Assembly: GCF_000315625.1 (NCBI RefSeq)
Contig: NW_005434621.1
Coordinates: forward strand, 392,246-455,776
DNA from: Guillardia theta CCMP2712
Taxonomy: Eukaryota > Protista > Cryptophyta
Reading direction: 5' to 3'
DNA: 63,531 bases
This document shows positions 1 through 63,531 of this stretch, in pieces. A model generated the notes under the pieces. It saw only the letters and a program-made list of their open reading frames with translations. It made no database searches and was not told the origin of the DNA. Position 1 is the first letter of the stretch. The number at the start of each line of letters is the position of its first letter. The position numbers and the translations under genes are program-made.

Positions 1-205
1 TGAGGTGGGGAGACCAGGTTGCATCGCCCTCATTACCCCTTCAATATGGACGTTGCGCGGGGGATTGGGGATGGCGGAAACGAGAGGAGTTGGCGAGGAG
101 GAGGAGGAGGAGAAGGAGGAGAAGGGAATGTGAGGAGAGGAGAAGGCCTCAGGTCGCTTCTCAAGCATGGACTGAATCATCTATCATCTCGATCACGCTA
201 AGGTG

Positions 206-3200
206 ATGATAAGGAACGCAGCTTTGCATTGGTTTGCCGTGCTGGCACTGTTTTGTCACCTGCCTCACAATCCTGTACATGCATCTGAAGGCTACTCTCT
301 CTCAATTTTAGGTCAGAACGTCTGTGCTGGCTCCACCTTGTACGTACAATACACAGCACCTGTCGGCCATGCACCGAACAACATCATCGTTATGTATCTG
401 AGGGATGGGAATCAAAATTTTGTGTTGACCGGGAGCAATCCGGTCCCATGGAATGCCACAGGTATTTTGGCGGTGGAAACGTACGAGTCGTACGTGAATA
501 ATCTTGTCGTCTTTCGTTACTTTCAAAACTTAACCAGCGTCGATCACGATCATCGTCCTCTCGCGGAAACGCAGACCGAGAACCTTGGTAGCCCGTCCGA
601 TCCCTGCGGGGTCTGCGGGGGAGACGGCAGCACCTGTCGCGGATGTGATGGGATTATCAACAGTGGGAAGCAAGTTGACAAGTGTGGGGTGTGCGGGGGG
701 CAGGATGAGTGTGTGGATTGCCGCGGTGTGCCGTATGGTATGTACAGAACTGACCGTTGCGGACGTTGCGGCGAACCCAGGTACACCTGCTCCGAAGGTC
801 CTAGGAGAGGCTTCCCATGCCATAATGGCGAAGACTGTGGTGGCAAACCGTGCACCACCGATCTTCCCTTCGAGGGGTGGAATCTTTGTGTTGATTGCGG
901 TGGAACGCTGAACGGGAGCCTGACGAGGGACTCGTGCGGTGTGTGTGGAGGGTCAGACGAGAGCTGTATACGAGGATATGTCATCCTCCCTCCCCTCTAT
1001 GACGTTTGTGCTGATAGCCCTCTACTTGTCGACTGGTTGTCACCAGCCGACAGGGCGAAAACTTCGATTCTCGGGTTCGCAATGATTCGTAGCGATGGCT
1101 CGACAGGGCCTCTGCAAGGCTGGGCATTCATGGATCCATCTCAAGCAGGGAGCTCGTCGCCCTACCTCTTCCAAGCGCTACAATCTCCATCTACCTTGCT
1201 GGGGAGCAGCATGCTGTTCCGTAACCAGTCTGATACCAGCGGGTCGATGCTCTTCAATAGGTCCAGCTCGCAGCAGCAGATTTCGAGCTGCATCCCCGGA
1301 AGTTCGGATCAAGATTCGCGATGCCTGAGCTCGCTGGAATTCTTCAGGCCCATGCGGCCAGGGAAATATAGAATGCAAATATTCAGCTCGTCAATGAGCC
1401 CCCAGCGTATTGCTCAAAGCGCTGTCTTCGAAGTGCTTCAGAGACCTGACGAGTGTGGAGTATGTGGAGGGGACGGGGCGAGTTGTCGGGGTTGTGATGG
1501 ACTCATCAACAGTGGGGTTGAATTCGACCAGTGCAATGTGTGCGGGGGGAACAACGCATGTCTTGGATGCGATGGGATCCCTTTTAGTGAACAGGTGGTT
1601 GACATTTGTGGAGAGTGTGGTGGGATGAACGTCTCTTGTACGGGCTGTGATGGTGTAGCGAGATCTGATGGGGGCTTGAAGTACGATTCATGCGGAAATT
1701 GTGGAGGAGAAGACGATTCATGCGCTTTGCCGCCCAAGGTCGGGCTGCTCCCCTACCCAGCTGATTTCGCATGCGGGAACAAAATTGCTTTTTGGTGGAC
1801 AGCACCGTCGAACAAGAGTTCTTCAGACTTTATTGCCCTATGTGAAGGTGGCACACCTCTCCAATACACTCCAGGAGCATGTCTACCTGTCCTTCTGAAC
1901 ATCTCAGGAAGTTATGGTGAAGCCAAAGTCGACCTGCAGTTGTCCCCAAGCACGTATGACTTGCGTTACCTGCAGCACCAGCCTATAACTTCGGACGGGA
2001 ATCACATCCCTTTCGTGGTCAAGTCCTCATTCTCCTTCCTGCTGAAATCTGCGTCAGATCAATCATGCTTGTCTTTGGAAGCTAGAGTGAAAACTGGACA
2101 TCAGGTGTACTGTGCAGGCCAAGAACTGCTGGTCGACTGGACTCTCCCTAACGTCCTCTCGAATCAGTACGTGCAAGGTGCAGTTCTCGGGATTTCAAGT
2201 GAGGAATCGGAGGATCTACCTTGCACATCTCCTTGCTACGAGCAAGTGTCGGGATGCACCATGTGCTATGAAAGAATCTGCGCATTGGGTCAGACTTGTT
2301 CCAACTCAGGTACAGTGGTCGTTCCGGCCACACCCAGTGTCCAGTTCTATGGCTTGTCGACTCCTACACTGGCAGGCAGGTACAGAGCATGCTTCTACAC
2401 TGATCAGACCCTGTTCATGGAGAACTCTCCTCTCGCGTGCTCTGCCCCATTCTGGATCTCCTCGAAAGGACTGGACGTCTGTGGAGTCTGTGCTGGAGAC
2501 GGCCGGTCATGTTTGGGTTGCGATGGCGCTCCTTTCAGTGGAAAGACCTACGATGTCTGCGGAGTTTGTGGTGGAAATGGGAGGAGTTGTCTGGGATGCG
2601 ACGGCATCCCGAACAGCAAGAAAATTGTTGACGCCTGCGGGGTTTGTGGAGGCGACGGCAAGAGCTGCCTGGGATGTGATGGGATTCCATACAGTGACAA
2701 GACTTTCGACTCGTGCGGAATATGTGGAGGTAACGATTCCCACTGCAAAGATCCTTATCAGCTACTTGTACGAGGAACTTGCACTGGAGATGCTGTTGTG
2801 GTGTCCTGGAGGGCACCGTCAAATCACCCTGCTCTATCGCTGAAGGTCAACACTACACTCTTCCCCTGCCTTCTCCGGTGGTATGGTCTTGCTGGCCCTC
2901 TGCCTGGCCAGTCGCCCGACACCTCGCTGTCCTCGTTGAAAGTGGCGCAAGACTTTCCGGCTGGATCTCCAGGATGTGGCGAGCCTTGCACGACGGGTTG
3001 GGCGATCTTTGTTGCGGACACGGACAAGCTGGACCTGTGTGCCGAGCAGAGCTTGAGCTGGACGATCTACTTGGAAGCTGAACGGAGGAGCGCAACCTCT
3101 GTTGTGATGCAGGTGGTGCAGAAGACGAGCATCCGTCAGATAAAGTCGTGCGGAGCTTGTGAGGTTTGGTTCGGGCAGACATGCCCTGTGACGACGACAG

Positions 3201-5751
3201 CAGTACGGATGACTACGACGTCTCGTGCAGCTACGACTTCTCGGCAGTTCACAACCAGCGCTGTGACAAGCACTCCCCTGCCTTCCACCACTCCGATCGA
3301 AACGACTCCGGCGATTCAAACAACTCCCAGTATGAACCTCACGTCGGTGAAAGGATACGTCAAGGTCCATATAGCTGCTGTACACATCGAGATGCACCTG
3401 GAACAGTTCAGCTCAGCCATCAGAGAAGCAGTTGCAAGCCTTGTGGAAGCTGACAGCAACTTCTACCTCCCAAGCTTGCAAGCGACAGTCGATGCTGTGT
3501 GTAACGAGGTTGGCACCTCCTGCGATTGGTTCAATCGGCCAAGCTTGAGGACGATCGAGTCTCACCACGAGAAGTCTTCTGGCCGCATGATCTTGCAGGT
3601 TGGACTTCAGTTTCATCTCTTCTTGTTCGCTGGTGCTCAATTTGTTTCTTGCCAGGCGTCCGAAGATTTGTGCCTAGTTGTCTTCCATCTCATAGTCCCG
3701 TCGGAATACTCCAGCGCTATGGTGAGAGGAGAAGAAATCTGCTGACTTGTATCGTTTCTCTTATCTTTTCTCTCAGAATGTCTTGTTACAGCAACAAGTT
3801 CTTGCCGATCAGATTTCTGTCAGGCTTGTCTCCACGTTAGGAGGGAAAGTGAAGACAGAGATGGCTCCGATGAAAGCGGCTGATTCCGGTGGATCCAATG
3901 CCTTGGCGCTGGCAATTTCTGTCAGCGTTGCCCTTGTTTGCACAGCGTCGATAGTCGCCGTTGTAGTTTACCGATGGCTGGCGACTCGGTCTCCGCTCAA
4001 GGTGAGGAGGAGGAGGAGGAGGAGGAGGAGGTATTTTTCCGCCTGAGATGTTTTGCAGACTGTGAAATCCAAGTTGCGAAGGTTCCACAAGATGGATGAG
4101 GATGAAGGGTTGGAGTTGCCGATCCAGGTGGAGCAGAGTCGGAAGGGAAGCCGCAACCTGATGCCTATCTCTGCAGGTGAAGGTGGAGAAAGGACGCAAC
4201 GGGAATCAGCAGATGGGGAGGGAGAGTGAGGATGGAGTGCCTGTGGAAGACAGTGCTAGCCCTTCGCACGAACGAGGGCACGAGAACGGTCAACGGGAGG
4301 ATTGCGAGGAGGTCGTCTCTGTCGCTCCTAACGGGCAGGGAAGAAAGAGTGAGGAGAAAGCTGATGAGAGCGAGTACCCCGGGCACTCGGATGCGACGGG
4401 CTCCAGCACTCCTCAGACTGTAGAGGTCAGCGGGTCCTCCAAGTCTACGACGACGGATGTCGACAAGACTTCGCAGGAGTCCAGCCTGTCGCCAGACTAC
4501 AACGACCGCATCCTTGCAGAGGACTTCACCCCGAAGCCCCTCCACGTCCCTCGTCGCACTCCCCTCTCCGTCTCCTCCCACATCAGGACTCTGCCCCTGG
4601 GCGAGGACGCGCTGGCAGCGCTGAAGCGGCAGGAAGGGTCAACCCTCGCGTCTGAGGAGGAGCGGGAGCATCTGAAACGAATCGAGAGTCTGTCACTCAA
4701 CGAGTCGATCCGCAAGCCCAAGTACATGATGAGGACCCGGAGCTCCGCTCGGCAGAGGGTTCTGGAGGGATCGACGGTGTCTGTAGAGACTTCGACATGC
4801 CTGAAGGAGTCGGAGAAGACTGTGTGCGAGCAGCAGGGCAACGGGTCGCTTGATGGCATGAAGAAGAATCTCTACAACGTGGCTGTGCAGCCCAACGGAG
4901 TTGTCGATAAGAATGAAGAAGGGAGCGAGGAAAGAGAACGAGGAGAAGGAGAGAGAGGAGGGAGAGGAGATGGCAAAACTGGTGATCGTGTCAAGGAAGA
5001 TTCAGCACCGCGTGCAAATGGACACTGCGAGGAGGTTGAAGGGCTCGATGGCGAGGTGGACAAGGACGAAGAAACGAAGTCAACCATTCAGACGAGCAGC
5101 GACCGTGGCGATGAGAATGCTCCAGTGTGCAATGGAAAGGGAGGAAGAGAGGAAAGTTCTGAGGATGAAGGAGGTGTTAGGCAGGCAGCTGCAGCACCTA
5201 CGGCTGACAACTTGGAAGGGGAGGAAGATGAACGGGAAGGAGACAATGGGCAAGCATGCGAGCTGAAGGAGGAGACTACACGGGGAGCAGGGGACGTTCA
5301 AGGTGGAAAGGATGGAGGGGGAGGGGGAGGGGGAGGGGGAGGAGCGGCAGAGCAGGGCGTTGATCCGTCGGAAGGAGAGCAAGGTGAAGCCCATGGAACG
5401 TCGGGAGCGAGCGGAGGGCCAGAGGGAGGGGACCGCGAAGGTGTTGGGGGGGTGGCTCACACAAAGGCTGAGGACGAAGTTGGAGGAGACCGAGCGGAAG
5501 GGAAAGAGAAGGAGGACAAGGAGGAAGACAAGGAGGAGGAGGCAGAGGATGGGGAAGAGTCAGACCGGAGGAATGCCGACGATGACCAAGTCGTGACGAC
5601 AGAGCGAGGAAGTGAAGAAACGGGACGCAAAGACACCTGCGCAGGAGCAAGTGGAAGAAAAGGAGCAGGAGGAGGAAGAGAAGGGGAAGGAGGAGAAGAA
5701 GAGGATGGAGAGACCCAGCACATTGTCATGTCGCAGGAGGGGACAGGATGA
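206..5751 (+). CDS. Multi-exon type-I transmembrane Cys-rich repeat protein (signal peptide, 12 DxCGxCGG repeats, interleaved beta-sandwich-like modules, Thr-rich stalk, TM, acidic cytoplasmic tail)
   Basis: ORF 203-3745 has a hydrophobic N-terminus (WFAVLALFCHLPHNPVHA-S) and repeated DxCGVCGGDGxSCxGCDG units. It is joined through short GT-AG introns (~3598-3655, ~3722-3776, ~4002-4058, ~4128-4176) to the TM segment ALALAISVSVALVCTASIVAVVVY and to the acidic ORF 4177-5751. Confidence 0.75.
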
Positions 5752-6133
5752 CGACGATTCTCAGCGATCTAGGACGGGTACCTGAACAGAAGACGATGAA
5801 AGTCTGAAATCAACGGCTCCGTTCTTAGTGAGAGGCCGAGATCATGGAACCAGGCTGTAGGCTCCGGCTGACTGACAGGCGCATCTCTGGTCCATTCGAC
5901 TGGCCGTTCATGGTTGAGCCCCGACACGAGCAGACGCTGCGTGCACATCACGACCCCCCTGGTTGCGTTGTGGTGCTGTAGGGTGTCTTGTTACCTGTCT
6001 CCTCCTTCCCACCAGTTCCTTCCTTCGTGTAATCTGTAATCTTTGTTCATATTCATGTTCAACTCTCTAACTTCCCTTGTCACTCTCGTTGCGCTCTTAA
6101 GTAAATTCTCCTATTGATCCTGGACTGGATGAC

Positions 6134-9100
6134 ATGGCACTGGACAGTCCAGAAACATCCATCGCAGCAGCCGCTGATTTCACACCTCAGCCCGACTATG
6201 CGGTCCTTGCTCGACCCGTCTCAACTCTCACCTCTCCGTCATTCAGCTTTCATTCTCTACTAATGTACAAGTCTCCAGCGCTGTTAACTCTCCCCAGCTC
6301 TCCTCCTCCTCGACCCCGCTACGTCCTCCTGCTAATCTACAAACTGCGAAGCTGTCAAGGAGGTCAACTGCCCAGCTCACTCTGACCTTGCTCGACACGG
6401 TGTCAACGAGGACATCCAGGACTTGATGCTGACCAGCTGGGAGTCAGGTGGAGGGTTGCTGGGGGGCGGGGACTGAACTCACCACTTCCTCCTCGATCCC
6501 TCGGATGTGGAGGTGCGAGCAAGAGTCCTGCTGCTGCGTCAGGCTGTGCGGAGCGACGAGCCGGCTGACCTCTTCCAGAGCCTGTCGAGGGCCATTTGGA
6601 CAAGTCTGAAGTCGGACCTTAGGAGACAAGTCAGGAGGGAGGAGGAGGAGGAGGAGGAGGATTGGAACCGAGTCTTCTTCCTGCCGCTCCTCTACCTTCT
6701 CCTGCTCGTATGCTCCTGGGTGTCTACGCAGCAGATTGAAGGCTCGAGAAGAAAGCTCGCTGCAAGAAGAGCTCGGTCGAAACAAACGGAGGAGAGGAGG
6801 AGGAGGAGGAGGAGGAGGAGGAGGAGGAGGAGGAGGAGGAGGAGGAGGAGGAGGAGGAGGAGGAGGAGGAGAGCCCAAACACAGAAGGAGCAGCAGGAAC
6901 AAGAGGATAACTTCAGCTGGAGGAGCAGGAGGGACGGTACGAGGTAGCGCATGTTTGCTGTCCCACCTTGTGACTTTTGGAATCGACCGGATGCCCTTCT
7001 GTGTGTATGTGAAACTTCGCGTCCCCACCTTGACGATGGTGCCGGCGACAGTGGCATCCTCTGAGCCCCTGCCCTCAGCCTTTCACCTCTTACATTGTAC
7101 TGGAATCGAGAGAAACGAGACCTTGACCCGTGGGGGTCGGGCAGTACAACGTCCACCACTCGGTCCGCCCATCGGTGAAGCATCCTTCCTGCCTGAAGGC
7201 AAAGAGCACGATAAGGTGCTGGAGGAGGAGAGAGAAAGGAGGAGGAGGAGGGAGAGGGAGAGGACAGGGATGAGCAAGGAAAGAGAAGAAGTGAGCAGGA
7301 GGAGAGAGGAAGAAGCACCTTGAACGAGGATACGATGATCCCATCCCTTCCCACCTGAGCAGCACGCAAGCTCAGCATCCCACAACCCGCACGCTCACTG
7401 AGCCTGAAGGAGAAGATTTGCGGAGAAGACGAAGACAGGCAAGGCGTCCTTGCTGTCTATCGATGGCTGAAGGAAACGTATCAGCTGCCATAGTGCGAGG
7501 AACGGTGAAGATACTTGGCTTCCAACCTCCCGAAGCTGCCTCAGGTGGTCGGTACTCAAGACGCTCTGGCGGGGCTCATCAGGGATGAGAGGAGATCTCG
7601 TAAGATTACATTGACGGACTGTCGAGCATTCTCAAGGTTCAAGACGACCGCTGTCGGAGCCCCTCGGACGCCCTGAGACAGTTGTGCTAGGAGCCTGAGA
7701 TGGTGAAACACTGAGTGTGAGAACGGGAGGGGAAAAGACAAGGAAGGAGGAAGAGAAGGGCAGGAAAAGAGCGGACCAACGGAGAGAAAACAAGTGAGGA
7801 GGAAGAGCAGGAGGCAAAGGAGAAGGAGGGGGAGAAGTAGAATACTTCTTCAAGTGCGTTGGTGAGCACCATATGAAGACGACCGTCGAGCGAGTCAGCT
7901 GCAAGCTCGCGTTGGCAAACGCCTGATCAAAGGCCGATCACGCCCTTGCCATCACCGCGACGAGTCACCTTGGAAGTTTGAAAGACATACACAGACACTC
8001 CTCCGATGCTTGTCACCGTCAAGTAGGAGCCGGTCGCTACCATCCTGCAGGAGGAGATTCAGAGTGGCAGGAGATCTCACGTGCAGGTCTGACTTGAAGG
8101 ACGAGACTGTGAAGGTCAAGGACCTGGCACCCAAGGCTCAACGAGAGGAAAAGCGTCACAGGGAGCACCTCAGCACGTACTGCCAGATCGCCATCGAGAC
8201 GGAGTAGGAGTGAAGGTACGCGTTCTCGACGAGGAGAGATGAAACTGCCAGCACAAGTCACCACGACTGCACCCCACCCCCCCCCACACACCCTCTAACA
8301 AAATTCTCACTCACCTCGCAGAACCGCCTTGCTCGTCGTCAGGGCATAACGCGCCATGGACCTGCACATCGGATCTCTGCGGCTGTCCGCAGACATCAGA
8401 GTCGTCACCTCAGGGCCCGCGGGATCGTCTTAGTGATGTGATGCTGCAGGTGGCTGGAATGACGTCATGACATCGGTACCCCAACATGGGCCTCACCGCA
8501 AGAGAAACTTTGAAGATCGGATCACAAACTTCACAAAAATCTTGCCCAATCTGCAAGGAGTCTTCAAACACTCTGTCTCTCTTTGTCCCTCTGTGTGGTG
8601 CATACTGTCTGCCGACGCGGAGGACAACCAAGCACTGCCTGTAAGCAGTTTGCACAGCCTTGGAAGAAAGTCTGTACCCTGACTACTCGCCGTGACAACA
8701 TCACTGCGATGAAACAAGCCTTGTGTCATTCTCAATCACTCACCTGTACAAATGACTTCGACGCCCGCACTCCGGATCTCAAGGCTCTGCCCCTGAAAAT
8801 CTTTCAACGACAGCCGACAAGTCACGACAGTCTTCACCCTCGTCTCGCACTCTTAGCGATGCCTCTGCATAGACTTCAGAAACCCTCATCGCAGGTGACA
8901 AGGAAGGACCTGCTGATGGGTCTTGCATACCTCTCCCATGCTCCTCTCACGCGCCCACGTGCTGCTGAAGTGAGTTCTCCTGTTCGTTGAAGGCTGTAGT
9001 GGGCAACTTGTCCTAGAGGATGGTGATCTCTTGCAATCACGTCGAAAAGCGCTCACCGCTCTTGACGATGGCAACGGCTCCGAGGACAACAGGGAACGGA

Positions 9101-9450
9101 ACTCCGCCGGTCACGAGCAAATCGCTGTGGAGAGGAAAACTTCACTTGCACATCCAAGAGGAAACAATCGTACGAGCTTGAGAGGTTTCGATACGAATCC
9201 ACGAAATCGTCCGTTGTCTCTAGGAGCCTCTGTTGACGGCAAATCAACCCAGCACCACAAGCTCTCCTGAAGTTGCTCACATACAACCATGTCGACAGCA
9301 CCGATCGTCTGAAATCATCTTCCCTCAGATTGTAATCGCTTCCATAAGTCAGGGTTACCTTGCGGTAGCTCTATCGCTATCTTCATTCATTGGCGCGATA
9401 TCTGCAGAATTGCTTGAGCAAAGGCAGGTCCTGTTTGAATTTCTATTCGG
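6134..9450 (+). CDS. Possible multi-exon hypothetical gene(s); structure unresolved
   Basis: Short coding-like segments separated by apparent splice signals (e.g. 7545 gtggtc, 8082-8205 SDLKDETVKVKDLAPKAQREEKRH). No recognisable domain. Confidence 0.25.
6796..6870 (+). repeat. (GGA/GAG)n microsatellite
   Basis: Direct trinucleotide run. Confidence 0.95.
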
Positions 9451-9729
9451 AGATTACAACTTCTCCCTCCTTTCTCCTCTCTCCTATCTACTCCTCCTTT
9501 TCTCTTCCTAACTCCCCTCTAATATCCTCTCCTGTACATCTCTATTGCCTTCCTCTCTTCTTCAGCCTCCTTCTCGCTCCTCGTGTCTCCTTCCCTCCCT
9601 TCCCTCTCCTTTTTTCTTCTTTCTCTCCCTCCCCTCTCCCTCCCCTCTCCTCCCTCCTCCTTTTCTCTCCTTCTCTCCCTCTCTCCTCTTGCCTCCTCAC
9701 TCTCATCATCTCTCTCCTCCATCTTCCTC

Positions 9730-9865
9730 TCATCATCATCATCATCACCATCACCATCACCATCACCATCACCATCACCATCACCATCACCATCACCATC
9801 ACCATCACCATCACCATCACCATCACCATCACCATCACCATCACCATCACCATCACCATCATCAT
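9730..9865 (+). repeat. (CAT)n/(CATCAC)n microsatellite
   Basis: Perfect hexamer run inside a CT-rich tract. Confidence 0.95.
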
Positions 9866-10628
9866 ATCTCTCTCCCTCCTCTCTCTCCTTCACTACTTTC
9901 TGCTTCAACTCCCTTCACGCGTTCCAGCGGCCATGTCGCCCGATAGAACAAACCCGCGCGAATGAGGGGGATGAATTGCGGGTATGCTGGGGATGTGGGC
10001 CACAGATGTGTTGAGGGAAGCTGTATATGAGGGGGATGAATCTGTCTCTTCGTCGTGTCCAGCGGCGTCTCAATGGTCAGTACCCCAGTCCCAACGATGA
10101 GTCAGAGGAGGGAGAGCGAGCAAGAGCAAGAGCAAGAGAGAAGGAGGAAGGAAGGAGGGAGGATGGGGGTGAGACATAACGTGGGGAAGGTAGAGGAAGG
10201 GGAATTGGAGGGAGACGGTGGGATCTCAAACTGAGAATGGTCCGTGTGGTTGACAAGGATCGAAGGATTCGTAGGGCTATGGAATGAGTGGTGAAGTGAT
10301 TGAAGCCGAATAGTGAGTAGATGAAAAATGAGGCTATGTCGATGCGTTGTTGAGGAATAGTTGAGATGTTTTCCTGCTGCTCGTGGAAAACAGGTGTCAC
10401 GGTAAACTATACGCACGTTGAGAGGGGCAGTGAGACAGGAGAAAGATTTGCTATCAGTTGATGGCAGTAGCTCTTCGTTCACGCTGCTTACTCGTTCATT
10501 AGGTTCTCCAAGATTACGGCGCTGCTATGCCGGCGAATTCTGCCGCGTCGAATTCCCAAGATCAGGTGCTGAGAGGCACAGGAGCAGAAGAAGCGATGAA
10601 TTGACGGGGTGGGCAGGCCAAGTTCTCC

Positions 10629-12100
10629 ATGCGAAGAACGTGGGCTGTGGTCTTGTCGGTCTCTGCGATGGTCGTCCTGGCCGTGGCGCTTCAGAGCAAG
10701 GGAGCAGGCTCGGGGCTGCTGCAGCAGAGCCTGTAAGTCCTTGCAAGATGTGAACTTTCACCGTCCTCACTGGGCCTGTAGCTCTCAGAACCTGATGTCT
10801 CAGTTCTCTCGGGACTCAGGCGATGCGACGCAGTCGCTGTCAAGCTCGAACTGGTCAGCTGCTGGCGACACGACCACCCCCGGCTGACGTGACTGGTCTA
10901 GGTATGGCCATTGGGGGAGCCATGACAACCTCTTCAAGCAGTCGCATGAGAAGAACGCTGCCAACAAGTGGACTACTCAGCTCCAGGTAACGTGACAGCC
11001 GACCTCTCGTTCGAGCTCAAAAGCGCGCAGAAAATGGAGGCTGCGCAGGAGGAGCGCAGGAAACGCGAAGACAAGGAGTTCTTCGCGGGAGTGGAGAAGG
11101 CGTTCGGCAAGAAGACTGCGGCTGGTATGATGGCTGCCTTCAACGGAAAGACACGTGAGGACACGACACGCTCTTTCTGTCGAGCGGCCGCTGACGTATC
11201 CCAAGGGAACGGCCTCGCACACATCAAGCTGAACGAGCACAAGTTGAACCAGCGCAAGCAGAAGATCGTCGAGAACAACCAGCTGCCCAACGTTGCTCAG
11301 AAGGTGCAGGCCCATAAGAAGGTTGCTTCTCCTGCCCTTGCTGCCTCTCCCTGACTGTCCTGCGTTTGGTGAAGGTTGTTGAGAAGGCTGAGGAGGCAAA
11401 GCCCGAGGCTCATGCTCAGCACAACTCAGCAGCTGTCAAGGATGCCTTGAAGGTGCTGGATGGTTCCGGGACAGCATGATCGGGTGATGGGGATGCAGGT
11501 TGCCAAGAAGATGGCAGACCACACGGCGTCCTCTCACGTCAAGGTTACCCCTGCCAAGACCGTCAAGCCCGAGAGCTCGTCGGCGAACGAGGACGTGAAG
11601 TCATCAGCAGTGAAGGAGGCGCTCAAGGTACTGAGAAGGGCTTCTTGATGCGTGGGTGACCGATCGCAGGTCGCCAAGAAGATGGCCGAGCACAAGGATC
11701 CCGTTGCCAAGACTTCTGCTCCCAAGGAGGAAGTCAAGAAGGCGAAGAAGGAGGATCTCAAGCATCCGGTGATGCTTGTTGGTGGGGGCGACTTGTGCTC
11801 AAGGAAAGTGATGTAGGGCCTCATCGCCGACACTCAGAAGATCAAGGAGCTCGTGCATGAGTTCAAGCATGCGCATGGAGCCAAGAAGAAGGAGATCAAG
11901 GCGAGAGTGATGTCCCTTCAGCAGAGCATCACCAGCGACTTCGCCAAGGTCCAGCCAGCAGTTGCTCTTGTGTCTGTTGACGCGGTTGGTGTCAGGTGAC
12001 TGCATTCGGTCACAACGCTCAGACCGAGTTCGCCCGTGAGGAGGCGAAGGAACATGGGCAGAAGAAGGCGAACTCGGGCCATCACTTCAGCTGGCACTAA
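10629..12100 (+). CDS. Multi-exon secreted or signal-anchored Lys/Ala/Glu-rich repeat protein
   Basis: ATG 10629 gives MRRTWAVVLSVSAMVVLAVALQSKG (signal peptide or anchor), followed by a gtaagt donor at 10733. Later exons encode WYGHWGSHDNLFKQ, DLSFELKSAQKMEAAQEE and repeated VAKKMA...AVKxALK units. The protein ends KKANSGHHFSWH* at 12100. Confidence 0.7.
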
Positions 12101-12155
12101 GAGCTAACCTCTCCTTAAACTTCATTCCTCTTGAACCGCTACACTGTGCCCCTCC

Positions 12156-14398
<2,243 letters not shown>

Positions 14399-14622
14399 TA
14401 TTGGTGCCCCACCACGCCTCCCCCACCCACCCTTTTCACTCCAATTTTGAATTCTTGAATATTTTCAACTCATGTAACTTTCCGAACTTTTCGAAAAACT
14501 TTCGAAACTTTTTCAATCCGACTGAGCGGCTCACTGGCACCTGGGCGATCCGGGAGTTCAAGAGTGGGACTTGATACAAATCTTCTCAGCTTCCTCCCTT
14601 GCAAGACTCAGTACGACGTACA

Positions 14623-17574
14623 TCATGCCGCCGAGGAGTCTATTTCATTGACAACATACTTCATCCTTTGCCCTTCCGCGGAGTCCTGGTGCCGCTGGGA
14701 GTCACATCGCCCGACGGAGCTGCCGACAAGACTCGCGAGCCCCCGCCATTCTTTCGAGGTGTACTCAGCATGGAGGGGGTTCCGAGGGCGGAAGTCCCCT
14801 TGCTGCCCTTCAGCTGGGAAAGCAAGGTCCTGGAACAGGGTGAGCGAGGCCGGGAAGAGGGAGGAGGGATAGTACTTGTCTCCTGTCTTCTCGTACTCCT
14901 CTTTCAACAGCTCCCTGACCTTCTTCGACTCCTTCAGCTCCTGCGGTCCACCAGCTTCACCGTCTCCACCGCCCTCGCCCTCCCCTCACCTGCTTCTTCG
15001 CTTTCCTGCTCTCGTTGGCCTTGGCCTCCTCCTCCAGCTGCCTCAGCTCCTCCACTGCCCCCACGTCATGGGATCGAGGCGCTGACCGAGAGGTACTCAC
15101 GGCGAAGTCGGTGCGCCTCCTCGGCCAGCTCGATCTCATCCACCATGAACTCCGACTCGCCCTGAGGTAGCAGACTGCAGAAACTTTGAGGTCAATTCAC
15201 GACATCCTCCTCCTCTCCCCGTTCCCCCTTCCACTCTCCCTCGCCTTCCCCTCGCCTTCCCCTCCCTCCCCCTCCCCTCCTGTCTTCAGCCCCCTCTTAT
15301 CTCTCCGAGCATGCTCTCCCTCCCCTCAGGGCCTCCTCATCACACACCTTGATCGCAAGTGTCCTATCCCCTTCTTGATCATCCTTCCCACGCTGAGAGC
15401 AAATCTCATCACTCCCTTCCCCTCCTCCTTTCCCCCTTCCTCAACCTCGAGTTCGCCATCCTGTACATCAGGTGGCCCATTCTTGCCTTCTGTGCGGACC
15501 ATCCATACCGTCCATCCCAGTTTTCCCAGAACTCTTCTTTCCTCCTCCTCACGTATCTGAGACCGAGTGAGGAGAACTCAACAACTTTTCTTCATCGCTG
15601 ACCTCAACCATGCTTGACGGGCACTAGGGATATCGTAGTCTAGGCACGTCAACGCTTCCAGCAGCTCTTCAGACTGGCGCAAGGGAGTCACCGAGCTTTC
15701 TGTACGGCCCCTCCCCCCTTACCTGAATCAAGTTGTGGGAGAGGTTGAAACGAGGAGGCACCCATCTCAGCCGGTCCTCCGAGTAGGCGATGGCGTTGTT
15801 TTCGTTTGAGCTCTGAACTGTTTCTTCCTGATCGGCATCAGAGCTCGCACAACCTGCAGCACTGACACGTCATCAAGATCCAAGTGGCCCAACACTCCCA
15901 CACCATGAGAGCCCCGTCGTCCGTGATGTTGTTCCCGGTCAGATCCATGTACTCCAGCCTGGAGCTGGTCATCAGCTGGGGTCGGAGGGGCGACCAGGAC
16001 GCCGTGGAGCTGGCGTGACGTCTAGCAGCAACAGTCTACCGTACCTGCACCTTGCCTTCCACCCCCGAACCCTCTTGGAGAGATCAAGGATCCACGGCCG
16101 GATGTTCGAAGGGTTCTGCCCTGCCGTCTCCCAGTACCGCACGGCCTTCCTCTTCATGGGTGTCAGGGACAGGGTGGAAGTGATAGAGCCCGAGGTACCG
16201 TAGCGAAGGTCGTGTCCGAGATGCGGTTGAAACTAAGATCCACGTGCTTCATCGACTTGCTGCGCAGCAGAGCTGTTCCGAGCAGAGCAGCGTTGCTGAT
16301 GGTGTTCTTGGACAAGTCGATAAATTCTAGTCGCTCGGCCTGCATCCTCCCTGTCACAACGGCAGCCCACAAGGGCAGGTGCCTTGCCTCCATGATCGCT
16401 TCGCAAGAAGGGAGGCCGATGGAGCGAATGTTGTTTCCTCGCAGCGAAAGTCTCTTTATGACCGAACCCTCGCGCGAGACCATACTGAGAAGTGACTCGG
16501 CCCCGTTGTTTCCGATTTCTGCCAGCAACGGTGAACAGTCAGCCCCCGACTCTACCCGTCAAGACTTGTTCACCGTTAGCTTCAACAATCAGCTCCTCGA
16601 GGACGCCAGCCCCGTCGCTCAGAATGTCCGCGAGCCTCGTAGCTTCATGCCAGGTCAATCAGGACAAGATTGAAAACTCAAGGCGTCAGTCGTTCAAACC
16701 TCCTTGATCTCCCGCAAAGTTGAGGCTCAAGTCGAGCCGTCGGATGGCTGTGTGCTGCCTTAGAGACCTTGAGATCGCAAGAACACCAGCCTGCCGACCT
16801 GAGTCAGCGGTCGGCCATGAATCAGCAGGAAAGCAGCACGTGATGGAGATTGTTTGCACTCAGTCCGAGCGAGGTGAGAGATGTGTTTGCGTACAACCCG
16901 CTCGCAATGACCTCTCCTCTCGCGTCATCCATGCCTGTTTGCGTCAGGTCCAGTGTCCTTTCAAATGGGTGAGACGGAAGACAAGGGCAGGGAGCGTCAT
17001 ACTTCAAGGTGTTCTTCTGCAGCAGCATTGACAAGGGCTGGATGTCTACCCCAGGAAACGAGCTCTTGGCGAGGCTCAGCATCATCAGGTTGTCAAGTTT
17101 CGCGAGAGCGGAGAAGAGAGCGCCGCCTGATGAGAGTCAGACGGTTAGAGGACGAGTGCGTCCCAAGGCAGCCTGACCTGCCACCCTTGACAGGTGCTGG
17201 GCGTGCACGTCCAACTGTTCGATCTGCTTGCTCTCCTGCGAGGACTTTGCTCGAGCCAACTCGATGGCGAAAGCAATGGAGACGATCTGATCCTCGTTGA
17301 CGTTACCTCGATTCACACGAACGATCTGACAGTTGCAAGCGCGAATTTGATCGAGCAGAGAGTCGAGGTAGGCGCTACTCCCGTGGTCCTTCATCTTCTC
17401 GATGGTCAGCTTCTCGGGCACTCTCATGAGCAGCTTGGCTTGATCTGATCGGCTCACAATCTTCTGAGGGGGTCGAAGCATCCGCACAAAGTTGGGGAGC
17501 CGGTCTCGGGTGGCCATCTCCTCTTCCGTCCAGTCGTTGACTTTCTTGCTGTCCCATACCTTTCCTCTCTTCAT
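14623..17574 (-). CDS. Ribonuclease-inhibitor-like (RanGAP/NLRC3-type) leucine-rich repeat protein, multi-exon
   Basis: Repeats include TLDLTQTGMDDARGEVIASGLYANTSLTSLGLSANNL, IRRLDLSLNFAGDQG, IKRLSLRGNNI, IDLSKNTISNAALLGTALLRSKSMKHVDLSFNRI and LEYMDLTGNNITDDGAL. First exon is ORF 17137-17574; last exon is 14623-14907. Confidence 0.8.
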
Positions 17575-19058
17575 GTCTCAACCTTGCCTCGGTTCACGAC
17601 TCGCTCTCCCTAAGACTGCCTGTCCCCGCCCGCAGCTGCCTTCATCGTCCGATCACGGCTTGCCGCACCATTCGCTCTTGCCCTCGTTTGACTAACGGCT
17701 CGGCATGACCTGAGTGGCATACGGTCCGGTCTCCGGTGCCGGGGACCGGGCCGCCGGTTCGGGAGACCGTCCGGTTCGGGGCCGCGGCCCGTACTGCTCT
17801 CCTAGTCACTTGGAACTTCGGGCCGAGTCCTGCGGAACCCGGCCGTGCAGCTAGTTGAGCGTTCGGTTGGGGGCCAAGGGGGTAGTTGCTAGTGTGGTAG
17901 GGGTGGTGGGGCCAGAGTCAAGGAATGATTCGGGGTCATGAAGGTTTGGAAGGGGGTAGGGGTGAATTTACCAGGGTGGTGTGGAGCAGAAGTAGTTTTA
18001 AAATTCTGTCAGGGGGTGCTGTAAGCGGAAATCAAAGGGGATGTTCTGTAGGGGGGTGGATACGTGCAGTAGGGGATCCCTCGGTAAATCCGAAGTGGGG
18101 GTGAGGTAGTAAAATCCGTGGTACGAGGATGCGCGCAAGAAGAATGTGGGGGTGGAGAAATGTGGGTGGGGGTGGGTGGAGAGCAACATAAAAGTTGTAG
18201 TTCGAGGTGTTCTGGGGGGTGGTGTGTTGGGGTAGTCCTGGTCCTTTTTTTTAACGGATCAGGATGGGTAGGGTATTTTTGGAATCCTGGGGGGTGGGTC
18301 AAACAGATAGCACAGGTTTCAGAAAAAGACGGGTGGGGTAGTTTGAAGGTAGGTACATGATGGAGGGTGGGGTCGTTTGAGTTTGGTTTTGGCATGGCTT
18401 TAGTAGTGAGCATGAAGTTGTTCGGCAATGGCGGAGAATACGTGAGGAGGAGGAGGAAAGGAAGGAGAAGATATAGGAAAGTTCAAGGGAGAAGAAGAAG
18501 AATGAGAGAGACAGCATTTGTTTGTTCTTTTATGTATGTGAGTGAGAGTGCGAGTATGAGTGAGAAAACAATTCTGCCGGGGAAACTGGGAGGGTACACG
18601 AAGACAGCGACACATCTAGCTGGGTCGACGTGAATGAGTGAATGGACAGGAAGACAAGAAATTAAAGATGAATACGTCTAGTGTGTACCAGAAGGGGGTT
18701 CCCGAAGGATATGGTAGACCAATTGTTCTTCAAAGAACATTCTTCTCGGAATGTAGAGCAACTGGAGAATGATAGGAGAATGATAGCATAAAGAGAATTG
18801 TAGTTACCCACACGCTGGTTGCTAACTTATGCCAAACAGATCTCCTATACTCCTGATCAGCTCAAGTTTGAATCCCCTGCATGTGCAGCATGCGGAGTTG
18901 TGTAAGCATGCTCCTATGGGGCATGCTTATTACGGTCCATCTCGAGCCATGGGAGCGCAAATAGTGCAGCGTCAATCTGAAGGCGAGCTATCTGTACATG
19001 AACAGGTTTAGTGCGAGAGCAGCAGTCTGTTGACTGTCTGTCCGAAGAACTGCTCGAA

Positions 19059-22000
19059 ATGTCCGAGGAGCCAGAAACCATGAAGGTTGCTGAGTCCCAG
19101 GCGGTTGAAGAGGACAAGGGAGGCGGGGAGCTTCCTGGAATGATACCTCCAACCGAAGACAACACGACTGCCGATGACACGGCAGTTCATGAAGACCGTG
19201 CTAACGCGAACATCGATGGTGATGAGGATAAAGCACTGAGTGGACATGAAACCCCGCCTGAGGCTGCAACTGACAGGTCTGACAACGGAACAGGCACTGG
19301 GGCGCACACTCCTGATACGCAGCCATCAAAGTCTGTCGAACATTCCATGGGGACAGAGAACGATGATGAACAGAAGAAATCTGGGGAGCAGTCTTTGCAA
19401 GACGGCAGCCATGTTGCGGGAGAAGTGAACGTGACAGAAAGCTTAGCACCGGTTGGATCTGCGTCAACATCGCCTCCTGAGGGCAGTGAAGTGCAAACTG
19501 CCGCATCTACAGACACACCTTCTGATGAAACATCAAAAACACATGAAGCATCAGAGGGAAGCAAGGCTTCTGATCAAGTAGAGCGTTTGAACACTAACAA
19601 TGGGGAGATCGCGTCGGAAATCAAGGCAGAAGCGCTACCTCCTGGCGCCAATGGTACAGAGAAACAGCAGAACATAACGAATCAAGGAGAAGAAATCAAG
19701 CAGACCGTCCCCAACGGTCATGATGGAGTGAACTCGAATGGTGATCAAGGCAATGGTACTGATTTGCAGCATACGAATGGAAACCTAACGCACAGAGAAG
19801 GTGGCAACGGATATTCGTCGAAAGAGGCGATTGATAAAGTGAATGGAGGCAAACAAAGTGGCAAGGCTTCCCGGCTCGTGAAGTTGATCCAAACAAGCAG
19901 CGCAGATTCTATGGGTGATTTGTTGGACGAGGATGATGGATCGATGAAGTTGAAGCGACGTTCTTCGTTGTTCGCTGGTCTCATGTCAAGGGGTGCGGGC
20001 ATACGACGAAGGTCTTCAAACTTCTCTATTGATTCAATGTCCAGCGTGGCCACGAAATTGAGTACGATTCAAACTATAGCATGGTTGAAAGTCAAGGCCA
20101 AGAAAGCTACTCGCGTCAAGCGGAAGTCGTGCTTGAAGCATGAGTCAGTACTTCAGAGTGAAAGCAACAGCAACATCGCTAAGATCCAGCGAGTCCGTTT
20201 TTCATTACCAAAAAAGAAGACCGTGACTTCAAAATCCATCTTCTTTGATCCGAACCATATCTGGATGGGAAGATGGCATATGTTCTTTGTGTTGCCCCTA
20301 GCCTATGAAATCTGGGCTGGAGGTTTCAGGTTGGCGTTTGCTGATCCAGATTCGAATACTTGGATCTTTGATCTCGATTTGACTTGCGATTTGCTCTTCA
20401 TCGTGGATGCTGCCATCTACTTGAACACAATGATCATGGTCGGAGATGAGAGCCGTCTCCAAGGTCGCAATGAACATGCTATGTATATCAAGGACAGAAC
20501 TATCATTGCTAAGAAGTACTTTCTTCATGTTTTCCCCTATCAGCTTCTTCCAGGTATTGTGTTCTTAAGCATCTCAAAACCATCAACACACATAGGGGTT
20601 TGGTGGGTCATAATGTTTCTTAGACTTCTCCCAAGGGCCTTGCGCTTATATCGATACTTCCGATCCATGGAGATCAATCTCGAAGTGTCTGTCAACCAGC
20701 TTCAACTCGTAAAATTTAGTCTCGTCATCGCCATGGCAAGTCACTGGATTGGCTCTCTGTATTTTTGGGCTGCCAGGATTCATCAGGTGGAAGAGACATG
20801 GTTGTATGAGCTGGATACAATCTTTCCTTTGTATTCGATGAACTCAAGCACCATAGCACAGAACTACCTCTTGTGCCTCTACAAAGGATTCGACGGATTG
20901 TCTTCCATAGGATACATCCCCATTGTCCCAAACAACAGCTTCGAAATGGTTTTGAGTGTTTTGGTGATGTACAACTCCATCTTGATCTCCGCCTACATCC
21001 TTGGGAGTCTGTTCCACTACCTCCTAGTGTCTCAAAAAGATCCTCTCACTGAGGCCCACAAGAAGAGAATGACAGATGTGATTGCGTTCGCTGAGGCTCG
21101 TCGACTCGCCCCAGCTGTAAGGAAGAAGCTGATTCAGCACTTTGAGTTCCAATACAAGAAGAGCGTGCAGCGAAAGGCGTCAGCCTCTCTCAAGTTGCCG
21201 CGATCTCTAGAGGTGAAGGTTGCAAACTCAAGGTTCAGACCGACAGTTGAGAAGTGCTGCAAGCCGGGAGGCATCTTCTATCACTGCAACGCACAGTTCC
21301 TGAACAACCTGGTGACACACCTTCGACCTGTCTTCTTGATGCCCGGAGATCAGTTCATTCGAGCGTCGGAAATGGTTCTCGAGCTTTCTTTTGTGATTGA
21401 TGGGCATGCAGAAGTTGTGGATGAGGATGAGGTCAAGCGTATCATCCGCTCAGACATCGATGATCCTTCAGTGATTGGAGATGTCTCTTTCTTCCTTGGA
21501 GTGCAGCAGCAGTACTCGGTTCGCGCTCCCCTCGACACGGACATTGAGCTCCTCGTTCTCAGCAAAGAGTCCGGAGAGGAGCTGTTTCGAAACTATCCTG
21601 AACAGCAGGAGCTTGTGAGCAACAACATCTTAGCAAGTTTCAACCTTGACAAGTTTGGGAATGACAAGTCTGACGAGAAGAGTGCTGAGGATGGGGAGGA
21701 GGATCCCGAATACTTGTTCATGAGAAATCTGATCAGAGACACTGTGAAGAGAAGACAGGAGGAGTCATTCTTAGCGCTGAGCTATGCTGCCACTGCCGGA
21801 GACCTTGAGGAGGTGAGGAGAATGCTCCGCAAGGGAGTAAGTGTCAACTCAACGAACTATGACGGCAAGACGATCATGCACATGGCAGCGTCACAAGGAA
21901 ACTATCGAGTAGTTGAGCTTCTGCTGGAGGAAGGAGCTGAGAAGAATCAGAAAGACAGGTGGGGAAATACTCCCCTCCAAGATGCTGTGAACGCGAATCA

Positions 22001-25000
22001 AGGGCCTGTTATTCAGCTCCTCGTACAGTGGAAGTCAGAGCTCAATACCGAGAACTCTTCGGATAGATTGTGCAACGCTGCGAGTATAGGCGATCTCGAC
22101 ACGCTGAAGCTGATGCTTGAGCATGGGCTCAGCCCAAACGTCGGCAACTGTGACCAGCGAACGCCATTGCACCTTGCTTCCGCTGAGGGACACAACAAGC
22201 TCGTCGAGTACATCCTGAGCAAAGGAGGAGATGTGAATGCCCATGACAGGTGAGCGAGTAGGAGAGCTTGAGGACCAAGTGACCTGGTATTGCAGGTGGG
22301 GGAGGACTCCCTTGCAGGATGCGGTAGCTGCGGGGCATGTTTCGATAGCAGAAGAGATCTACACGAGAGGAGGAAACATGTCAGAGACCACAGGGCCTGT
22401 CGAAATTTGCAACGCTGCCACGGAAGGAGACGTGCGGCATCTCCGCTTGCTGCATAGATGCGGAGTTGACCCAGGTGAGGCTGGCTCGCTCCGACTCTTG
22501 TTGAGGCCGCTGCTGACACAAGTTCTCTCAGACACTGGCAACTACGACCAACGCTGCCCTCTGCACCTTGCAGCTTCGAAGGGACGATTGTTAGCGGTGA
22601 ACTTCTTGCTGGGCGTCAGTGCCAACCCGAACGTGAAGGACAGATGGGGAGGAACACCATTGGATGATTGTGTTCGTGGTGGAACAACCCGCCACCTGAT
22701 GTGTGCGAAGTTGCTGCAGTCCATGGGTGGTAAGCTTGGAGTGCTTGCAGACACGGAAGAGGGAAAGCGAATGCTGCAGGAAGTTGCTGCGTTGGACATG
22801 GAGGAAGTGAGAGACGTCGTGAAAGATTTGATCGCCAAAGGGTTGAACAACAAGAAACCCTTGAGGCCGACGGTCCAGCAGTTCCTGGTTGCGCGCGAGG
22901 CATCTCTCGCCCTCCTGAACCCCGTGGTAGAGATGACTGGGTTGTTCCAAAATGTCGGGAACCTCCTGCTGGATAACCAGACACCCTTGCAGCGAGTCTA
23001 TGAAGAGCTCAAGTCAGGCAACTCGGTCGTTGCGAAGATCACAGACAAGGTGAACGACTGTAAGCTCGGGCCGTTGGAGACTGGAGTGCATGCAGTGATT
23101 GAGATCAAACAAGAGGGCGCCGAGAGCCAGACGACGGAGTTCTACCAGAAGCTCGAGAGCGGGCTGGAGACATCGCAGTTTATTCAGAGCTTCGTCGATC
23201 AAGACACGCTGGCGCTCTACGACGAGCTGGACCTTATCTTAGCCAACCTGCAGAAGAAGGAGAGAGACAGCAAATTCGGGAAGCTCAGCCTGGCCAAGGA
23301 CTTCAACAAGTGCCTGATGAACCTCAGTAAGGTCGAGGACATGTGGTGTGCGCTTACCTCTGCCTTCCACGCTGTTGGCCAGCACTCGACGCACCTCAGC
23401 AGCACTCGATCGGGATATGCCCGAGGCGTGTACGTCGATGCCGAGACCTTCCCCGAGTTGCTGAAGAGAATGCAGCTGGACCTGAGCCCCAAGGAGACCA
23501 GAGAGTTGTTCATGAACGCCGTGTCTTCCTTGAACTCGAAGAAGGATGGCGGCCCGCAGACTCAGATTACTTTGCTCACTCCCGAGATTTTGCTGTGCAA
23601 GTGCGAGGACTTCAGGGAGCTGGTGCGGAAGGAGTGCGATGAGAACTCTGTCAAGCTATCGACGCTTGTGCGATCGCACGTTCTGAGGAGCCTCTCGTTT
23701 GCTCATATCCAGTATCTCGCCTGGAGATGCAAGAAGATAGTTCTGGAGGAAGGAGGAAAGATCAAGCCTACTGAGCCTTGCATGTACCTAGTGAGGAAGG
23801 GGAGGGTTCGTGGGATGTTCCACAATGATGGGAAGGACATTTGCCTTCGCTTGGAGTACGGGCCCAACACGATCTTCGGAGAAGTTTGGCTCCTAACAGG
23901 TTTCGCCCCCGTCCTCATGATCAGAGCTCAGACTCAGTGCGAGCTGATCCAAGTGAGCAAGCGCGACCTCGCCGTCATCCTCCAGGTGAGGTTCAGCTGA
24001 CCCGATACCATGACGCTGAGATTGTCTTGACAGGCCAAGGCCCAGCTTATCGTTGTGCTGGCGAATGCTCTGACGAAGAACTCCGAGTTCGACACGTTTG
24101 AGAAGGAGATCTTGAGAGACTCGATCAACCACAAGCTGGCGCAGGACCCGAGGGACTCTGAGCCTGGGGTAGAAATATCGGAGTTGGAGCTCAACACCAA
24201 GGTGCTGATGGACAGCATCCATGAGCACTTCGAGCCGAATCGGACGGAGAACGTGAACTTTATCGCGCTGATCGTCTCGGTCTGGCGAGGGATCGCAAAG
24301 ATCAACAACAGGCGCAGCAAGTACTACCACTGCGAAGACGTTGCCAACATGAAGCAGCTTGTGGACCAGGGCATTCACGTGATTGAGAGCGCATGGGACT
24401 TGTTTGCGGCAGGTCTACCGACCGTCGAGTACGACGAGGTAGCTGGTATCAAGGACTACCTGGGAGAGGTGAGAAAGAGGCATCGTGCGCTCCAAGCTAC
24501 CCCTGACGAGCCGCAGGTGGGACAAAACTTCTTCGCGACGACGTTCAACCCTCGAGTCTGCCCCAAGACGATGGACATGAGTGACTGGTTCACCCGCTGG
24601 ACTCGATACATCGACGACTCTGAGTCGACGCAGAACGATACGTTCACAAAGTCGCAGTTCGCTTCCTTCCGCATGAGGCTTCCCGTCCGTGAGAACAGCC
24701 AGGAGCTGGAGCTGGAGGAGGGGAACGAGGAGAAGGTCGGGGATTCAACAGTGCTCTCCATCGCCCAGGTGGATCCCAGCACATACCTGGAGAAGTTGAA
24801 GGAGATCACGGTCTCGATCTTCCATCAGTCCATCACCCCCTGGCTCCTCAACGACGATCTCGCCAACGCCTACGAGCCAACCTTCACCGCCATCGTCGGC
24901 AACACCATGAAGCCCATGACCCGAGCTCAGGTTCTCTTGACAAGCATCCCAGGACCTGTGAGTCTGACTTGCTCGCCAGGTCCCTGCGTTCTTGTCGCTG

Positions 25001-28000
25001 CTCCTCCTCGACTTCCACAGCGAGATCTCCAACGTGCATGTGGATGAGTTCATGCAGGTGAAGCAGTTCGATGCTCCCTGAGCCCCTCGTGACTCTCTTG
25101 CCAGACGTTCTCCCCTGACGGCAGGAAGGCGACTTCCATCTCGTTCCCGGACATTGAGCGAGTGCTCTACGACAAGAACGCGACAGTCCTGAGGGCTGAC
25201 CGTCTCTTCATCGGCGATTGGCGCTCGGCCCTGAACCCCCTCTCTACCCCCGTGCGGGCTTGGAGGACTTTACAGCAGTTCTGCGCGGTGTTGTACTTCT
25301 TGCAGATCCCAGCTTGGATCTCTTTCCAGCCATACTCGTCGATGACGACTCCCTCCCTCCTGATCTTCGACCTCCTCCTCGACATCTGCGTCTTCACCAA
25401 CCTGTTCGTATGCTTCAACGTCGCCTACATGAACAAACAGTGAGTCGCCGACTGAGGGTGCCAGTCGTCACTGACCTTGACTGACTGCAGGTCGCGATGG
25501 GTCACCGAAAGAACCAAGATTGCCCGGCACTACCTGTCTCACGACTTCTGGCTCGACTTGATCTCCGCCGCTCCCCTCGACTGGTTCGGGTGGTTGAGTG
25601 GTGCGAGCATCGAGATGTGCAGCTGGTTCCGGTTGCCCAAGATGCTGTACGTGATCAGCGTCAACAAGGACTCCAAGATGAGCCTCCTCAAGTGGAACAT
25701 GACCTACCCGCACTTCAAGCTCGCCCTCTACATCTTCGGTGTCCTCCACGTAACCTCCTGCTTGTGGTTCTTGCTGGGCCGGCGGGGAGCCGGAGAGCTG
25801 CTGGGCGAAGCCACCTGGTCAGTGCTAGATGAGTGATGAGTGACGTGCTGACGTTCTTCTCAGGTATTCCCCAGCTGACGTTGCAGTAAGGCGGGCAAGC
25901 AGCATACATCTCAGCGGGGTCATCGACTACTCCGGGTACGGCATGCTCTACTCGAACCATTCGGGGACATGGGACCGCTACCTGCTGTCGCTCTACTGGA
26001 TCTCCAGCACGGTCTCAGCTACCGGAGTGATCGGGGACATGTTTCCTAAGAACTACGGGGAGATCGCCTACACCATCTTCCTGCTCTGCCTCAACCTAAC
26101 GCTCTTCAACTACGTCATCGGGGAGATCTCAGCTAGCGTCCTCAAGGGAGACGAGAAGCTGGTGAAGGCGAGGGAGGAGTTGGGAGCCGTCGAGAGCTAC
26201 CTGCAGGGGTTCGACCTGCCCAACGAGCTCAAGGTGGAGATAAGGAGGTACTTCGAGGGGACGTCAGGAGGAACAACGTTCATCAGCGCGTCTGAGATCT
26301 TCGACTCCATCTCCCACTCTCTGAGGTTGGAGATCTCCTCCAACATGACACGCGAGTGCCTGGAGAACGTGTCGCTCTTCCAAGGCTGCAGTCCCCAGCT
26401 CAAAGCCAACATCCAGGGGCTGCTGAGGGAAGCTCACTTCGGCTCCGACGAGTACCTGTACCAGTCGAACATGATGGCGCATGAGATGTACTTTGTCGTC
26501 AACGGCTTCGTCGATCAGCTCGTGCAGGACTCGGAAGGGTTCTCAATCCATGACAAGTCTGTCGGGCCTGGCGGAAGCGTCGGCGACCTCTCCTTCTTCT
26601 TCGGTGTCCGCCACATCAACGCCGCTCGCGCCAGCAGCCGCTCGGGCGCCATCTGCCTGCGACTGGTGCGATCGCAGATCATGCCGGTGCTCAAGGCGTA
26701 CCCCGATGACGAGGAGATCGTCGCACAGAACGCGCTCAAACAGTTCCAGCTGACGAAACATGCTCGCAGTGCAGCAGGAACGAGCCGGTACGCGAAGAGC
26801 AATGCAAGCTTTGGCACACACGGGACGCAACAAGGGGATCAGTTGCAGGAGGACGAGGCGGCCAAGGAAAAGAAGGACGACGAAGAAGTGAGCCTGCCGA
26901 CTGACTACGAGCACACGGCCAAGGACGACAACAACTTCGACGCCATCATCCTGTCCAACATTGAGCAGAAGGTGGCTGACCTGAACCAGCGGAGGAAGGC
27001 TGAGCACATCGCCGCCTTCTGTGGGGCTGCAGCTCGTGGGGAGCTGGAGAAGATGCAGAGGTTCTTTCGGATCGGCCTCCATGTCGACGAGACGGACGCC
27101 AACGGCAGGACGGCGCTGCACGTCGCAAGTTGCGAAGGTCAGATGGAGGCGGTGAAGCTGCTGCTGGCCCACCGCGCTCTCGCCTCCATCAAGGACAAGT
27201 ACCACAACACGGCGCTCAACGACGCCGTCCGGCACTGCCAGGATGCCGTTGCTGCGACACTCAGGGCTCAGGGTCAGAGCTTGAGCTTCCCTGGACAAGA
27301 GGGAGGGATCCTGATGTGCAAGTACGCGTCTGCGGGCGACAAGCTGCAGATCCTGCGGATGCTGGCGAACGGCATCGAGATCAACGTGAGCAACTACGAC
27401 TCGAGGACCGCCCTCCACCTGGCAGCGAGTCAGGGCAACACGGCAGTGGTGGAGTACCTGCTGGAGAAGAAGGCGGAGGTGAACGTCAAGGACAGGATGG
27501 GAGGAACGCCGCTCGCCGATGCGCTGCGCCATGGCCACGTGCAGATCCAGTCGCTGCTGAGGAGCGCTGGGGCTCAGCTGCTGGGGATGGACACGGCAGT
27601 CGCCATGTGCAACGCGGCGGCGGTAGGAGACGTGGACACGGTCCAGGCGCTGATCCGGAACGGAGCGAATCCGGACGCCGCGGACATGGACAAGAGGACG
27701 GCACTTCATCTCGCTGCTTCCAACGGGGAGGTGACGGTCCTGGACTTCCTGCTGCGATGCACCGACCGCAACATCAACGTGAACCCTGTGGACGACCTCG
27801 GAGGAACGCCGCTGGAGGACGCCTACCGCCATGACCAGCCCGTCGCTATCGCCATGCTCGAGGCGGCCGGCGGGCTGCGCATGGGAGACTCGCAGCTGCT
27901 GGCGATGGGGGAGCAGCAGAAGAAGGACGTGGAGGAGTTCCAGAAGAACGACAGGCTGCCGAGGGTGACGGAGCTGGTGGAGCAGAGCACCGAGATGAAG

Positions 28001-28624
28001 ATCCAGATCTGGGTGAGGGGGCGATGCGGCAAGCTGATCCCCAACAAGCTCAAGGTCATCGCGTCCTCGACGGAGCAGATGCTGATGGAGATGAAGATGC
28101 TGATGGTGAAGGTGCAGCAGCTGTGGGACAACATCGACGATATCATGTCGGGGAAGGAGACCCCAGCTGACAAGGTGAAGGACATCAAGCCCACCCAGAG
28201 CTTCCTCTTCAGCCAGCTCAGCGGCAAGATCGAGCTGGAGGAGGTGCGGCAGATGGCCGTCAACTTCCTGCAGACCCTCTGGTCGTGGCACGAGCCGGTG
28301 AATCAGATGCTGGGCATCATGTCGGAAGACCTCCCCTCCAACCGCGTCGTCCGCCTCACCTCCGCCGAGTATCGCAGGCAAGCTGATCGCGTGCTGGAGC
28401 TTTTCAAGAGGCTGGTCGTGTCGACTCAATTCTTCGACCAGAACCTCCGAGAGATGCTCAAGGTACTCGACACTTCCTCCTGCTCCTTCCACCTGCCCTT
28501 CCCCCTGATCCTCCTGCTCTTCCTCCTGCAGTCCCCTGCCCCTGTTGCTCCTGCTCGTCTGACACCCCAGCAGGTACTCAACATCGTGATCGATGACATG
28601 AATACCGTAACTGAGGAATACTAG
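19059..28624 (+). CDS. Two-module (2x6TM) CNBD-family cation channel with ankyrin repeats (tandem plant Shaker/AKT-like architecture)
   Basis: Module I has 6TM (S4 LRLLPRALRLYRYFR, pore LSSIGYIPIVPNN), C-linker, CNBD and 9 ANK. The linker carries an extra CNBD. Module II has 6TM (pore TVSATGVIGDMFPKN), C-linker, CNBD and 9 ANK. The ORFs join in frame via short introns (e.g. 22250-22295, 23987-24033, ~24931-24979, ~25058-25105, ~25440-25490). Confidence 0.85.
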
Positions 28625-28841
28625 CGCTCTCCTTGTACTCTATGGTGTATCATGTATGAAAGCATGTTCTTGTCTCATCGCTCTGCTCGAGGCATGTAGA
28701 GGAACATCAAGGCAAACTCCCTCCATCGCTCGCACAGCTAGTGTTCTTGCAAGTCCAAGTGAAGCTTATCAGAGTTTCTCAGATTACAATTTAAGAGTCA
28801 TGAACTAGTCGAGCAGCTTGAGGACTTCTGACCTCTGGCCC

Positions 28842-30036
28842 TCACATGGGAGGAGGAGGAGGCGGTTGCTGCAAACAGGAATCAGCCGTCCAGGAGCAAG
28901 AGGAGGAGCATGAGTATGGGAGCAATGGGGATGAGTGGGAGGGGGGAGAAAGCGAGAAGGAGGATCAGTACCGGAGGAGCCGCTCCGGGAGGAAGTGGCG
29001 GGCCAGTCTCCCTCTTACCCCTGAAGTGGATCTGATTGGGATGTGAGTCAGGGCAGGCAGCAAGGACTCAGCTGGGGTCTACCTGCATGGTGAAGGTCTT
29101 GGTGTCAAAGTCCCAGTTGGTGAAGAATTTGCTGGGGGAGTTGTCAATCTCTTGGTTGGGAACCTGAGCGAGTCATGAGCAGGGCTGGAAGGAAGAGGAC
29201 TCATAACCTTGAACGCGATCGTCTCGTACGGGTCCGCCGCCACCAGGATGTACTGGTAGTTCTTGTCCGCCGGCTCCACTCGCTGCTCGTAGGCAGACAT
29301 GAAGCGGTGTCGCGGCTGCGGGAGTCTGAGCGATTCAGAGGAGGAGAGGAGGAGTCTGAACCTGCAGTCCCTGCTCGATCTCGGGGTAGTCAATGAGGAA
29401 CAGGAGGGATCGCTGTCCTGTTTCCGGATCCCGCTGCTTCGTCACTCTGCAGCCTTCACGTCAGCTCCTTCCACACCAACACACAACAACCAACCTGTAG
29501 CCGGGACGACCGATCTTCGCTGACTTCCTTTGCACCTTCTGCATGAAAGGGATCATGACTGGCGACACGACATCTGCTCAAACCATCTCCTTGGGTGCGG
29601 CTGGCTGAAACCCGAGCCCCTGCTCATAGGCGTCCTTGGCCAACCTTCTGGCGATGTTCTGCTGATGCCTCTTGCCTTGAGTGTGCGCCAGGTAGTTTCC
29701 TTGCAGGACGTCACCACACCAACACCGCACGGCCAGCAAGCACACCTTCATTCGTGTGGATCGTCAGGCAGAGCTTGCACTCGTAAGTTCCAAGGTGGTT
29801 CTTCATGAAGTAGGGATCCTATGGATTGGACACCTTCAGTTGTCGTTCAGTTAGCCTGCTCCCACTCACCCTGTTCAGGTCGATCGTCTCGAGCGCAAGC
29901 TTACGCAGGCGCTCTCGTCGCATCTGATTCTCCTGCGGACAAACTTGTCAGACCCTTCCCGCTGTCGCAAAGGACTTCAGACCTGACTCTCCGATGACTG
30001 ACGGCCGGACCCCGTCTTACCTCCCCTCCCCATCAT
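28842..30036 (-). CDS. SF3A2: Splicing factor 3A subunit 2 (SAP62/Prp11)
   Basis: MMGRGGKTGSG...RRERLRKLALETIDLNR, DPYFMKNHLGTYECKLCLTIHTNEG (U1C-type Zn finger), YLAHTQGKRHQQNIARR, PRHRFMSAYEQRVEPADKNYQYILVAADPYETIAFK, Pro-rich C-terminus. Confidence 0.95.
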
Positions 30037-31044
30037 ATCCGCATCTGTCACAACCACCTCAGTCTTCACATTATAGTTTGCAACGGAGGTCACCTGAGAA
30101 ACCCATCTTGGTCTGTCAATGGCCTATACGTAGCGTTAGGATGATTAAAGCAGAGCAGGAAAAGTTGAATCAAAAGTGATATCTCTCTATCGATTGGTTC
30201 ATACCCTGAAGATCTTTTCCCTCGAGATTTCAATGCACAATTCCTACATTTCCTTTTTCTCCTCGCTTGCTTATGCCTTGTTTCTTCTCTCCCCTTCCCT
30301 CAATTCTCCCTCCTCCCCATGTAACCCTCAATTCTTCTTGATCCAGAACGCTTCCCTCCATTTCTCTTCATAGCCTCCCCTTACTTCTGCCATTTTTGTC
30401 TTTCCTCTCCTCTCCCCTCCCCTACTTCCTCCCCTCCCTCTCTCTTCCTCTCCCTCCTTCTCCCCTCTCCCTCCCTCCCTCTCCCTCCCTCTCCCTCCCT
30501 CTCCCCTCCCTCCCTCTCCCCTTCCTCTTCATGGATTGCTGTTCTTCTCTCCCCTCCTCCTTCCCGCATGCTCCTCTCATCGCCGCTGCGCGGTCCCTCG
30601 AGCGAAACGGAAATAACCGATAGTGTATGAGGGCGATGATCCTTATCACCAATGGGCCGGACTCCGATGATCGGACCGGGCCGCCCGGCGGCCCGGCCGA
30701 GTGATGACGATAGTAGTACCGCCGCTGGTCAGCCTGGCCCCAGTGGTACTGGTAGGCTGGGACTCCGAGGCTCAGTGACATTCAGTGTCCCCGGGGGGGG
30801 GGGGGGGCGGTGACCAGTGATTTAAGCCTCCGCGAATAGAAACTTCTCTTTTATTGACTGAAAAAGAAAGGCAAACCGGAGCAAACAAGGGAGGACGAGA
30901 ATAAAGCCTACGGAACCCGCCTCAATAAAATACTACTCCCGAAACGAAGGACTTCCGACACAGGCTCGGACTTCACTGCTGAGCTTCACTGGGGATGATT
31001 AAAAGGGATGAGCGGGGACGAGGGCACAAATCGCACGTGCCGTC

Positions 31045-32423
31045 ATGGCGACAGGTGAAGGAGCAAGTGGTGGTGATGGTGATGAAGGGGAGGAGGAGGA
31101 GGATGAGGATGAGGAGGAGGAGGAGGAGGAGGAGGGGAGAGAAGCGGGGTACAGGGAGAGGGGGGCGGGGGGAAAGATGGAGGGGACAAGAGGCAGCAAG
31201 ACCGGGCAGGACCCGGCAGGAGAGAGGGGAATGTAGAACGAGGGCATGGAGTGTTGGAGAGGAGAGTTGGAGTGAGACAGGGGAAGGAAAGGATCAATCC
31301 AAACTGACGTGTAATCAGGACGCGAGCGGTCAAGAGTATTGGAGGGTTTCCGAGCCATCGGGGTGGTGACGCTTCCTCAGAGGTGAGTCAGAACAAGCAT
31401 TGAGGAGCTCTGAGAGGGGATGGCAGGGCTGTGATCAACAAGTTGGGCACGGAGAACTTTGTGACGACATGCGTGAAGAGAGGGTTTCAGGTGTTCGATT
31501 GCAACAGACTTCGTCTCCTCTTCGTTTCTTCACCCGCCACCCCGAGGAGCATCAAGGCTTTGGAGGTCTACAAGTAAGGGCATCAACAGCACACGTTAGT
31601 CGCTCTAACCTCCCCGCAGAGATCTCACGTTTGCTGCCTGCGGGCCTATTGTGCATGTGTTCAAGCGCGGAAAAGAGATCGCCCAGCTGAAGCGGCAGCA
31701 GGGGAACGTCAAGCTGCTCTTGGTCGTGGGGGAGATTCTCTTCACCTACAGCTCGGACGGGACGATCGCGAGCTTCGATGTCAACACGCACGAGGAGATC
31801 TCCTCCTACAGCCTCGTCGAGGACGGTCTTGTCGCCTCCACCACCCAAGCGACCTCTTGGATCCACCCTCACACGTACCTGAACAAGCTGCTCATCGGCT
31901 TCGATGACGGCAGTCTGCTGCTGGTGAATGTGAACAGCAAGAAGCTGGTCCATCAGTTCAAGAGCTTGGTGACCCTCCTCCCACCTCTGCTGCCTCCTCA
32001 CTCACTCTGACCGCCAGGAATCGACCGTGACGTGCTTGAGCCAGTCGCCCGCAGTGGATGTGGTTGGTGTCGGGCTAGCGGACGGGAGGATTCTGCTGAG
32101 GAACATCAAATTCGACGAGACGCTGATGGAGTTGGAGCAAGCAGACGGGTCGGTGAACGACCTCTCCTTCCGCACAGACTTCACCTCCATCCTCTCCTCC
32201 TGCAGCCCCTCCGGCGCCATCCACATCTGGAACCTCGAGAAGCAGCAGCTCGTCGCCAGCCTGCCTCAGGCGCATGATGGTGCCGTACAGACGTGCAGAT
32301 TCCTGAGCGGAGAGCCTCTTCTCCTCACTACAGGCGCAGACAACGCGCTGAAAGTGAGTTTGACCTCTCGCCCTCCTCGTCCTCGCCCTCGCCCTCCTCG
32401 CCCTCGTCCTCCTCGCTGTTGCT

Positions 32424-32462
<39 letters not shown>

Positions 32463-32788
32463 ATTGCTCTTGCCCTCGTCCTCCTTATCCTCGTCTCCCT
32501 CCTCTTTCCTCGTCTCCCTGCAACTTCTTGTCCTGCACTTCTTGCTCCCTCCCTGAAGCCTGCATCTCTGACTCCTCTATCCCCCTACCGTCCGATGCTT
32601 CAAGAAGCGCGTTCACATGCTTCAGGTGTGGATCTTTGACCAAGAGGACGGCTCTGCTCGCCTCCTCCGCTGCAGGAACGGACATTGCGAACCACCTTCG
32701 AGAGTGAGGTTCTACAGGTAATTTGCTGCTGCTGCTGCTGCTCCTCCTCCTCCTCCCCCCCCCCCCCCTGCTCCTCCTGCTGCTCCTG

Positions 32789-32824
<36 letters not shown>

Positions 32825-33439
32825 TTACCCTCTCGCTCCCTTCTCTATTCTTTGACGCCTCGTGTCGTCAGCCCTCACACCATCCTCTCCGCCGGCTACG
32901 ACCGGAGCTTCCGAGTCTTCTGCACCATCCAAGACCAGCAGAGCCGCGAACTGTCGCAGGTGGGAAGTAGCTGGAGCAGCACGGAGCTGACCTTGAGCTC
33001 AGGGCCACGTGGCCAAGAAGGCAAGGAAGCTGGACATCAAGGAGGAGAAGCTGAAGCTGCCGCCGGTCGTTGACTTCGCCTTCTCCTCCATGAGAGAGAA
33101 CGACTGGGCCAACATCATCACCTCCCACCACGACACCAACGCAGCCTACACTTGGAGGTCCCTCCCCCTCCTCCTGCTCTTCCTTCTGCTGCTGCTGCTG
33201 CTCCTCCTCCTCCTCTTTCTCCTGCTGCCCCTGCTGCCTCTGCCGCCTCTGCTGCTGCTGCCATCGCTGCCGCGTCTGCTTCCTCTGTTGCTGCTGCTCC
33301 GTCTTCCTATCCTCTTTCACTCTTCCCATTCTCATTTCTCCCGTTTTCTTCGGTCTCTCATGGTGCTGCCTCAGGTACAAAGCCAACGCTATCGGCGAGC
33401 ACGTGCTCAAGCCTCCCCCTATGGATAAGGTGTGTGCCA

Positions 33440-33477
<38 letters not shown>

Positions 33478-36400
33478 CCTCGTCCTCCTCGTCCTCCTGC
33501 CCTTTGCCTGGTGTTTGTCCTCTGCTTCACCTCCTTGCGATGTCTTCATCTGGTTTTGCTCGTCATGCGTCTTCTCACTCGATCGGTCAGAATGCGCTGG
33601 ATGCGGATGCTCGGGGAGAGCCCTTCCTGCCTCCTGATCCTCTCGCAGTGAGAGGTCGGGTTCCCGGCCAGGTGACTTAAGGAGGCAGAAAACGATGGCG
33701 CTGGTGCTGGTGCTGATGCGATGATTATGATGATGATGATTATGATGATGATGATAAACTAGAGGAGTGGACTATTCAAGTTGATGGATGCGATGCAGAT
33801 TGCTGAGGTGGAGGAGAAGCGAAGGAAACGAGGAGGACAAGCAAGTCACGAGACAACCCTGGCCAAGTCAGTCTGCATTTCCCCTTGTGGAAACTACGGT
33901 GAATCTGCTCCTTCCCCCCTCTCTTCTCTCCCCCCCCCCCTCTTCCTTCCTCCTCTTCCTCCCTCTTCAGCTCCTCCTCTTCTCTCCTCTCTCCACCTGG
34001 TCCACCTCCTCTACTGACGATTACAACAAGGAATCGTCGGCTACTCTTGCGGTCGCATCGACAAGTACAACATGCAGTCCGGCAAGCACAGAGGCACTTT
34101 CTGGTAACTCTCGCTCCTCCCTGCTCCTCCTCCCCTGCTCCTTCCTCCCTTCCCTTCCTCCCTCCTCCCGCCTTCACCTGTCTTGCATCATCTTTCTGCT
34201 ATTTCCATTTGCTCCTTCCGCTTCTCTTTCTGAAAGTCCTCGCAGGGCGTATCCTCCTCTCGGTCACTCCTCCTCCATCTTCGGTCTTGCCATGTCAGGT
34301 ACATACCTGCTGGTGCTGGTGCTGGTGGTGCTGGTGGTGCTGGTGCTGGTGCTGGTGCTGGTGGTGCTGGTGCTCCTCCTCCTGCTCCTCCTCCTTTTCC
34401 TGTCATAATCTTTGTTCTGTAGGTCTGGGAGATGAGCTTGTAAGCGGAAGTTTCGATGGGACCGTGAAGGTGAGGAGGGAGGAAGAGGAAGAGAATCAGA
34501 GGAGGAGGAGGAGGAGGAGAATCAGAGGAGGAGGAGGAGGAGGAGAATCAGAGGAGGAGGAGGAGGAGGAGAATCAGAGGAGGAGGAGGAGGAGGAGGAA
34601 AGGCTGAGGGGCTGAGTAGGTGTGGGACTTTGACAAAAGGAAGCTACTCCATACCTTCGACATCGGATCTCCAGTAAACCAGGTCACCCCCAACAAAATT
34701 GAAAATATCGCACATTTCCATCCTCCTATTCTCCTCTCCCCACCTCGTCTTCGTCCTCGTTCTTCTTCGTTACCTTCTTACATCTCCTTCTCACCCCCCG
34801 CCCCCTTCCCTCATCTCCTCTTCCCCTCCCTCCCTCCCTTCCTCTCCTTCTCTCGCTTCAGTCCTTTACTTTCTGCAGCTCTACATGAACACCGAGAACT
34901 CTCTGCTTGCTGTCACTTCGGACGACCTGCAGGTAGCAGCTAGGAGTAGGAGGGAGGAGGGGGAGTAGGAGGGAGGAGGAGGAGGGGGAGAAGAGGGAGG
35001 AGAGTGAAAGGAGGAGACAGTGAAGATTGACACGAGAATGTTCAGNNNNNNNNNNNNNNNNNNNNNNNNNNNNNNNNNNNNNNNNNNNNNNNNNNNNNNN
35101 NNNNNNNNNNNNNNNNNNNNNNNNNNNNNNNNNNNNNNNNNNNNNGTGTGGAGTTGGGGATGTATCACAGATCTCTGCATGAGCTCGGATGGTCGCTGGC
35201 TTATTTCAGCGTCTGCAGGTTAAACCCTCTCTTCCCCTCCCCTCCCCTCCCTTCTCTCCTCCTGTCTCTTTCCCTCCTCCTTCTCCTCCTCCTTCTCCTC
35301 TCCTGTTCTTCTCGCCTCTCATTGTTCTCCTTCACTAGATTGCACCATGAAGATCTTTGATATCCCAACCTCAAGACTCATCGACTGGGTTCGTTTTGAC
35401 AAGGCAGTCACCGGCGTCAGGTCTCCTCCCTCCCTCCCTCCACCCCCCCCTCTCTCTCCCTCTCCCTCTCCCTCTCTCTCTCCCTCTNNNNNNNNNNNNN
35501 NNNNNNNNNNNNNNNNNNNNNNNNNNNNNNNNNNNNNNNNNNNNNNNNNNNNNNNNNNNNNNNNNNNNNNNNNNNNNNNNNNNNNNNCTCCTCCTTCGCT
35601 TCTGCCAAACTTCTCCTTCTGTTTCCTCGTTTCCTCTACTGCTTCCCTGATACTCTTGTTGCAGCATGTCTCCCTCTGGCGATTTTGTCTGTACAACACA
35701 CTCAGGTACCGTCTCAAAGGAGGAGGACGAGGAGGAGAGGAGGAGAGGAGGAGAGGAGGAGAGGGCAGGAGAGGAGGAGAGGAGGAGCTGAGCTTTCTCC
35801 AGACTCGGTCGGTCTGTATCTCTGGGCTAATCGGACTCACTTCGCCAACGTCTTCCTCGGCGCTTCAAGCCCTTCACATGCTGTCGACTTGTCCCTCCCT
35901 CCTCCGCCGGCCCTCTTGCGGACATCGCGGTGAGCTCCTACTCCTTCTCTCCCTTCTCGTCCTCGTCCTCTTTCTCCTCTTCCTTCTCGTCCTCGTCCTC
36001 GTTCTCTGACGAGCTTGCAGGATGACACAGAGGAGGCAGCGGCAGGACCGGCCATGCTCCCCATCACTGAGCAGCTTCTTCCTGAGCTTATAACCTTCTC
36101 GACTGTTCCACGTCCTAGGTGAGAATGCTCCTCCTCTTTCCTTTGCCCCCCCCTCACCCGTTTTCCTCAAATACACACCTTTCTCTTCCTCCTCTCATCT
36201 TCTTCCTTCCTCATTCCTCCTCCTCCTCCTCCTCCTCCTCCTCCTCCTCCTCCTCTCCCTCATCATCTGATCTGATCTGATCTCCTCCTAGGTGGCAGAT
36301 TCTTGCCAACCTAGACACCATCAAGGCTCGTAACAAACCTCTAGAGCCTCCGCAAGCCCCCCAGCAGGTTCCCAGCTGCCGCTACTGTCGCAGGTGACGG

Positions 36401-37239
36401 TCTTGACAGGCTCCCTTCTTCCTTCCGACGCTTCCCGGGCTGGAGCCGAAGTTCGTTCCCAACGAGGAAGAGCGAGAGGAGGAGGAGAGCAAGAACTCGA
36501 AGATCATTCACCTCTCCGAGCTGCGACCCAGCACCAAGTTCATCAAGCTCCTAAGGCAAGCGCTGCATCTAGCTCCTGCTCCTCCTCCTCCCGCCCTGCT
36601 CTTCACCTTCCCTCCTCCTGCATTGCTACTCCTCATCTTCCTCTACCTCCTCCGCTTCCTCCTCCTGCTCTTCGACTTCATCCTCCTCCTCTTCCTCCGC
36701 TTTCCTGACTCCTGGTCGTTGATAGGAAGTGCCGTATCGCCCAGCACGCCTCCTTCTCGGACTGTGTGCGGCACCTCTCGGAGCTCTCGCCTGCTCAGGT
36801 GGATCTCGAGATCAGGTCCAGTCGCCCCCCAGCTGTTGTTGTCCCTCACAGCTGTCGTCAGGTCTCTAAGCCCCTCGCTGGATGAAGATGGCGAGCTTGC
36901 GCTCTTTCTCGACATGCTCATCGGTGAGTGAGGGAGGAGGAGGAGGAGGAGGAGGAGGAGGAGGAGGAGGAGGAGGAGGAGGAGGAGGAGGAGGAGGAGG
37001 AGGAGGAGGAGGAGGAGGAGGAGGAGGAGGAGGNNNNNNNNNNNNNNNNNNNNNNNNNNNNNNNNNNNNNNNNNNNNNNNNNNNNNNNNNNNNNNNNNNN
37101 NNNNNNNNNNNNNNNNNNNNNNNNNNNNNNNNNCTGCTCCTGCTCCTTTCTCGCTCCTCCTCTCCTCCTTCCCTTGACCCCTCTCCTTGGCCTCCACGCC
37201 TAAGATCCTGCTCCTGCTCCTCCTGCTCCTGCTCCTGCT

Positions 37240-37275
<36 letters not shown>

Positions 37276-37527
37276 CCTGCTCCTGCTCCTGCTCCTGCTC
37301 CTCCTGCCCCTGCTCCAACTCCTTGTACCGCCTCTGCTTCTTCTCTTTGACTTTCTCTAGGCTCGAGAGGCTGCGAGACCTCGAGCGGCGAATGTGGCTG
37401 AAGCTCAAGGTTGAGTCCTTCCCTCTTGTCCCGTCCTGCTCGTCCTCGCCCATTGCTACTCATCTTCTTGCAGGACAAACTGCAGAAAGTTCTCTGCCTC
37501 GTCGGCGCCTTCGCGCACATGCAGTGA
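31045..37527 (+). CDS. WDR36: WD40 repeat protein WDR36/UTP21 (SSU processome)
   Basis: SRVLEGFRAIGVV, IHPHTYLNKLLIG, SPAVDVVGVGLADGRILLRNIKFDETL, QDQQSRELSQGHV, and the Utp21 C-terminal motifs LITFSTVPRPRWQILANLDTIKARNKP...APFFLPTLPG. Many introns; spans 3 N gaps. Confidence 0.93.
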
Positions 37528-37738
37528 ACTCTTGTACTTGAATGTAAATATATTTCTCTCCCGCTTCTTCAGTTTATCTTTTGTCTTCTCCCTCCTCCCT
37601 CCTCCCTTCTCTTCCTACCCTACTCATATTCTCCTTCCGTCCCACATGTTCCAGGCAGGGCGGCAACTACACATGACAATCTGAGACTTTCTCCTTCTCT
37701 CCCTCTTGTTACATACAACTCGCAACCCTCTCCTCCTC

Positions 37739-39848
37739 TTACTCGTCCATGGGCTCCCCATCTAGAGGCTCTCCGTCCAACGGCTCTCCGTCCAATGGCT
37801 CTCCGTCCAACGGCTCCCCGTCCAACGGCTCCCCGTCCAACGGCTCTCCGTCCAATGGCTCTCCGTCCAATGGCTCTCCGTCCAACGGCTCTCCGTCCAA
37901 CGGCTCTCCGTCCAATGGCTCCCCGTCGATCGCCTTATCCGCTTCTACTTTGCTGAGGCTCTCGGCCGCGTTCTTAGCTGGACCCTTGGCGGAGGGGTTG
38001 CCGAGGAAGGTATCCTCCAGCTCCTGGATCATCTCGTTGGGGTAGATGCACCAGACCTCCCACACCCGCAGCACACGCGACACCTTCTCCTTCATCGCCT
38101 CTGCCGTCATCCTGCCAACGTCGGGTGACCTGAGCTTCTCTCCGAGAGCCTCGAAGATGTGCGGCATCGCCTTCTCGAAGCAGGTGCGGAACAAGGAAGC
38201 TTTCTTGACGGCGGCTGAGCTGTTGTGGAGGATGTCCGAGACGAGGAAGAGGCGAGCGATCTTGGTGGGAATCGGCGTCTTGAGGATGGTCAGCGACTGA
38301 GTGATGATGTCGACGATATCCTGAGCTGCCTCAGCTCGACGGATCGACCAGTACATGGCGTCTCCGATCTGCTCTCGCTCTGCCGACATGTTCCGAAGCA
38401 TCGACTGGAGCTCCTCCACCTCACTGTCTGTCAGAGCAGCCCCGCTGTTGCCATGGCCAGGAGACCTCGACCGGCTGCGAGATTTCTTCCTCTCCAGGGG
38501 AGCAGGAGCAGACTCAAGGTCCCCAGGAGGCGTCCACACCACTCCTCCGAGAAACATCTGGAAGGGCATCCGGCGCCACTCAGTCAGCGAGTCGCCTTGA
38601 GCGAGCGAGAAGACTTTCCACTTGTAGTAGACCCCGTTCCGAGAGTCCAAGTCCCACAAGAACTCAAAGAGCGGGTTTTCTCTCTCTCGGTTCAGGATCG
38701 CCTTCTCAAACTCGTGGCCCTCCCTCACCACGTACTCCGCCATCTTGTCGATCATCTGCCGCACTTCGTTCGACTTTGGGAATCTCACCGTAACCTCTCC
38801 CGTCCTCCTGAACATGACCGGCTCCTCCTTCTCGCCAGGCTTCATCGCGTAGCAGGGGACAGCTCCCTTTGACATTGCCTTCCCCCATCCTATCTTCATC
38901 TCCAGACCGAAGAACTCCTTCCCGTTCAGACTGTCTTTGGCTGCCTCTGCACTCTTTCTGTCCATCATGTTCACAAAGCCACAGTTTCGCTGTCTCGATT
39001 TCTCCTCGTCCGTCCGAGGCCACATGATCTTGACAGACGCAATGGGCCCGTACTTCCCAAACTCCTTCATCAGCATCTCCTCAGAGATCTGAAGCGCTGT
39101 CAGCCCAGCATCGCTCGGTCACAAGTACCTGAGGATGAAGGTTGCCAACGTATAGGTTCGTTGTGTTTTCATCTCCATCATCAAACGAACCCTGCGGCAT
39201 GTCCTTGTCCCGGAAGTGCGAGGCGATCAGTTCCTCAGTCTTCTGCGCCTGCGAACTATCACTCCTCCTCCTCCTCCTCCTCCTCCTCCTCCTCCTCCTC
39301 CTCTTGCACCTTTGATGCCGGAGTGGTTCCTCGCAGTTCCTTCATCAGCTCTTCGATTCCTCGCTTCTTGTTCTGGGCCTTGTTGATTCCCTGCCTACTG
39401 GTGAGCTGCCTAACACATTGAGGTACAGGAGTTTCACTTTGATCTCCGTCGGTGACTTCTTGGAGTCGAAAGTCTGCTTCTCCTCGCGATAGGTCTCATG
39501 CTTTGGCACCATGCTGTAAACCTCTCCCGGTCTGACTTGCATGCCCGCATTCCCACCCAGCGGGTTCGACCCTTTCTGAACCACCTCACCTCTAACGAAG
39601 CCCTTGGGCTTTGCCGCTCCATCAGTCTCGAAAGAGGCGACGAAATCTTCGAAGACCTTGGCGGCTTCCTCTTCTTCCTGCCTCTTCCTTGCCTCTTGCT
39701 CTTCCTTGTGCTTTTGGAAACGGGACTTGGTTTGATTGCCGATTTGGAATCCCTTTATTTTGTCTTGGGTGATGGAATCTTTGGATCCTTTGGCGAGCTT
39801 TGAGCTATCCAGCCCCCACGGCAGCTCTGGTTTCTCATCATCCTTCAT
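37739..39848 (-). CDS. U2SURP: U2 snRNP-associated SURP motif protein (SR140: RRM, SURP, CID)
   Basis: TTNLYVGNLHP, FGKYGPIASVKIMWPRTDEEKSRQRNCGFV (RRM); IDKMAEYVVREGHEFEKAILNRERENPLFEFL (SURP); KIARLFLVSDILHNS (CID). Confidence 0.95.
37749..37928 (-). repeat. 12 x 15-bp coding tandem repeat (DGEPL)
   Basis: GGCTC(T/C)CCGTCCAA(C/T) units with third-position variation. Confidence 0.95.
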
Positions 39849-40162
39849 GACCTGAACCATATTGTCACATGCGAACATTCGAGGTAGATTTTTGTTCAGA
39901 CAACAAGTCTTGTTACTCACTATCATTCACGCTCGCACAGCTACTTCTTCTACAGAGACAATCCTGCATCAGATGCTTCCTCCTTGAACACAACTCTCCT
40001 TCCCTTCTCTCCCCTCCACTTCCTCCTCCCTTCCTCTTCCTCCCGCTCCCGCTCCCTCTCCCTGTCTTCCCTCTTCCCTGCATGTTCCAAACGTTATGGA
40101 CCGTTATAATTCCTGATGGTTACAGACCGTTACAGACCGGTACTGCGTTTGGGTTGGCGGGA

Positions 40163-41365
40163 ATGGCGGAGGTGCATGTAGTGGGCAGCATAGCACAAGG
40201 CGAAGACTTCGACGAGCCATCGCTGCTGTGCAAGTGGTGAGAGACGATGCTGGTGGTTGCGATGATGATGGAGACGATGATGACGATTGCGAAGATGATA
40301 GATGATTGAGATGACGATGATGATGATAAAGTCATGATAATGATGGCGATGATGATAATAATGATGGAGATAATGATGATGGGATTGAAGAGGCGAAGAG
40401 GGATCTGTATGTGAAACAAAGAAGAGGCCTATCGGTTTGAAAAATTCTCAGGAGTATCGTAACTGACGATGGTCGAGCCGACAACAAAAGATGGACATTA
40501 CTGGAAGGGTTTGCTAGCGGGCAGACACAGGCATTCCTTTCCTTCTCACTCCCTTTCGTGAGCATGAAGTGTCTAGGTGGACGTGATGCCGAGGGGAGAG
40601 CCATGCGTCTGGTCATATCCCCTCGATCTACACTACAGCACTACAGCGCTACAAGGATGGCCCAAGTTTCACTGCGAGGTTTCGTGCATAGACCTGTCTG
40701 TGCCACGATCATGTGAGCTCGTCCTTTAGGTCTGGAGCCAAGACAGTCACGGGAGGAACAGCCTGGCAGGATATGGCTTCTGCTATGTGAGAAGCCCTTG
40801 TGATGACATCGACTTGTCTGCTGACCCGGCATGGCTCCTTCTCCCTCAGATCCCTTCAAGCCCTGGGACATACGAGCTCAAGGTCTGCACATGGCGACCG
40901 AAGCCTCAGAGTTGGTTGGAGTATGTCAGCGCGTTCTTTCTCGGTCTCTTCCTCCTCCTGTAGAGCAACACAAGTCTCACGATCACGCGTGGCAGGAGCG
41001 TATCCGCAGCTGAAGGACTCCGATCTCATATGGCGACAGGTGACGTTCTTTTGTTGGCCCTCCTTGTGTGATAGAAGATGCTTCCTCGCATAGCTGATGT
41101 AGTGGCGGTTGATCCTGCTGTCTGTTGATCGTGATGGTGGTGGAGAAGATGAACATGAAGCCGATGCTGCTGCTGTCATGGTCGATGACATGAGGTCTTG
41201 TCTTGCAGGACGATCGTTACAGGCTGTCGACCTTCGCTTCAGGAGTCGTCGTTCTTCGTATCTCGGTGAGGTCATATTCCCAGCTGGATGGCTGCTGACA
41301 ACGAGCAGGTCATCACTCTAGGCTTCGAGAAGCACGGCATCCAGTACAGCTCGACCTCCTCCTAA
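40163..41365 (+). CDS. B9D2: B9 domain-containing protein 2 (ciliary transition zone, MKS module)
   Basis: [25 protein letters not shown]; [13 protein letters not shown]|[34 protein letters not shown]; [16 protein letters not shown]; [13 protein letters not shown]; ends [14 protein letters not shown]. Confidence 0.93.
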
Positions 41366-41527
41366 GCTCTTCACTCCCTCCAGCTCTCCCTCAAGCTGTG
41401 TCGTTCTCCTCTCCCCTCTCCCTCTCAGTTTGTTTCTCTCGAATTCTTTCAGTTCGAATGTTTGAAGACGATTAAAGTGTAAAGCATAACAGACTTCATC
41501 GTCTACGTCGGTCGTCAGCCTCCTCCG

Positions 41528-44500
41528 CTACGTTAGCTTCAGCCGGCTCAACAACTCCTGGAAATGCGCTAGAGAAGTTTCGCTGCTGATTGCTGGCCCG
41601 GGGGCGGCAGCCGGGCGATCAGTGCGACGGTCTACGTTGTCAAGGAGAGCGTTCCATGGCGAAGCATCTTGGAGCAGCTGAAGGAGCGAGATGAGGATCA
41701 GGTGAGGGGTAGGGAAACAGAGGTAGAAGTGTGGCAGGAGAGTGAAGAAGAGAGGAAAAGAGTGCCAGAGGAAGGAGGAGGAGGAGAAAAAAGGAGGGAG
41801 GAAGGAGGGAGGAGAAGGAGGAGACTGACAGGAGCGAAGCCAGAGACGACGAGGTGTCTCTTTGCTCGGGTGATGGCGACGTTGACCCTGTAGAAGCTTG
41901 AGAAGGGCAGCAGTAGGGGAAGCTTGAGGTACCTGCGAGGGTTGCAGATGTGGGACAGGGGGAGAGACCTCCACTCATCCTTGTAAGGCAGACAAACACG
42001 ATGTCTCGTTCCTCTCCCTTGGTCAGCGTCAGCCTCCTCCTGATCCTCGTCCTCCTCGTCCTCCTCCTTCCTCCTCCTCCTCGTCCTCCTCCTCGCTTCT
42101 CCTCTTCATCCTCCTCCTTTCTTGCCCCTCCTCGTTTCTGGCTCCTCCTCCTCCTCCTCGCTCCTCCTCCTCCTCATCCTCCTCCTCGCTTCTCTTCATC
42201 CTCCTCCTCCCTCCTCCTACTTTCTCACTCCTCCTCCTCCTCCTCCTTTCTCGCTCCTCCTCCCTCCTTGCTTCTCTTGCTCCTCCTCCTCCTCCTCCTC
42301 CTCCTCCTCCTCTCTTGCCTGGAAAGCATCAACCGTGCTCACTTTTACGTGTCGAGTGATTTCAGTCAAGTCACGCGAAATGTCCTTGACCAGGTCGCGC
42401 TGCAGCAAAAGACTTCAACATGGTATGCGATGAGGAGGCAGGGGAAAGTAGTGGAACGGGGAGGAGGAGAGGTGTGGAGGAGGTAGCGAGGAGAGGACGA
42501 GGAGGAGGAAATGTGGGCAGGAGGTAAAGAGGAGAGGACGAGGAGGAGGAAATGTGGGCAGGAGGTGAAGAGGAGAGAATGAGGAGGAGATAGAGAGGAG
42601 ATAGAGAGGAGAAGAGAGGAGGGGAGGAGGAAGAGGAGCATGACTCAGGAGACTTCGTACTCACGTCGGTACTGGACATTTTAGATCTCGCAGCCTTTTC
42701 GAGGAGGAGGAGGAGCCTCTGAATCATACCCACCTGCGCTCGATACATGCAGATGATGCCGATCTGAGGGGTCACGTCAGTGATCCGACGAAGAGGAATG
42801 CAACGGGAGATGGAGGTGGAGGTGATAATGGTGGTGGTGGAGGAGGAGGAGGAGGAGGAGGGAAGGGAGGGGGAAGGAGGAGGGAAGAGAGGTTGGGGGG
42901 AGGAGGATGAGGGAGGAGGGGGAGGAGGAGCAGGAGGAGAGGAGAAGATCAGCTCTGGCTCACCTGCTTTGCCGGCACGTTGGCCCTGAGGAGTTTGCTC
43001 AAGAGGCCGAGGACAGCAGCGGCTTCATGGAAGTCCGACCAGTTCCTTAGCTCCTGCACGTCCGAGCCGAAGTCGGAGAGGAAGGAGTCGGAGGTCACCT
43101 CCTGCTGCATGAAGGCTGGCAGAGAGGAGCGGTCAAGCGAGGACGTGTCGAGAAAGAGAGTGGGGGGCAGGAAGCATATCGCCTGCCTGTCCTCCCCTGC
43201 TACTCCGTCCTTGACCTCCTGGTTGTAGAAGAGGAGGGAGGCCAAGCGGGAGATGCGAGGATGACATCGGTACTGCCGGGTGAGGCGAATGCTGGAGGAG
43301 GGCGATAGCTCACTGAGCCGCTGCAGGAATGTGAGACGAAGAGGATGTGGAGGGCGAGGAGGAGGAGGAGGAGGAGGGACAACGAGGAGGAGGAGGAGGA
43401 GGAACAACGAGGAGGCTTGTGAAGCAATTTGAGAGAGTGCAGGAGTGAGGGGAATGAAGGGAGAGGAGTGGGATAGCGCAGGAGCAGCAGGAGCAGGAGC
43501 TCAGGGAGGAGGAGGAAGAGGGGCATGGAAGACCTCGAAGAGAGTTCTTGTCAGGTCATCTGCCGGGCCCAGCAGTCGGTTGGGTCCTCGTAACGTGGGA
43601 GGAAGTTGTTTAGGATCTCCGACGAGGATCACGCGCGCAGGATGGAACCTCAGCAGCGGCAGCAGGCAGGCAGGCTGAGCTGTCAGTGAGACTAGCTCCT
43701 CCTCCTCCTCCTCCTCCTCCTCCTCTTTCCTCCTCGCACCTCAGGGATCTGAGTCGCCTCGTCTACGATCACAAAGTCAAACTCGCAGTCGTCCAAGGAG
43801 GAGAAGGAGCAGGAGGCGATGGTTGCTGCACAATCATCAGCAGCATCCTCAGCTGACCCGCGTGCTCACCCCCCACGATGATGGGCTTCGACTGCTCGGG
43901 CCGCCTCCTCTCTTCGTGCTTCAGCTGCAGGCACGAGTACTTGAGCAGGTCCTTTGACATCCTCGTCGCGCTCCCGTGCCGCTCAAAGTCCTTGATGCCG
44001 CGCTGCTCCAGGCTCAGCAGCACGCGATCCACCGCCACGTTTGTCCAGCTGACGACGAGGACGCGGAGAGGATGGAGAGCCGTCGAGCTCTGCTGGGTTA
44101 GGTCAATGGAAGGAGGAGGAGAAGGAAGGGGAAGAGGAGGAGGAAGGGGAAGAGGAGGAGGAAGGGGAAGAGTAAGCACCTGCTCGGCCCTCTTGCTCAG
44201 TCGGTAGAGGAGGAGAATGATAGCGCTGAGGAGGTGGGTCTTGCCGCTCCCGAAGATGCCGAAGAGGAGGATGAAGGGGTTGACCTCTTGCTGCGGATCA
44301 GAGGCAGGGAGGAGCGACTTCTTGACAGCCTGCAGTGCAAGCTGCTGCTCCTCGTTGAGAGCAAAGTGCTTGAGAATGTCCTCCGCCTCCTCCTGCTCTG
44401 CCGTCAGGTCTTCTCCACCTGACCCTCCGCTACCTCCAATGCTCCTTTGAAGCTCGCCTGATCCTCCTCGGAGAGCTGCCGGAGGCTGGAAGAAGAGTGA

Positions 44501-47500
44501 GGAGAGCAGGAGGAAGAGAGCGGACGATAAGCAACCGCTGATGTAGAACGTCGTCCTGTGAGGTGACGGGACCGAGTGCGAGCAGGGAGCGGAAGAGAGG
44601 AGGCGAGCGTCTCTTCGTCCTCTCCTCCCTCGTCAGGTTCGCCAGGACGTCGAGCATGTAGACTTCAGTCGCCACGTTTGACCCCCGGAGAGCGAAGACT
44701 CTAGTGACGCGGGAGGATCGAGGAGGAGGAGAAGACAGAAGAGGCTTGACGGACACGAGACCTGACGGAACCATCACCACTGCAGCATCCTTCGTCTCCC
44801 CTCCTCCCCTCCACTTCTCTCCCTTCCTTTATCCCTCCCTCCATGCCCTTCCTTTCACTCTTCCCACTCCCTGCCGTCCCCTCTCTCTACCTGATGACGA
44901 GACGCCGTAGTACTCGCTACGAGCAAGGAAGGTGAAGGAATTGTCGTCGGTTGGCTCGTCGAAGGTGGGAGAGGAGGAGATGACCCACAGGTCGTCCTTG
45001 TCGTAGGATGAAGACTGTCGAGACGAGAGTCACGAGAGAGAAGAAGAGGAAGGGAAAGTTAGAGGAAGGGGATGGGAAGGGACAAGAGGAGAGAAGGAGA
45101 GTGAAAAGTGGCCAGAGGGAAAGACAGGGACAGGGGGTGTAAGAGGTGCAGGAGAGGTTGAAGGAGGAGGAGGAGGAGGAGGAGGAGGAGGAGGAGGAGG
45201 ACCAGAAGGACGAGGAGGAGGAGGAGGTTCTCTTACTTCTTTGCGTGCTGCTTGTCTTGAATTGGAAGCTTCAAGTACATTTTATGATTCTCGTCGTCAT
45301 CTTCATCCTCTTCCTCACGATCTCTCCTGCTCGTCGATTGACCGGGAGAAGGTGAAAAAGTGTGAGGTACCTGCGAGTTCGTCTCTGTCGCAGCATACTC
45401 CTTCTCATCATCTCTGCCTTCTTCTTCCTGTCAGCCTCCTCCTCCTCCTCCTCCTCCTCCTCTNNNNNNNNNNNNNNNNNNNNNNNNNNNNNNNNNNNNN
45501 NNNNNNNNNNNNNNNNNNNNNNNNNNNNNNNNNNNNNNNNNNNNNNNNNNNNNNNNNNNNNNNGAAAGCCACGTCGACCTCCTCCTCCTCCTCCCCCCCC
45601 CCCTCTGCAGCGAACCATCACCTGCCAAACCTTCCATGGCGACTTACCTTGGCCTTGAGATTCTCTTGCTTCCCCCACTCCTCTTCCTTGTTTGCTTCTT
45701 CTGCTGACAGTGGGAAAGAAAAATTCTACACTTGCCATCTTCTCTCGTCCCTCCACCGCCTCGGCTCCTCCTCCTCCTCCTCCTCCTCCTCCTCCTCCTC
45801 CTGTCTCTGCCTCCGTCGAGTCCTCAAAGTCCTCAACATTGTCCCTTGCCGGTCCATCTCGCGTCAACATCTGTTTCACCTGAGCCTCACCCGACATACC
45901 GTCGATCCCCTCCATGTCGACCATACCACCCATCTCCTCCTCCACTCTGATCGCACCTCTCCACCTCTCACTCTCTTCCCCCTCAGCTCGGAAAGCCTCG
46001 CTAAGCTCCATCTCCTCCCTCATGGTCTCTGCCGTTTTGTCTTCGGTTGCTCGCTGCATGTTCAAGGACTGGATGTTACTTCGCACGTTCTTTTCACCCC
46101 AGCAGTATCCTTCTACTTTTAGAACTCGCTGCAAATATCTTCAGAGTCCCGTAAAATCTCCTCCTCCTCCTCCTCCTCCTAACCCCTCCCTCCTCACCTG
46201 TGACATTCCGCAGACTTTACAAGCATATCGACCTCCTGGGTACGAGGGCACACGAGAAGGACCTCGGAGTTCAACTTGGATGCGCGAGTTTGAAGCTCTT
46301 TCAGCCTTGACATCAAATCAGCATGACGATGATGTTGGAAATGATGTTGAAAATGACGGTGACAATGATGTTGAAAATGATGGTGATGGTGATGGTGGTG
46401 GTGATGATGATAAGGACGATGGAGGTGGTTATGGCAATGAGACAAATGAGTATCGGGGACAAACAAGTTGTTCACTTGTTTACCTGGATTGTTCCACAGT
46501 TTGCGCAACGAACAAACAGAAAGAGGTGGCGGATATCTGACATGAACGTGTCTGACATCAACAAACAAGTTCCCCACTGTCTGCATTACCTTTCACTACC
46601 TCGCCCTCACTTTTCTTCCCAACAGTCTCATCACTTTGCATTCTTTCTTCCAAGCTCGACTCGGGATATTCCAGCACAAACTTTGACCGACTCTCGCCAT
46701 CCTCGCTTGCTCGTGGCTTCTCCTCCTCCTCCTCCTCCTCCCATCCTCTTCCCACCATCTCCTCCTTCCTGCGTCTCTCAGTCCGCTGGTTCTCCTCAAC
46801 TCGAGGAGCTTTGAAGTTGGGCGCGCTCCCATCCGACTCGTTTGAAATTCTCTGCAGCCCCACTCGCCGCGTCTGCAGCTCCAACGACCTCCTTCCGGTC
46901 GGCTCCTCCTTGGCCCTGCATCTCACTTCACCTCCTACCGCAGCTTCGCACAGCCTCGCCTGTCGACGTCGCTCACGTCCTCTCCTCTCGACGTGATGTC
47001 GACCGAGAACTCTCTCATCTTCACAACTTCTCCAACTTTGGCGTTCACCTGCCGCATCCTTCAGGCTGAAGCTCTCGGTGCTCAGCCTCACCTTGCCCCC
47101 CTTGCACACAACCTTGCGATCCTCGTCCAGCAGTGTCGCTTCCCCACGGCTGCTGACAACCTGCGAAGATGCGCATGAGGTGGCAGACTTTAGGAGGAGG
47201 AGGCATTTCTCACCAGAAAACCATCTTGCCAGCGCTGGTTGGCCCTTTTATGATGGATGCGGTCCGTGAAGACACATCTGAGCATGAGATCACTGGAAGG
47301 CGCAGGATCAGACGAGCAGGCGAGGACCGGAATGTTTCAGAGTTGATCGGTTCGCCTTTCAATACAATCATCCGACAAAGAAATGAAATTACATGTATTG
47401 ACCTGCAGTCGTGCCCCGCGCTGCTTGCACTCGTGGTCCTCGTAAACATGAAGTTGAGGACACCGCGGTGAAGATGATGAAGAGACGAAGTGGAAGAGAG

Positions 47501-47726
47501 GCAGAGGTGAAGGAGCTCTGCAGCATCAGGGTTGCTTCCAAACTCCCTCACATTCTGACTGGTCCCTTTCAATCTTTCCCCATCTCAAGTCGTGATCGTA
47601 ACTTCTTCTTGAGTTGGTGTCTTTGAGCCATTCCTCGTCGATGTTGTCACATGCTTCCTCTGGGATCGGCTCTCCTCGCCATTCCATCCCTCCCCCCCCC
47701 CCCTCCTTCTCCTCGTAGCGTCTCAT
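41528..47726 (-). CDS. ZGRF1: ZGRF1-like protein: N-terminal DUF2439-like motif plus C-terminal UPF1-like SF1 helicase
   Basis: HKRANQRWQDGFL (DUF2439-like), YDKDDLWVISS...FLARSEYYGVSS, Walker A FGIFGSGKT, WTNVAVDRVL, DEATQ, VGDPKQLPPT, QYRCHPRIS, IGIICMYRAQV, STVDAFQ, NVAITRAKRHL. The 5' end is uncertain. Confidence 0.8.
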
Positions 47727-48732
47727 CTCGATCCTGACATTTTCGGGCTCATCATCCCCCTCATCCTCTCATTTTACCACCGGTACCGAGATCTCAAAAG
47801 ATGTAGTTGAAATGGGGGTAGGGGTTCAAATCACAGTGGTCGATCGTTTTCTATTTTTTTTATTCTTTAGTAAAGGAATCATTAGTAACTAAAGTTTTTA
47901 TGTAGCAAATAAGTATTGGCTAAAGAAATCTATTTATATTGTTCTGCCCCCACCCCCCGCCAGCATGCTGGCCTTCCCCCTCGGCACAGCCACCCCAGCG
48001 CCATCCTGCCGCCTCCCTGCTCCTCCTCCTCCTCCTGCTCCTCCTGCTCCTCCTCCTCCCACTATCCTAGTGACTCATTCCTGCTTGCTCATCACCAACC
48101 CCTGCCCTGCTCCCATCCTCCTCCCCCGCCATGCAGTCTCTTCAAGTCAGTCCGCGTGCTTGCCATGCAGACACTTGAAGGCTGCGACATCATCGGCTGC
48201 GATTCTCTTCCTCCCCTGTCCTGTTTGTTTTGTTCTGAAACCTCCCATCCTTTCCCGCTGCCCCTTCATGAATCGTTATGTGTCCATGCAATCTCCTTGA
48301 GATGTGGTGGTGTGATTCAAAGTCATTTGCTTGACGACACGCTGAAGCCAGTCAAACTCTCCGAGACAACATGCGCATGTGCATGTCTTCACTATGATCA
48401 TGTCTCCTCCCACAAAATTCTATGCTTTAGAGCGTTTGTTTCGATCTGCTTGTTTGTATGGCTGGAATTCAAGCCGATGACGTGGATGAATGAGATGACA
48501 AGGAGGGTCGTGAATGTCTGCTCGCCATTGATCTTGCTTGCGTTCGCTCATACGAACAGAGTCATCTCTTACATGCTTCTGCTTTCAGGAAGATTCGCGT
48601 CCATCAGAGACAATTATAAGCTCAGTTGTTCACCAATCACCCAGCAAGAGCTAAGGATCATCGTCGGTGGCCAGAGACGTTCACTAGTGGTTGCGCGCTC
48701 CTCCACTGACCCTCTCGATTGTTGTGGCTGCC

Positions 48733-51700
48733 ATGGATGGTCAGACGTTCTGCTCAGTTGCAAGGCAGGGCATCAGCAAGCTTCAGAAGGCGATCCACGA
48801 GCATAAGAAGCAGAAGGAGGCTGAAAACATCAGCGGCGCGTGCGAGCGCTTCTTGCTCGACCTTGACAAACTCTCTGAACCCTCCAACTCCAACGATCCT
48901 GTCAATCTCCAAGAAAACTTCGACTATGCCGCTCTCTTCGTTCCTTTCCTCGCCGCCCTTGAGCTTCGCAACCCCAAGCTGACCGAGTCTGCGCTTGACT
49001 CACTGCACGAGTTCATTGCGCATGGATACCTCAAGGACCTGAACCTCCGCACAGACCCGCCTCGAAGCCTCGCGGAAGTTCTTGTAGAGAATGTGTGTGG
49101 ATGCAGCAGCATAGAAGACGAGACCGTGCAGATGCAAGTCATCCGAGTCCTCCAGACCTCTGTCATGTGCGAGCCCAGCATTGTGCATGGCGCCAACCTA
49201 CTTCAGAGCGTTCGGACTTGTTTCAATCTGCACCTGGGGAGCAGCAGCCAAGCGAATCAGACGGCTGCCAAGGCTGCGCTGTCGCGAATGATCAACGCGA
49301 TGATGAACCGACTAGAGGGCCTCCCTGCCTCAGCATCCCGACACGTCGAGGACCGTGGGATTCCTGACCTGCCGGCCTCTGTCCCCAGCACCCCCGAGCC
49401 TGCCAAGAGCTCTCAAGCCGGCGACTTTCCTGCGGAGCACCCGGAGATGCCTGCCCCGAGCCCCAACGGGTCCCACATGAACGGATCCGCTGCACATACG
49501 AAGACGCCCGAAGCGGAGAAAGTCAGCGAAGAGACAGACTTCAAGTCTGTTGAAGAGCGAGACGTGTATGAAGTTTTCCACAGACTCTGCAGACTGTCGA
49601 TGAAGTATGAAGTAGTGGACAGCTGGGTGAAGCCAGACGAGACGATGAATATGCAGAGCAAGATGCTCTCGCTCGAACTTCTTCTCTCCATGCTCGATCA
49701 GAGTGGTCCCAAGTTCAAAGGTTAGATGCTCGTTGCTGTGAGTCGTGCCGCTGATCCTGTTTGCTTGTCCAGGTTCCGCAAAGTTCATAACTTGCATCAA
49801 GCAGCAGCTCTGCATGTCTCTCTTGAAGAACGGAGTGTCTCCTGCTCCGCGAGTCTTCAAGGCAGCGCTGCAAGTGTTCGTGACGTTGATCTTGAACTTC
49901 AAGACGCACCTCAAACAGGAGATCGGAGTTTTCTTCACGACCATCTTCTTGAGGATATTGGAATCTCCTCACTCTACCTACCAACAGAAGACCATGGTCC
50001 TCCAACTCCTTCACAGCATCTTCCGAGACCCGCAGACCGTCGTGGATGTCTTTGTAAACTACGACTGCGATTTAAAGCAGGTCACCTGTCCTCCCTCCCT
50101 CCCTCCATCCATCCATCCATCCATCCATCCCTCCTTCCATCCATCCCTCCCTCCCTCCCTCCCTCCCTCCCTCCCTCCCTCCCTCCCTCCCTCCTGTGCC
50201 TAACGTCCCACAGGTTGACATCTTCGCCAAGATGCTAAACCAGCTTACCCGGACGGTTCAATCGGGAAGTGGCGCTTCCAAAGACACCGGTTACTTTACG
50301 CCCGAGCAGGTTCATCTCCCTCCCTCGCCACATCAATATCATTCGTTTTTCCTTGTTCAACTACCTCTACTCCCCTGTTTCGCTCCCTTCCCTTTCTCTC
50401 CCTCTCTTCTCCCTTCCCTTGCTCCCTCCCCCTCTTTCCAACCCATCCCATCTCCCTCTCTCTCCTTCTTCTCCTTGTCTTCTCCTCCTCTGTCTGGCTT
50501 GACTGCGTCTTTCTCGTCCTCATGTCTGACGATCCTCCAGGAGTTTCAGCTGCGATCGCGGGGTACGGACGCGCTCGTGTCAATGGTGGAGTCGCTGATG
50601 AGGTCGGAGGTCTGCTGGGGTTCTGCTGGAGCTGACCCGCAAGCAGGTTCAGCAAGCTCGTCGAGAAGGACTTCATCTGGCTGGAGACGGGGGAGATTCT
50701 TCCCAGGTCCATGGCCAAGAACGAGAGCAGCGAGGGAGACCTGGAGAGCTCCGTAGACTCGAGGGTGGGAGGAGAGAGCGAAGACGTGGACCCCGTGCTG
50801 AAGCAGAAGGAGCACAAGACGCAGCTGCAGCAGGGGATCAAGGCGTTCAACCTCAAGCCCAAGAAGGGAATCGAGATCCTCACGTCCTCCGGTCACCTCA
50901 AGAAGGAGCCGCAAGCCATCGCCGCCTGGTTTCACAACCAGCCGAGCTTGGACAAGAAGGCGATCGGAGAGTACATGGGGGAGCCGGACGAGTTCAACAA
51001 GGCGGTGCTGTACGCCTACGTCGACATGATGTCCTTCGCCAACATGACCATCGACGAGGCTCTTCGCCACTTCCTCTCGGGTTTCTGGCTGCCCGGGGAA
51101 GCGCAAAAGATCGACCGCATGATGGAGAAGTTCGCGGAGAGATTCTGCAAGGACACCGACTCCTTCTCCAACGCCGACACTGCATACGTGCTCGCCTACT
51201 CCATCATCATGCTCAACACTGACGCGCACAGCCCCAAGATCGCTAAGAAGATGACCAAGGAAGAGTTCGTGCGCAACAACCGAGGGATCAACGACGGGAT
51301 GGACCTGCCACCTGAGTTCCTGGAAGGAATCTACGATCGGATAGTGGCCAGCGGCTTCAAAGTGAAGGAGGACGAAGACGTTGCCACGTCAATGTCCACG
51401 GACTCCGAGAAGTCAGTGCATGAAAGGTACCGAGCTGAAGCCCAGCAGCTCATGTCAACAGCTCAGGGGCTGCTGAAGAAGGCGGCGGAGCAGAGCTCTG
51501 ATCACTTCTTGATCTCCAACAAGTCGGAGCACGTCATCTCGATGCTCGAGATCAGCTGGGCTCCCATGCTCGCGGCCTTCAGTGTGGTCATGGAGGAGTC
51601 AACGGACAACGGGCTGATCGCACAGTGTCTCAAGGGCATGACGGGAGCCATCACTCTCCTCAGCATCTTCAGGCTCCACAGCCAGCGCGACGCGTTCGTC

Positions 51701-53959
51701 TCCACCCTCACTCAGTTCACCAACCTCCATGGCCACACGGTGCGCGAGGTGCGACAGAAGAACCTCGAGAGCATCCAAGCCGCCATCGCCATCGCCCGCA
51801 ACCTCGGAAACTTCCTGGGCTCCTCCTGGGGACCTGTGCTCCGCTGCTTCAGCGAGCTCGACCGCCTGCAGCTTGCGGGCTCGGGGTCGCGGTTGGGAAA
51901 CGTTTTCGGAGGGTCGGAGAGCTCGGGGAGCCACGGGTCGAGGAGGGAGTGGTTCGAGGACAAGGACAACCGCAAGGAACTCATCGAAGAAGCCAACTCC
52001 CTCAAGCTCGAAGAGATCGACACCGCCGCCATCGATCGCGTCTTCTCCTCCTCCGCTCGCCTGAGCGACGAAGCCATCATCGACTTCGTGAAGCACCTTG
52101 TGGCTGTCTCTCACGAGGAGATCGAGTCCTGCCCTTCCGCCCCGCGCGTGTACAGCATGCAGAAGATCGTAGAGATCACCTACTTCAACATGTCGAGGAT
52201 CCGCATCGTGTGGTCGCGCATCTGGTCAATCCTGGGGGAGCACTTCCAGAGCGTCGCGCTCGCGGTCAACACGGAGCTCTCGATGTACGTCATCGACTCC
52301 ATGCGGCAGCTGGCGCTCAAGTTCCTGGAGAAGGACGAGCTGACGTCCTTCCACTTCCAGCGAGACTTTCTCAAGCCGTTCGACTTCGTCATCGCCAACA
52401 GCAAGACGGCTGAGATCCGCGAGCTGGTCGTGCGCTGCCTCACGCAGGTGGTTCGATCGACGGCGAGGAACATCAAGTCGGGCTGGAAGATCGCCTTCCA
52501 GGTGCTCAACATCGCAGGGCGAGACGAGTCAGACACCATCGTCCTCCTCGCCTTCGACCTCGTCCGGAAGGTCATCCACGAGAGCTTCCACCAGGTCACT
52601 TCCGACCCGGCCCATGGCCACCTCGCCTACGCCGACTGCCTCAACTGCCTGGGCGTGTTCGCCAAGAACCTTCGGAACAAGGAGGTGGCGCTGGAGGCCG
52701 TGGACCTCATGTGCCTCTGCAACAAGATCTCCCTGCAGGCTCTTGGCGAGGACCTCGACCACACGCTCTTCACCGACAGTGAGCGGCACGTCAGGATCTG
52801 GTTCCCCATCCTCACCGGCCTCGCCGGCCTCTCCTCCGACCCTCGTCTCGACCTTCGCACTCGCGCGCTCGACAAGCTCTTCGAGACGCTCATGGCGTAC
52901 GGGCCCAACTTCGACAAGAGCTTGTGGGGGCACGTGTTCCATGGCGTTCTCTTCCCCATGTTCGACGACGTGTACCACGTGGACGAGGTGGCGGACACGG
53001 AGTGGCTTGAAACCTCCTTCTCTGCTGCCATGGCCCAGATGACGGACGTGTTCGTGTCGTGCTTCGAGGGCGCGTCGCCGCTGCTACAGGAGTTTCTCAA
53101 GATGCTTTCCCTCTGCATCGTTCAGCACAACGAGCGGCTGGCGGAGATGGGCGTCAACAGCATCAAGCGGCTGCTCAGTGAGGCGGGTCGGCAGTTCTCG
53201 TCGGAGATGTGGGCCATCACCTGCGGGACGGTGGTGCAGCTCTTCGAGTCTGCGGGGCCTCTGAGGGAGGAGGAGCTCGCGGGGGGGAGCGACATGGAGG
53301 AGAGGCTGCGGGCGGTCGAGTCGCGACATCGAGTGAGGATGCTCCTCTTCCGCCTCGTGCAAGACCTCTGCTACGACTTCTGCGACGTCCTCACCGAGGC
53401 TCAGGTGCTCCAACTCCTCAACCTGCTGGGCTCAGCACAGAGCAACGCGATGGGGCTGTCGGGGGAGGGGAGGGAGAGGATGGGAGCGAGTCAGTTCCTC
53501 CAGTGGATCTACGCGGAGTCAGCGGAGGCGTCGAGGAGCGAGCTGCAGTTCATGATCGGCGCCTACCAGACCGCCAAGGGGGACTCGCGGTACCTCGAGA
53601 CCCGCCTGCTGGAGCGCCTGCTGGAGGTGCTGAGGGAGTACTCGGGCCTGACTTCGCAGGACCAGAGGGGGAAGTGGGAAGAGGAAGAGGCGGCGGGAGT
53701 GACCCAGGGGAGCAGGAAGGAAGCGGAGGAGGTGGAGGCTGCGCCCTACCGAGAGCAGATCCGATGGATCCTCGCGCCGACGGTGATTGTGATCCTGCAA
53801 GGACTGGCAGCACTCGACCAGCAGCGGTTCGAGCGGCTGCTTCCCCACATCTACCCTCTGCTGTGCGCGCTGGTGGAGGGCAACGACGGGAGAGTTCGAT
53901 CGCTTCTCTCCAACCTCTTCCTCCTGCGAGTGGGTCCAGCCCTGAGGATCATGAACTGA
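48733..53959 (+). CDS. Large ARF guanine-nucleotide exchange factor, BIG/Sec7 subfamily
   Basis: DCB, HUS (VFVNYDCDL), Sec7 domain (FWLPGEAQKIDRMMEKF; AYSIIMLNTDAH), HDS regions (SMQKIVEITYFNMSRIRIVWSRIW; DSMRQLALKFLEKDELTSFHFQRDFLKPF; NIKSGWK). Confidence 0.95.
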
Positions 53960-54011
53960 CCTCCTCCTCTTCGACTTGTAATCTACAGTTCTCATGTGCG
54001 TCAGGACAAGC

Positions 54012-56310
54012 TCACGGTCTCCTCTCGGTGTCGAAAACTTGCTGTTTCGCTTCGATAAAGTTCACATCATCCGCCACCTCCTCGTCCACCACCTCGTCCT
54101 CCTCGTCCACCACCTCGTCATCCTCGTCCACCACCTCGTCCTCCTCGTCCACCACCTCGTCCTCCTCGTCCACCACCTCCTTTTCCTCGTCCTCAACCGC
54201 CACCTCCTCGTCCACCTCCTCAACCTCCTCCTCAAATACACCACCATTATCATCACCCCTCTTCGTGTACTAATAAGCGTAGGCCGCCATCTTCGCTCTT
54301 CGTTTCTCTTGAGCTCATTCGAGACTCAGCGGCTCCTCCCAACTTCCCGTCGCTCCTCCCTGCGAGAAGTAGTCGAGCAAGTTGGTCTGTCCCGACGAGC
54401 CGCCTGCCTTGATTGTCAGCTCCTTCCCCCCTCCTCTCCCTCACCGAGAGTGATGCTTTCGCCCCCGAAGTTCCCGACGCCCTGCCCGTCCAGCGCGTTC
54501 CCGACAACGTTGAGTTTTTTTTCGATGCACTGAGGTTGAGGTGAGGGAGATGAAAGAAGAGCAAGAGAAGAGCAGAGCAAAGGAGAGGAGCAGATGAGGA
54601 CAGGAGGCTCACCGGCCACATGATATCATCAACGCTTCCCTTTGCAAGCATGTAGTGGATGTTCACTGAGTACTGCTGTCCTATCCTGTGCACTCGATCC
54701 TCAGCCTGCATCATCACTCCTGGAGTCCAATGAAGCTCCGCAAACACCACTGCGTTGGCTGCCGTGAAAGTCAGCCCGGTCCCCGCCGCTGTCACCGACA
54801 GCACAGCAGCGCTTATGTCAGGGTCCTTCTGGAACGCGTCGACCAGCCTCGCTCGCTCGCTCATGCTCGTGCTCCGTCGATGCGGATGCTCTTCGTCCTG
54901 GCCAGCTTGAGAGCGTTCTCGATCCCGTCCAACACCTCGATGTGATGCCCGAACACCAGGAACTTGCCTCCTCCATCAACCATGGTCGCGAGGTACTCCT
55001 TCACTGCCGCCAGCTTCTCTGCTCCCGTCTCCTTGTACAGCTGATTCATGAGCAGCTGTGCCAGCCCCTTGGCGTTCTTCCTCTCCTCGGGTGCCGCTCG
55101 GTTGTTCATAACGATTGCGTTCAGGCTCTGCATCTCCTCCAGCTTCTTCTTGAACGCAGCGTTCGCCTCCTTGGACGTCTGCACCCAGATCTGCTGCCGC
55201 CGCTTGCTGGGCAGCTGGGTGAGAACCTCTGACTTGAGGCGTCGGATCATCACGTCGTTGAGGAGGCACCGGAGCTCCGACAGGTTGGAGGCTCCCGAGG
55301 CGTCGAGGGCCCACCGGCCAGGCTTCGCGTCGCAGTAGCGATAGGCAAACTCGTTCCAACTGCCAAAGAGCTTCGGGCGCAAGGAAGAGATTTGCGTGTA
55401 GAGCTCGGAGGGGCGGGAGAGAGCTGGCGTGCCCGTGAGGAGGATTGCTCTCCTCACCTTGCGGATCAGAGGAAGAATCGCCTTGGTGCGCTTTGCGGAG
55501 GACGACTTGAGGAAGTGACTCTCGTCAGCTATGAGCACATTAATACTCATCTTCGAGAGCTCCTCCGTGAATTTAAGGAAGAGATCGTATGAGATGATGG
55601 TAATCTTACCGCCCATCTGATCTTTTCCTGCTGCCATGTCAGTACGAGTCAAACACGACACGCTCCTCACCTGACATGATGACATTCACGTCTTCGTGAT
55701 CGACGTCCTTGAGCCATTTCATGAGCTCCTGCAGAGCGCGTGAGTGGCCGAGGACAAGCCAAGGGGAGAAAGTGACCTGCTTCCACACGAGTCTGAGAGG
55801 GGATGGGGTCACGATCAGCAGCGGCCATTCTTTCTCGTAGTACTTGGCGATGGCGATGGCTTGTACGGTCTTGCCCAATCCCATCTCGTCCCCTATCAGC
55901 GCCCGACCCCCATGCCGGATGGCGAACGCGATCCCCTCGCGCTGAAACGGCAGAAGCCCGGCGAGCAAGTCAGGAGGCAGAGCTTGCCAGATATGCTCGA
56001 GGGAGACCATCTCAGAGCTCACGGCAGAGCTCTGACTCTCAAGCTCTCTGAGGGCCTTGAGGAAGGTCGCAGGCAGCGGCTTCACACTTACATTGCTGCA
56101 CTTGCTCAGACTGCTGACAAGCTCATCGTGCTCGGAGACATGAAAACTCCACTCGCGAGATTGAGGGTTGTAACTCCTTGTCTTCATCTCCTTGAAGATG
56201 TTGATCACTTTAGGGTTGTAAGCGCACCTTGCCGTCATCTGACTGTCTCCTGTCATGTTGAGAGTAACCTGGAAAGATGGTCCTGTCTGCTCCTGTGGCT
56301 GCTGCTGCTG

Positions 56311-56344
<34 letters not shown>

Positions 56345-56468
56345 GGCTGATGCTGCTGCTGCTGTTGCTGCTCCTGCTGCTGCTCCTGCTGCTGTGGCTG
56401 CTGCTGTTGTGGCTGATGCTGCTCGTGCTGCTGCTCGTAATGATGTTGCTTCTGTAGCTGGTGGTATG

Positions 56469-56520
<52 letters not shown>

Positions 56521-57057
56521 GTGCTGTTGCTGTTGCTGTTGCTGCAAGAGGATCGGTCTGTTCTGGTGATTTATCATCGATTGTGACGGGAGATTGTTTT
56601 GCATGTGTGTGAGATCGCCATGGTTTCTCTGTTGCTGTAAGTGCAATGGCCTGATGGGAGAGTTGGAAGCAGCATGTTGAAGATGACTGGCATCAGCTCC
56701 TCTCGACCGCGCGTTATATTCTTCATGGTCAGCCTCCTCCAGCAAGTTCCCTCCACGATAGACTGTCGGCAACTCTGAAGGCGATTTGTGGGATGTACAA
56801 GGGGAGGAAATGTTTGATGTGGAGGAAGCGAGCGGAGAGGAGGGGATGTGGCTGGGTCTCCTCAGGCCTTCAGACCTCAAGCTGGTATGTGCCATGCTCC
56901 CTGCGGATGAGAACAAAGACTCGGAGGGCTCGTCTCTCGTAGAAGAATCTCTAACGCTGTGATGATTGACATGGCTGGAGCCTTTGAATCTTTTTGCCTG
57001 ATTTAGTGCCAACTCAATGGCTGCCATTTCTTCCGCATCGACGAACTCAAGCTCCAT
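54012..57057 (-). CDS. SMARCAL1: SMARCAL1/HARP-like SNF2-family annealing helicase (one HARP domain; apparent 1-nt frameshift in the assembly)
   Basis: HARP domain [26 protein letters not shown]; [86 protein letters not shown]. The 3' end is uncertain. Confidence 0.9.
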
Positions 57058-57790
57058 GGAGACTGAGTATGATAAAACTTGGAATTTCCTCTATATTGCA
57101 ACGAAAGAAATCTGACTACCTTAACTTTCCCAAAAGTCCGAGCAACTGTTTTGATTGTTTTGGATTGCTTTTTCTGCTGCCTTCACGTCAAGATTCTCTA
57201 CGCGTTGAAACCTTACTGCCAACATCTGTGCATACATGCGAATGGAGGGAAGCATCAACAAGCACCCTCCGCATAAACGCCTCTTTCCTCTCTACTCTCT
57301 CCGGAAGTTTCACTGATCTCACTGCCTTCCCTTTACCACTCACCCTTCCCGTCTATCTTCTACACGTCTCTATCCTCTACACGTCTCTATCCTCTATCCT
57401 TGTCTCTCCTCATCTACCTCGCACCTCCCATCTTTCTAGCCGCGCCATTTTGCCCGTATTCGCCGTTACCACCCGTTACACGAAACGTGCTTTTACCAAA
57501 GCTCTAATCAATTTTTTCGGCGCACTAAAACAGATAGATTTCGAAATTTTAAAAGTATGTATGGTGCACTGACAAAAAAGTTGCAAAATTTTAATGATTG
57601 ACAGTGCAACCTGCAATGTACCGGTACTATCCAGCCCATTGGATGGGCAGGAGTGGGTGGTACTGCATTCACAACGTTATTTTGTCAAAATAATTGTGCA
57701 AAGCGCACTCCAAGGTAGCACCACGCAATAATGCTGACTCATGGTGACATTGAGTAAACATTTTTGTATCGAACCAGAACTGCCCGAAAA

Positions 57791-60560
57791 ATGCAATCCA
57801 GCAGAGCAAATGATGCCATGTTGCAGGAGCGACAACGACGACAAGAAAGGGCATTTGACCTGATAGAGAACAAAGTCATCGCTGATAGTACAAAGAAAGT
57901 TTACCGATGCAAGATCAATAGGATCGTGCGTCTGTTACTCAAAGTGAACCCCAGGGCTGTCGACGAGGACGGCGAATTGATACTCCCAATGGCATGGAAA
58001 GATTTGAAGAGTTTGTTTGGAGACCTTGTCACCAATACTGACTTACCAAAATCTAGAAGGAGAAGAGGAGGTCAAGAGCAGGAAGAGCAGGAAGAGCAGG
58101 AAGAGCAGGAAGAGCAGGAAGAGCAGGAAGAGCAGGAAGAGCAGGAAGAGCAGGAAGAGCAGGAAGAGCAGGAAGAGCAGGAAGAGCAGGAAGAGCAGGA
58201 AGAGCAGGAAGATCAGGAAGAGCAGGAAGATCAGGAAGATCAGGAAGACGACGATCAGGAAGACGAAGATCAGGAAGACGACGGAGATCATGAGGATGAG
58301 GAAGAGCAGCAAGATGATCCGCATAACGTACACGAGGGTGAGAACGAGGACATTTCAGGATACCAGGCAAGCAAGAGAACGCTGTCGTTAGGAGCACTGC
58401 AGGGGTACAAGAGTGCGTTGAAAGCATATTACAGAGACAGAAATGTAGCTTTTGACGCGACTGGAATGCCATCGGGCAGTACTTTAAACGACCGGCTCAG
58501 TCGACTCATCAAAGGTTATGGAAGGGTGGTTACTCAAAAGAAATCCACGGGAGTGATGAAATTGAAAGAAGGCAAAAGTGTCTTGGCAGTGAGAGAGTAT
58601 GGAATTATTTGTGAAAAGATGACCCAGATACGTTCAGACACTATGGCACGAGAAATAGGATCAACAGGCTTGTTCGGATTTGCTGGTACCACGATCATGT
58701 GGAACTGTTGCTGTAGAAGCGAAACTTTAGACATTCTACATCTTGAACACTTTGATTGGGAGAACGACTGCTTGAAGCTGACAATATTGAAGACCAAGAT
58801 GGACCAAGGGGGTGTTGACGCCGACATTTTTTCTCCCAGAACAAGGCACATATTTGCAGCACCCAACAAACCTATGTCTTGTCCTATCTTGGCCATTGCT
58901 TTGTATGCGTTTTCCCAAACCAGAATGAGGATAAGTCACACCAAATTTTTTCTGGGAAACGACCAGAAGCAGAGGTTTGGCCAAGTCTTGAGAAGGGTAT
59001 TGTCCACAGAGGACATGCAGGAGGAAGTATGGAGGGATGTTGGTAAGTGCTAGCCTGAGGAAGTCTTGAGACTGAGATTGAAATGTGCAGGTTCGCACAG
59101 TTTTAGGAAGGGGAGCGTGACGCATCTACTAGGCATTCCGGGAGGACCAGTCAGTACATCAATATTTCAACGAGCCAGCTGGTCCTTAGGCAACACCAAG
59201 GACAGGTACATCGGAACAGTGGAACCAGGCAATGATCAATACTGTGGGCGTATTCTAGCAGGGAACAACACCAAGAGCGAGAATTTCGATGTGTTACCTC
59301 CTCATTTCACAAGAGAAGGTCTGGCAAGAATCAACGATATTGGTATGCACAAGTTCATTGATGGATACGACACGTTCCCGGACAGCTACAAGAGATGTTT
59401 ACCAATGTTCCTTGCGCAGATAGTGTACCATCTGGACCGTCTCAAAGACATGTTTCCAAGTCACCACTTCCTATGGGGGTCACCTGTTTTTGCAGTGAAA
59501 GGCTCAAGAACAATGCAATTTTTACAAGAATTGAAAGAGCATCATATCAGTGTTTGTCGCGGGGAATGCGAAGAATGCGGTATGACCTGCAGTGGAGTTC
59601 CGATGCACGTGATGAATGTGGCTGAAATCAGGAAGCTGCGAGAGAGTCAAGAACAGGGAACAAAGCTGTTGCACGATACAGTGTTGAATGTTTCAACTTC
59701 GCTACCGCAAGACATTTACGAGCTGATCATTAGAAACTTTGAGGTGAACGGAGCCATTCCACTAGCTCAACGAGATCTGGAAAAGCTGCGGGAGGATCTG
59801 ACATCCATGATGAATACAGGATTCAGTGAAATCATGCAAGGACTTCTGACGTCGAGACTCAGGATGCAGGGTCCTGAGGAACTGACAGGGAGAGGGGGTG
59901 GAGGGGAACTGCCANNNNNNNNNNNNNNNNNNNNNNNNNNNNNNNNNNNNNNNNNNNNNNNNNNNNNNNNNNNNNNNNNNNNNNNNNNNNNNNNNNNNNN
60001 NNNNNNNNNNNNNNGGACAGGCATACTGATTGAAGGCGAAACGTTTACATGGGGGGGGATGCAACATCCTGTACCTCAAGGTTTATTTCCCTCAGAAGAC
60101 GCCGTGCAAAAGTATGTGGCAGAAATGGCACCTAGGGCAAGAGGAGAAGATTAATGGAGAATGGAAGCGTATTGGTCCACTCAAACGTTTGGAAGGAACA
60201 GATCTAGTATGTGCCAACATGAAGAAGAACCTTTGCAAAGCAAAAGCAGTCATGTTGGCCATCGAGGTAATGGGCAGAAGACTTGCAAATTTGAGTACTG
60301 ATATTGGGATCGACCATGAGAACTATTCAGAGTGCTTCAATCATGGTTACGTTGAACTTGTCAAGGAGAAGTATGGACCGAATGCATGGAAAAAACAGAG
60401 AAAAAGATTCACCGAGCTTTCATACACGACTATGTACAAAAGGTTATGTCGGAGCAACACAGGCCGAAAGAACAAGAGGAAGAGGAATGCGGTTGCCAAC
60501 CGTGACGAAGGTGTACGACGGTGCGTGTGGACATGTTACATTGCAATGGACAGTGACTGA
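57791..60560 (+). CDS. Crypton tyrosine recombinase with C-terminal putative DNA-binding (GCR1_C-like) region; frameshift near 60082
   Basis: LQGYKSALKAYY (core-binding region), WNCCCRSE (R), KTKMDQGG (K), intron 59043-59090 giving DVG|SHSFRKG (HxxR), RASWSLG (W), KDRYI (Y), DQYCGRILAG, LPPHF, FTWGG...MWQKWHLG. Confidence 0.85.
58072..58250 (+). repeat. 9-bp coding tandem repeat (CAGGAAGAG)n encoding QEE/QED
   Basis: Direct tandem repeat inside the YR ORF. Confidence 0.95.
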
Positions 60561-61083
60561 CTTTGTGTAGGGTAAGAAGAATTGACGCTGCTCGAAGCCT
60601 GACCCAACAGACTCATTCTCCACTTCATTCAGACGTTGACATGGAGAGCAGCGATTGACATGCAATAGCCTACCGGACTGTAAGATGACTTACAACCAAG
60701 TCAGTGTAATATTGGTATAAACTGCGCAGATGTGTTTGCATACAACGATTATGTCTCACCCGCCTTTCACCATTTTTTCGGCTAAGTCACATACAACTTG
60801 ATTATAAAGAATAATCCAGTACTGATTTGTACCAGTTTTGGAAAACACTCATCATGATTTGTACCGTCCTGAAATGTGTTCCTTGTACCAATCTTTGTAC
60901 CAAAATATTTAGTCAATATCTTTAAAACTAGTGCTATAAGCTGTGCACTCACAACAAGGTCTGTTTAGTTTCTAGGGTGTAGGTTTTTCTCTACCACGAT
61001 CTCAGCTGAGCAACTCAGACTGGCAGTGCAGCCTCCACTCGCTGCTCACGACGCCATCGCGCCTCTCTACCAGCCACATGCAC

Positions 61084-63531
61084 TCAAGCTTGCTTGTCCC
61101 GAGAGAGGAAGAAGGACGTGAAAGCCAGCTGAGCCTGCTGCTTCATCCAGGACTGATCGCCAAAGCGGTAGTCACAACCTTGAGGCTTGTTGGGAGGCAC
61201 AAAATCCTCCTCCTTGATGGGATAGAGCACAACGCGCACGTCATCCCTGGAAGGAAAGATGCTGAACAAGTAATCGACTTCATGATTGTAGCACGAGCTG
61301 ACGAGACACTGCGAGCAGAAACTGCCGAGGATGAGCGTCGACTTGGCAGGCAAGAACACTGAGATCATGGAGGCAGCTCCTCCTGGAGAAACTAACAGGA
61401 AGGAGCGAGAGACCATCTCAACCTGCTCAGCAAAAGCCAGGAGGCTCAGATCATGTAGCAACACCCTTGTCGAAGCATTGCCAAGGGCATCTTGCACAGA
61501 ACCTCTGACTTGTTCCATGTTGGTGACCCTTTTTCGCAGACCAGGCTTCTTCAAGATGATCAGAGCATGGTACGTCTCACTCCCTGTACGAGAGAACGAA
61601 TGNNNNNNNNNNNNNNNNNNNNNNNNNNNNNNNNNNNNNNNNNNNNNNNNNNNNNNNNNNNNNNNNNNNNNNNNNNNNNNNNNNNNNNNNNNNNNNNNNN
61701 NNNNNNNNNNNNNNNNNNNNNNNNNNNNNNNNNNNNNNNNNNNNNNNNNNNNNNNNNNNNNNNNNNNNNNNNNNNNNNNNNNNNNNNNNNNNNNNNNNNN
61801 NNNNNNNNNNNNNNNNNNNNNNNNNNNNNNNNNNNNNNNNNNNNNNNNNNNNNNNNNNNNNNNNNNNNNNNNNNNNNNNNNNNNNNNNNNNNNNNNNNNN
61901 NNNNNNNNNNNNNNNNNNNNNNNNNNNNNNNNNNNNNNNNNNNNNNNNNNNNNNNNNNNNNNNNNNNNNNNNNNNNNNNNNNNNNNNNNNNNNNNNNNNN
62001 NNNNNNNNNNNNNNNNNNNNNNNNNNNNNNNNNNNNNNNNNNNNNNNNNNNNNNNNNNNNNNNNNNNNNNNNNNNNNNNNNNNNNNNNNNNNNNNNNNNN
62101 NNNNNNNNNNNNNNNNNNNNNNNNNNNNNNNNNNNNNNNNNNNNNNNNNNNNNNNNNNNNNNNNNNNNNNNNNNNNNNNNNNNNNNNNNNNNNNNNNNNN
62201 NNNNNNNNNNNNNNNNNNNNNNNNNNNNNNNNNNNNNNNNNNNNNNNNNNNNNCCATACTTGCAGTTGGAGGAGATCAGAGTCTCGAAGCACACGGGATG
62301 TCGCATCGCCTTGACATAGATCACTGACTTGGCGAGCTCCGGCAAGATGCGTTGGCTCATCCTGTCACAATCAGCAGCTGAGTACTCGAACAGACTCGCT
62401 CCGTCATCGCAAAGGTCGTCAACGACGATGTTTTCTGGAAGCGAGACATTTGGTATCATTGTGTACAAGGAGATGAAGGCAGGAACAATGGAATCCAAAA
62501 GAAAGTGCCCGAAGTTCCCGGCTGAGTATCTGCGCAGGAAGATGGAGGGCCCCGGAACCCACTGAGATCGACGAGGAAGCGTCAGCGAGGTCTCACTCTC
62601 CACTACCCACGCGTGCCTCTCGTCCGAGTCGTCGCAGCGACCTAGTCCAGCCCCCACGAACTGTGCGTCCTCACCCGCGTACATCACGTAGCGTCCGTGC
62701 ACGTGACAGACCTGCGAGGCAGCACAAGAGCTTGTCTGCCATGCCGACGGTCCTCTCTCGCACTCCCAGCCTGCTGCATGCCCAGGAAGACTCCAGGACC
62801 CCGAGGCTTGGTCCAAGACCCGCGACTGCCAGAAGCGAACGGCATAGAAAGCCTGTAGCTCGGCGACGTCTGCAGGCTCAGGAGAATCCTCGAGCTGGTT
62901 GAGCGAGGGCTTGTCAAATATTGCTTCCAGCTCCTCCACATTGCTGGGGTCGACAGGGACTCTCCTCTTGTGCAAGTAGATTGACATCCACTGATCTCCT
63001 GCTCGCCTCGCTGGAAACGCGATAGGAAACGCGCGGAGCTGAGCGAGGACATGTCTGCGCATGAGCAACCCGAAACGACCAGCAACCATCCCCCCGCTCG
63101 AGTTGCGCTGCAAGTGTCGGTGCCGATTCTGAAGGACCAGGGAAGAAGGGGAGACGTCGGAGAGCATGCGGCCGATCAGTGTCGGGTGAAACTCTTGCTC
63201 GTCATCCGTGAAGAAGATCCATGCATCGTCATAGGCTGATGCTGTCGCTTCGAGACTCGTCAGGTACCGCGCCGGAGCTCCGACGTCCTCTCCCCATGTG
63301 ACAGAGATGTTGCGTTCCTTGCTCAACCCGCCGTCGTCATTCAGAGCTCCCCAGTCGGAGTAGACGCGGCTCAAGCACACGAAGACATGCAGTACTTGAG
63401 GGGCGAGCGAGCGAGCGACTCGTCGGCACTGACCTGACGCGACCCGTGGAGGGATGCAGGCAATGCTTGCGACCACTCGAGGAGGCGCACAAGAGAAAGA
63501 GCCCTCCATGCCTGCCGTCACCACCAGAAAC
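61084..63531 (-). CDS. Glycosyltransferase: GT-A-like N-terminal domain fused to a GT61/DUF563-like domain; probably 5'-partial and spans an N gap
   Basis: GT61-like NFGHFLLDSIVPAF, PVCFETL, RKRVTNMEQV, LLAFAEQVEMVSRSFLLVSPGGAASMISVFLP. The upstream domain has DVGAPARYL...WIFFTDDEQEF. Confidence 0.65.

Follow-up and report, generated by a model that had tools for sequence, protein, structure and literature searches.

Two plant-Shaker-type modules with ankyrin domains encoded by a single gene of Guillardia theta: a putative dimeric cation channel

Background

Channels of the voltage-gated superfamily are usually built from four separate subunits or from four fused repeats, and two-repeat forms such as the two-pore channels (TPCs) are rare intermediates that have been used for reasoning on the origin of the fused forms. 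TPC1 and TPC2 carry two 6TM repeats per chain and function as dimers, with a two-fold symmetric pore, two different filters and unequal voltage sensors; in plant TPC1 an EF-hand-type domain occupies the linker between the repeats. Channels of the plant Shaker type (SKOR, GORK, AKT1, KAT1) are tetramers of a single 6TM subunit, and the sperm channel CNGK strings together four CNBD-channel repeats, without ankyrin domains, in a single chain. A study of 2020 described tandem CNBD channels with two repeats from oomycetes and dinoflagellates (PMC7576140); it gives their filters as TVGYG-like and mentions neither ankyrin domains nor Guillardia.

The locus described here lies in a stretch of 63,531 nucleotides of Guillardia theta DNA (the window), in which a single nuclear gene and its mRNA specify a 3020-aa protein that contains two copies of a plant-Shaker-type subunit and is, with good probability, a dimeric channel that is not strictly K+-selective. 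The features of the gene and its product are collected in Table 1.

Gene structure and transcript

A public JGI polyadenylated cDNA contig of 9199 nt, L001, corresponds to positions 18982-28677 of the window minus nine GT-AG introns, with 100% identity and a single mismatch to the genome, in the 2610-nt block 25863-28472. Its 3' end is a stretch of A residues without genomic counterpart, placing the poly(A) site directly after 28677, and it contains a single ORF of 9042 nt. The first in-frame ATG is at 19059, preceded by a TAG at 19008; the public protein model P0001 begins at the second Met (19080) and is identical to residues 8-3020 of the spliced translation. Introns 1-8 are skipped in contigs of the probable RNA runs X1 and X5 and retained in the DNA run X10, and a 3801-nt contig from X1, spliced from 21897 to 26089, covers the ankyrin domain of module I, the linker and the module II pore. 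The raw-read RNA run X19 gave only one read on the 6 kb examined. The first-pass annotation had joined the separate ORFs in frame through short GT-AG introns into one transcript and one protein of roughly 3000 aa, and both the joining and the single product are confirmed by L001 and the X1 and X5 contigs. The three junctions that it quoted (ILQ/AKAQ, RAQ/VPAF and DEFMQ/TFSP) are introns 3, 5 and 6, but it had missed the in-frame introns at 22475-22531 and 24469-24516 as well as the 3' intron. One gene and one mRNA thus encode both modules.

Table 1. Features of the two-module gene and its product (positions in the window)
Feature	Position	Strand	Residues or length	Basis and remarks
mRNA	18982..28677	+		L001 cDNA, 10 matching blocks; 5' end at or upstream of 18982
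CDS	19059..28624	+	9063 nt, 3020 aa	10 exons; stop-free spliced translation
N-terminal low-complexity cytosolic region	19059..20228	+	aa 1-390	no Pfam match; kept only in near-identical P0151
Module I core S1-S6	20256..21053	+	aa 400-665	SKOR alignment S1-S6, hydropathy
Module I S4	20622-20663	+		five Arg; S4 alignment
Module I filter SSIGYIP	20901-20921	+		filter alignment
Module I C-linker and CNBD-homology domain	21054..21668	+	aa 666-870	Pfam cNMP_binding, SKOR alignment
Module I ankyrin domain	21756..22746	+	aa 900-1195	nine repeats, three triplets; Pfam Ank families, E down to 4.5e-37
Intron 1	22250..22295	+	46 nt	GT..AG, within ankyrin repeat 6 of module I; absent from X1, X5 and L001, retained in X10
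Intron 2	22475..22531	+	57 nt	in frame; skipped in X1/X5 and L001
Linker part 1	22747..23622	+	aa 1196-1487	predicted helical, no family assigned; kept mainly in cryptophyte-like clade
Linker (third) CNBD	23623..24045	+	aa 1488-1612	Pfam cNMP_binding E 4.4e-10, above curated cut-off
Intron 3	23986..24033	+	48 nt	end of linker CNBD; skipped in X1/X5 and L001
Calmodulin-like region	24340..25209	+	lobes aa 1711-1786 and 1840-1952	directly 5' of module II; disordered insert between lobes
Intron 4	24469..24516	+	48 nt	in frame; skipped in X1/X5 and L001
Intron 5	24931..24979	+	49 nt	skipped in X1/X5 and L001
Intron 6	25058..25104	+	47 nt	skipped in X1/X5 and L001
Module II core S1-S6	25246..26155	+	aa 1965-2235	GORK alignment across whole core, AKT1 alignment
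Intron 7	25440..25490	+	51 nt	module II S2/S3; skipped in X1/X5 and L001
Intron 8	25818..25863	+	46 nt	3' of module II S5; skipped in X1/X5 and L001
Module II filter SATGVIGD	26015-26038	+		filter alignment
Module II C-linker and CNBD-homology domain	26156..26731	+	aa 2236-2427	Pfam E 1.1e-5 (below curated cut-off), AKT1 alignment
Module II ankyrin domain	26993..27880	+	aa 2515-2810	nine repeats, three triplets; Pfam Ank_2 E 3.3e-38; collinear with module I ankyrin domain
C-terminal tail	27881..28621	+	aa 2811-3020	no Pfam match at E<=1; kept only in cryptophyte-like clade
Intron 9	28463..28573	+	111 nt	in frame; 2-nt boundary ambiguity from repeated AGGTACTC; basis L001

It is highly improbable that the locus consists instead of two adjacent paralogous genes, with the long cDNA a product of read-through or assembly artefact and the proteins acting mainly as separate 6TM-CNBD-ankyrin subunits in ordinary heterotetramers. 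Such an arrangement would account for the contig depth in X5, which ranges over a factor of about 3.4 within the gene, from 997 over module I to values of 1670-3389 over the linker and module II, peaking at 3389 in the linker contig and falling again further 3'. It is also helped by the fact that contig-level data, the Logan contigs among them, are blind to transcript starts and ends, and an extra product consisting of module II only may be made from an internal promoter. However, the 770-aa linker is free of any stop codon, splicing of the six introns that lie in it or border on it (introns 3-8, 23986-25863) keeps the frame, and the cDNA has a single poly(A) end.

A second long protein, P0151 (3028 aa, MMETSP, labelled Guillardia theta), was rejected as independent full-length evidence, its identity to the 3020-aa protein being 100% up to about residue 893 and thereafter 27-89% per 100-residue window, with 13% in a short, gappy last window. 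Either P0151 was assembled as a chimera with a paralogue, or it is itself a paralogue with the 5' half in common. The antisense ORF at 26543-28492 (649 aa) has no support and was dismissed as a gene, being put down to the G+C richness of the coding strand.

The two modules and their kinship with plant Shaker channels

The protein runs in the order 6TM, C-linker and CNBD, nine ankyrin repeats, a linker of about 770 aa, and then the same module again. Pfam returns three cNMP_binding matches, many ankyrin matches and weak Ion_trans matches, with the Ion_trans and two of the three cNMP_binding matches below the curated cut-offs. Alignments with SKOR, GORK and AKT1 give both cores the layout of the CNBD superfamily, with six TM segments, a voltage-sensor-like S1-S4 part that includes an S4, and a pore loop flanked by S5 and S6, and they run on through a C-linker and CNBD fold directly 3' of S6 in both modules; an ankyrin domain follows each CNBD-homology domain, as in channels of the AKT/SKOR/GORK type. 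The earlier reading of a twofold 6TM-CNBD-9ANK arrangement agrees with this, as each core can be aligned with SKOR or GORK from S1 through the CNBD, and the 3x3 ankyrin pattern that it described was read directly in both modules as nine repeats in three triplets, collinear by BLASTP. Duplication of a whole subunit is borne out by the BLASTP comparison of module I with module II, which align collinearly along 779 columns with 27% identity (E 2e-72).

The proposal that both halves are AKT-like was likewise supported when they were compared with solved structures. Single-sequence and profile searches placed SKOR, GORK, AKT1 and KAT first for both repeats; the profiles of both repeats gave GORK and SKOR as top matches with 262-276 bits, and the best animal channels (KCNH2) scored at most 195 bits with repeat 1 and at most 237 bits with repeat 2. 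No TPC was found among the best 60 matches listed in each of the four solved-structure searches, and the best were all CNBD-family channels.

Each module shares with the plant Shaker channels the order of S1-S6, C-linker, CNBD-homology domain and ankyrin domain, and the phosphate-binding cassette of module I (GVQQQYSVRA) resembles theirs, the repeat-1 motif Q-Q/P-Y-S/T-V-R-A matching PQPYTVR of SKOR. In contrast to a plant Shaker channel, the Guillardia protein holds two subunits in one chain, both read from the same ORF on one mRNA, has ankyrin domains of nine repeats, differs in both filters, and carries in its linker an extra CNBD and a calmodulin-like region. It also differs in that no KHA domain was found by Pfam: at E<=1 no Pfam family was matched by residues 2790-3013 of P0001, nor by the linker after the first ankyrin domain. 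Jackhmmer searches starting from the post-ankyrin segment L1 did not retrieve the C-terminal tail, nor did those starting from the tail retrieve L1, so that a domain common to the two post-ankyrin regions receives no support.

The linker between the modules

The cytosolic linker carries a third CNBD fold and, beyond it, a calmodulin-like region. The presence of the third CNBD, noted in the first-pass annotation, is well founded, since the Pfam match exceeds its cut-off and the AlphaFold model (pLDDT about 90) is matched by Foldseek to CNBDs, for example 1u12 at a TM score of 0.77. Its cassette, GFAPVLMIRA, was aligned with 5v4s and lacks the Arg-Ser/Thr pair.

With a model of the whole 766-aa linker the Foldseek matches were dominated by the CNBD, and the distal part was therefore folded separately. 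The AlphaFold model of residues 1702-1957 (mean pLDDT 65) has two helix-loop-helix lobes, with pLDDT of about 60-78 in lobe A and 81-95 over most of lobe B, and the best 50 Foldseek matches were all calmodulin- or centrin-type EF-hand proteins or calmodulin fusions, at weak E values of 0.009-0.09. The "EF-hand-like helices" of the earlier reading therefore survive as two modelled lobes, but without a Pfam EF-hand match, none being obtained in the linker or tails of the 3020-aa protein at E<=1. The region appears to have no Ca2+-binding consensus; its loops look degenerate and the Ca2+ ligands seem not to be conserved, which would set it apart from the linker domain of plant TPC1. Genuine EF-hands are present at the same linker position in the relatives P0163 and P0168.

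In outline there is a likeness to TPC1 and TPC2, in that the Guillardia chain has two 6TM repeats, a putative calmodulin-like domain in the linker and a predicted dimeric state, with a two-fold symmetric pore, two different filters and unequal voltage sensors to be expected. The TPCs, however, have no C-linker, CNBD or ankyrin domain, and the Guillardia repeats, which are Shaker-like members of the CNBD family, are not homologous to them at family level.

Distribution and origin of the tandem

At least 20 proteins of 2272-4039 aa have two such cores, and in all of them module I is the best match of the first core and module II that of the second. The two-core relatives belong to Hanusia, Rhodelphis, Diacronema, Cymbomonas, Tetraselmis, Nannochloropsis and Chrysophaeum, and the ankyrin-bearing tandem spans at least five algal groups, represented by cryptophytes, green algae, ochrophytes, Rhodelphis and one haptophyte. 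In a tree of these sequences the second repeats form one clade (SH-aLRT 99), and the first repeats form another together with single-module relatives (100), the single-module proteins of Cymbomonas and Mesostigma nesting within it. Repeat-1-type single-module genes do stand alone in other algae, for example as 902-aa proteins on many contigs of 20-30 kb, as would suit two separate genes in Guillardia, but the fusion of repeat 1 followed by repeat 2 has been kept in independent transcriptomes and genomes across those groups. Repeat 2 was never found by itself; the apparent exceptions, P0167 and P0171, look N-terminally truncated, P0167 beginning inside an ankyrin domain.

Like the two-repeat channels reported previously (PMC7576140), the Guillardia protein has two 6TM-CNBD repeats per polypeptide that are less than 30% identical and fall into repeat-specific clades, but its family bears ankyrin domains and forms a separate clade. 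Tandems of the Albugo, bicosoecid and Platysulcus type (1250-1960 aa) group in the tree with four-repeat channels, apart from the ankyrin-bearing tandems. Joining both kinds of second repeat costs 368 log-likelihood units and is rejected by the AU test (p about 1e-98), a figure that applies to a group named after inspection of the tree and to a sequence set without identified dinoflagellate tandems. Judged from this phylogeny, the ankyrin-bearing lineage is the product of a duplication independent of that of the oomycete type. The idea of a new class of channel is not supported in the form first raised for this locus, since two-repeat tandem CNBD channels have already been reported (PMC7576140) and the Guillardia protein and its orthologues are already in public databases as single long models. 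No description of the ankyrin-bearing two-repeat lineage was found in the searchable literature, and the lineage looks to be undescribed.

A wider scenario can be offered only tentatively. The 2 x (6TM-CNBD-homology-ankyrin) family might be ancient, older than the split of cryptophytes, haptophytes, ochrophytes and Archaeplastida, with repeat 2 as an obligate partner. Because the Cymbomonas and Mesostigma singles nest in its clade, repeat 1 would share its lineage with the Shaker-like channels that stand alone in green and streptophyte algae; the plant Shakers might then be akin to, or have escaped from, the front half of a tandem channel, and the tandem form itself might be a cation channel without K+ selectivity, regulated by Ca2+ or voltage, that has converged on the design of plant TPC1, with its two repeats and EF-hand linker. 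The tree on which this draws was built without plant Shaker sequences. Homologue searches with module I plus its ankyrin domain, and with a profile of 22 repeat-1 sequences, returned only algal and metagenomic relatives and no plant Shakers, because ankyrin words swamp the index.

Pore, gating and proposed mechanism

The K+ signature TxGYGD of the Shaker channels is absent from both filters, which read SSIGYIP and SATGVIGD where SKOR and AKT1 have TVGYGD. Repeat 2 is without GYG across the family, and repeat 1 keeps G-Y in its filter. Since neither filter has the signature and the two differ, a two-fold symmetric pore that is not strictly selective for K+ would be expected, and the heteromeric pore suggested in the first-pass annotation is still predicted because of the difference between the filters. 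The product is likely to be a dimeric, pseudo-tetrameric and asymmetric cation channel that is not strictly K+-selective. Two chains would pair, as in two-pore channels, so that four pore domains alternate I-II-I-II round one pore, and beneath it the C-linker/CNBD-homology domains, of two kinds, would form a cytosolic ring with the ankyrin domains at its flanks. A non-selective or Ca2+-permeable cation pore would be a guess. The S4 of module I, with its five Arg, is better than that of module II, which is charge-poor (3 K/R), and module I would therefore be the main voltage sensor.

It is very unlikely that the protein is a non-conducting voltage- or ligand-sensing scaffold, its 18 ankyrin repeats docking partners, even though degenerate filters in both repeats, a very large cytosolic portion (some 2400 of the 3020 residues) and a charge-poor second S4 would suit such a role. 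Distant phyla share a conserved pore helix, S5 and S6 in each of the two repeats, a conserved glycine persists in the filter region together with the YW/LY motifs beside it, and the 6TM and C-linker portion aligns end to end with working channels.

In cNMP binders the cyclic phosphate is held by an Arg-Ser/Thr pair of the cassette. At the aligned position module I of the Guillardia protein has Q-Q, module II H-I and the linker CNBD P-V, and with none of the three keeping the pair, classical gating by cAMP or cGMP is unlikely on the strength of the cassette sequences; a structural or regulatory role, such as these domains have in plant Shaker and KCNH channels, is more likely. The cassette of module II (GVRHINAARA) has an Arg one position before the canonical one, and its R/K-H motif recurs in repeat 2 of those relatives whose sequences were read, so ligand binding by the module II CNBD may occur. 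A conserved motif of this kind suggests a ligand site retained and, together with three CNBD folds, a linker CNBD above the Pfam cut-off and the G-Y kept in the repeat 1 filter, would be in keeping with a genuine cyclic-nucleotide-gated, K+-selective tandem, a channel corresponding to sperm CNGK but with two repeats, and with three functional cNMP sites on each chain. That interpretation is nevertheless unlikely, given the replaced Arg-Ser/Thr positions and the absence of GYG from both filters; moreover, whilst CNGK likewise concatenates CNBD-channel repeats, the four-repeat, CNGK-like proteins among the matches fall in a different clade.

Significance

The CNBD/plant-Shaker branch of the superfamily has also produced a stable two-repeat form, by a duplication separate from the oomycete one, and the tandem has been kept over much of algal diversity with the order of its two specialised halves constant. 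If the predicted assembly is correct, it would be a naturally hard-wired heteromer of the 2+2 type, in which the two filters differ, the two voltage sensors are unequal and the CNBD-homology/ankyrin rings are of two kinds, and as such would be a good subject for the study of ion selection in an asymmetric pore and of the control of gating by ankyrin-CNBD rings. The tandem also has a bearing on the origin of plant K+ channels.

Gene structure and transcription

Six long ORFs called in the window lie on the + strand between 19011 and 28624 in changing frames, and in Pfam they match ankyrin repeats (E down to 1e-38), cNMP_binding three times and, weakly, Ion_trans. The first-pass annotation had read them as one protein of about 3000 aa comprising two fused AKT-like subunits, here termed modules I and II (the N- and C-terminal 6TM-CNBD-ankyrin halves). 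The share of sampled sequence words found in public runs fell into two levels, 0.76-0.98 in runs from 2011 and mostly ~0.84 in later runs, the latter being the value expected of a spliced copy. When window positions 21000-26999 were aligned to the reads or contigs of four public runs, eight GT..AG intervals of 46-57 nt were skipped by contigs of X1 and X5 (both probable RNA runs) but were all retained in the DNA run X10, and a single spliced X1 contig of 3801 nt spanned from 21897 in the module I ankyrin domain to 26089 in the module II pore. A phmmer search with the module I core against 1.84 billion representative proteins recovered, with two matched stretches, P0001, a public 3013-aa model of the gene product that is encoded by one contig only, the JGI transcript contig L001 (9199 nt). 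L001 aligns to 18982-28677 in ten blocks at 100% identity, apart from a single mismatch in the 2610-nt block 25863-28472. Missing from it are the eight introns and a ninth of 111 nt, and its 3' end is an A run absent from the genome. The spliced CDS, 19059-28624, contains no stop and encodes 3020 aa, residues 8-3020 of which are P0001. The spliced X1 contig and the poly(A) cDNA contig with its unbroken CDS together establish one gene and one mRNA, as had been proposed.

Eight introns of 46-57 nt, mostly with GTGAG donors and a CAG acceptor, lie within 22250-25863, and the ninth is at 28463-28573. The length is a multiple of three in four of the nine (57, 48, 48 and 111 nt), and three of these four have no in-frame stop, so that they read through as ORF and were hidden from raw ORF calls. 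The three junctions originally quoted were correct, but the 3' intron had been missed, as had two in-frame ones. Neither a poly(A) site nor a new start was seen within 23900-25200 in the assemblies, though contigs cannot show starts or ends. For this reason, and because X19, the only raw-read RNA-seq run for this species, gave one read on 21000-26999 in the ~6% of the run that was read, there is room for a minor internal isoform that may be made besides the full-length product. Expression looks low in the X19 sample.

An antisense ORF of 649 aa (26543-28492, -), Arg/His/Leu-rich and without support, lies opposite the module II ankyrin region and most likely arises from the high G+C of the coding strand. 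The G+C content of the window is 52-60%, save for 61001-62000 (0.32), and the surroundings of the gene are an ordinary eukaryotic nuclear context. Three ORFs, 203-3742 (+, 1180 aa), 4177-5748 (+, 524 aa) and 12159-13328 (-, 390 aa), had no Pfam match at E<=0.001.

Features of the 3020-aa channel protein and neighbouring ORFs in the window
Feature	Position	Strand	Type
Low-complexity N-terminus	aa 1-390		
Module I S1-S6	aa 400-665		
Module I C-linker and CNBD-homology domain	aa 666-870		
Module I ankyrin domain, nine repeats in three triplets	aa 900-1195		
Helical segment, no family assigned	aa 1196-1487		
Third (linker) CNBD	aa 1488-1612		
Two helix-loop-helix lobes	aa 1711-1786 and 1840-1952		
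Module II S1-S6	aa 1965-2235		
Module II C-linker and CNBD-homology domain	aa 2236-2427		
Module II ankyrin domain, nine repeats	aa 2515-2810		
C-terminal tail, no family assigned	aa 2811-3020		
SURP-CID-RRM protein	37742-39076	-	ORF
Sec7/BIG-type ARF-GEF	50711-53956	+	ORF
HARP/SNF2 (SMARCAL1-like) protein	55642-57057	-	ORF

Protein architecture

The anatomy assignments draw on Pfam, alignments with solved channels and direct reading and hydropathy of the spliced protein. Modules I and II are collinear over 779 columns with 27% identity (E 2e-72), ankyrin triplets included: the whole-subunit duplication first suggested is confirmed, and it is an old one. The count of nine ankyrin repeats per module also holds. 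The third CNBD proposed for the linker is likewise borne out, with a Pfam score of 39.8 bits against a cut-off of 27.5 and a model (pLDDT ~90) for which Foldseek matches isolated CNBDs, e.g. 1u12 at TM 0.77. As for the EF-hand-like helices, Pfam finds no EF-hand in the segment preceding module II. The predicted structure has two lobes of paired helix-loop-helix units, and its best 50 Foldseek matches are without exception EF-hand proteins of the calmodulin or centrin type or constructs fused to calmodulin, with weak E values of 0.009-0.09. True EF-hands (Pfam) occupy the corresponding position, directly upstream of the second core, in the stramenopile relatives P0163 and P0168 (Chrysophaeum). 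With moderate confidence, the Guillardia segment can be regarded as calmodulin-like, its Ca2+-loop consensus having been lost. Close to the C-terminus of P0168 (4039 aa) there is in addition a weak match to the RGS domain (22.9 bits, slightly below cut-off).

In single-sequence searches of solved structures module I matched SKOR best (1.5e-26), then SthK, GORK and KAT3, and module II matched AKT1, GORK and SKOR best (~1e-22). With family profiles of both repeats (repeats 1 and 2 being the equivalent halves across the family) GORK and SKOR came top (262-276 bits), followed by KAT1, KAT3 and AKT1 (208-241), whereas the best animal channels (KCNH2) reached no more than 195 bits (repeat-1 profile) and 237 bits (repeat-2 profile), HCN and CNG being lower. 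Judged by these rankings, the label "AKT-like" seems fair for both halves. Defining features of plant Shakers are nevertheless missing: the filter TVGYGD is replaced by SSIGYIP in Guillardia repeat 1 and, in repeat 2, by SATGVIGD, which is one residue longer in the alignment, and Pfam finds no KHA domain, a Shaker feature, in the protein. At the cassette positions where cyclic-nucleotide binders have Arg-Ser/Thr, module I has Q-Q, module II H-I and the linker CNBD P-V. Five Arg are present in the S4 of module I, against three basic residues in that of module II.

A family of tandem channels

At least 20 proteins of 2272-4039 aa have two cores 1000-1500 residues apart, and in every one core 1 best matches module I and core 2 module II. 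Named sources are Hanusia phi, which provides the nearest orthologue (83-89% identity), Rhodelphis marinus, Diacronema lutheri, Cymbomonas tetramitiformis, Tetraselmis striata, Nannochloropsis (annotated "potassium channel skor-like") and Chrysophaeum taylorii, with further members among metagenome and transcriptome proteins; database labels are "hypothetical" or "CNBD-containing" proteins. GYG is absent from repeat 2 family-wide and retained in some first repeats; in the cassette, repeat 2 keeps R/K-H and repeat 1 a plant-Shaker-like Q/P-P-Y-T-V-R. The third CNBD is restricted to a cryptophyte-like clade.

All second repeats form a single clade (SH-aLRT 99) in an IQ-TREE phylogeny of 101 repeats (LG+C20 model, short search), and all first repeats form another together with single-module and fragmentary relatives (SH-aLRT 100). 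The sole "single" sequences in the repeat-2 clade, P0167, which begins within an ankyrin domain, and P0171, look like N-terminally truncated tandems. Stand-alone repeat-1-type relatives include 902-aa proteins on many 20-30 kb contigs, as well as proteins from Cymbomonas and from Mesostigma, a streptophyte alga.

A UniRef/MMETSP protein of 3028 aa with the label Guillardia theta, P0151, agrees with the gene product at 100% identity until about residue 893; from there on, identity per 100-residue window is 27-89% (13% in the last window, which is short and gappy). The second part of P0151 is matched at 83% identity by the JGI model P0155. P0151 is either a chimera of transcript assembly or a paralogue with a shared, converted 5' half, and the genome probably holds another tandem gene of the family.

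A possible new two-repeat channel class had been suggested. The general kind is already known, since a full-text literature search found one paper, from 2020, describing two-repeat tandem CNBD channels, in oomycetes and dinoflagellates, with TVGYG-like filters (PMC7576140); it mentions neither ankyrin domains nor Guillardia, and Goniomonas is its only cryptophyte. The same search found no description of the ankyrin-bearing lineage. Oomycete-type tandems among our matches (Albugo laibachii P0141, a bicosoecid, Platysulcus and Diphylleia) fall with four-repeat channels into a clade distinct from the ankyrin family (SH-aLRT 96). A tree constrained to unite the second repeats of these tandems with the second repeats of the ankyrin family was worse by 368 log-likelihood units (AU p ~1e-98); the constrained group was chosen after the tree was seen, but the margin is very large. 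The ankyrin-bearing lineage has a separate origin.

Proposed mechanism

The pairing of two-pore channels and the solved tetramers of plant Shakers are well established and serve as the model from which we infer the assembly of this channel. By analogy with them, two chains would pair so that pore domains I and II alternate around a single pore; the ring beneath it would consist of C-linker/CNBD-homology domains of two kinds, carrying ankyrin wings. The difference between the two filters speaks against a strictly K+-selective pore, the unequal S4 segments suggest module I as the voltage sensor, and the degenerate cassettes make classical cNMP gating unlikely. Candidate regulatory inserts are the linker CNBD and the calmodulin-like domain.

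Follow-up and report, generated by a model that had tools for sequence, protein, structure and literature searches.

Both pores of a tandem CNBD channel are carried on one mRNA, transcribed from an expressed single gene in the window analysed here (63,531 nucleotides of Guillardia theta CCMP2712), and the T-x-G-[YF]-G signature is absent from both pore loops, which read S-I-G-Y-I in pore I and T-G-V-I-G in pore II. The two-repeat CNBD architecture is already known; here both filters are deviant. Because the two loops deviate differently and their relatives retain the deviations, selection of K+ in the classical manner is probably not to be expected of this channel.

Gene and transcript structure

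The gene and its introns are located as follows.
19011..28624, + strand: tandem channel gene; frame open from 19011, stop codon at 28622-28624, nine exons
22250..25863, + strand: span of eight GT..AG introns, with joints identical in runs X1, X4, and X5
22250-22295, 22475-22531, 23986-24033, and 24469-24516, + strand: introns 1-4, from spliced transcript contigs
24931-24979, 25058-25104, 25440-25490, and 25818-25863, + strand: introns 5-8, from spliced transcript contigs

The frame comprises 3073 codons from 19011, with the first ATG at 19059 (~3057 aa from this ATG). After removal of the eight RNA-supported introns, which are 46-57 nt long, only one stop was present, at the end of the frame. 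Transcript contigs from runs X1, X4, and X5, which come from three studies, were compared over 20800-26300. A 3801-nt spliced contig (X1 and X5) ran from 21897 to ~26089 across all eight introns, linking the unit-I ankyrin repeats with pore II, and overlapping contigs extended back to 20800. Over the compared region the three runs differed at a single site, 26098, where one of them has a synonymous A>T; given this agreement, the filter codons do not stem from misassembly. The raw RNA run X19 contributed a single read. A reading as two separate genes was excluded, since the spliced contigs drop the intron at 25058-25104 and the frame runs on. The Hanusia protein P0001 ends in ...EGDVSLVPGH, which matches a stop-terminated alternative frame near 25140 of the window, and this protein looks like the product of an intron-retaining transcript. 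Exon and ORF sequences or natural full-length Hanusia proteins served as queries in the similarity searches, and the joined spliced protein was used solely for the frame and stop check.

Pore loops and their conservation

The two pore loops were placed by alignment to channels of solved structure.
20865..20936, + strand: pore loop I, HMMER alignment to SKOR 8jet, E 2.5e-26
25979..26053, + strand: pore loop II, HMMER alignment to SthK 6vxz, E 9e-19

Pore loop I, YLLCLYKGFDGLSSIGYIPIVPNN, lies within the ORF at 19011-22253 and contains the filter SSIGYIP; pore loop II, YLLSLYWISSTVSATGVIGDMFPKN, lies within the ORF at 25943-28624 and contains the filter SATGVIGD. The first-pass annotation had proposed two non-canonical filters, SIGYI and TGVIGD, and both peptides were found on the + strand (20904-20918 and 26021-26038, respectively), with its pore coordinates correct to ~10 nt. 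Its further claim that the two filters are unlike each other within one tandem channel agrees with the alignments and with the spliced mRNA. In the HMMER alignments, SSIGYIP pairs with SKOR ATVGYGD at canonical length, with Ile replacing the second Gly and Pro replacing Asp, and SATGVIGD pairs with SthK TTIG-YGD, with one residue added between the two Gly positions. The identical one-residue gap was obtained when pore II was compared by BLAST with a canonical channel on contig C61 of the same genome. The metazoan CNG signature (T-I-G-E, acidic ring) was likewise absent, with no Glu at that position in either loop. The lack of an acidic ring of the CNG/CaV kind argues against Ca2+ selectivity of the strong kind.

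Eight loci were found in the genome, all with unit I followed by unit II. Among the homologues, which include Hanusia phi and environmental sequences, canonical filters occurred in 0/22 pore-I and 0/25 pore-II sequences. In pore I, G-Y was followed by a non-Gly residue in 18/22 homologues, and the second Gly was present in none of the 22. All 25 pore-II sequences are one residue longer than the canonical loop between YW and PxN; their YW pore-helix motif is retained, as is usually G-D, and the second Gly is sometimes N, S, A, or E. The first Gly is nearly invariant and is the most conserved filter residue of both pores. Sequences that are only 38-60% identical still share the pore helix, the first Gly, the P-x-N motif, and S6. 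Since the deviant motif pair recurs in seven further loci of the genome and in ~30 external homologues, the deviation of the filters goes beyond chance. The filter residues of one divergent paralogue, on C115, are far more eroded (APNSYRKPAQN and SAIGNSTIYPKN).

Both pores were found within a single ORF in Hanusia phi P0023 (2763 aa) and P0024 (2812 aa, marked complete) and in the ENA protein P0026 (2440 aa). In P0025, the orthologue of the gene, pore I is identical and the frame continues into unit II. The tandem order is also present on contigs from two other assemblies, and the Cymbomonas annotation lists the two units as adjacent separate genes. The orthologue comparison proposed in the first-pass annotation was run, and Hanusia phi and the other relatives were found to retain the deviant motifs, with no canonical GYGD. 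Unit II is under purifying selection (dN/dS 0.12-0.24); for unit I, dN was 0.21-0.29 and dS was saturated. Private degeneration or a pseudogene was excluded by conservation, expression, and dN/dS. A lineage-wide drift of filters was also excluded, as canonical GYGD channels occur in Goniomonas and in the genome itself, where TVGYGD and TLGYGD channels were found elsewhere.

Domain architecture and related channels

The domains outside the pore loops are as follows.
20616..20663, + strand: unit I S4, FLRLLPRALRLYRYFR, aligned to SKOR S4 (HMMER)
21333..21596, + strand: unit I CNB-homology domain; Pfam cNMP_binding 21.9 bits, under the cut-off, and SKOR CNBHD alignment
21777..22720, + strand: unit I ankyrin repeats; Pfam Ank_2 E 4.5e-37, with Ank matches in exon 3
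23773..23982, + strand: third cNMP-binding-like domain, in the linker; Pfam PF00027, 36.6 bits, E 4.4e-9
24034..25057, + strand: linker exons 4-6, conserved in Hanusia and in L029
25105..25817, + strand: unit II S1-S5, on exons 7 and 8 with the intron at 25440-25490
26435..26659, + strand: unit II CNB-homology domain; Pfam 25.7 bits and SthK alignment
27323..27802, + strand: unit II ankyrin repeats; Pfam Ank_2 E 3.3e-38

From these matches, each repeat is predicted to be a full AKT/SKOR-like subunit with S1-S6, a C-linker, a CNB-homology domain, and ankyrin repeats. Similarity to the CNBD-channel superfamily was found for unit I against SKOR (E 2.5e-26, query residues 5-468) and for unit II against SthK (E 9e-19, residues 8-270). 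Across the units, Pfam detected cNMP_binding and gave a weak Ion_trans match. The unit I ankyrin region is split by the introns at 22250-22295 and 22475-22531. The S4 of unit I has five Arg at spacings of 4, 3, 3, and 3 residues, and that of unit II, WFRLPKMLYVISVNK (25624-25668), has two core basic residues (R and K) plus a terminal Lys.

In unit I, the phosphate-binding cassette IGDVSFFLGVQQQYSVRA (21474-21527) is without the Arg-Thr pair and reads QQQYSV where SKOR reads PQPYTV. The pair is also absent from the linker-domain cassette FGEVWLLTGFAPVLMIRA (23875-23928), which reads GFAPVLM, and in the unit II cassette VGDLSFFFGVRHINAARA (26579-26632), which reads RHINAA, Asn takes the place of the phosphate-binding Arg of SthK. 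Judged by sequence motif, the Arg-Thr/Ser of cNMP-gated channels is thus absent from all three cassettes. The linker between S6 of unit I and S1 of unit II is ~1,300 residues long, a length that would allow both units to sit in separate pores. In L029, the tail of linker exons 4-6 and unit II share a single uninterrupted ORF of 1379 aa. Pfam gave no match for linker exons 4-6, the C-terminal tail, or a 649-aa antisense ORF.

In TPC and K2P channels, two-repeat subunits dimerise, and the filter loops of the resulting two-fold pore differ from each other. One voltage sensor of TPC is degenerate, and the S4 of unit II appears likewise. TPC and K2P nevertheless belong to a different family without CNBD or ankyrin repeats, and the K2P loops keep G-x-G. 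The best solved-structure matches of unit I were SKOR, GORK, and AKT1, aligned from S1 to the CNBHD. Plant Shaker channels and the Guillardia units have in common 6TM, a C-linker, a CNBHD without the phosphate-binding Arg, and then ankyrin repeats. However, plant Shaker channels are K+-selective four-fold tetramers of single-unit subunits with TxGYGD, and the Guillardia gene has neither TxGYGD nor a single unit. No KHA domain was found in the Guillardia channel. Pore I and HCN (CIGYG) share the LYK/LFK pore-helix motif and an x-I-G-Y core, but HCN keeps the second Gly, forms a homotetramer, and binds cAMP. In HCN, small changes near GYG result in a two-site filter with weak selectivity (PMC7576140).

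Two-repeat CNBD channels with TVGYG-like filters are known from oomycetes and dinoflagellates; their repeats are ~23-25% identical to each other and form separate first- and second-repeat lineages (PMC7576140). Such tandem channels were reported in SAR lineages only, and the cryptophyte sample, Goniomonas, had canonical single-repeat channels only (PMC7576140). Like them, the Guillardia channel has two 6TM-CNBD repeats in one polypeptide and ORF; unlike them, as they are described in PMC7576140, both of its filters are deviant. No ankyrin domain is mentioned for the tandem channels in that paper, whereas the Guillardia gene has ankyrin repeats in each unit and a third CNB-like domain. CNGK, the cGMP-gated K+ channel of sperm, also concatenates CNBD-channel repeats in one polypeptide (PMC7576140), with four repeats rather than the two of the Guillardia channel.

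Proposed assembly, selectivity, and gating

We consider it reasonably probable that the gene encodes a two-repeat CNBD channel in which units I and II alternate around a dimeric pore with weak or no K+/Na+ discrimination. Two polypeptides would pair in the manner of TPC and K2P subunits, their units alternating round a single pore and giving a two-fold rather than a four-fold filter. The first-pass annotation likewise proposed a dimer with a two-fold asymmetric filter, probably non-selective or Ca2+/Na+-permeable. The two-fold filter would lack the stack of four K+ sites that TxGYG channels build, so that monovalent cations may be conducted with weak or no discrimination between K+ and Na+, as in HCN or NaK. 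Gating would proceed mainly via the Arg-rich S4 of unit I. The three CNB-like domains lack the phosphate-binding Arg and, like their plant Shaker counterparts, would serve as homology domains with a structural or regulatory role rather than as cNMP sensors; the S4 and CNBD readings alike are drawn from sequence motifs. Co-folding of Hanusia P0023 residues 248-370 and 1812-1953, two copies of each, scored 0.09 and 0.14 where the mark is 0.34, which speaks neither for nor against a shared pore. The premise of the first-pass annotation that TxGYG is required for K+ selectivity is too absolute, as Trk/Ktr/HKT transporters keep the first Gly alone and still prefer K+. According to PMC9822992, four K+ sites require TxGYG, and the TVGDGN of NaK gives two sites and a non-selective channel. 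It is explicitly stated in PMC7576140 that ion selectivity is not readable from sequence.

The identical tandem assembly could instead prefer K+, with the four first Gly residues building a short filter like that of Trk/Ktr/HKT or HCN. We regard this as a real possibility, although a doubtful one. It would fit the conservation of the first Gly in both pores, the retention of YW and usually of G-D in pore II, and the fact that the nearest solved relatives, SKOR, GORK, AKT1, and SthK, are K+ channels; the S-I-G-Y of pore I could also provide the carbonyls of sites S4-S1. However, G-[YF]-G is kept by all K+-selective channels of the 6TM/CNBD superfamily that are known to us. The coexistence of canonical GYGD channels in the genome also suggests another role here, and a clade-wide deviation is otherwise confined to the non-selective metazoan CNG channels (PMC7576140).

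It is quite improbable that the units occupy separate pores, with four polypeptides forming a unit-I and a unit-II homotetramer in a twin-pore complex tethered by the linker. Each unit is a complete subunit, C-linker, CNBHD, and ankyrin domain included, and both the long linker and the separate annotation of the neighbouring Cymbomonas units would suit this arrangement. To our knowledge, however, all two-repeat channels (TPC and K2P) pair their repeats within one pore. The I-then-II order is moreover constant in the eight loci and in other taxa, with repeat-specific divergence, and a like pattern in other tandem channels was read as co-evolution of the halves (PMC7576140). It seems very improbable that the pores are relics which no longer conduct and that the protein serves as a scaffold or sensor instead: the erosion of the C115 filters and the replacements of the second Gly in pore II point in this direction, but the pore helix, first Gly, P-x-N motif, and S6 are conserved at 38-60% identity, selection on unit II is purifying, and the gene yields correctly spliced transcripts.

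Beyond the alternating assembly with weak discrimination, a wider and rather unlikely proposal is that a sizeable family in cryptophytes and related marine protists, with eight genes in this genome, forms single-chain two-fold CNBD-ankyrin channels in which complementary non-K+ filters, one without the second Gly and the other with an inserted residue, have co-evolved. The selectivity mechanism would then be new among characterised 6TM channels; a preference for Na+ or divalent cations achieved with no acidic ring is one example.

Among the eukaryotic Kv-like and CNBD channels surveyed in PMC7576140, only the metazoan CNG channels departed from TVGY/FG as a whole clade. The present family would be a second, independent, and asymmetric natural experiment, with two solutions in one pore, and a test of the number of glycines and binding sites that a K+-type filter requires. 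Two-repeat CNBD channels now reach beyond the SAR lineages. Cryptophytes already supply optogenetic channels, and this family adds candidate cation conductances for cryptophyte excitability or motility.

A two-unit channel gene that is expressed

Both pore peptides read in the first-pass annotation, SIGYI and TGVIGD, were present on the forward strand within long open frames. Pfam placed a CNB domain and ankyrin repeats downstream of each pore and a third cNMP_binding domain (36.6 bits) between them. The stretch between units I and II showed frame changes only, with no long closed stretch.

Pore loops and introns of the tandem channel gene (introns from contig joints in RNA runs X1, X4, and X5)
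20865–20936, +, pore loop I, YLLCLYKGFDGLSSIGYIPIVPNN, SIGYI at 20904–20918, in the 1080-codon open frame 19011–22253
22250–22295, +, intron 1
22475–22531, +, intron 2
23986–24033, +, intron 3
24469–24516, +, intron 4
24931–24979, +, intron 5
25058–25104, +, intron 6
25440–25490, +, intron 7
25818–25863, +, intron 8
25979–26053, +, pore loop II, YLLSLYWISSTVSATGVIGDMFPKN, TGVIGD at 26021–26038, in the 893-codon open frame 25943–28624

Logan contigs from three studies (runs X1, X4, and X5, labelled only "RNA?") were mapped over 20800–26300. Eight joints were identical in the contigs of the three runs, and all eight corresponded to GT..AG introns of 46–57 nt; because these introns were spliced out, the contigs represent spliced RNA, and the gene is expressed. 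A 3801-nt contig found in X1 and X5 ran from 21897, in the unit I ankyrin repeats, to ~26089, past pore II, and overlapping contigs extended the coverage back to 20800. With the introns removed, 3073 codons were open from 19011 (first ATG 19059) to the stop at 28622–28624, placing SSIGYI at codon 631 and ATGVIGD at 2206. This joined translation served only as a check of frame and stops; exon or ORF sequences, or natural proteins, were used in the searches.

Relatives also encode both pores in a single ORF: P0023 (2763 aa) and P0024 (2812 aa, flagged as complete) from the transcriptome of Hanusia phi, and P0026 (2440 aa), a metagenomic protein. P0025 (1984 aa), the orthologue of the gene, had an identical pore I, and its reading frame extended as far as S1-S2 of unit II. 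In a contig of another assembly (L029), a single 1379-codon ORF comprising the linker tail, unit II S1-S6, CNBD, and ankyrin repeats lay downstream of a unit I ORF, and a contig of a third assembly had the same gene order. Since relatives hold both units, the single-gene reading receives independent support. In public databases, the Hanusia protein carries no name beyond "cyclic nucleotide-binding domain-containing protein".

Several further features of the locus were recorded. The introns between 22250 and 25863 are very short, and six of the eight begin with GTGAG or GTGAA. The H. phi transcript protein P0001 (1716 aa) retains the counterpart of intron 25058–25104, which shifts the frame to an end reading ...EGDVSLVPGH; an alternative frame near 25058–25140 of the window reads EGDFHLVPGH and then a stop. 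Such a transcript would encode unit I and the linker only, and it could represent either pre-mRNA not yet spliced or a genuine short isoform. A 649-codon antisense frame (26543–28492, −) opposite the unit II ankyrin region gave no hit in Pfam, and most likely it arose incidentally from the high GC of the coding strand. In run X4, labelled as organism B, 26098 A>T (CTA to CTT, synonymous, in unit II S6, near a contig end) may be a strain difference.

Repeat-specific, conserved filters

Over the span from S1 to the CNBD, unit I (491 aa) resembled CNBD-family channels of known structure, SKOR being the best match (E 2.5e-26). In the HMMER alignment of pore I SSIGYIP with SKOR ATVGYGD, Thr was replaced by Ser and Val by Ile, G-Y was retained, the second Gly became Ile and Asp became Pro, within a loop of canonical length. 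Unit II was closest to SthK (E 9e-19); SATGVIGD aligned with TTIG-YGD such that the first Gly fell on the first Gly and G-D on G-D, with one additional residue between them. BLAST alignment of pore II with a canonical G. theta paralogue (VSTLGY-GDVLP, contig C61) placed a one-residue gap at the same position, and 15 residues separated the pore-helix YW from the P-x-N motif in 25/25 pore II sequences, compared with 14 in SthK. These alignments and this spacing indicate that the two motifs occupy true filter positions, as the first-pass annotation had proposed.

Searching all six frames of the window's own assembly (87.1 Mb, 669 contigs) revealed eight loci with a unit II-like segment 5–7 kb downstream of a unit I-like segment on the same strand. 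The four close paralogues (66–81% identical) shared SS[IM]GY[IVL][PA][IV][IV]P[NQ]N in pore I and S[ASG][TN]GVIGDM.P[KQ]N in pore II. A second subfamily (contigs C135, C85, and C7) had LGYD[IV]G[IL]PNN or LAYDLGLPSN in pore I and NG[AM][VI]G[DA][ML]IPQN in pore II. The filters of the divergent eighth paralogue (contig C115, 106000–120500, loci L027 and L028; 37–39% identical) were eroded much further, with pore I reading APNSYRKPAQN, which lacks Gly, and pore II reading SAIGNSTIYPKN. External homologues (38–72% identity) followed this pattern, carrying [SA].GY[FVI][PSG][IV]VP.N in pore I, except for one GVF and the LAYENIVPGQ of Cymbomonas, and T[ST]TG[IV][IL][GNSAE]DM.PK[NS] or YGIVGDMLPAN in pore II. 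G-[YF]-G was found in none of the 22 pore I and 25 pore II sequences collected. Canonical channels occur elsewhere in the G. theta genome (LCTVGYGD on contig C48, VSTLGYGD on C61), and TVGYG and TTGYG filters are on record for channels of the cryptophyte Goniomonas (PMC7576140, Table S2).

The tandem paralogues are old duplicates under purifying selection; among the four close copies, dN/dS was 0.12–0.24 in unit II, and dN was 0.21–0.29 in unit I, where synonymous sites were saturated. The orthologue comparison that the first-pass annotation had called for returned no canonical filters, and, given this conservation and selection, the divergence is neither private nor degenerate.

Between these paralogues, dS was only 0.6–1.1 in unit II versus saturated in unit I, which parallels the GC content of the gene (47–50% in the N-terminus and unit I, 18000–22000, versus 57–62% in unit II, 24000–28000); either constraint on codon usage or gene conversion within the 3′ half might explain the contrast. 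In the green alga Cymbomonas tetramitiformis (locus L030, contig LGRX02035196.1, 4243–29426), the gene of the unit I-like protein P0009 (pore LAYENIVPGQ) comes first, a copia-type retroelement of opposite orientation lies next, and a second Ion_trans-CNBD-ankyrin gene, oriented like the first, lies beyond it, so unit pairing may predate the fusion or may extend outside cryptophytes.

Predicted assembly and permeation

Four 6TM pore-forming units surround one pore, and the two-repeat TPC and K2P channels achieve this as dimers. The simplest assembly would therefore be a dimer in which units I and II alternate around a two-fold filter. With a linker of 1,300 residues, units I and II could also sit in separate pores. 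K+ selectivity in the superfamily depends on four stacked sites formed by TxGYG, whereas TVGDGN of NaK forms two sites and is not selective (PMC9822992); CIGYG of HCN gives weak selectivity (PMC7576140). In the alternating dimer, two loops would have a bulky residue where the second Gly should be, and the other two would have an inserted residue; together these should block the canonical upper sites, so that a pore weakly selective for monovalent cations is predicted. Strong Ca2+ selectivity seems unlikely because subfamily 1 lacks an acidic ring and has only the pore II Asp. The earlier reading of a two-fold, probably non-K+-selective dimer is partly supported: the filter asymmetry and conservation are real, and the assembly and permeation are predictions.

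A K+-preferring pore is possible, as the first Gly is nearly invariant in both loops and is the one filter residue also kept by Trk/Ktr/HKT transporters. That the channel is a non-conducting relic is unlikely, since the pore helix, first Gly, P-x-N motif, and S6 are all conserved.

Voltage would probably be sensed through unit I, because its S4 (FLRLLPRALRLYRYFR) has five Arg versus two basic residues in the core of the unit II S4 (WFRLPKMLYVISVNK). Direct cNMP gating appears doubtful, because the Arg-Thr pair of the phosphate-binding cassette is absent from all three CNB-like domains, as it is from plant Shaker CNBHDs.

Place among known channels

The first two-repeat tandem CNBD channels on record, published in 2020, are from dinoflagellates and oomycetes and have TVGYG-like filters in both repeats; clade-wide filter deviations were described as rare, with metazoan CNG channels the sole exception (PMC7576140). 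That study reports no cryptophyte tandem channels, and it was the only paper returned by a full-text literature search for "two-repeat tandem" channels. The architecture is common to both groups and was already known, whereas the present family differs in its deviant filters, in the ankyrin repeats carried by both of its channel repeats and in having a third CNB-like domain. The tandem channel is relevant to channel biophysics and to protist physiology.

What the first reader, a model, noticed from the sequence alone, without database searches (positions are those of the whole stretch)
57564..60960. Crypton tyrosine-recombinase transposon with an intact catalytic set in a cryptophyte-like genome
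Seen: after removing a 48-nt intron (59043-59090, which contains an in-frame TAG), the ORFs give a full YR signature: R (CCRSE), K (KTKMDQ), HxxR (HSFRK), W (RASW) and Y (DRYI), followed by DQYCGRILAG, LPPHF and an FxWGG...MWxxWxxG C-terminal region. Codon usage and GC are clearly lower than in neighbouring genes. Established: Cryptons are intron-containing YR-only DNA transposons thought to move via circular intermediates; these downstream motifs resemble CryptonS of oomycetes and diatoms. Inference: this is a poorly documented lineage occurrence, possibly horizontally acquired, and a candidate eukaryotic site-specific recombinase.
Basis: partly seen in the sequence, partly recalled or inferred. 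Interest (0 to 1): 0.8.

Follow-up and report, generated by a model that had tools for sequence, protein, structure and literature searches.

The report
Expressed Crypton-type recombinase transposon copy
This is a roughly 3.4 kb mobile-DNA copy, in a Guillardia-like algal genome, whose only gene is a complete tyrosine recombinase that is transcribed and spliced; it is a known kind of element (Crypton), but this copy looks recently active.

Summary
Contigs from three public runs show the 100-N gap is really 13 bases and in frame. They also show that two T's are missing from the window after 60081 and 60085. With these fixes and two RNA-confirmed introns (48 and 50 nt), the gene is one 894-aa ORF carrying R309, K336, H420, R423, W448 and Y457.

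- **Fold:** a close homologue's core gives a confident tyrosine-recombinase model (Z 13-15 to Xer, Flp, Ndc10, Cre).
- **Family:** it is large, with 1613 representative clusters. No Pfam family reaches its threshold. The nearest structural neighbours of both the core and the C-terminal domain are oomycete and diatom proteins. Motif blocks match the published CryptonS alignment best.
- **Mobility:** DNA depth is 2-10 times the flank. The repeated unit ends at 60967-60976, where it runs into at least four other flanks. The element is low in GC (GC3 0.49 against 0.55-0.87 in host ORFs). No reverse transcriptase or viral gene lies beside it.

Not established: the 5' end, the target site, any circular form, a phylogeny with Repbase Cryptons, and horizontal transfer. 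Unchecked first-reader notes of this scan list about ten other Crypton-like genes elsewhere in this genome.

Verdict: a new member of a known kind, of moderate interest.

The parts
57548..57581 (+). Left copy of an imperfect direct repeat (candidate left recombination site). It contains TATGG at 57560-57564. The 5' end of the element is inferred to lie at about 57500-57565.
   Evidence: Local alignment to 60921-60960. GC falls to 0.29 at 57500-57599. Not verified with other copies.
57791..59042 (+). Exon 1: N-terminal region, acidic (EEQ)n tract, core-binding domain and the first half of the catalytic domain (R309 at 58715-58717; K334/K336 at 58790-58798).
   Evidence: ORF; homologues cover this region; invariant R and K in the 49-sequence alignment.
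58074..58260 (+). In-frame tandem 9-nt repeat (GAAGAGCAG and variants) that encodes the acidic tract.
   Evidence: It is shorter and interrupted in the related copy L001.
59043..59090 (+). Intron 1: 48 nt, GT..AG, with an in-frame TAG.
   Evidence: Skipped in an X4 contig of depth 1424. The G. theta paralogue has an intron at the same codon. The intron is retained in the DNA contigs X1, X2 and L001.
59091..60520 (+). Exon 2: H420, R423, W448, Y457, the DQYCGR and LPPHF blocks, a predicted helical middle region and most of the C-terminal domain. It contains the assembly gap 59915-60014 (really 13 nt) and lacks one T after 60081 and one after 60085.
60521..60570 (+). Intron 2: 50 nt, GT..AG.
   Evidence: Skipped in one X4 contig and in 17 raw RNA reads of X29 from 9 start positions.
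60571..60658 (+). Exon 3, with the stop codon TGA at 60656-60658.
60735..60745 (+). Polyadenylation site, at about 60740.
   Evidence: Ten X29 reads run into a stretch of A's behind 60740. RNA depth is concentrated at 60380-60795 with first mates on the + strand.
60827..60901 (+). Four direct copies of TTGTACC within 75 nt (subterminal repeats; role unknown).
   Evidence: seven matches in the whole window against 1.75 expected, four of them here.
60921..60976 (+). Right copy of the imperfect direct repeat (60921-60960), followed by the 3' end of the repeated unit (60967-60976).
   Evidence: for the repeat; contigs of X1 and X2 leave the window at 60967, 60970, 60972 and 60976 into four different sequences, and depth falls from 380-615 to 59.7 in X2 and from 18-26 to 6.9 in X1.

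Best explanation
The stretch from about 57.5 to 60.97 kb is one copy of a low-copy DNA transposon of the Crypton class, closest to the CryptonS type. It sits between two host genes of a Guillardia-like cryptophyte genome.

Its only gene has three exons and encodes 894 aa. The protein has an N-terminal region, an acidic repeat, a core-binding domain, a Cre/Flp-like catalytic domain with a complete R-K-H-R-W-Y set, a predicted helical middle region, and a family-specific C-terminal domain of about 165 aa with no solved structural relative.

**Shown**
- The ORF is intact once the assembly errors are corrected.
- The gene is transcribed, spliced and polyadenylated.
- The core of the family has the tyrosine-recombinase fold.
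- Several near-identical copies exist, with different 3' flanks.
- The two copies compared diverged under purifying selection.

**Inferred**
- The recombinase excises the element as a circle by recombining the two imperfect direct repeats at its ends.
- It re-inserts the circle at sites that share a short stretch of identity, as Goodwin proposed for Cryptons.
- The C-terminal domain, and perhaps the TTGTACC repeats, help it recognise the element's own ends.
For: - **Gene model:**
- **Catalytic spacing:** R309, +27 to K336, +84 to H420, R423, +25 to W448, +9 to Y457. From my own knowledge, Cre has R173, K201, H289, R292, W315 and Y324.
- **Conservation:** R, K, R and Y are invariant and H is at least 90% conserved in 49 homologues.
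- **Fold:** the AlphaFold model of homologue P0006:127-491 has pLDDT 86.6. Foldseek's top matches are Ndc10, Flp and Cre. VIA-align gives Z 13-15 to XerA, Flp, Ndc10, Cre and Tn1549 integrase.
- **Family size:** 1613 representative clusters at E<=1e-3 and 605 at E<=1e-10.
- **Nearest neighbours:** oomycete and diatom clusters for the core (TM 0.77-0.79; feature score 0.96), and oomycete clusters for the C-terminal domain (TM 0.71 and 0.63).
- **Motif blocks:** W-x4-R, KT-xx-[DE]-QG, HSFR[KR]G and IF[QD]R[AG]SW match the published CryptonS rows.
- **Copy number and 3' end:**
- **Dead relatives:** copies with deletions in metagenome contigs L001-L004.
- **Selection:** window against L001 gives 14 synonymous, 4 non-synonymous and 2 intron changes.
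- **Composition:** GC3 0.49 against 0.55-0.87 in host ORFs.
- **Ends:** imperfect direct repeats at both ends.
- **Viral contigs:** no relatives found in IMG/VR.
Against: - The 5' end was never seen in a second copy.
- No empty site and no circle junction was observed.
- The 3' junctions do not stop at one base. They are nested at 60967, 60970, 60972 and 60976, so the exact terminus and crossover are unclear.
- Contig depth is only a rough proxy for copy number.
- No Pfam family reaches its threshold, and no solved structure matches by sequence.
- The fold model is of a 43-46%-identical homologue, not of the window protein itself, because the intron splits the domain.
- TATGG is not repeated at the 3' end.
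- No phylogeny with Repbase Cryptons was possible.
Confidence: 0.75

Rival explanations
1. It is a domesticated, Crypton-derived host gene that belongs to a small gene family and is no longer mobile.
For: - The gene is strongly represented in RNA contigs: depth 1424 against about 7 for the downstream gene.
- The intron position is shared with a 43%-identical G. theta paralogue.
- That paralogue (P0006) has Q in place of the catalytic H and a host-like GC of 0.555.
- P0005 and P0010 lack catalytic motifs.
- Substitutions between the two copies compared are mostly synonymous.
- Unchecked notes of this scan list 'dead-site' Crypton-like genes elsewhere in this genome.
Against: - This copy keeps every catalytic residue.
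- It is multi-copy at near identity, with at least four other 3' flanks in addition to the window's own.
- Its GC3 of 0.49 is far below that of host genes.
- Related copies are decaying through deletions.
- It carries about 550 nt of non-coding ends, with a direct repeat at each end.
Confidence: 0.12
2. It is the integrase module, or a remnant, of a larger element such as a polinton-like virus or virophage with a tyrosine recombinase, or a DIRS/Ngaro retroelement.
For: Cryptophyte polinton-like viruses often carry tyrosine recombinases (PMC12220804). An unchecked note of this scan says that a virus and a Crypton share a terminus elsewhere in this genome.
Against: - The low-GC island is only about 3.4 kb and is bounded by host genes at 57057 and 61084.
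- The repeated unit ends at 60967-60976.
- There is no reverse-transcriptase or capsid ORF.
- Homologues sit as solitary genes, or as a tandem pair, among host genes in L006 and L007.
- The scan of IMG/VR found no relatives.
Confidence: 0.05
3. The extra depth and the alternative flanks come from segmental duplication or from differences between haplotypes or strains, not from transposition.
For: Depth ratios differ between runs, about 2-4 times in X1 and 5-10 times in X2. The junctions are nested rather than at a single base.
Against: Four unrelated continuations begin within 10 bases of each other, exactly where GC jumps from 0.36 to 0.60. The unit is the size of known Cryptons (2.8-5.9 kb). 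The encoded enzyme is a recombinase.
Confidence: 0.05

Closest known systems
CryptonS elements of oomycetes and the diatom Phaeodactylum (Kojima & Jurka 2011, PMC3212892)
   Same: - A tyrosine recombinase is the only protein, and the gene contains introns.
- The length is about 3.4 kb, within the published range of 2.8-5.9 kb.
- There is no GCR1_C domain, but there is a conserved C-terminal region.
- It is low-copy.
- The ends are direct repeats, not inverted ones.
- The motif blocks W-x4-R, KT-xx-[DE]-QG, HSFR[KR]G and IF[QD]R[AG]SW resemble the published CryptonS rows.
- The nearest predicted-structure clusters are from oomycetes and diatoms.
   Different: - The host is a cryptophyte-like alga, not a stramenopile.
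- The W-to-Y spacing is 9, against 11 in the published CryptonS rows.
- TATGG occurs only at the presumed 5' end.
- The end repeats are about 34-40 bp and imperfect, not 5-6 bp.
- Membership was not tested by phylogeny.
CryptonF elements and their derivatives Ndc10/Cbf2 (Pfam NDC10_II, GCR1_C)
   Same: They share the fold: Ndc10 is the top Foldseek match and gives Z 13-14.6. NDC10_II gives weak sub-threshold hits in 6 of 49 homologues.
   Different: No member reaches the NDC10_II threshold and there is no GCR1_C hit. The C-terminal domain matches a GCR1_C-containing cluster only weakly (TM 0.45).
Cre, Flp, Xer and lambda-type site-specific recombinases
   Same: The two-domain fold is the same, and so are the order and spacing of the R-K-H-R-W-Y residues.
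   Different: There is no detectable sequence similarity. This protein has about 400 extra residues (a predicted helical middle region plus the C-terminal domain), comes from a eukaryote and has introns.
Guillardia theta hypothetical protein GUITHDRAFT_113076 (XP_005827789, P0006)
   Same: It is 43% identical over 775 aligned residues, has the same domain order, and has its first intron at the same codon.
   Different: It has Q at the catalytic H position and a host-like GC of 0.555. It looks like an old or domesticated copy.

Membership tests
Crypton (tyrosine-recombinase-only DNA transposon) | Encodes a tyrosine recombinase with the R-H-R-Y tetrad | tested here: met
   R309, H420, R423 and Y457, plus K336 and W448. 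A family member has the recombinase fold, Z 13-15.
Crypton (tyrosine-recombinase-only DNA transposon) | No reverse transcriptase, DDE transposase or viral genes within the element | tested here: met
   There is one gene in the 3.4-kb island, and host genes begin at 57057 and 61084.
Crypton (tyrosine-recombinase-only DNA transposon) | Repeated in the genome, with copies at different sites | tested here: met
   Depth is 2-10 times that of the flank, and four other 3' flanks are seen in X1 and X2. Diverged and deleted copies are L001-L004. The 5' side was not examined.
Crypton (tyrosine-recombinase-only DNA transposon) | No terminal inverted repeats; short direct repeats at both ends | tested here: inconclusive
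   No terminal inverted repeat was found. An imperfect direct repeat of 34-40 bp lies at both ends. The exact crossover and the 5' terminus are not defined.
Crypton (tyrosine-recombinase-only DNA transposon) | Moves through a circular intermediate | not testable with these tools
   The one reads call was used on 58300-61400, so no junction between the two ends could be sought.
CryptonS | No GCR1_C domain, but a C-terminal region conserved within the group | tested here: inconclusive
   There is no GCR1_C hit. The C-terminal domain is conserved in 86 of the 170 fetched proteins, and its nearest Atlas clusters are from oomycetes. I could not show that those oomycete proteins are CryptonS.
CryptonS | 5-6 bp terminal direct repeats, TATGG in most families | tested here: not met
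   TATGG is at 57560-57564 only. None occurs in 60900-61000. Published exceptions exist (TTACTG, TAATG, CTGTAAG).
CryptonS | Recombinase clusters with CryptonS in a phylogeny | not tested
Only a comparison of motif blocks by eye with Additional file 4 was made.
CryptonF (NDC10_II / GCR1_C) | Pfam NDC10_II and GCR1_C domains | tested here: not met
   The only hits are sub-threshold NDC10_II matches (best E 0.034) in 6 of 49 homologues.
CryptonA (DUF3504) | Pfam DUF3504 | tested here: not met
   2 of 49 homologues, at E 0.15 or weaker.
DIRS/Ngaro retroelements | Reverse transcriptase and RNase H next to the recombinase | tested here: not met

The most novel reading that the evidence does not exclude
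The element is currently active. Its two imperfect end repeats of about 35-40 bp, perhaps together with the four TTGTACC repeats as accessory binding sites, would be the natural recombination sites of a eukaryotic, intron-containing, Cre-like recombinase. That enzyme carries a DNA-recognition domain of unknown fold. If so, this would be the first Crypton whose excision and integration could be reconstituted.
Probability: 0.3. Interest if true: 0.65.

Novelty: new member of a known kind. Interest (0 to 1): 0.45.

Why it matters
Crypton movement has never been shown experimentally. [quoted passage not shown]

This copy has an intact ORF, a spliced and polyadenylated mRNA, near-identical sister copies, a mapped 3' end and candidate end sites. 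That makes it a practical starting point for testing the circle model and for defining a eukaryote-native site-specific recombinase.

It also shows that the CryptonS-like family, including its uncharacterised C-terminal domain, reaches into cryptophytes. In Guillardia theta a paralogue with a substituted catalytic histidine exists; the notes of this scan list more such genes in this genome.

Tried and rejected
- **Pfam on the four ORF pieces:** only noise.
- **Word-index protein searches:** three near-identical fragments, one relative, and four hits with a profile swamped by low-complexity words.
- **PDB sequence-profile search:** nothing.
- **JGI metagenome scans:** two scans found no relatives, and one alignment was too diverse to use.
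- **IMG/VR scan:** nothing.
- **Partial N-terminal product:** a guess at how it would be called on short-read contigs was not on record.
- **Naming the host:** exact look-up of five long ORFs failed, and the Atlas search on the neighbouring helicase was uninformative for taxonomy.
- **Project PRJEB17505:** not found in the papers.
- **Weak match of L003's 3' part to the window's 5' end:** I judged this to be chance in AT-rich sequence.
- **C-terminal domain against the PDB:** no credible fold match (best Z 4.4).
Full report
**1. What is in the sequence**

On the + strand, an ORF from ATG 57791 runs to 59042. A 48-nt GT..AG intron (59043-59090, with an in-frame TAG) follows, and the frame resumes at 59091.

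The program's warning about the gap was tested first. Contigs of three public runs replace the 100 N (59915-60014) with 13 letters, ATTATTGACGACA. These keep the frame (..GGGGELP-IIDDR-TGILIEGETFTWGG..). The runs are:
- X1: 2011, the likely source of the assembly.
- X2: a DNA run of 2021.
- X4: a run of 2014 whose contigs are spliced, so it is RNA.

An independent, related copy in an ENA metagenome contig (L001) also has 13 letters there.

In the window as assembled, FTWGG and MWQKW lie in different frames. All three runs, and also L001 and L003, have one more T in each of two T runs, behind 60081 and behind 60085. The frameshift is therefore an assembly error.

A second intron, 60521-60570 (50 nt, GT..AG), is skipped in one X4 contig and in 17 raw RNA-seq reads of X29 from 9 start positions. 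Ten X29 reads end in poly(A) behind 60740.

With these read-supported corrections the coding sequence is 2685 nt, giving 894 aa with no internal stop. The stop codon is at 60656-60658.

**2. What the protein is**

Sequence libraries do not name it. Pfam gives nothing at threshold, either for the window pieces or for 49 homologues. Sub-threshold hits go to NDC10_II (6 of 49) and DUF3504 (2 of 49), both of which are Crypton-derived recombinase families. A profile of the family finds no solved structure by sequence.

An exhaustive HMMER search with exon 2 finds a large family: 1613 representative clusters at E<=1e-3 and 605 at E<=1e-10. The best named hits are from the cryptophytes Hanusia phi (49% identity) and Guillardia theta (XP_005827789, 46%). 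Members of another cluster come from chrysophytes.

In a 49-sequence alignment of the core, the R, K, second R and Y are invariant and the H is at least 90% conserved. The window protein has R309, K336 (K334 is also possible), H420, R423, W448 and Y457. From my own knowledge, this spacing is nearly that of Cre (R173, K201, H289, R292, W315, Y324).

Because the intron splits the catalytic domain, I folded the G. theta homologue's core (P0006:127-491) with that alignment. The results were:
- Model quality: pLDDT 86.6, pTM 0.78.
- Foldseek: the top matches are Ndc10, Flp and Cre.
- VIA-align: Z 13-15 to XerA, Flp, Ndc10, XerH, Tn1549 integrase and Cre, with nothing else in the list.

The C-terminal domain of about 165 aa (FxWGG...W..W..G) was folded from P0003, taken from a contig carrying a copy about 94% identical in this part of the gene, with 32 homologues. 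The model is confident (pLDDT 87.3) but has no credible solved relative (best Z 4.4). 86 of the 170 proteins fetched by then share this domain.

**3. Which kind of recombinase element**

Kojima & Jurka (PMC3212892) define CryptonS as oomycete and diatom elements with these features:
- length 2.8-5.9 kb;
- no GCR1_C domain;
- a conserved C-terminal region;
- 5-6 bp terminal direct repeats, mostly TATGG.

Their Additional file 4 prints CryptonS recombinase domains. Compared by eye, four blocks of the window protein match CryptonS rows better than CryptonF or CryptonA rows:

| Window | CryptonS rows |
|---|---|
| W-x4-R (MWNCCCRSE) | LMWYxFGRASD |
| LKTKMDQG | RVKTSEEQG |
| HSFRKG | HSFRRG |
| IFQRASW | IFDRGSW |

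The W-to-Y distance differs, 9 here against 11 in CryptonS.

In the ESM Atlas the nearest clusters to the core are an oomycete 'core-binding domain' cluster (TM 0.77) and diatom proteins of about 905-915 aa (TM 0.79). Bacterial integrases score about 0.5. The feature search also puts oomycete clusters first (0.96 and 0.95). The C-terminal domain's nearest clusters are again from oomycetes (TM 0.71 and 0.63).

These are leads, not a phylogeny. I call the element CryptonS-like and leave formal membership open.

**4. Is it a mobile element?**

The evidence from the reads and the window is as follows.
- Word depth of the DNA contigs inside the element is 316-615 in X2, apart from the gap bins, against 59.7 in the right flank. 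In X1 it is 13-26 against 6.9.
- Contigs leave the window at 60967, 60970, 60972 and 60976 into four unrelated sequences. Two of these are already present in the source-like run X1, alongside the window's own flank.
- GC jumps from 0.36 to 0.60 at that point. On the left it falls to 0.29 at 57500-57599.
- The element's GC3 is 0.49, against 0.55-0.87 for seven host ORFs.
- The flanking genes are host genes: a HARP/SNF2-like helicase ending at 57057 and a gene from 61084 whose own 49-nt intron is seen in RNA.
- There is no reverse transcriptase or viral ORF, and IMG/VR holds no relative.
- Related copies in metagenome contigs are 88-98% identical and carry deletions.
- Between the window and L001, the 20 differences are 14 synonymous, 4 non-synonymous and 2 in the intron. 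The lineage therefore evolved under protein-level selection before L001 decayed.
- There is no second copy in the window.

The two ends share an imperfect direct repeat, 57548-57581 against 60921-60960. It has exact blocks TTTAAAA and GTGCACT. This extends the 18-bp repeat noted by another first-stage note on this same stretch (s1-431815).

Four TTGTACC repeats lie just inside the right end.

The 5' end itself could not be checked.

**5. Host**

The source is hidden, but three lines of evidence point to Guillardia theta or a close relative.
- The closest homologues are from cryptophytes.
- The G. theta paralogue has introns of 51 and 47 nt, and its first intron sits at the very codon of the window's intron 1.
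- The tetranucleotide profile of the window's host part correlates at r = 0.95 with a 14.5-kb G. theta locus. The two halves of the window correlate at 0.94, and another eukaryotic contig gives 0.74.

The shared intron position, and the existence of old paralogues with host-like GC, speak against recent horizontal arrival. Low GC alone does not show horizontal transfer.

**6. Mechanism**

By analogy with Goodwin's model for Cryptons and with Cre, Flp and Tn1549, the recombinase would synapse the two end repeats. It would exchange strands through a 3'-phosphotyrosine at Y457 and release a circle. The circle would then integrate at sites sharing a short identity. This is inferred, not shown. The nested 3' junctions (GTT, GTTTC and GTTTCTAGG shared with some flanks) would fit microhomology at targets, but they are not proof.

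**7. Verdict**

This is a coding-intact, expressed copy of a low-copy Crypton-type element in a lineage where I found no open description. Repbase was not checked. It is a new member of a known kind. Its interest is moderate, mainly as a candidate active Crypton.

Unchecked first-reader notes of this scan list about ten other Crypton-like genes elsewhere in this genome.

Noticed in passing
window 59915-60014 and 60081-60088: Assembly errors. The 100-N gap stands for only 13 bases, and two T's are missing from two homopolymer runs 65-70 nt after the gap. Gene models built on this scaffold will be wrong here.
   Followed up: yes
window 60382 and 60659: Contigs of X1, X2 and the RNA-like run X4 leave the element behind 60382 into a GC-rich sequence (AACCCGACTCATCCCGCC...). 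Another X2 contig leaves behind 60659. At least one truncated or rearranged copy therefore exists, and it also appears in RNA.
   Followed up: no
window 60714-60787: One X2 contig (depth 77.6) replaces 72 nt of the 3' untranslated region with 18 other letters. This is a variant copy of the element.
   Followed up: no
L006 6001-8483 (Guillardia theta JH993028.1): The paralogue GUITHDRAFT_113076 has Q in place of the catalytic H, a host-like GC of 0.555 and two introns of 51 and 47 nt, the first at the same codon as in the window. It looks like an old or domesticated Crypton-derived gene.
   Followed up: partly
L007 8001-13675: In a 28.7-kb ENA metagenome contig, two homologous recombinase genes lie in tandem with a 3380-bp period (62-nt repeat at 8058 and 11438, 81% identical). 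This is about the length of the window's element, and is what integration into an existing copy, or of a dimeric circle, would give.
   Followed up: no
L005 160-1056: A 57%-identical homologue on a JGI contig of 3115 nt, which has the length of a transcript, carries an extra cysteine-rich, zinc-finger-like N-terminus. Its frame breaks between the two halves of the protein.
   Followed up: no
window 55639-57057 (- strand): The neighbouring host gene encodes a HARP/SNF2-type helicase with a very long glutamine-rich tract. The window as a whole is full of GAG/CTC and CAG/CTG trinucleotide arrays.
   Followed up: no
runs X15, X18, X19: Runs labelled freshwater or lake metagenomes hold 19-63% of the element's sampled words, although the genome looks like that of the marine alga Guillardia. 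Either the labels are loose or a close freshwater relative carries the element.
   Followed up: no
window 61270-61318: A 49-nt GT..AG intron of the downstream minus-strand gene is skipped in an X4 contig. Host introns here are the same tiny size as the element's.
   Followed up: partly
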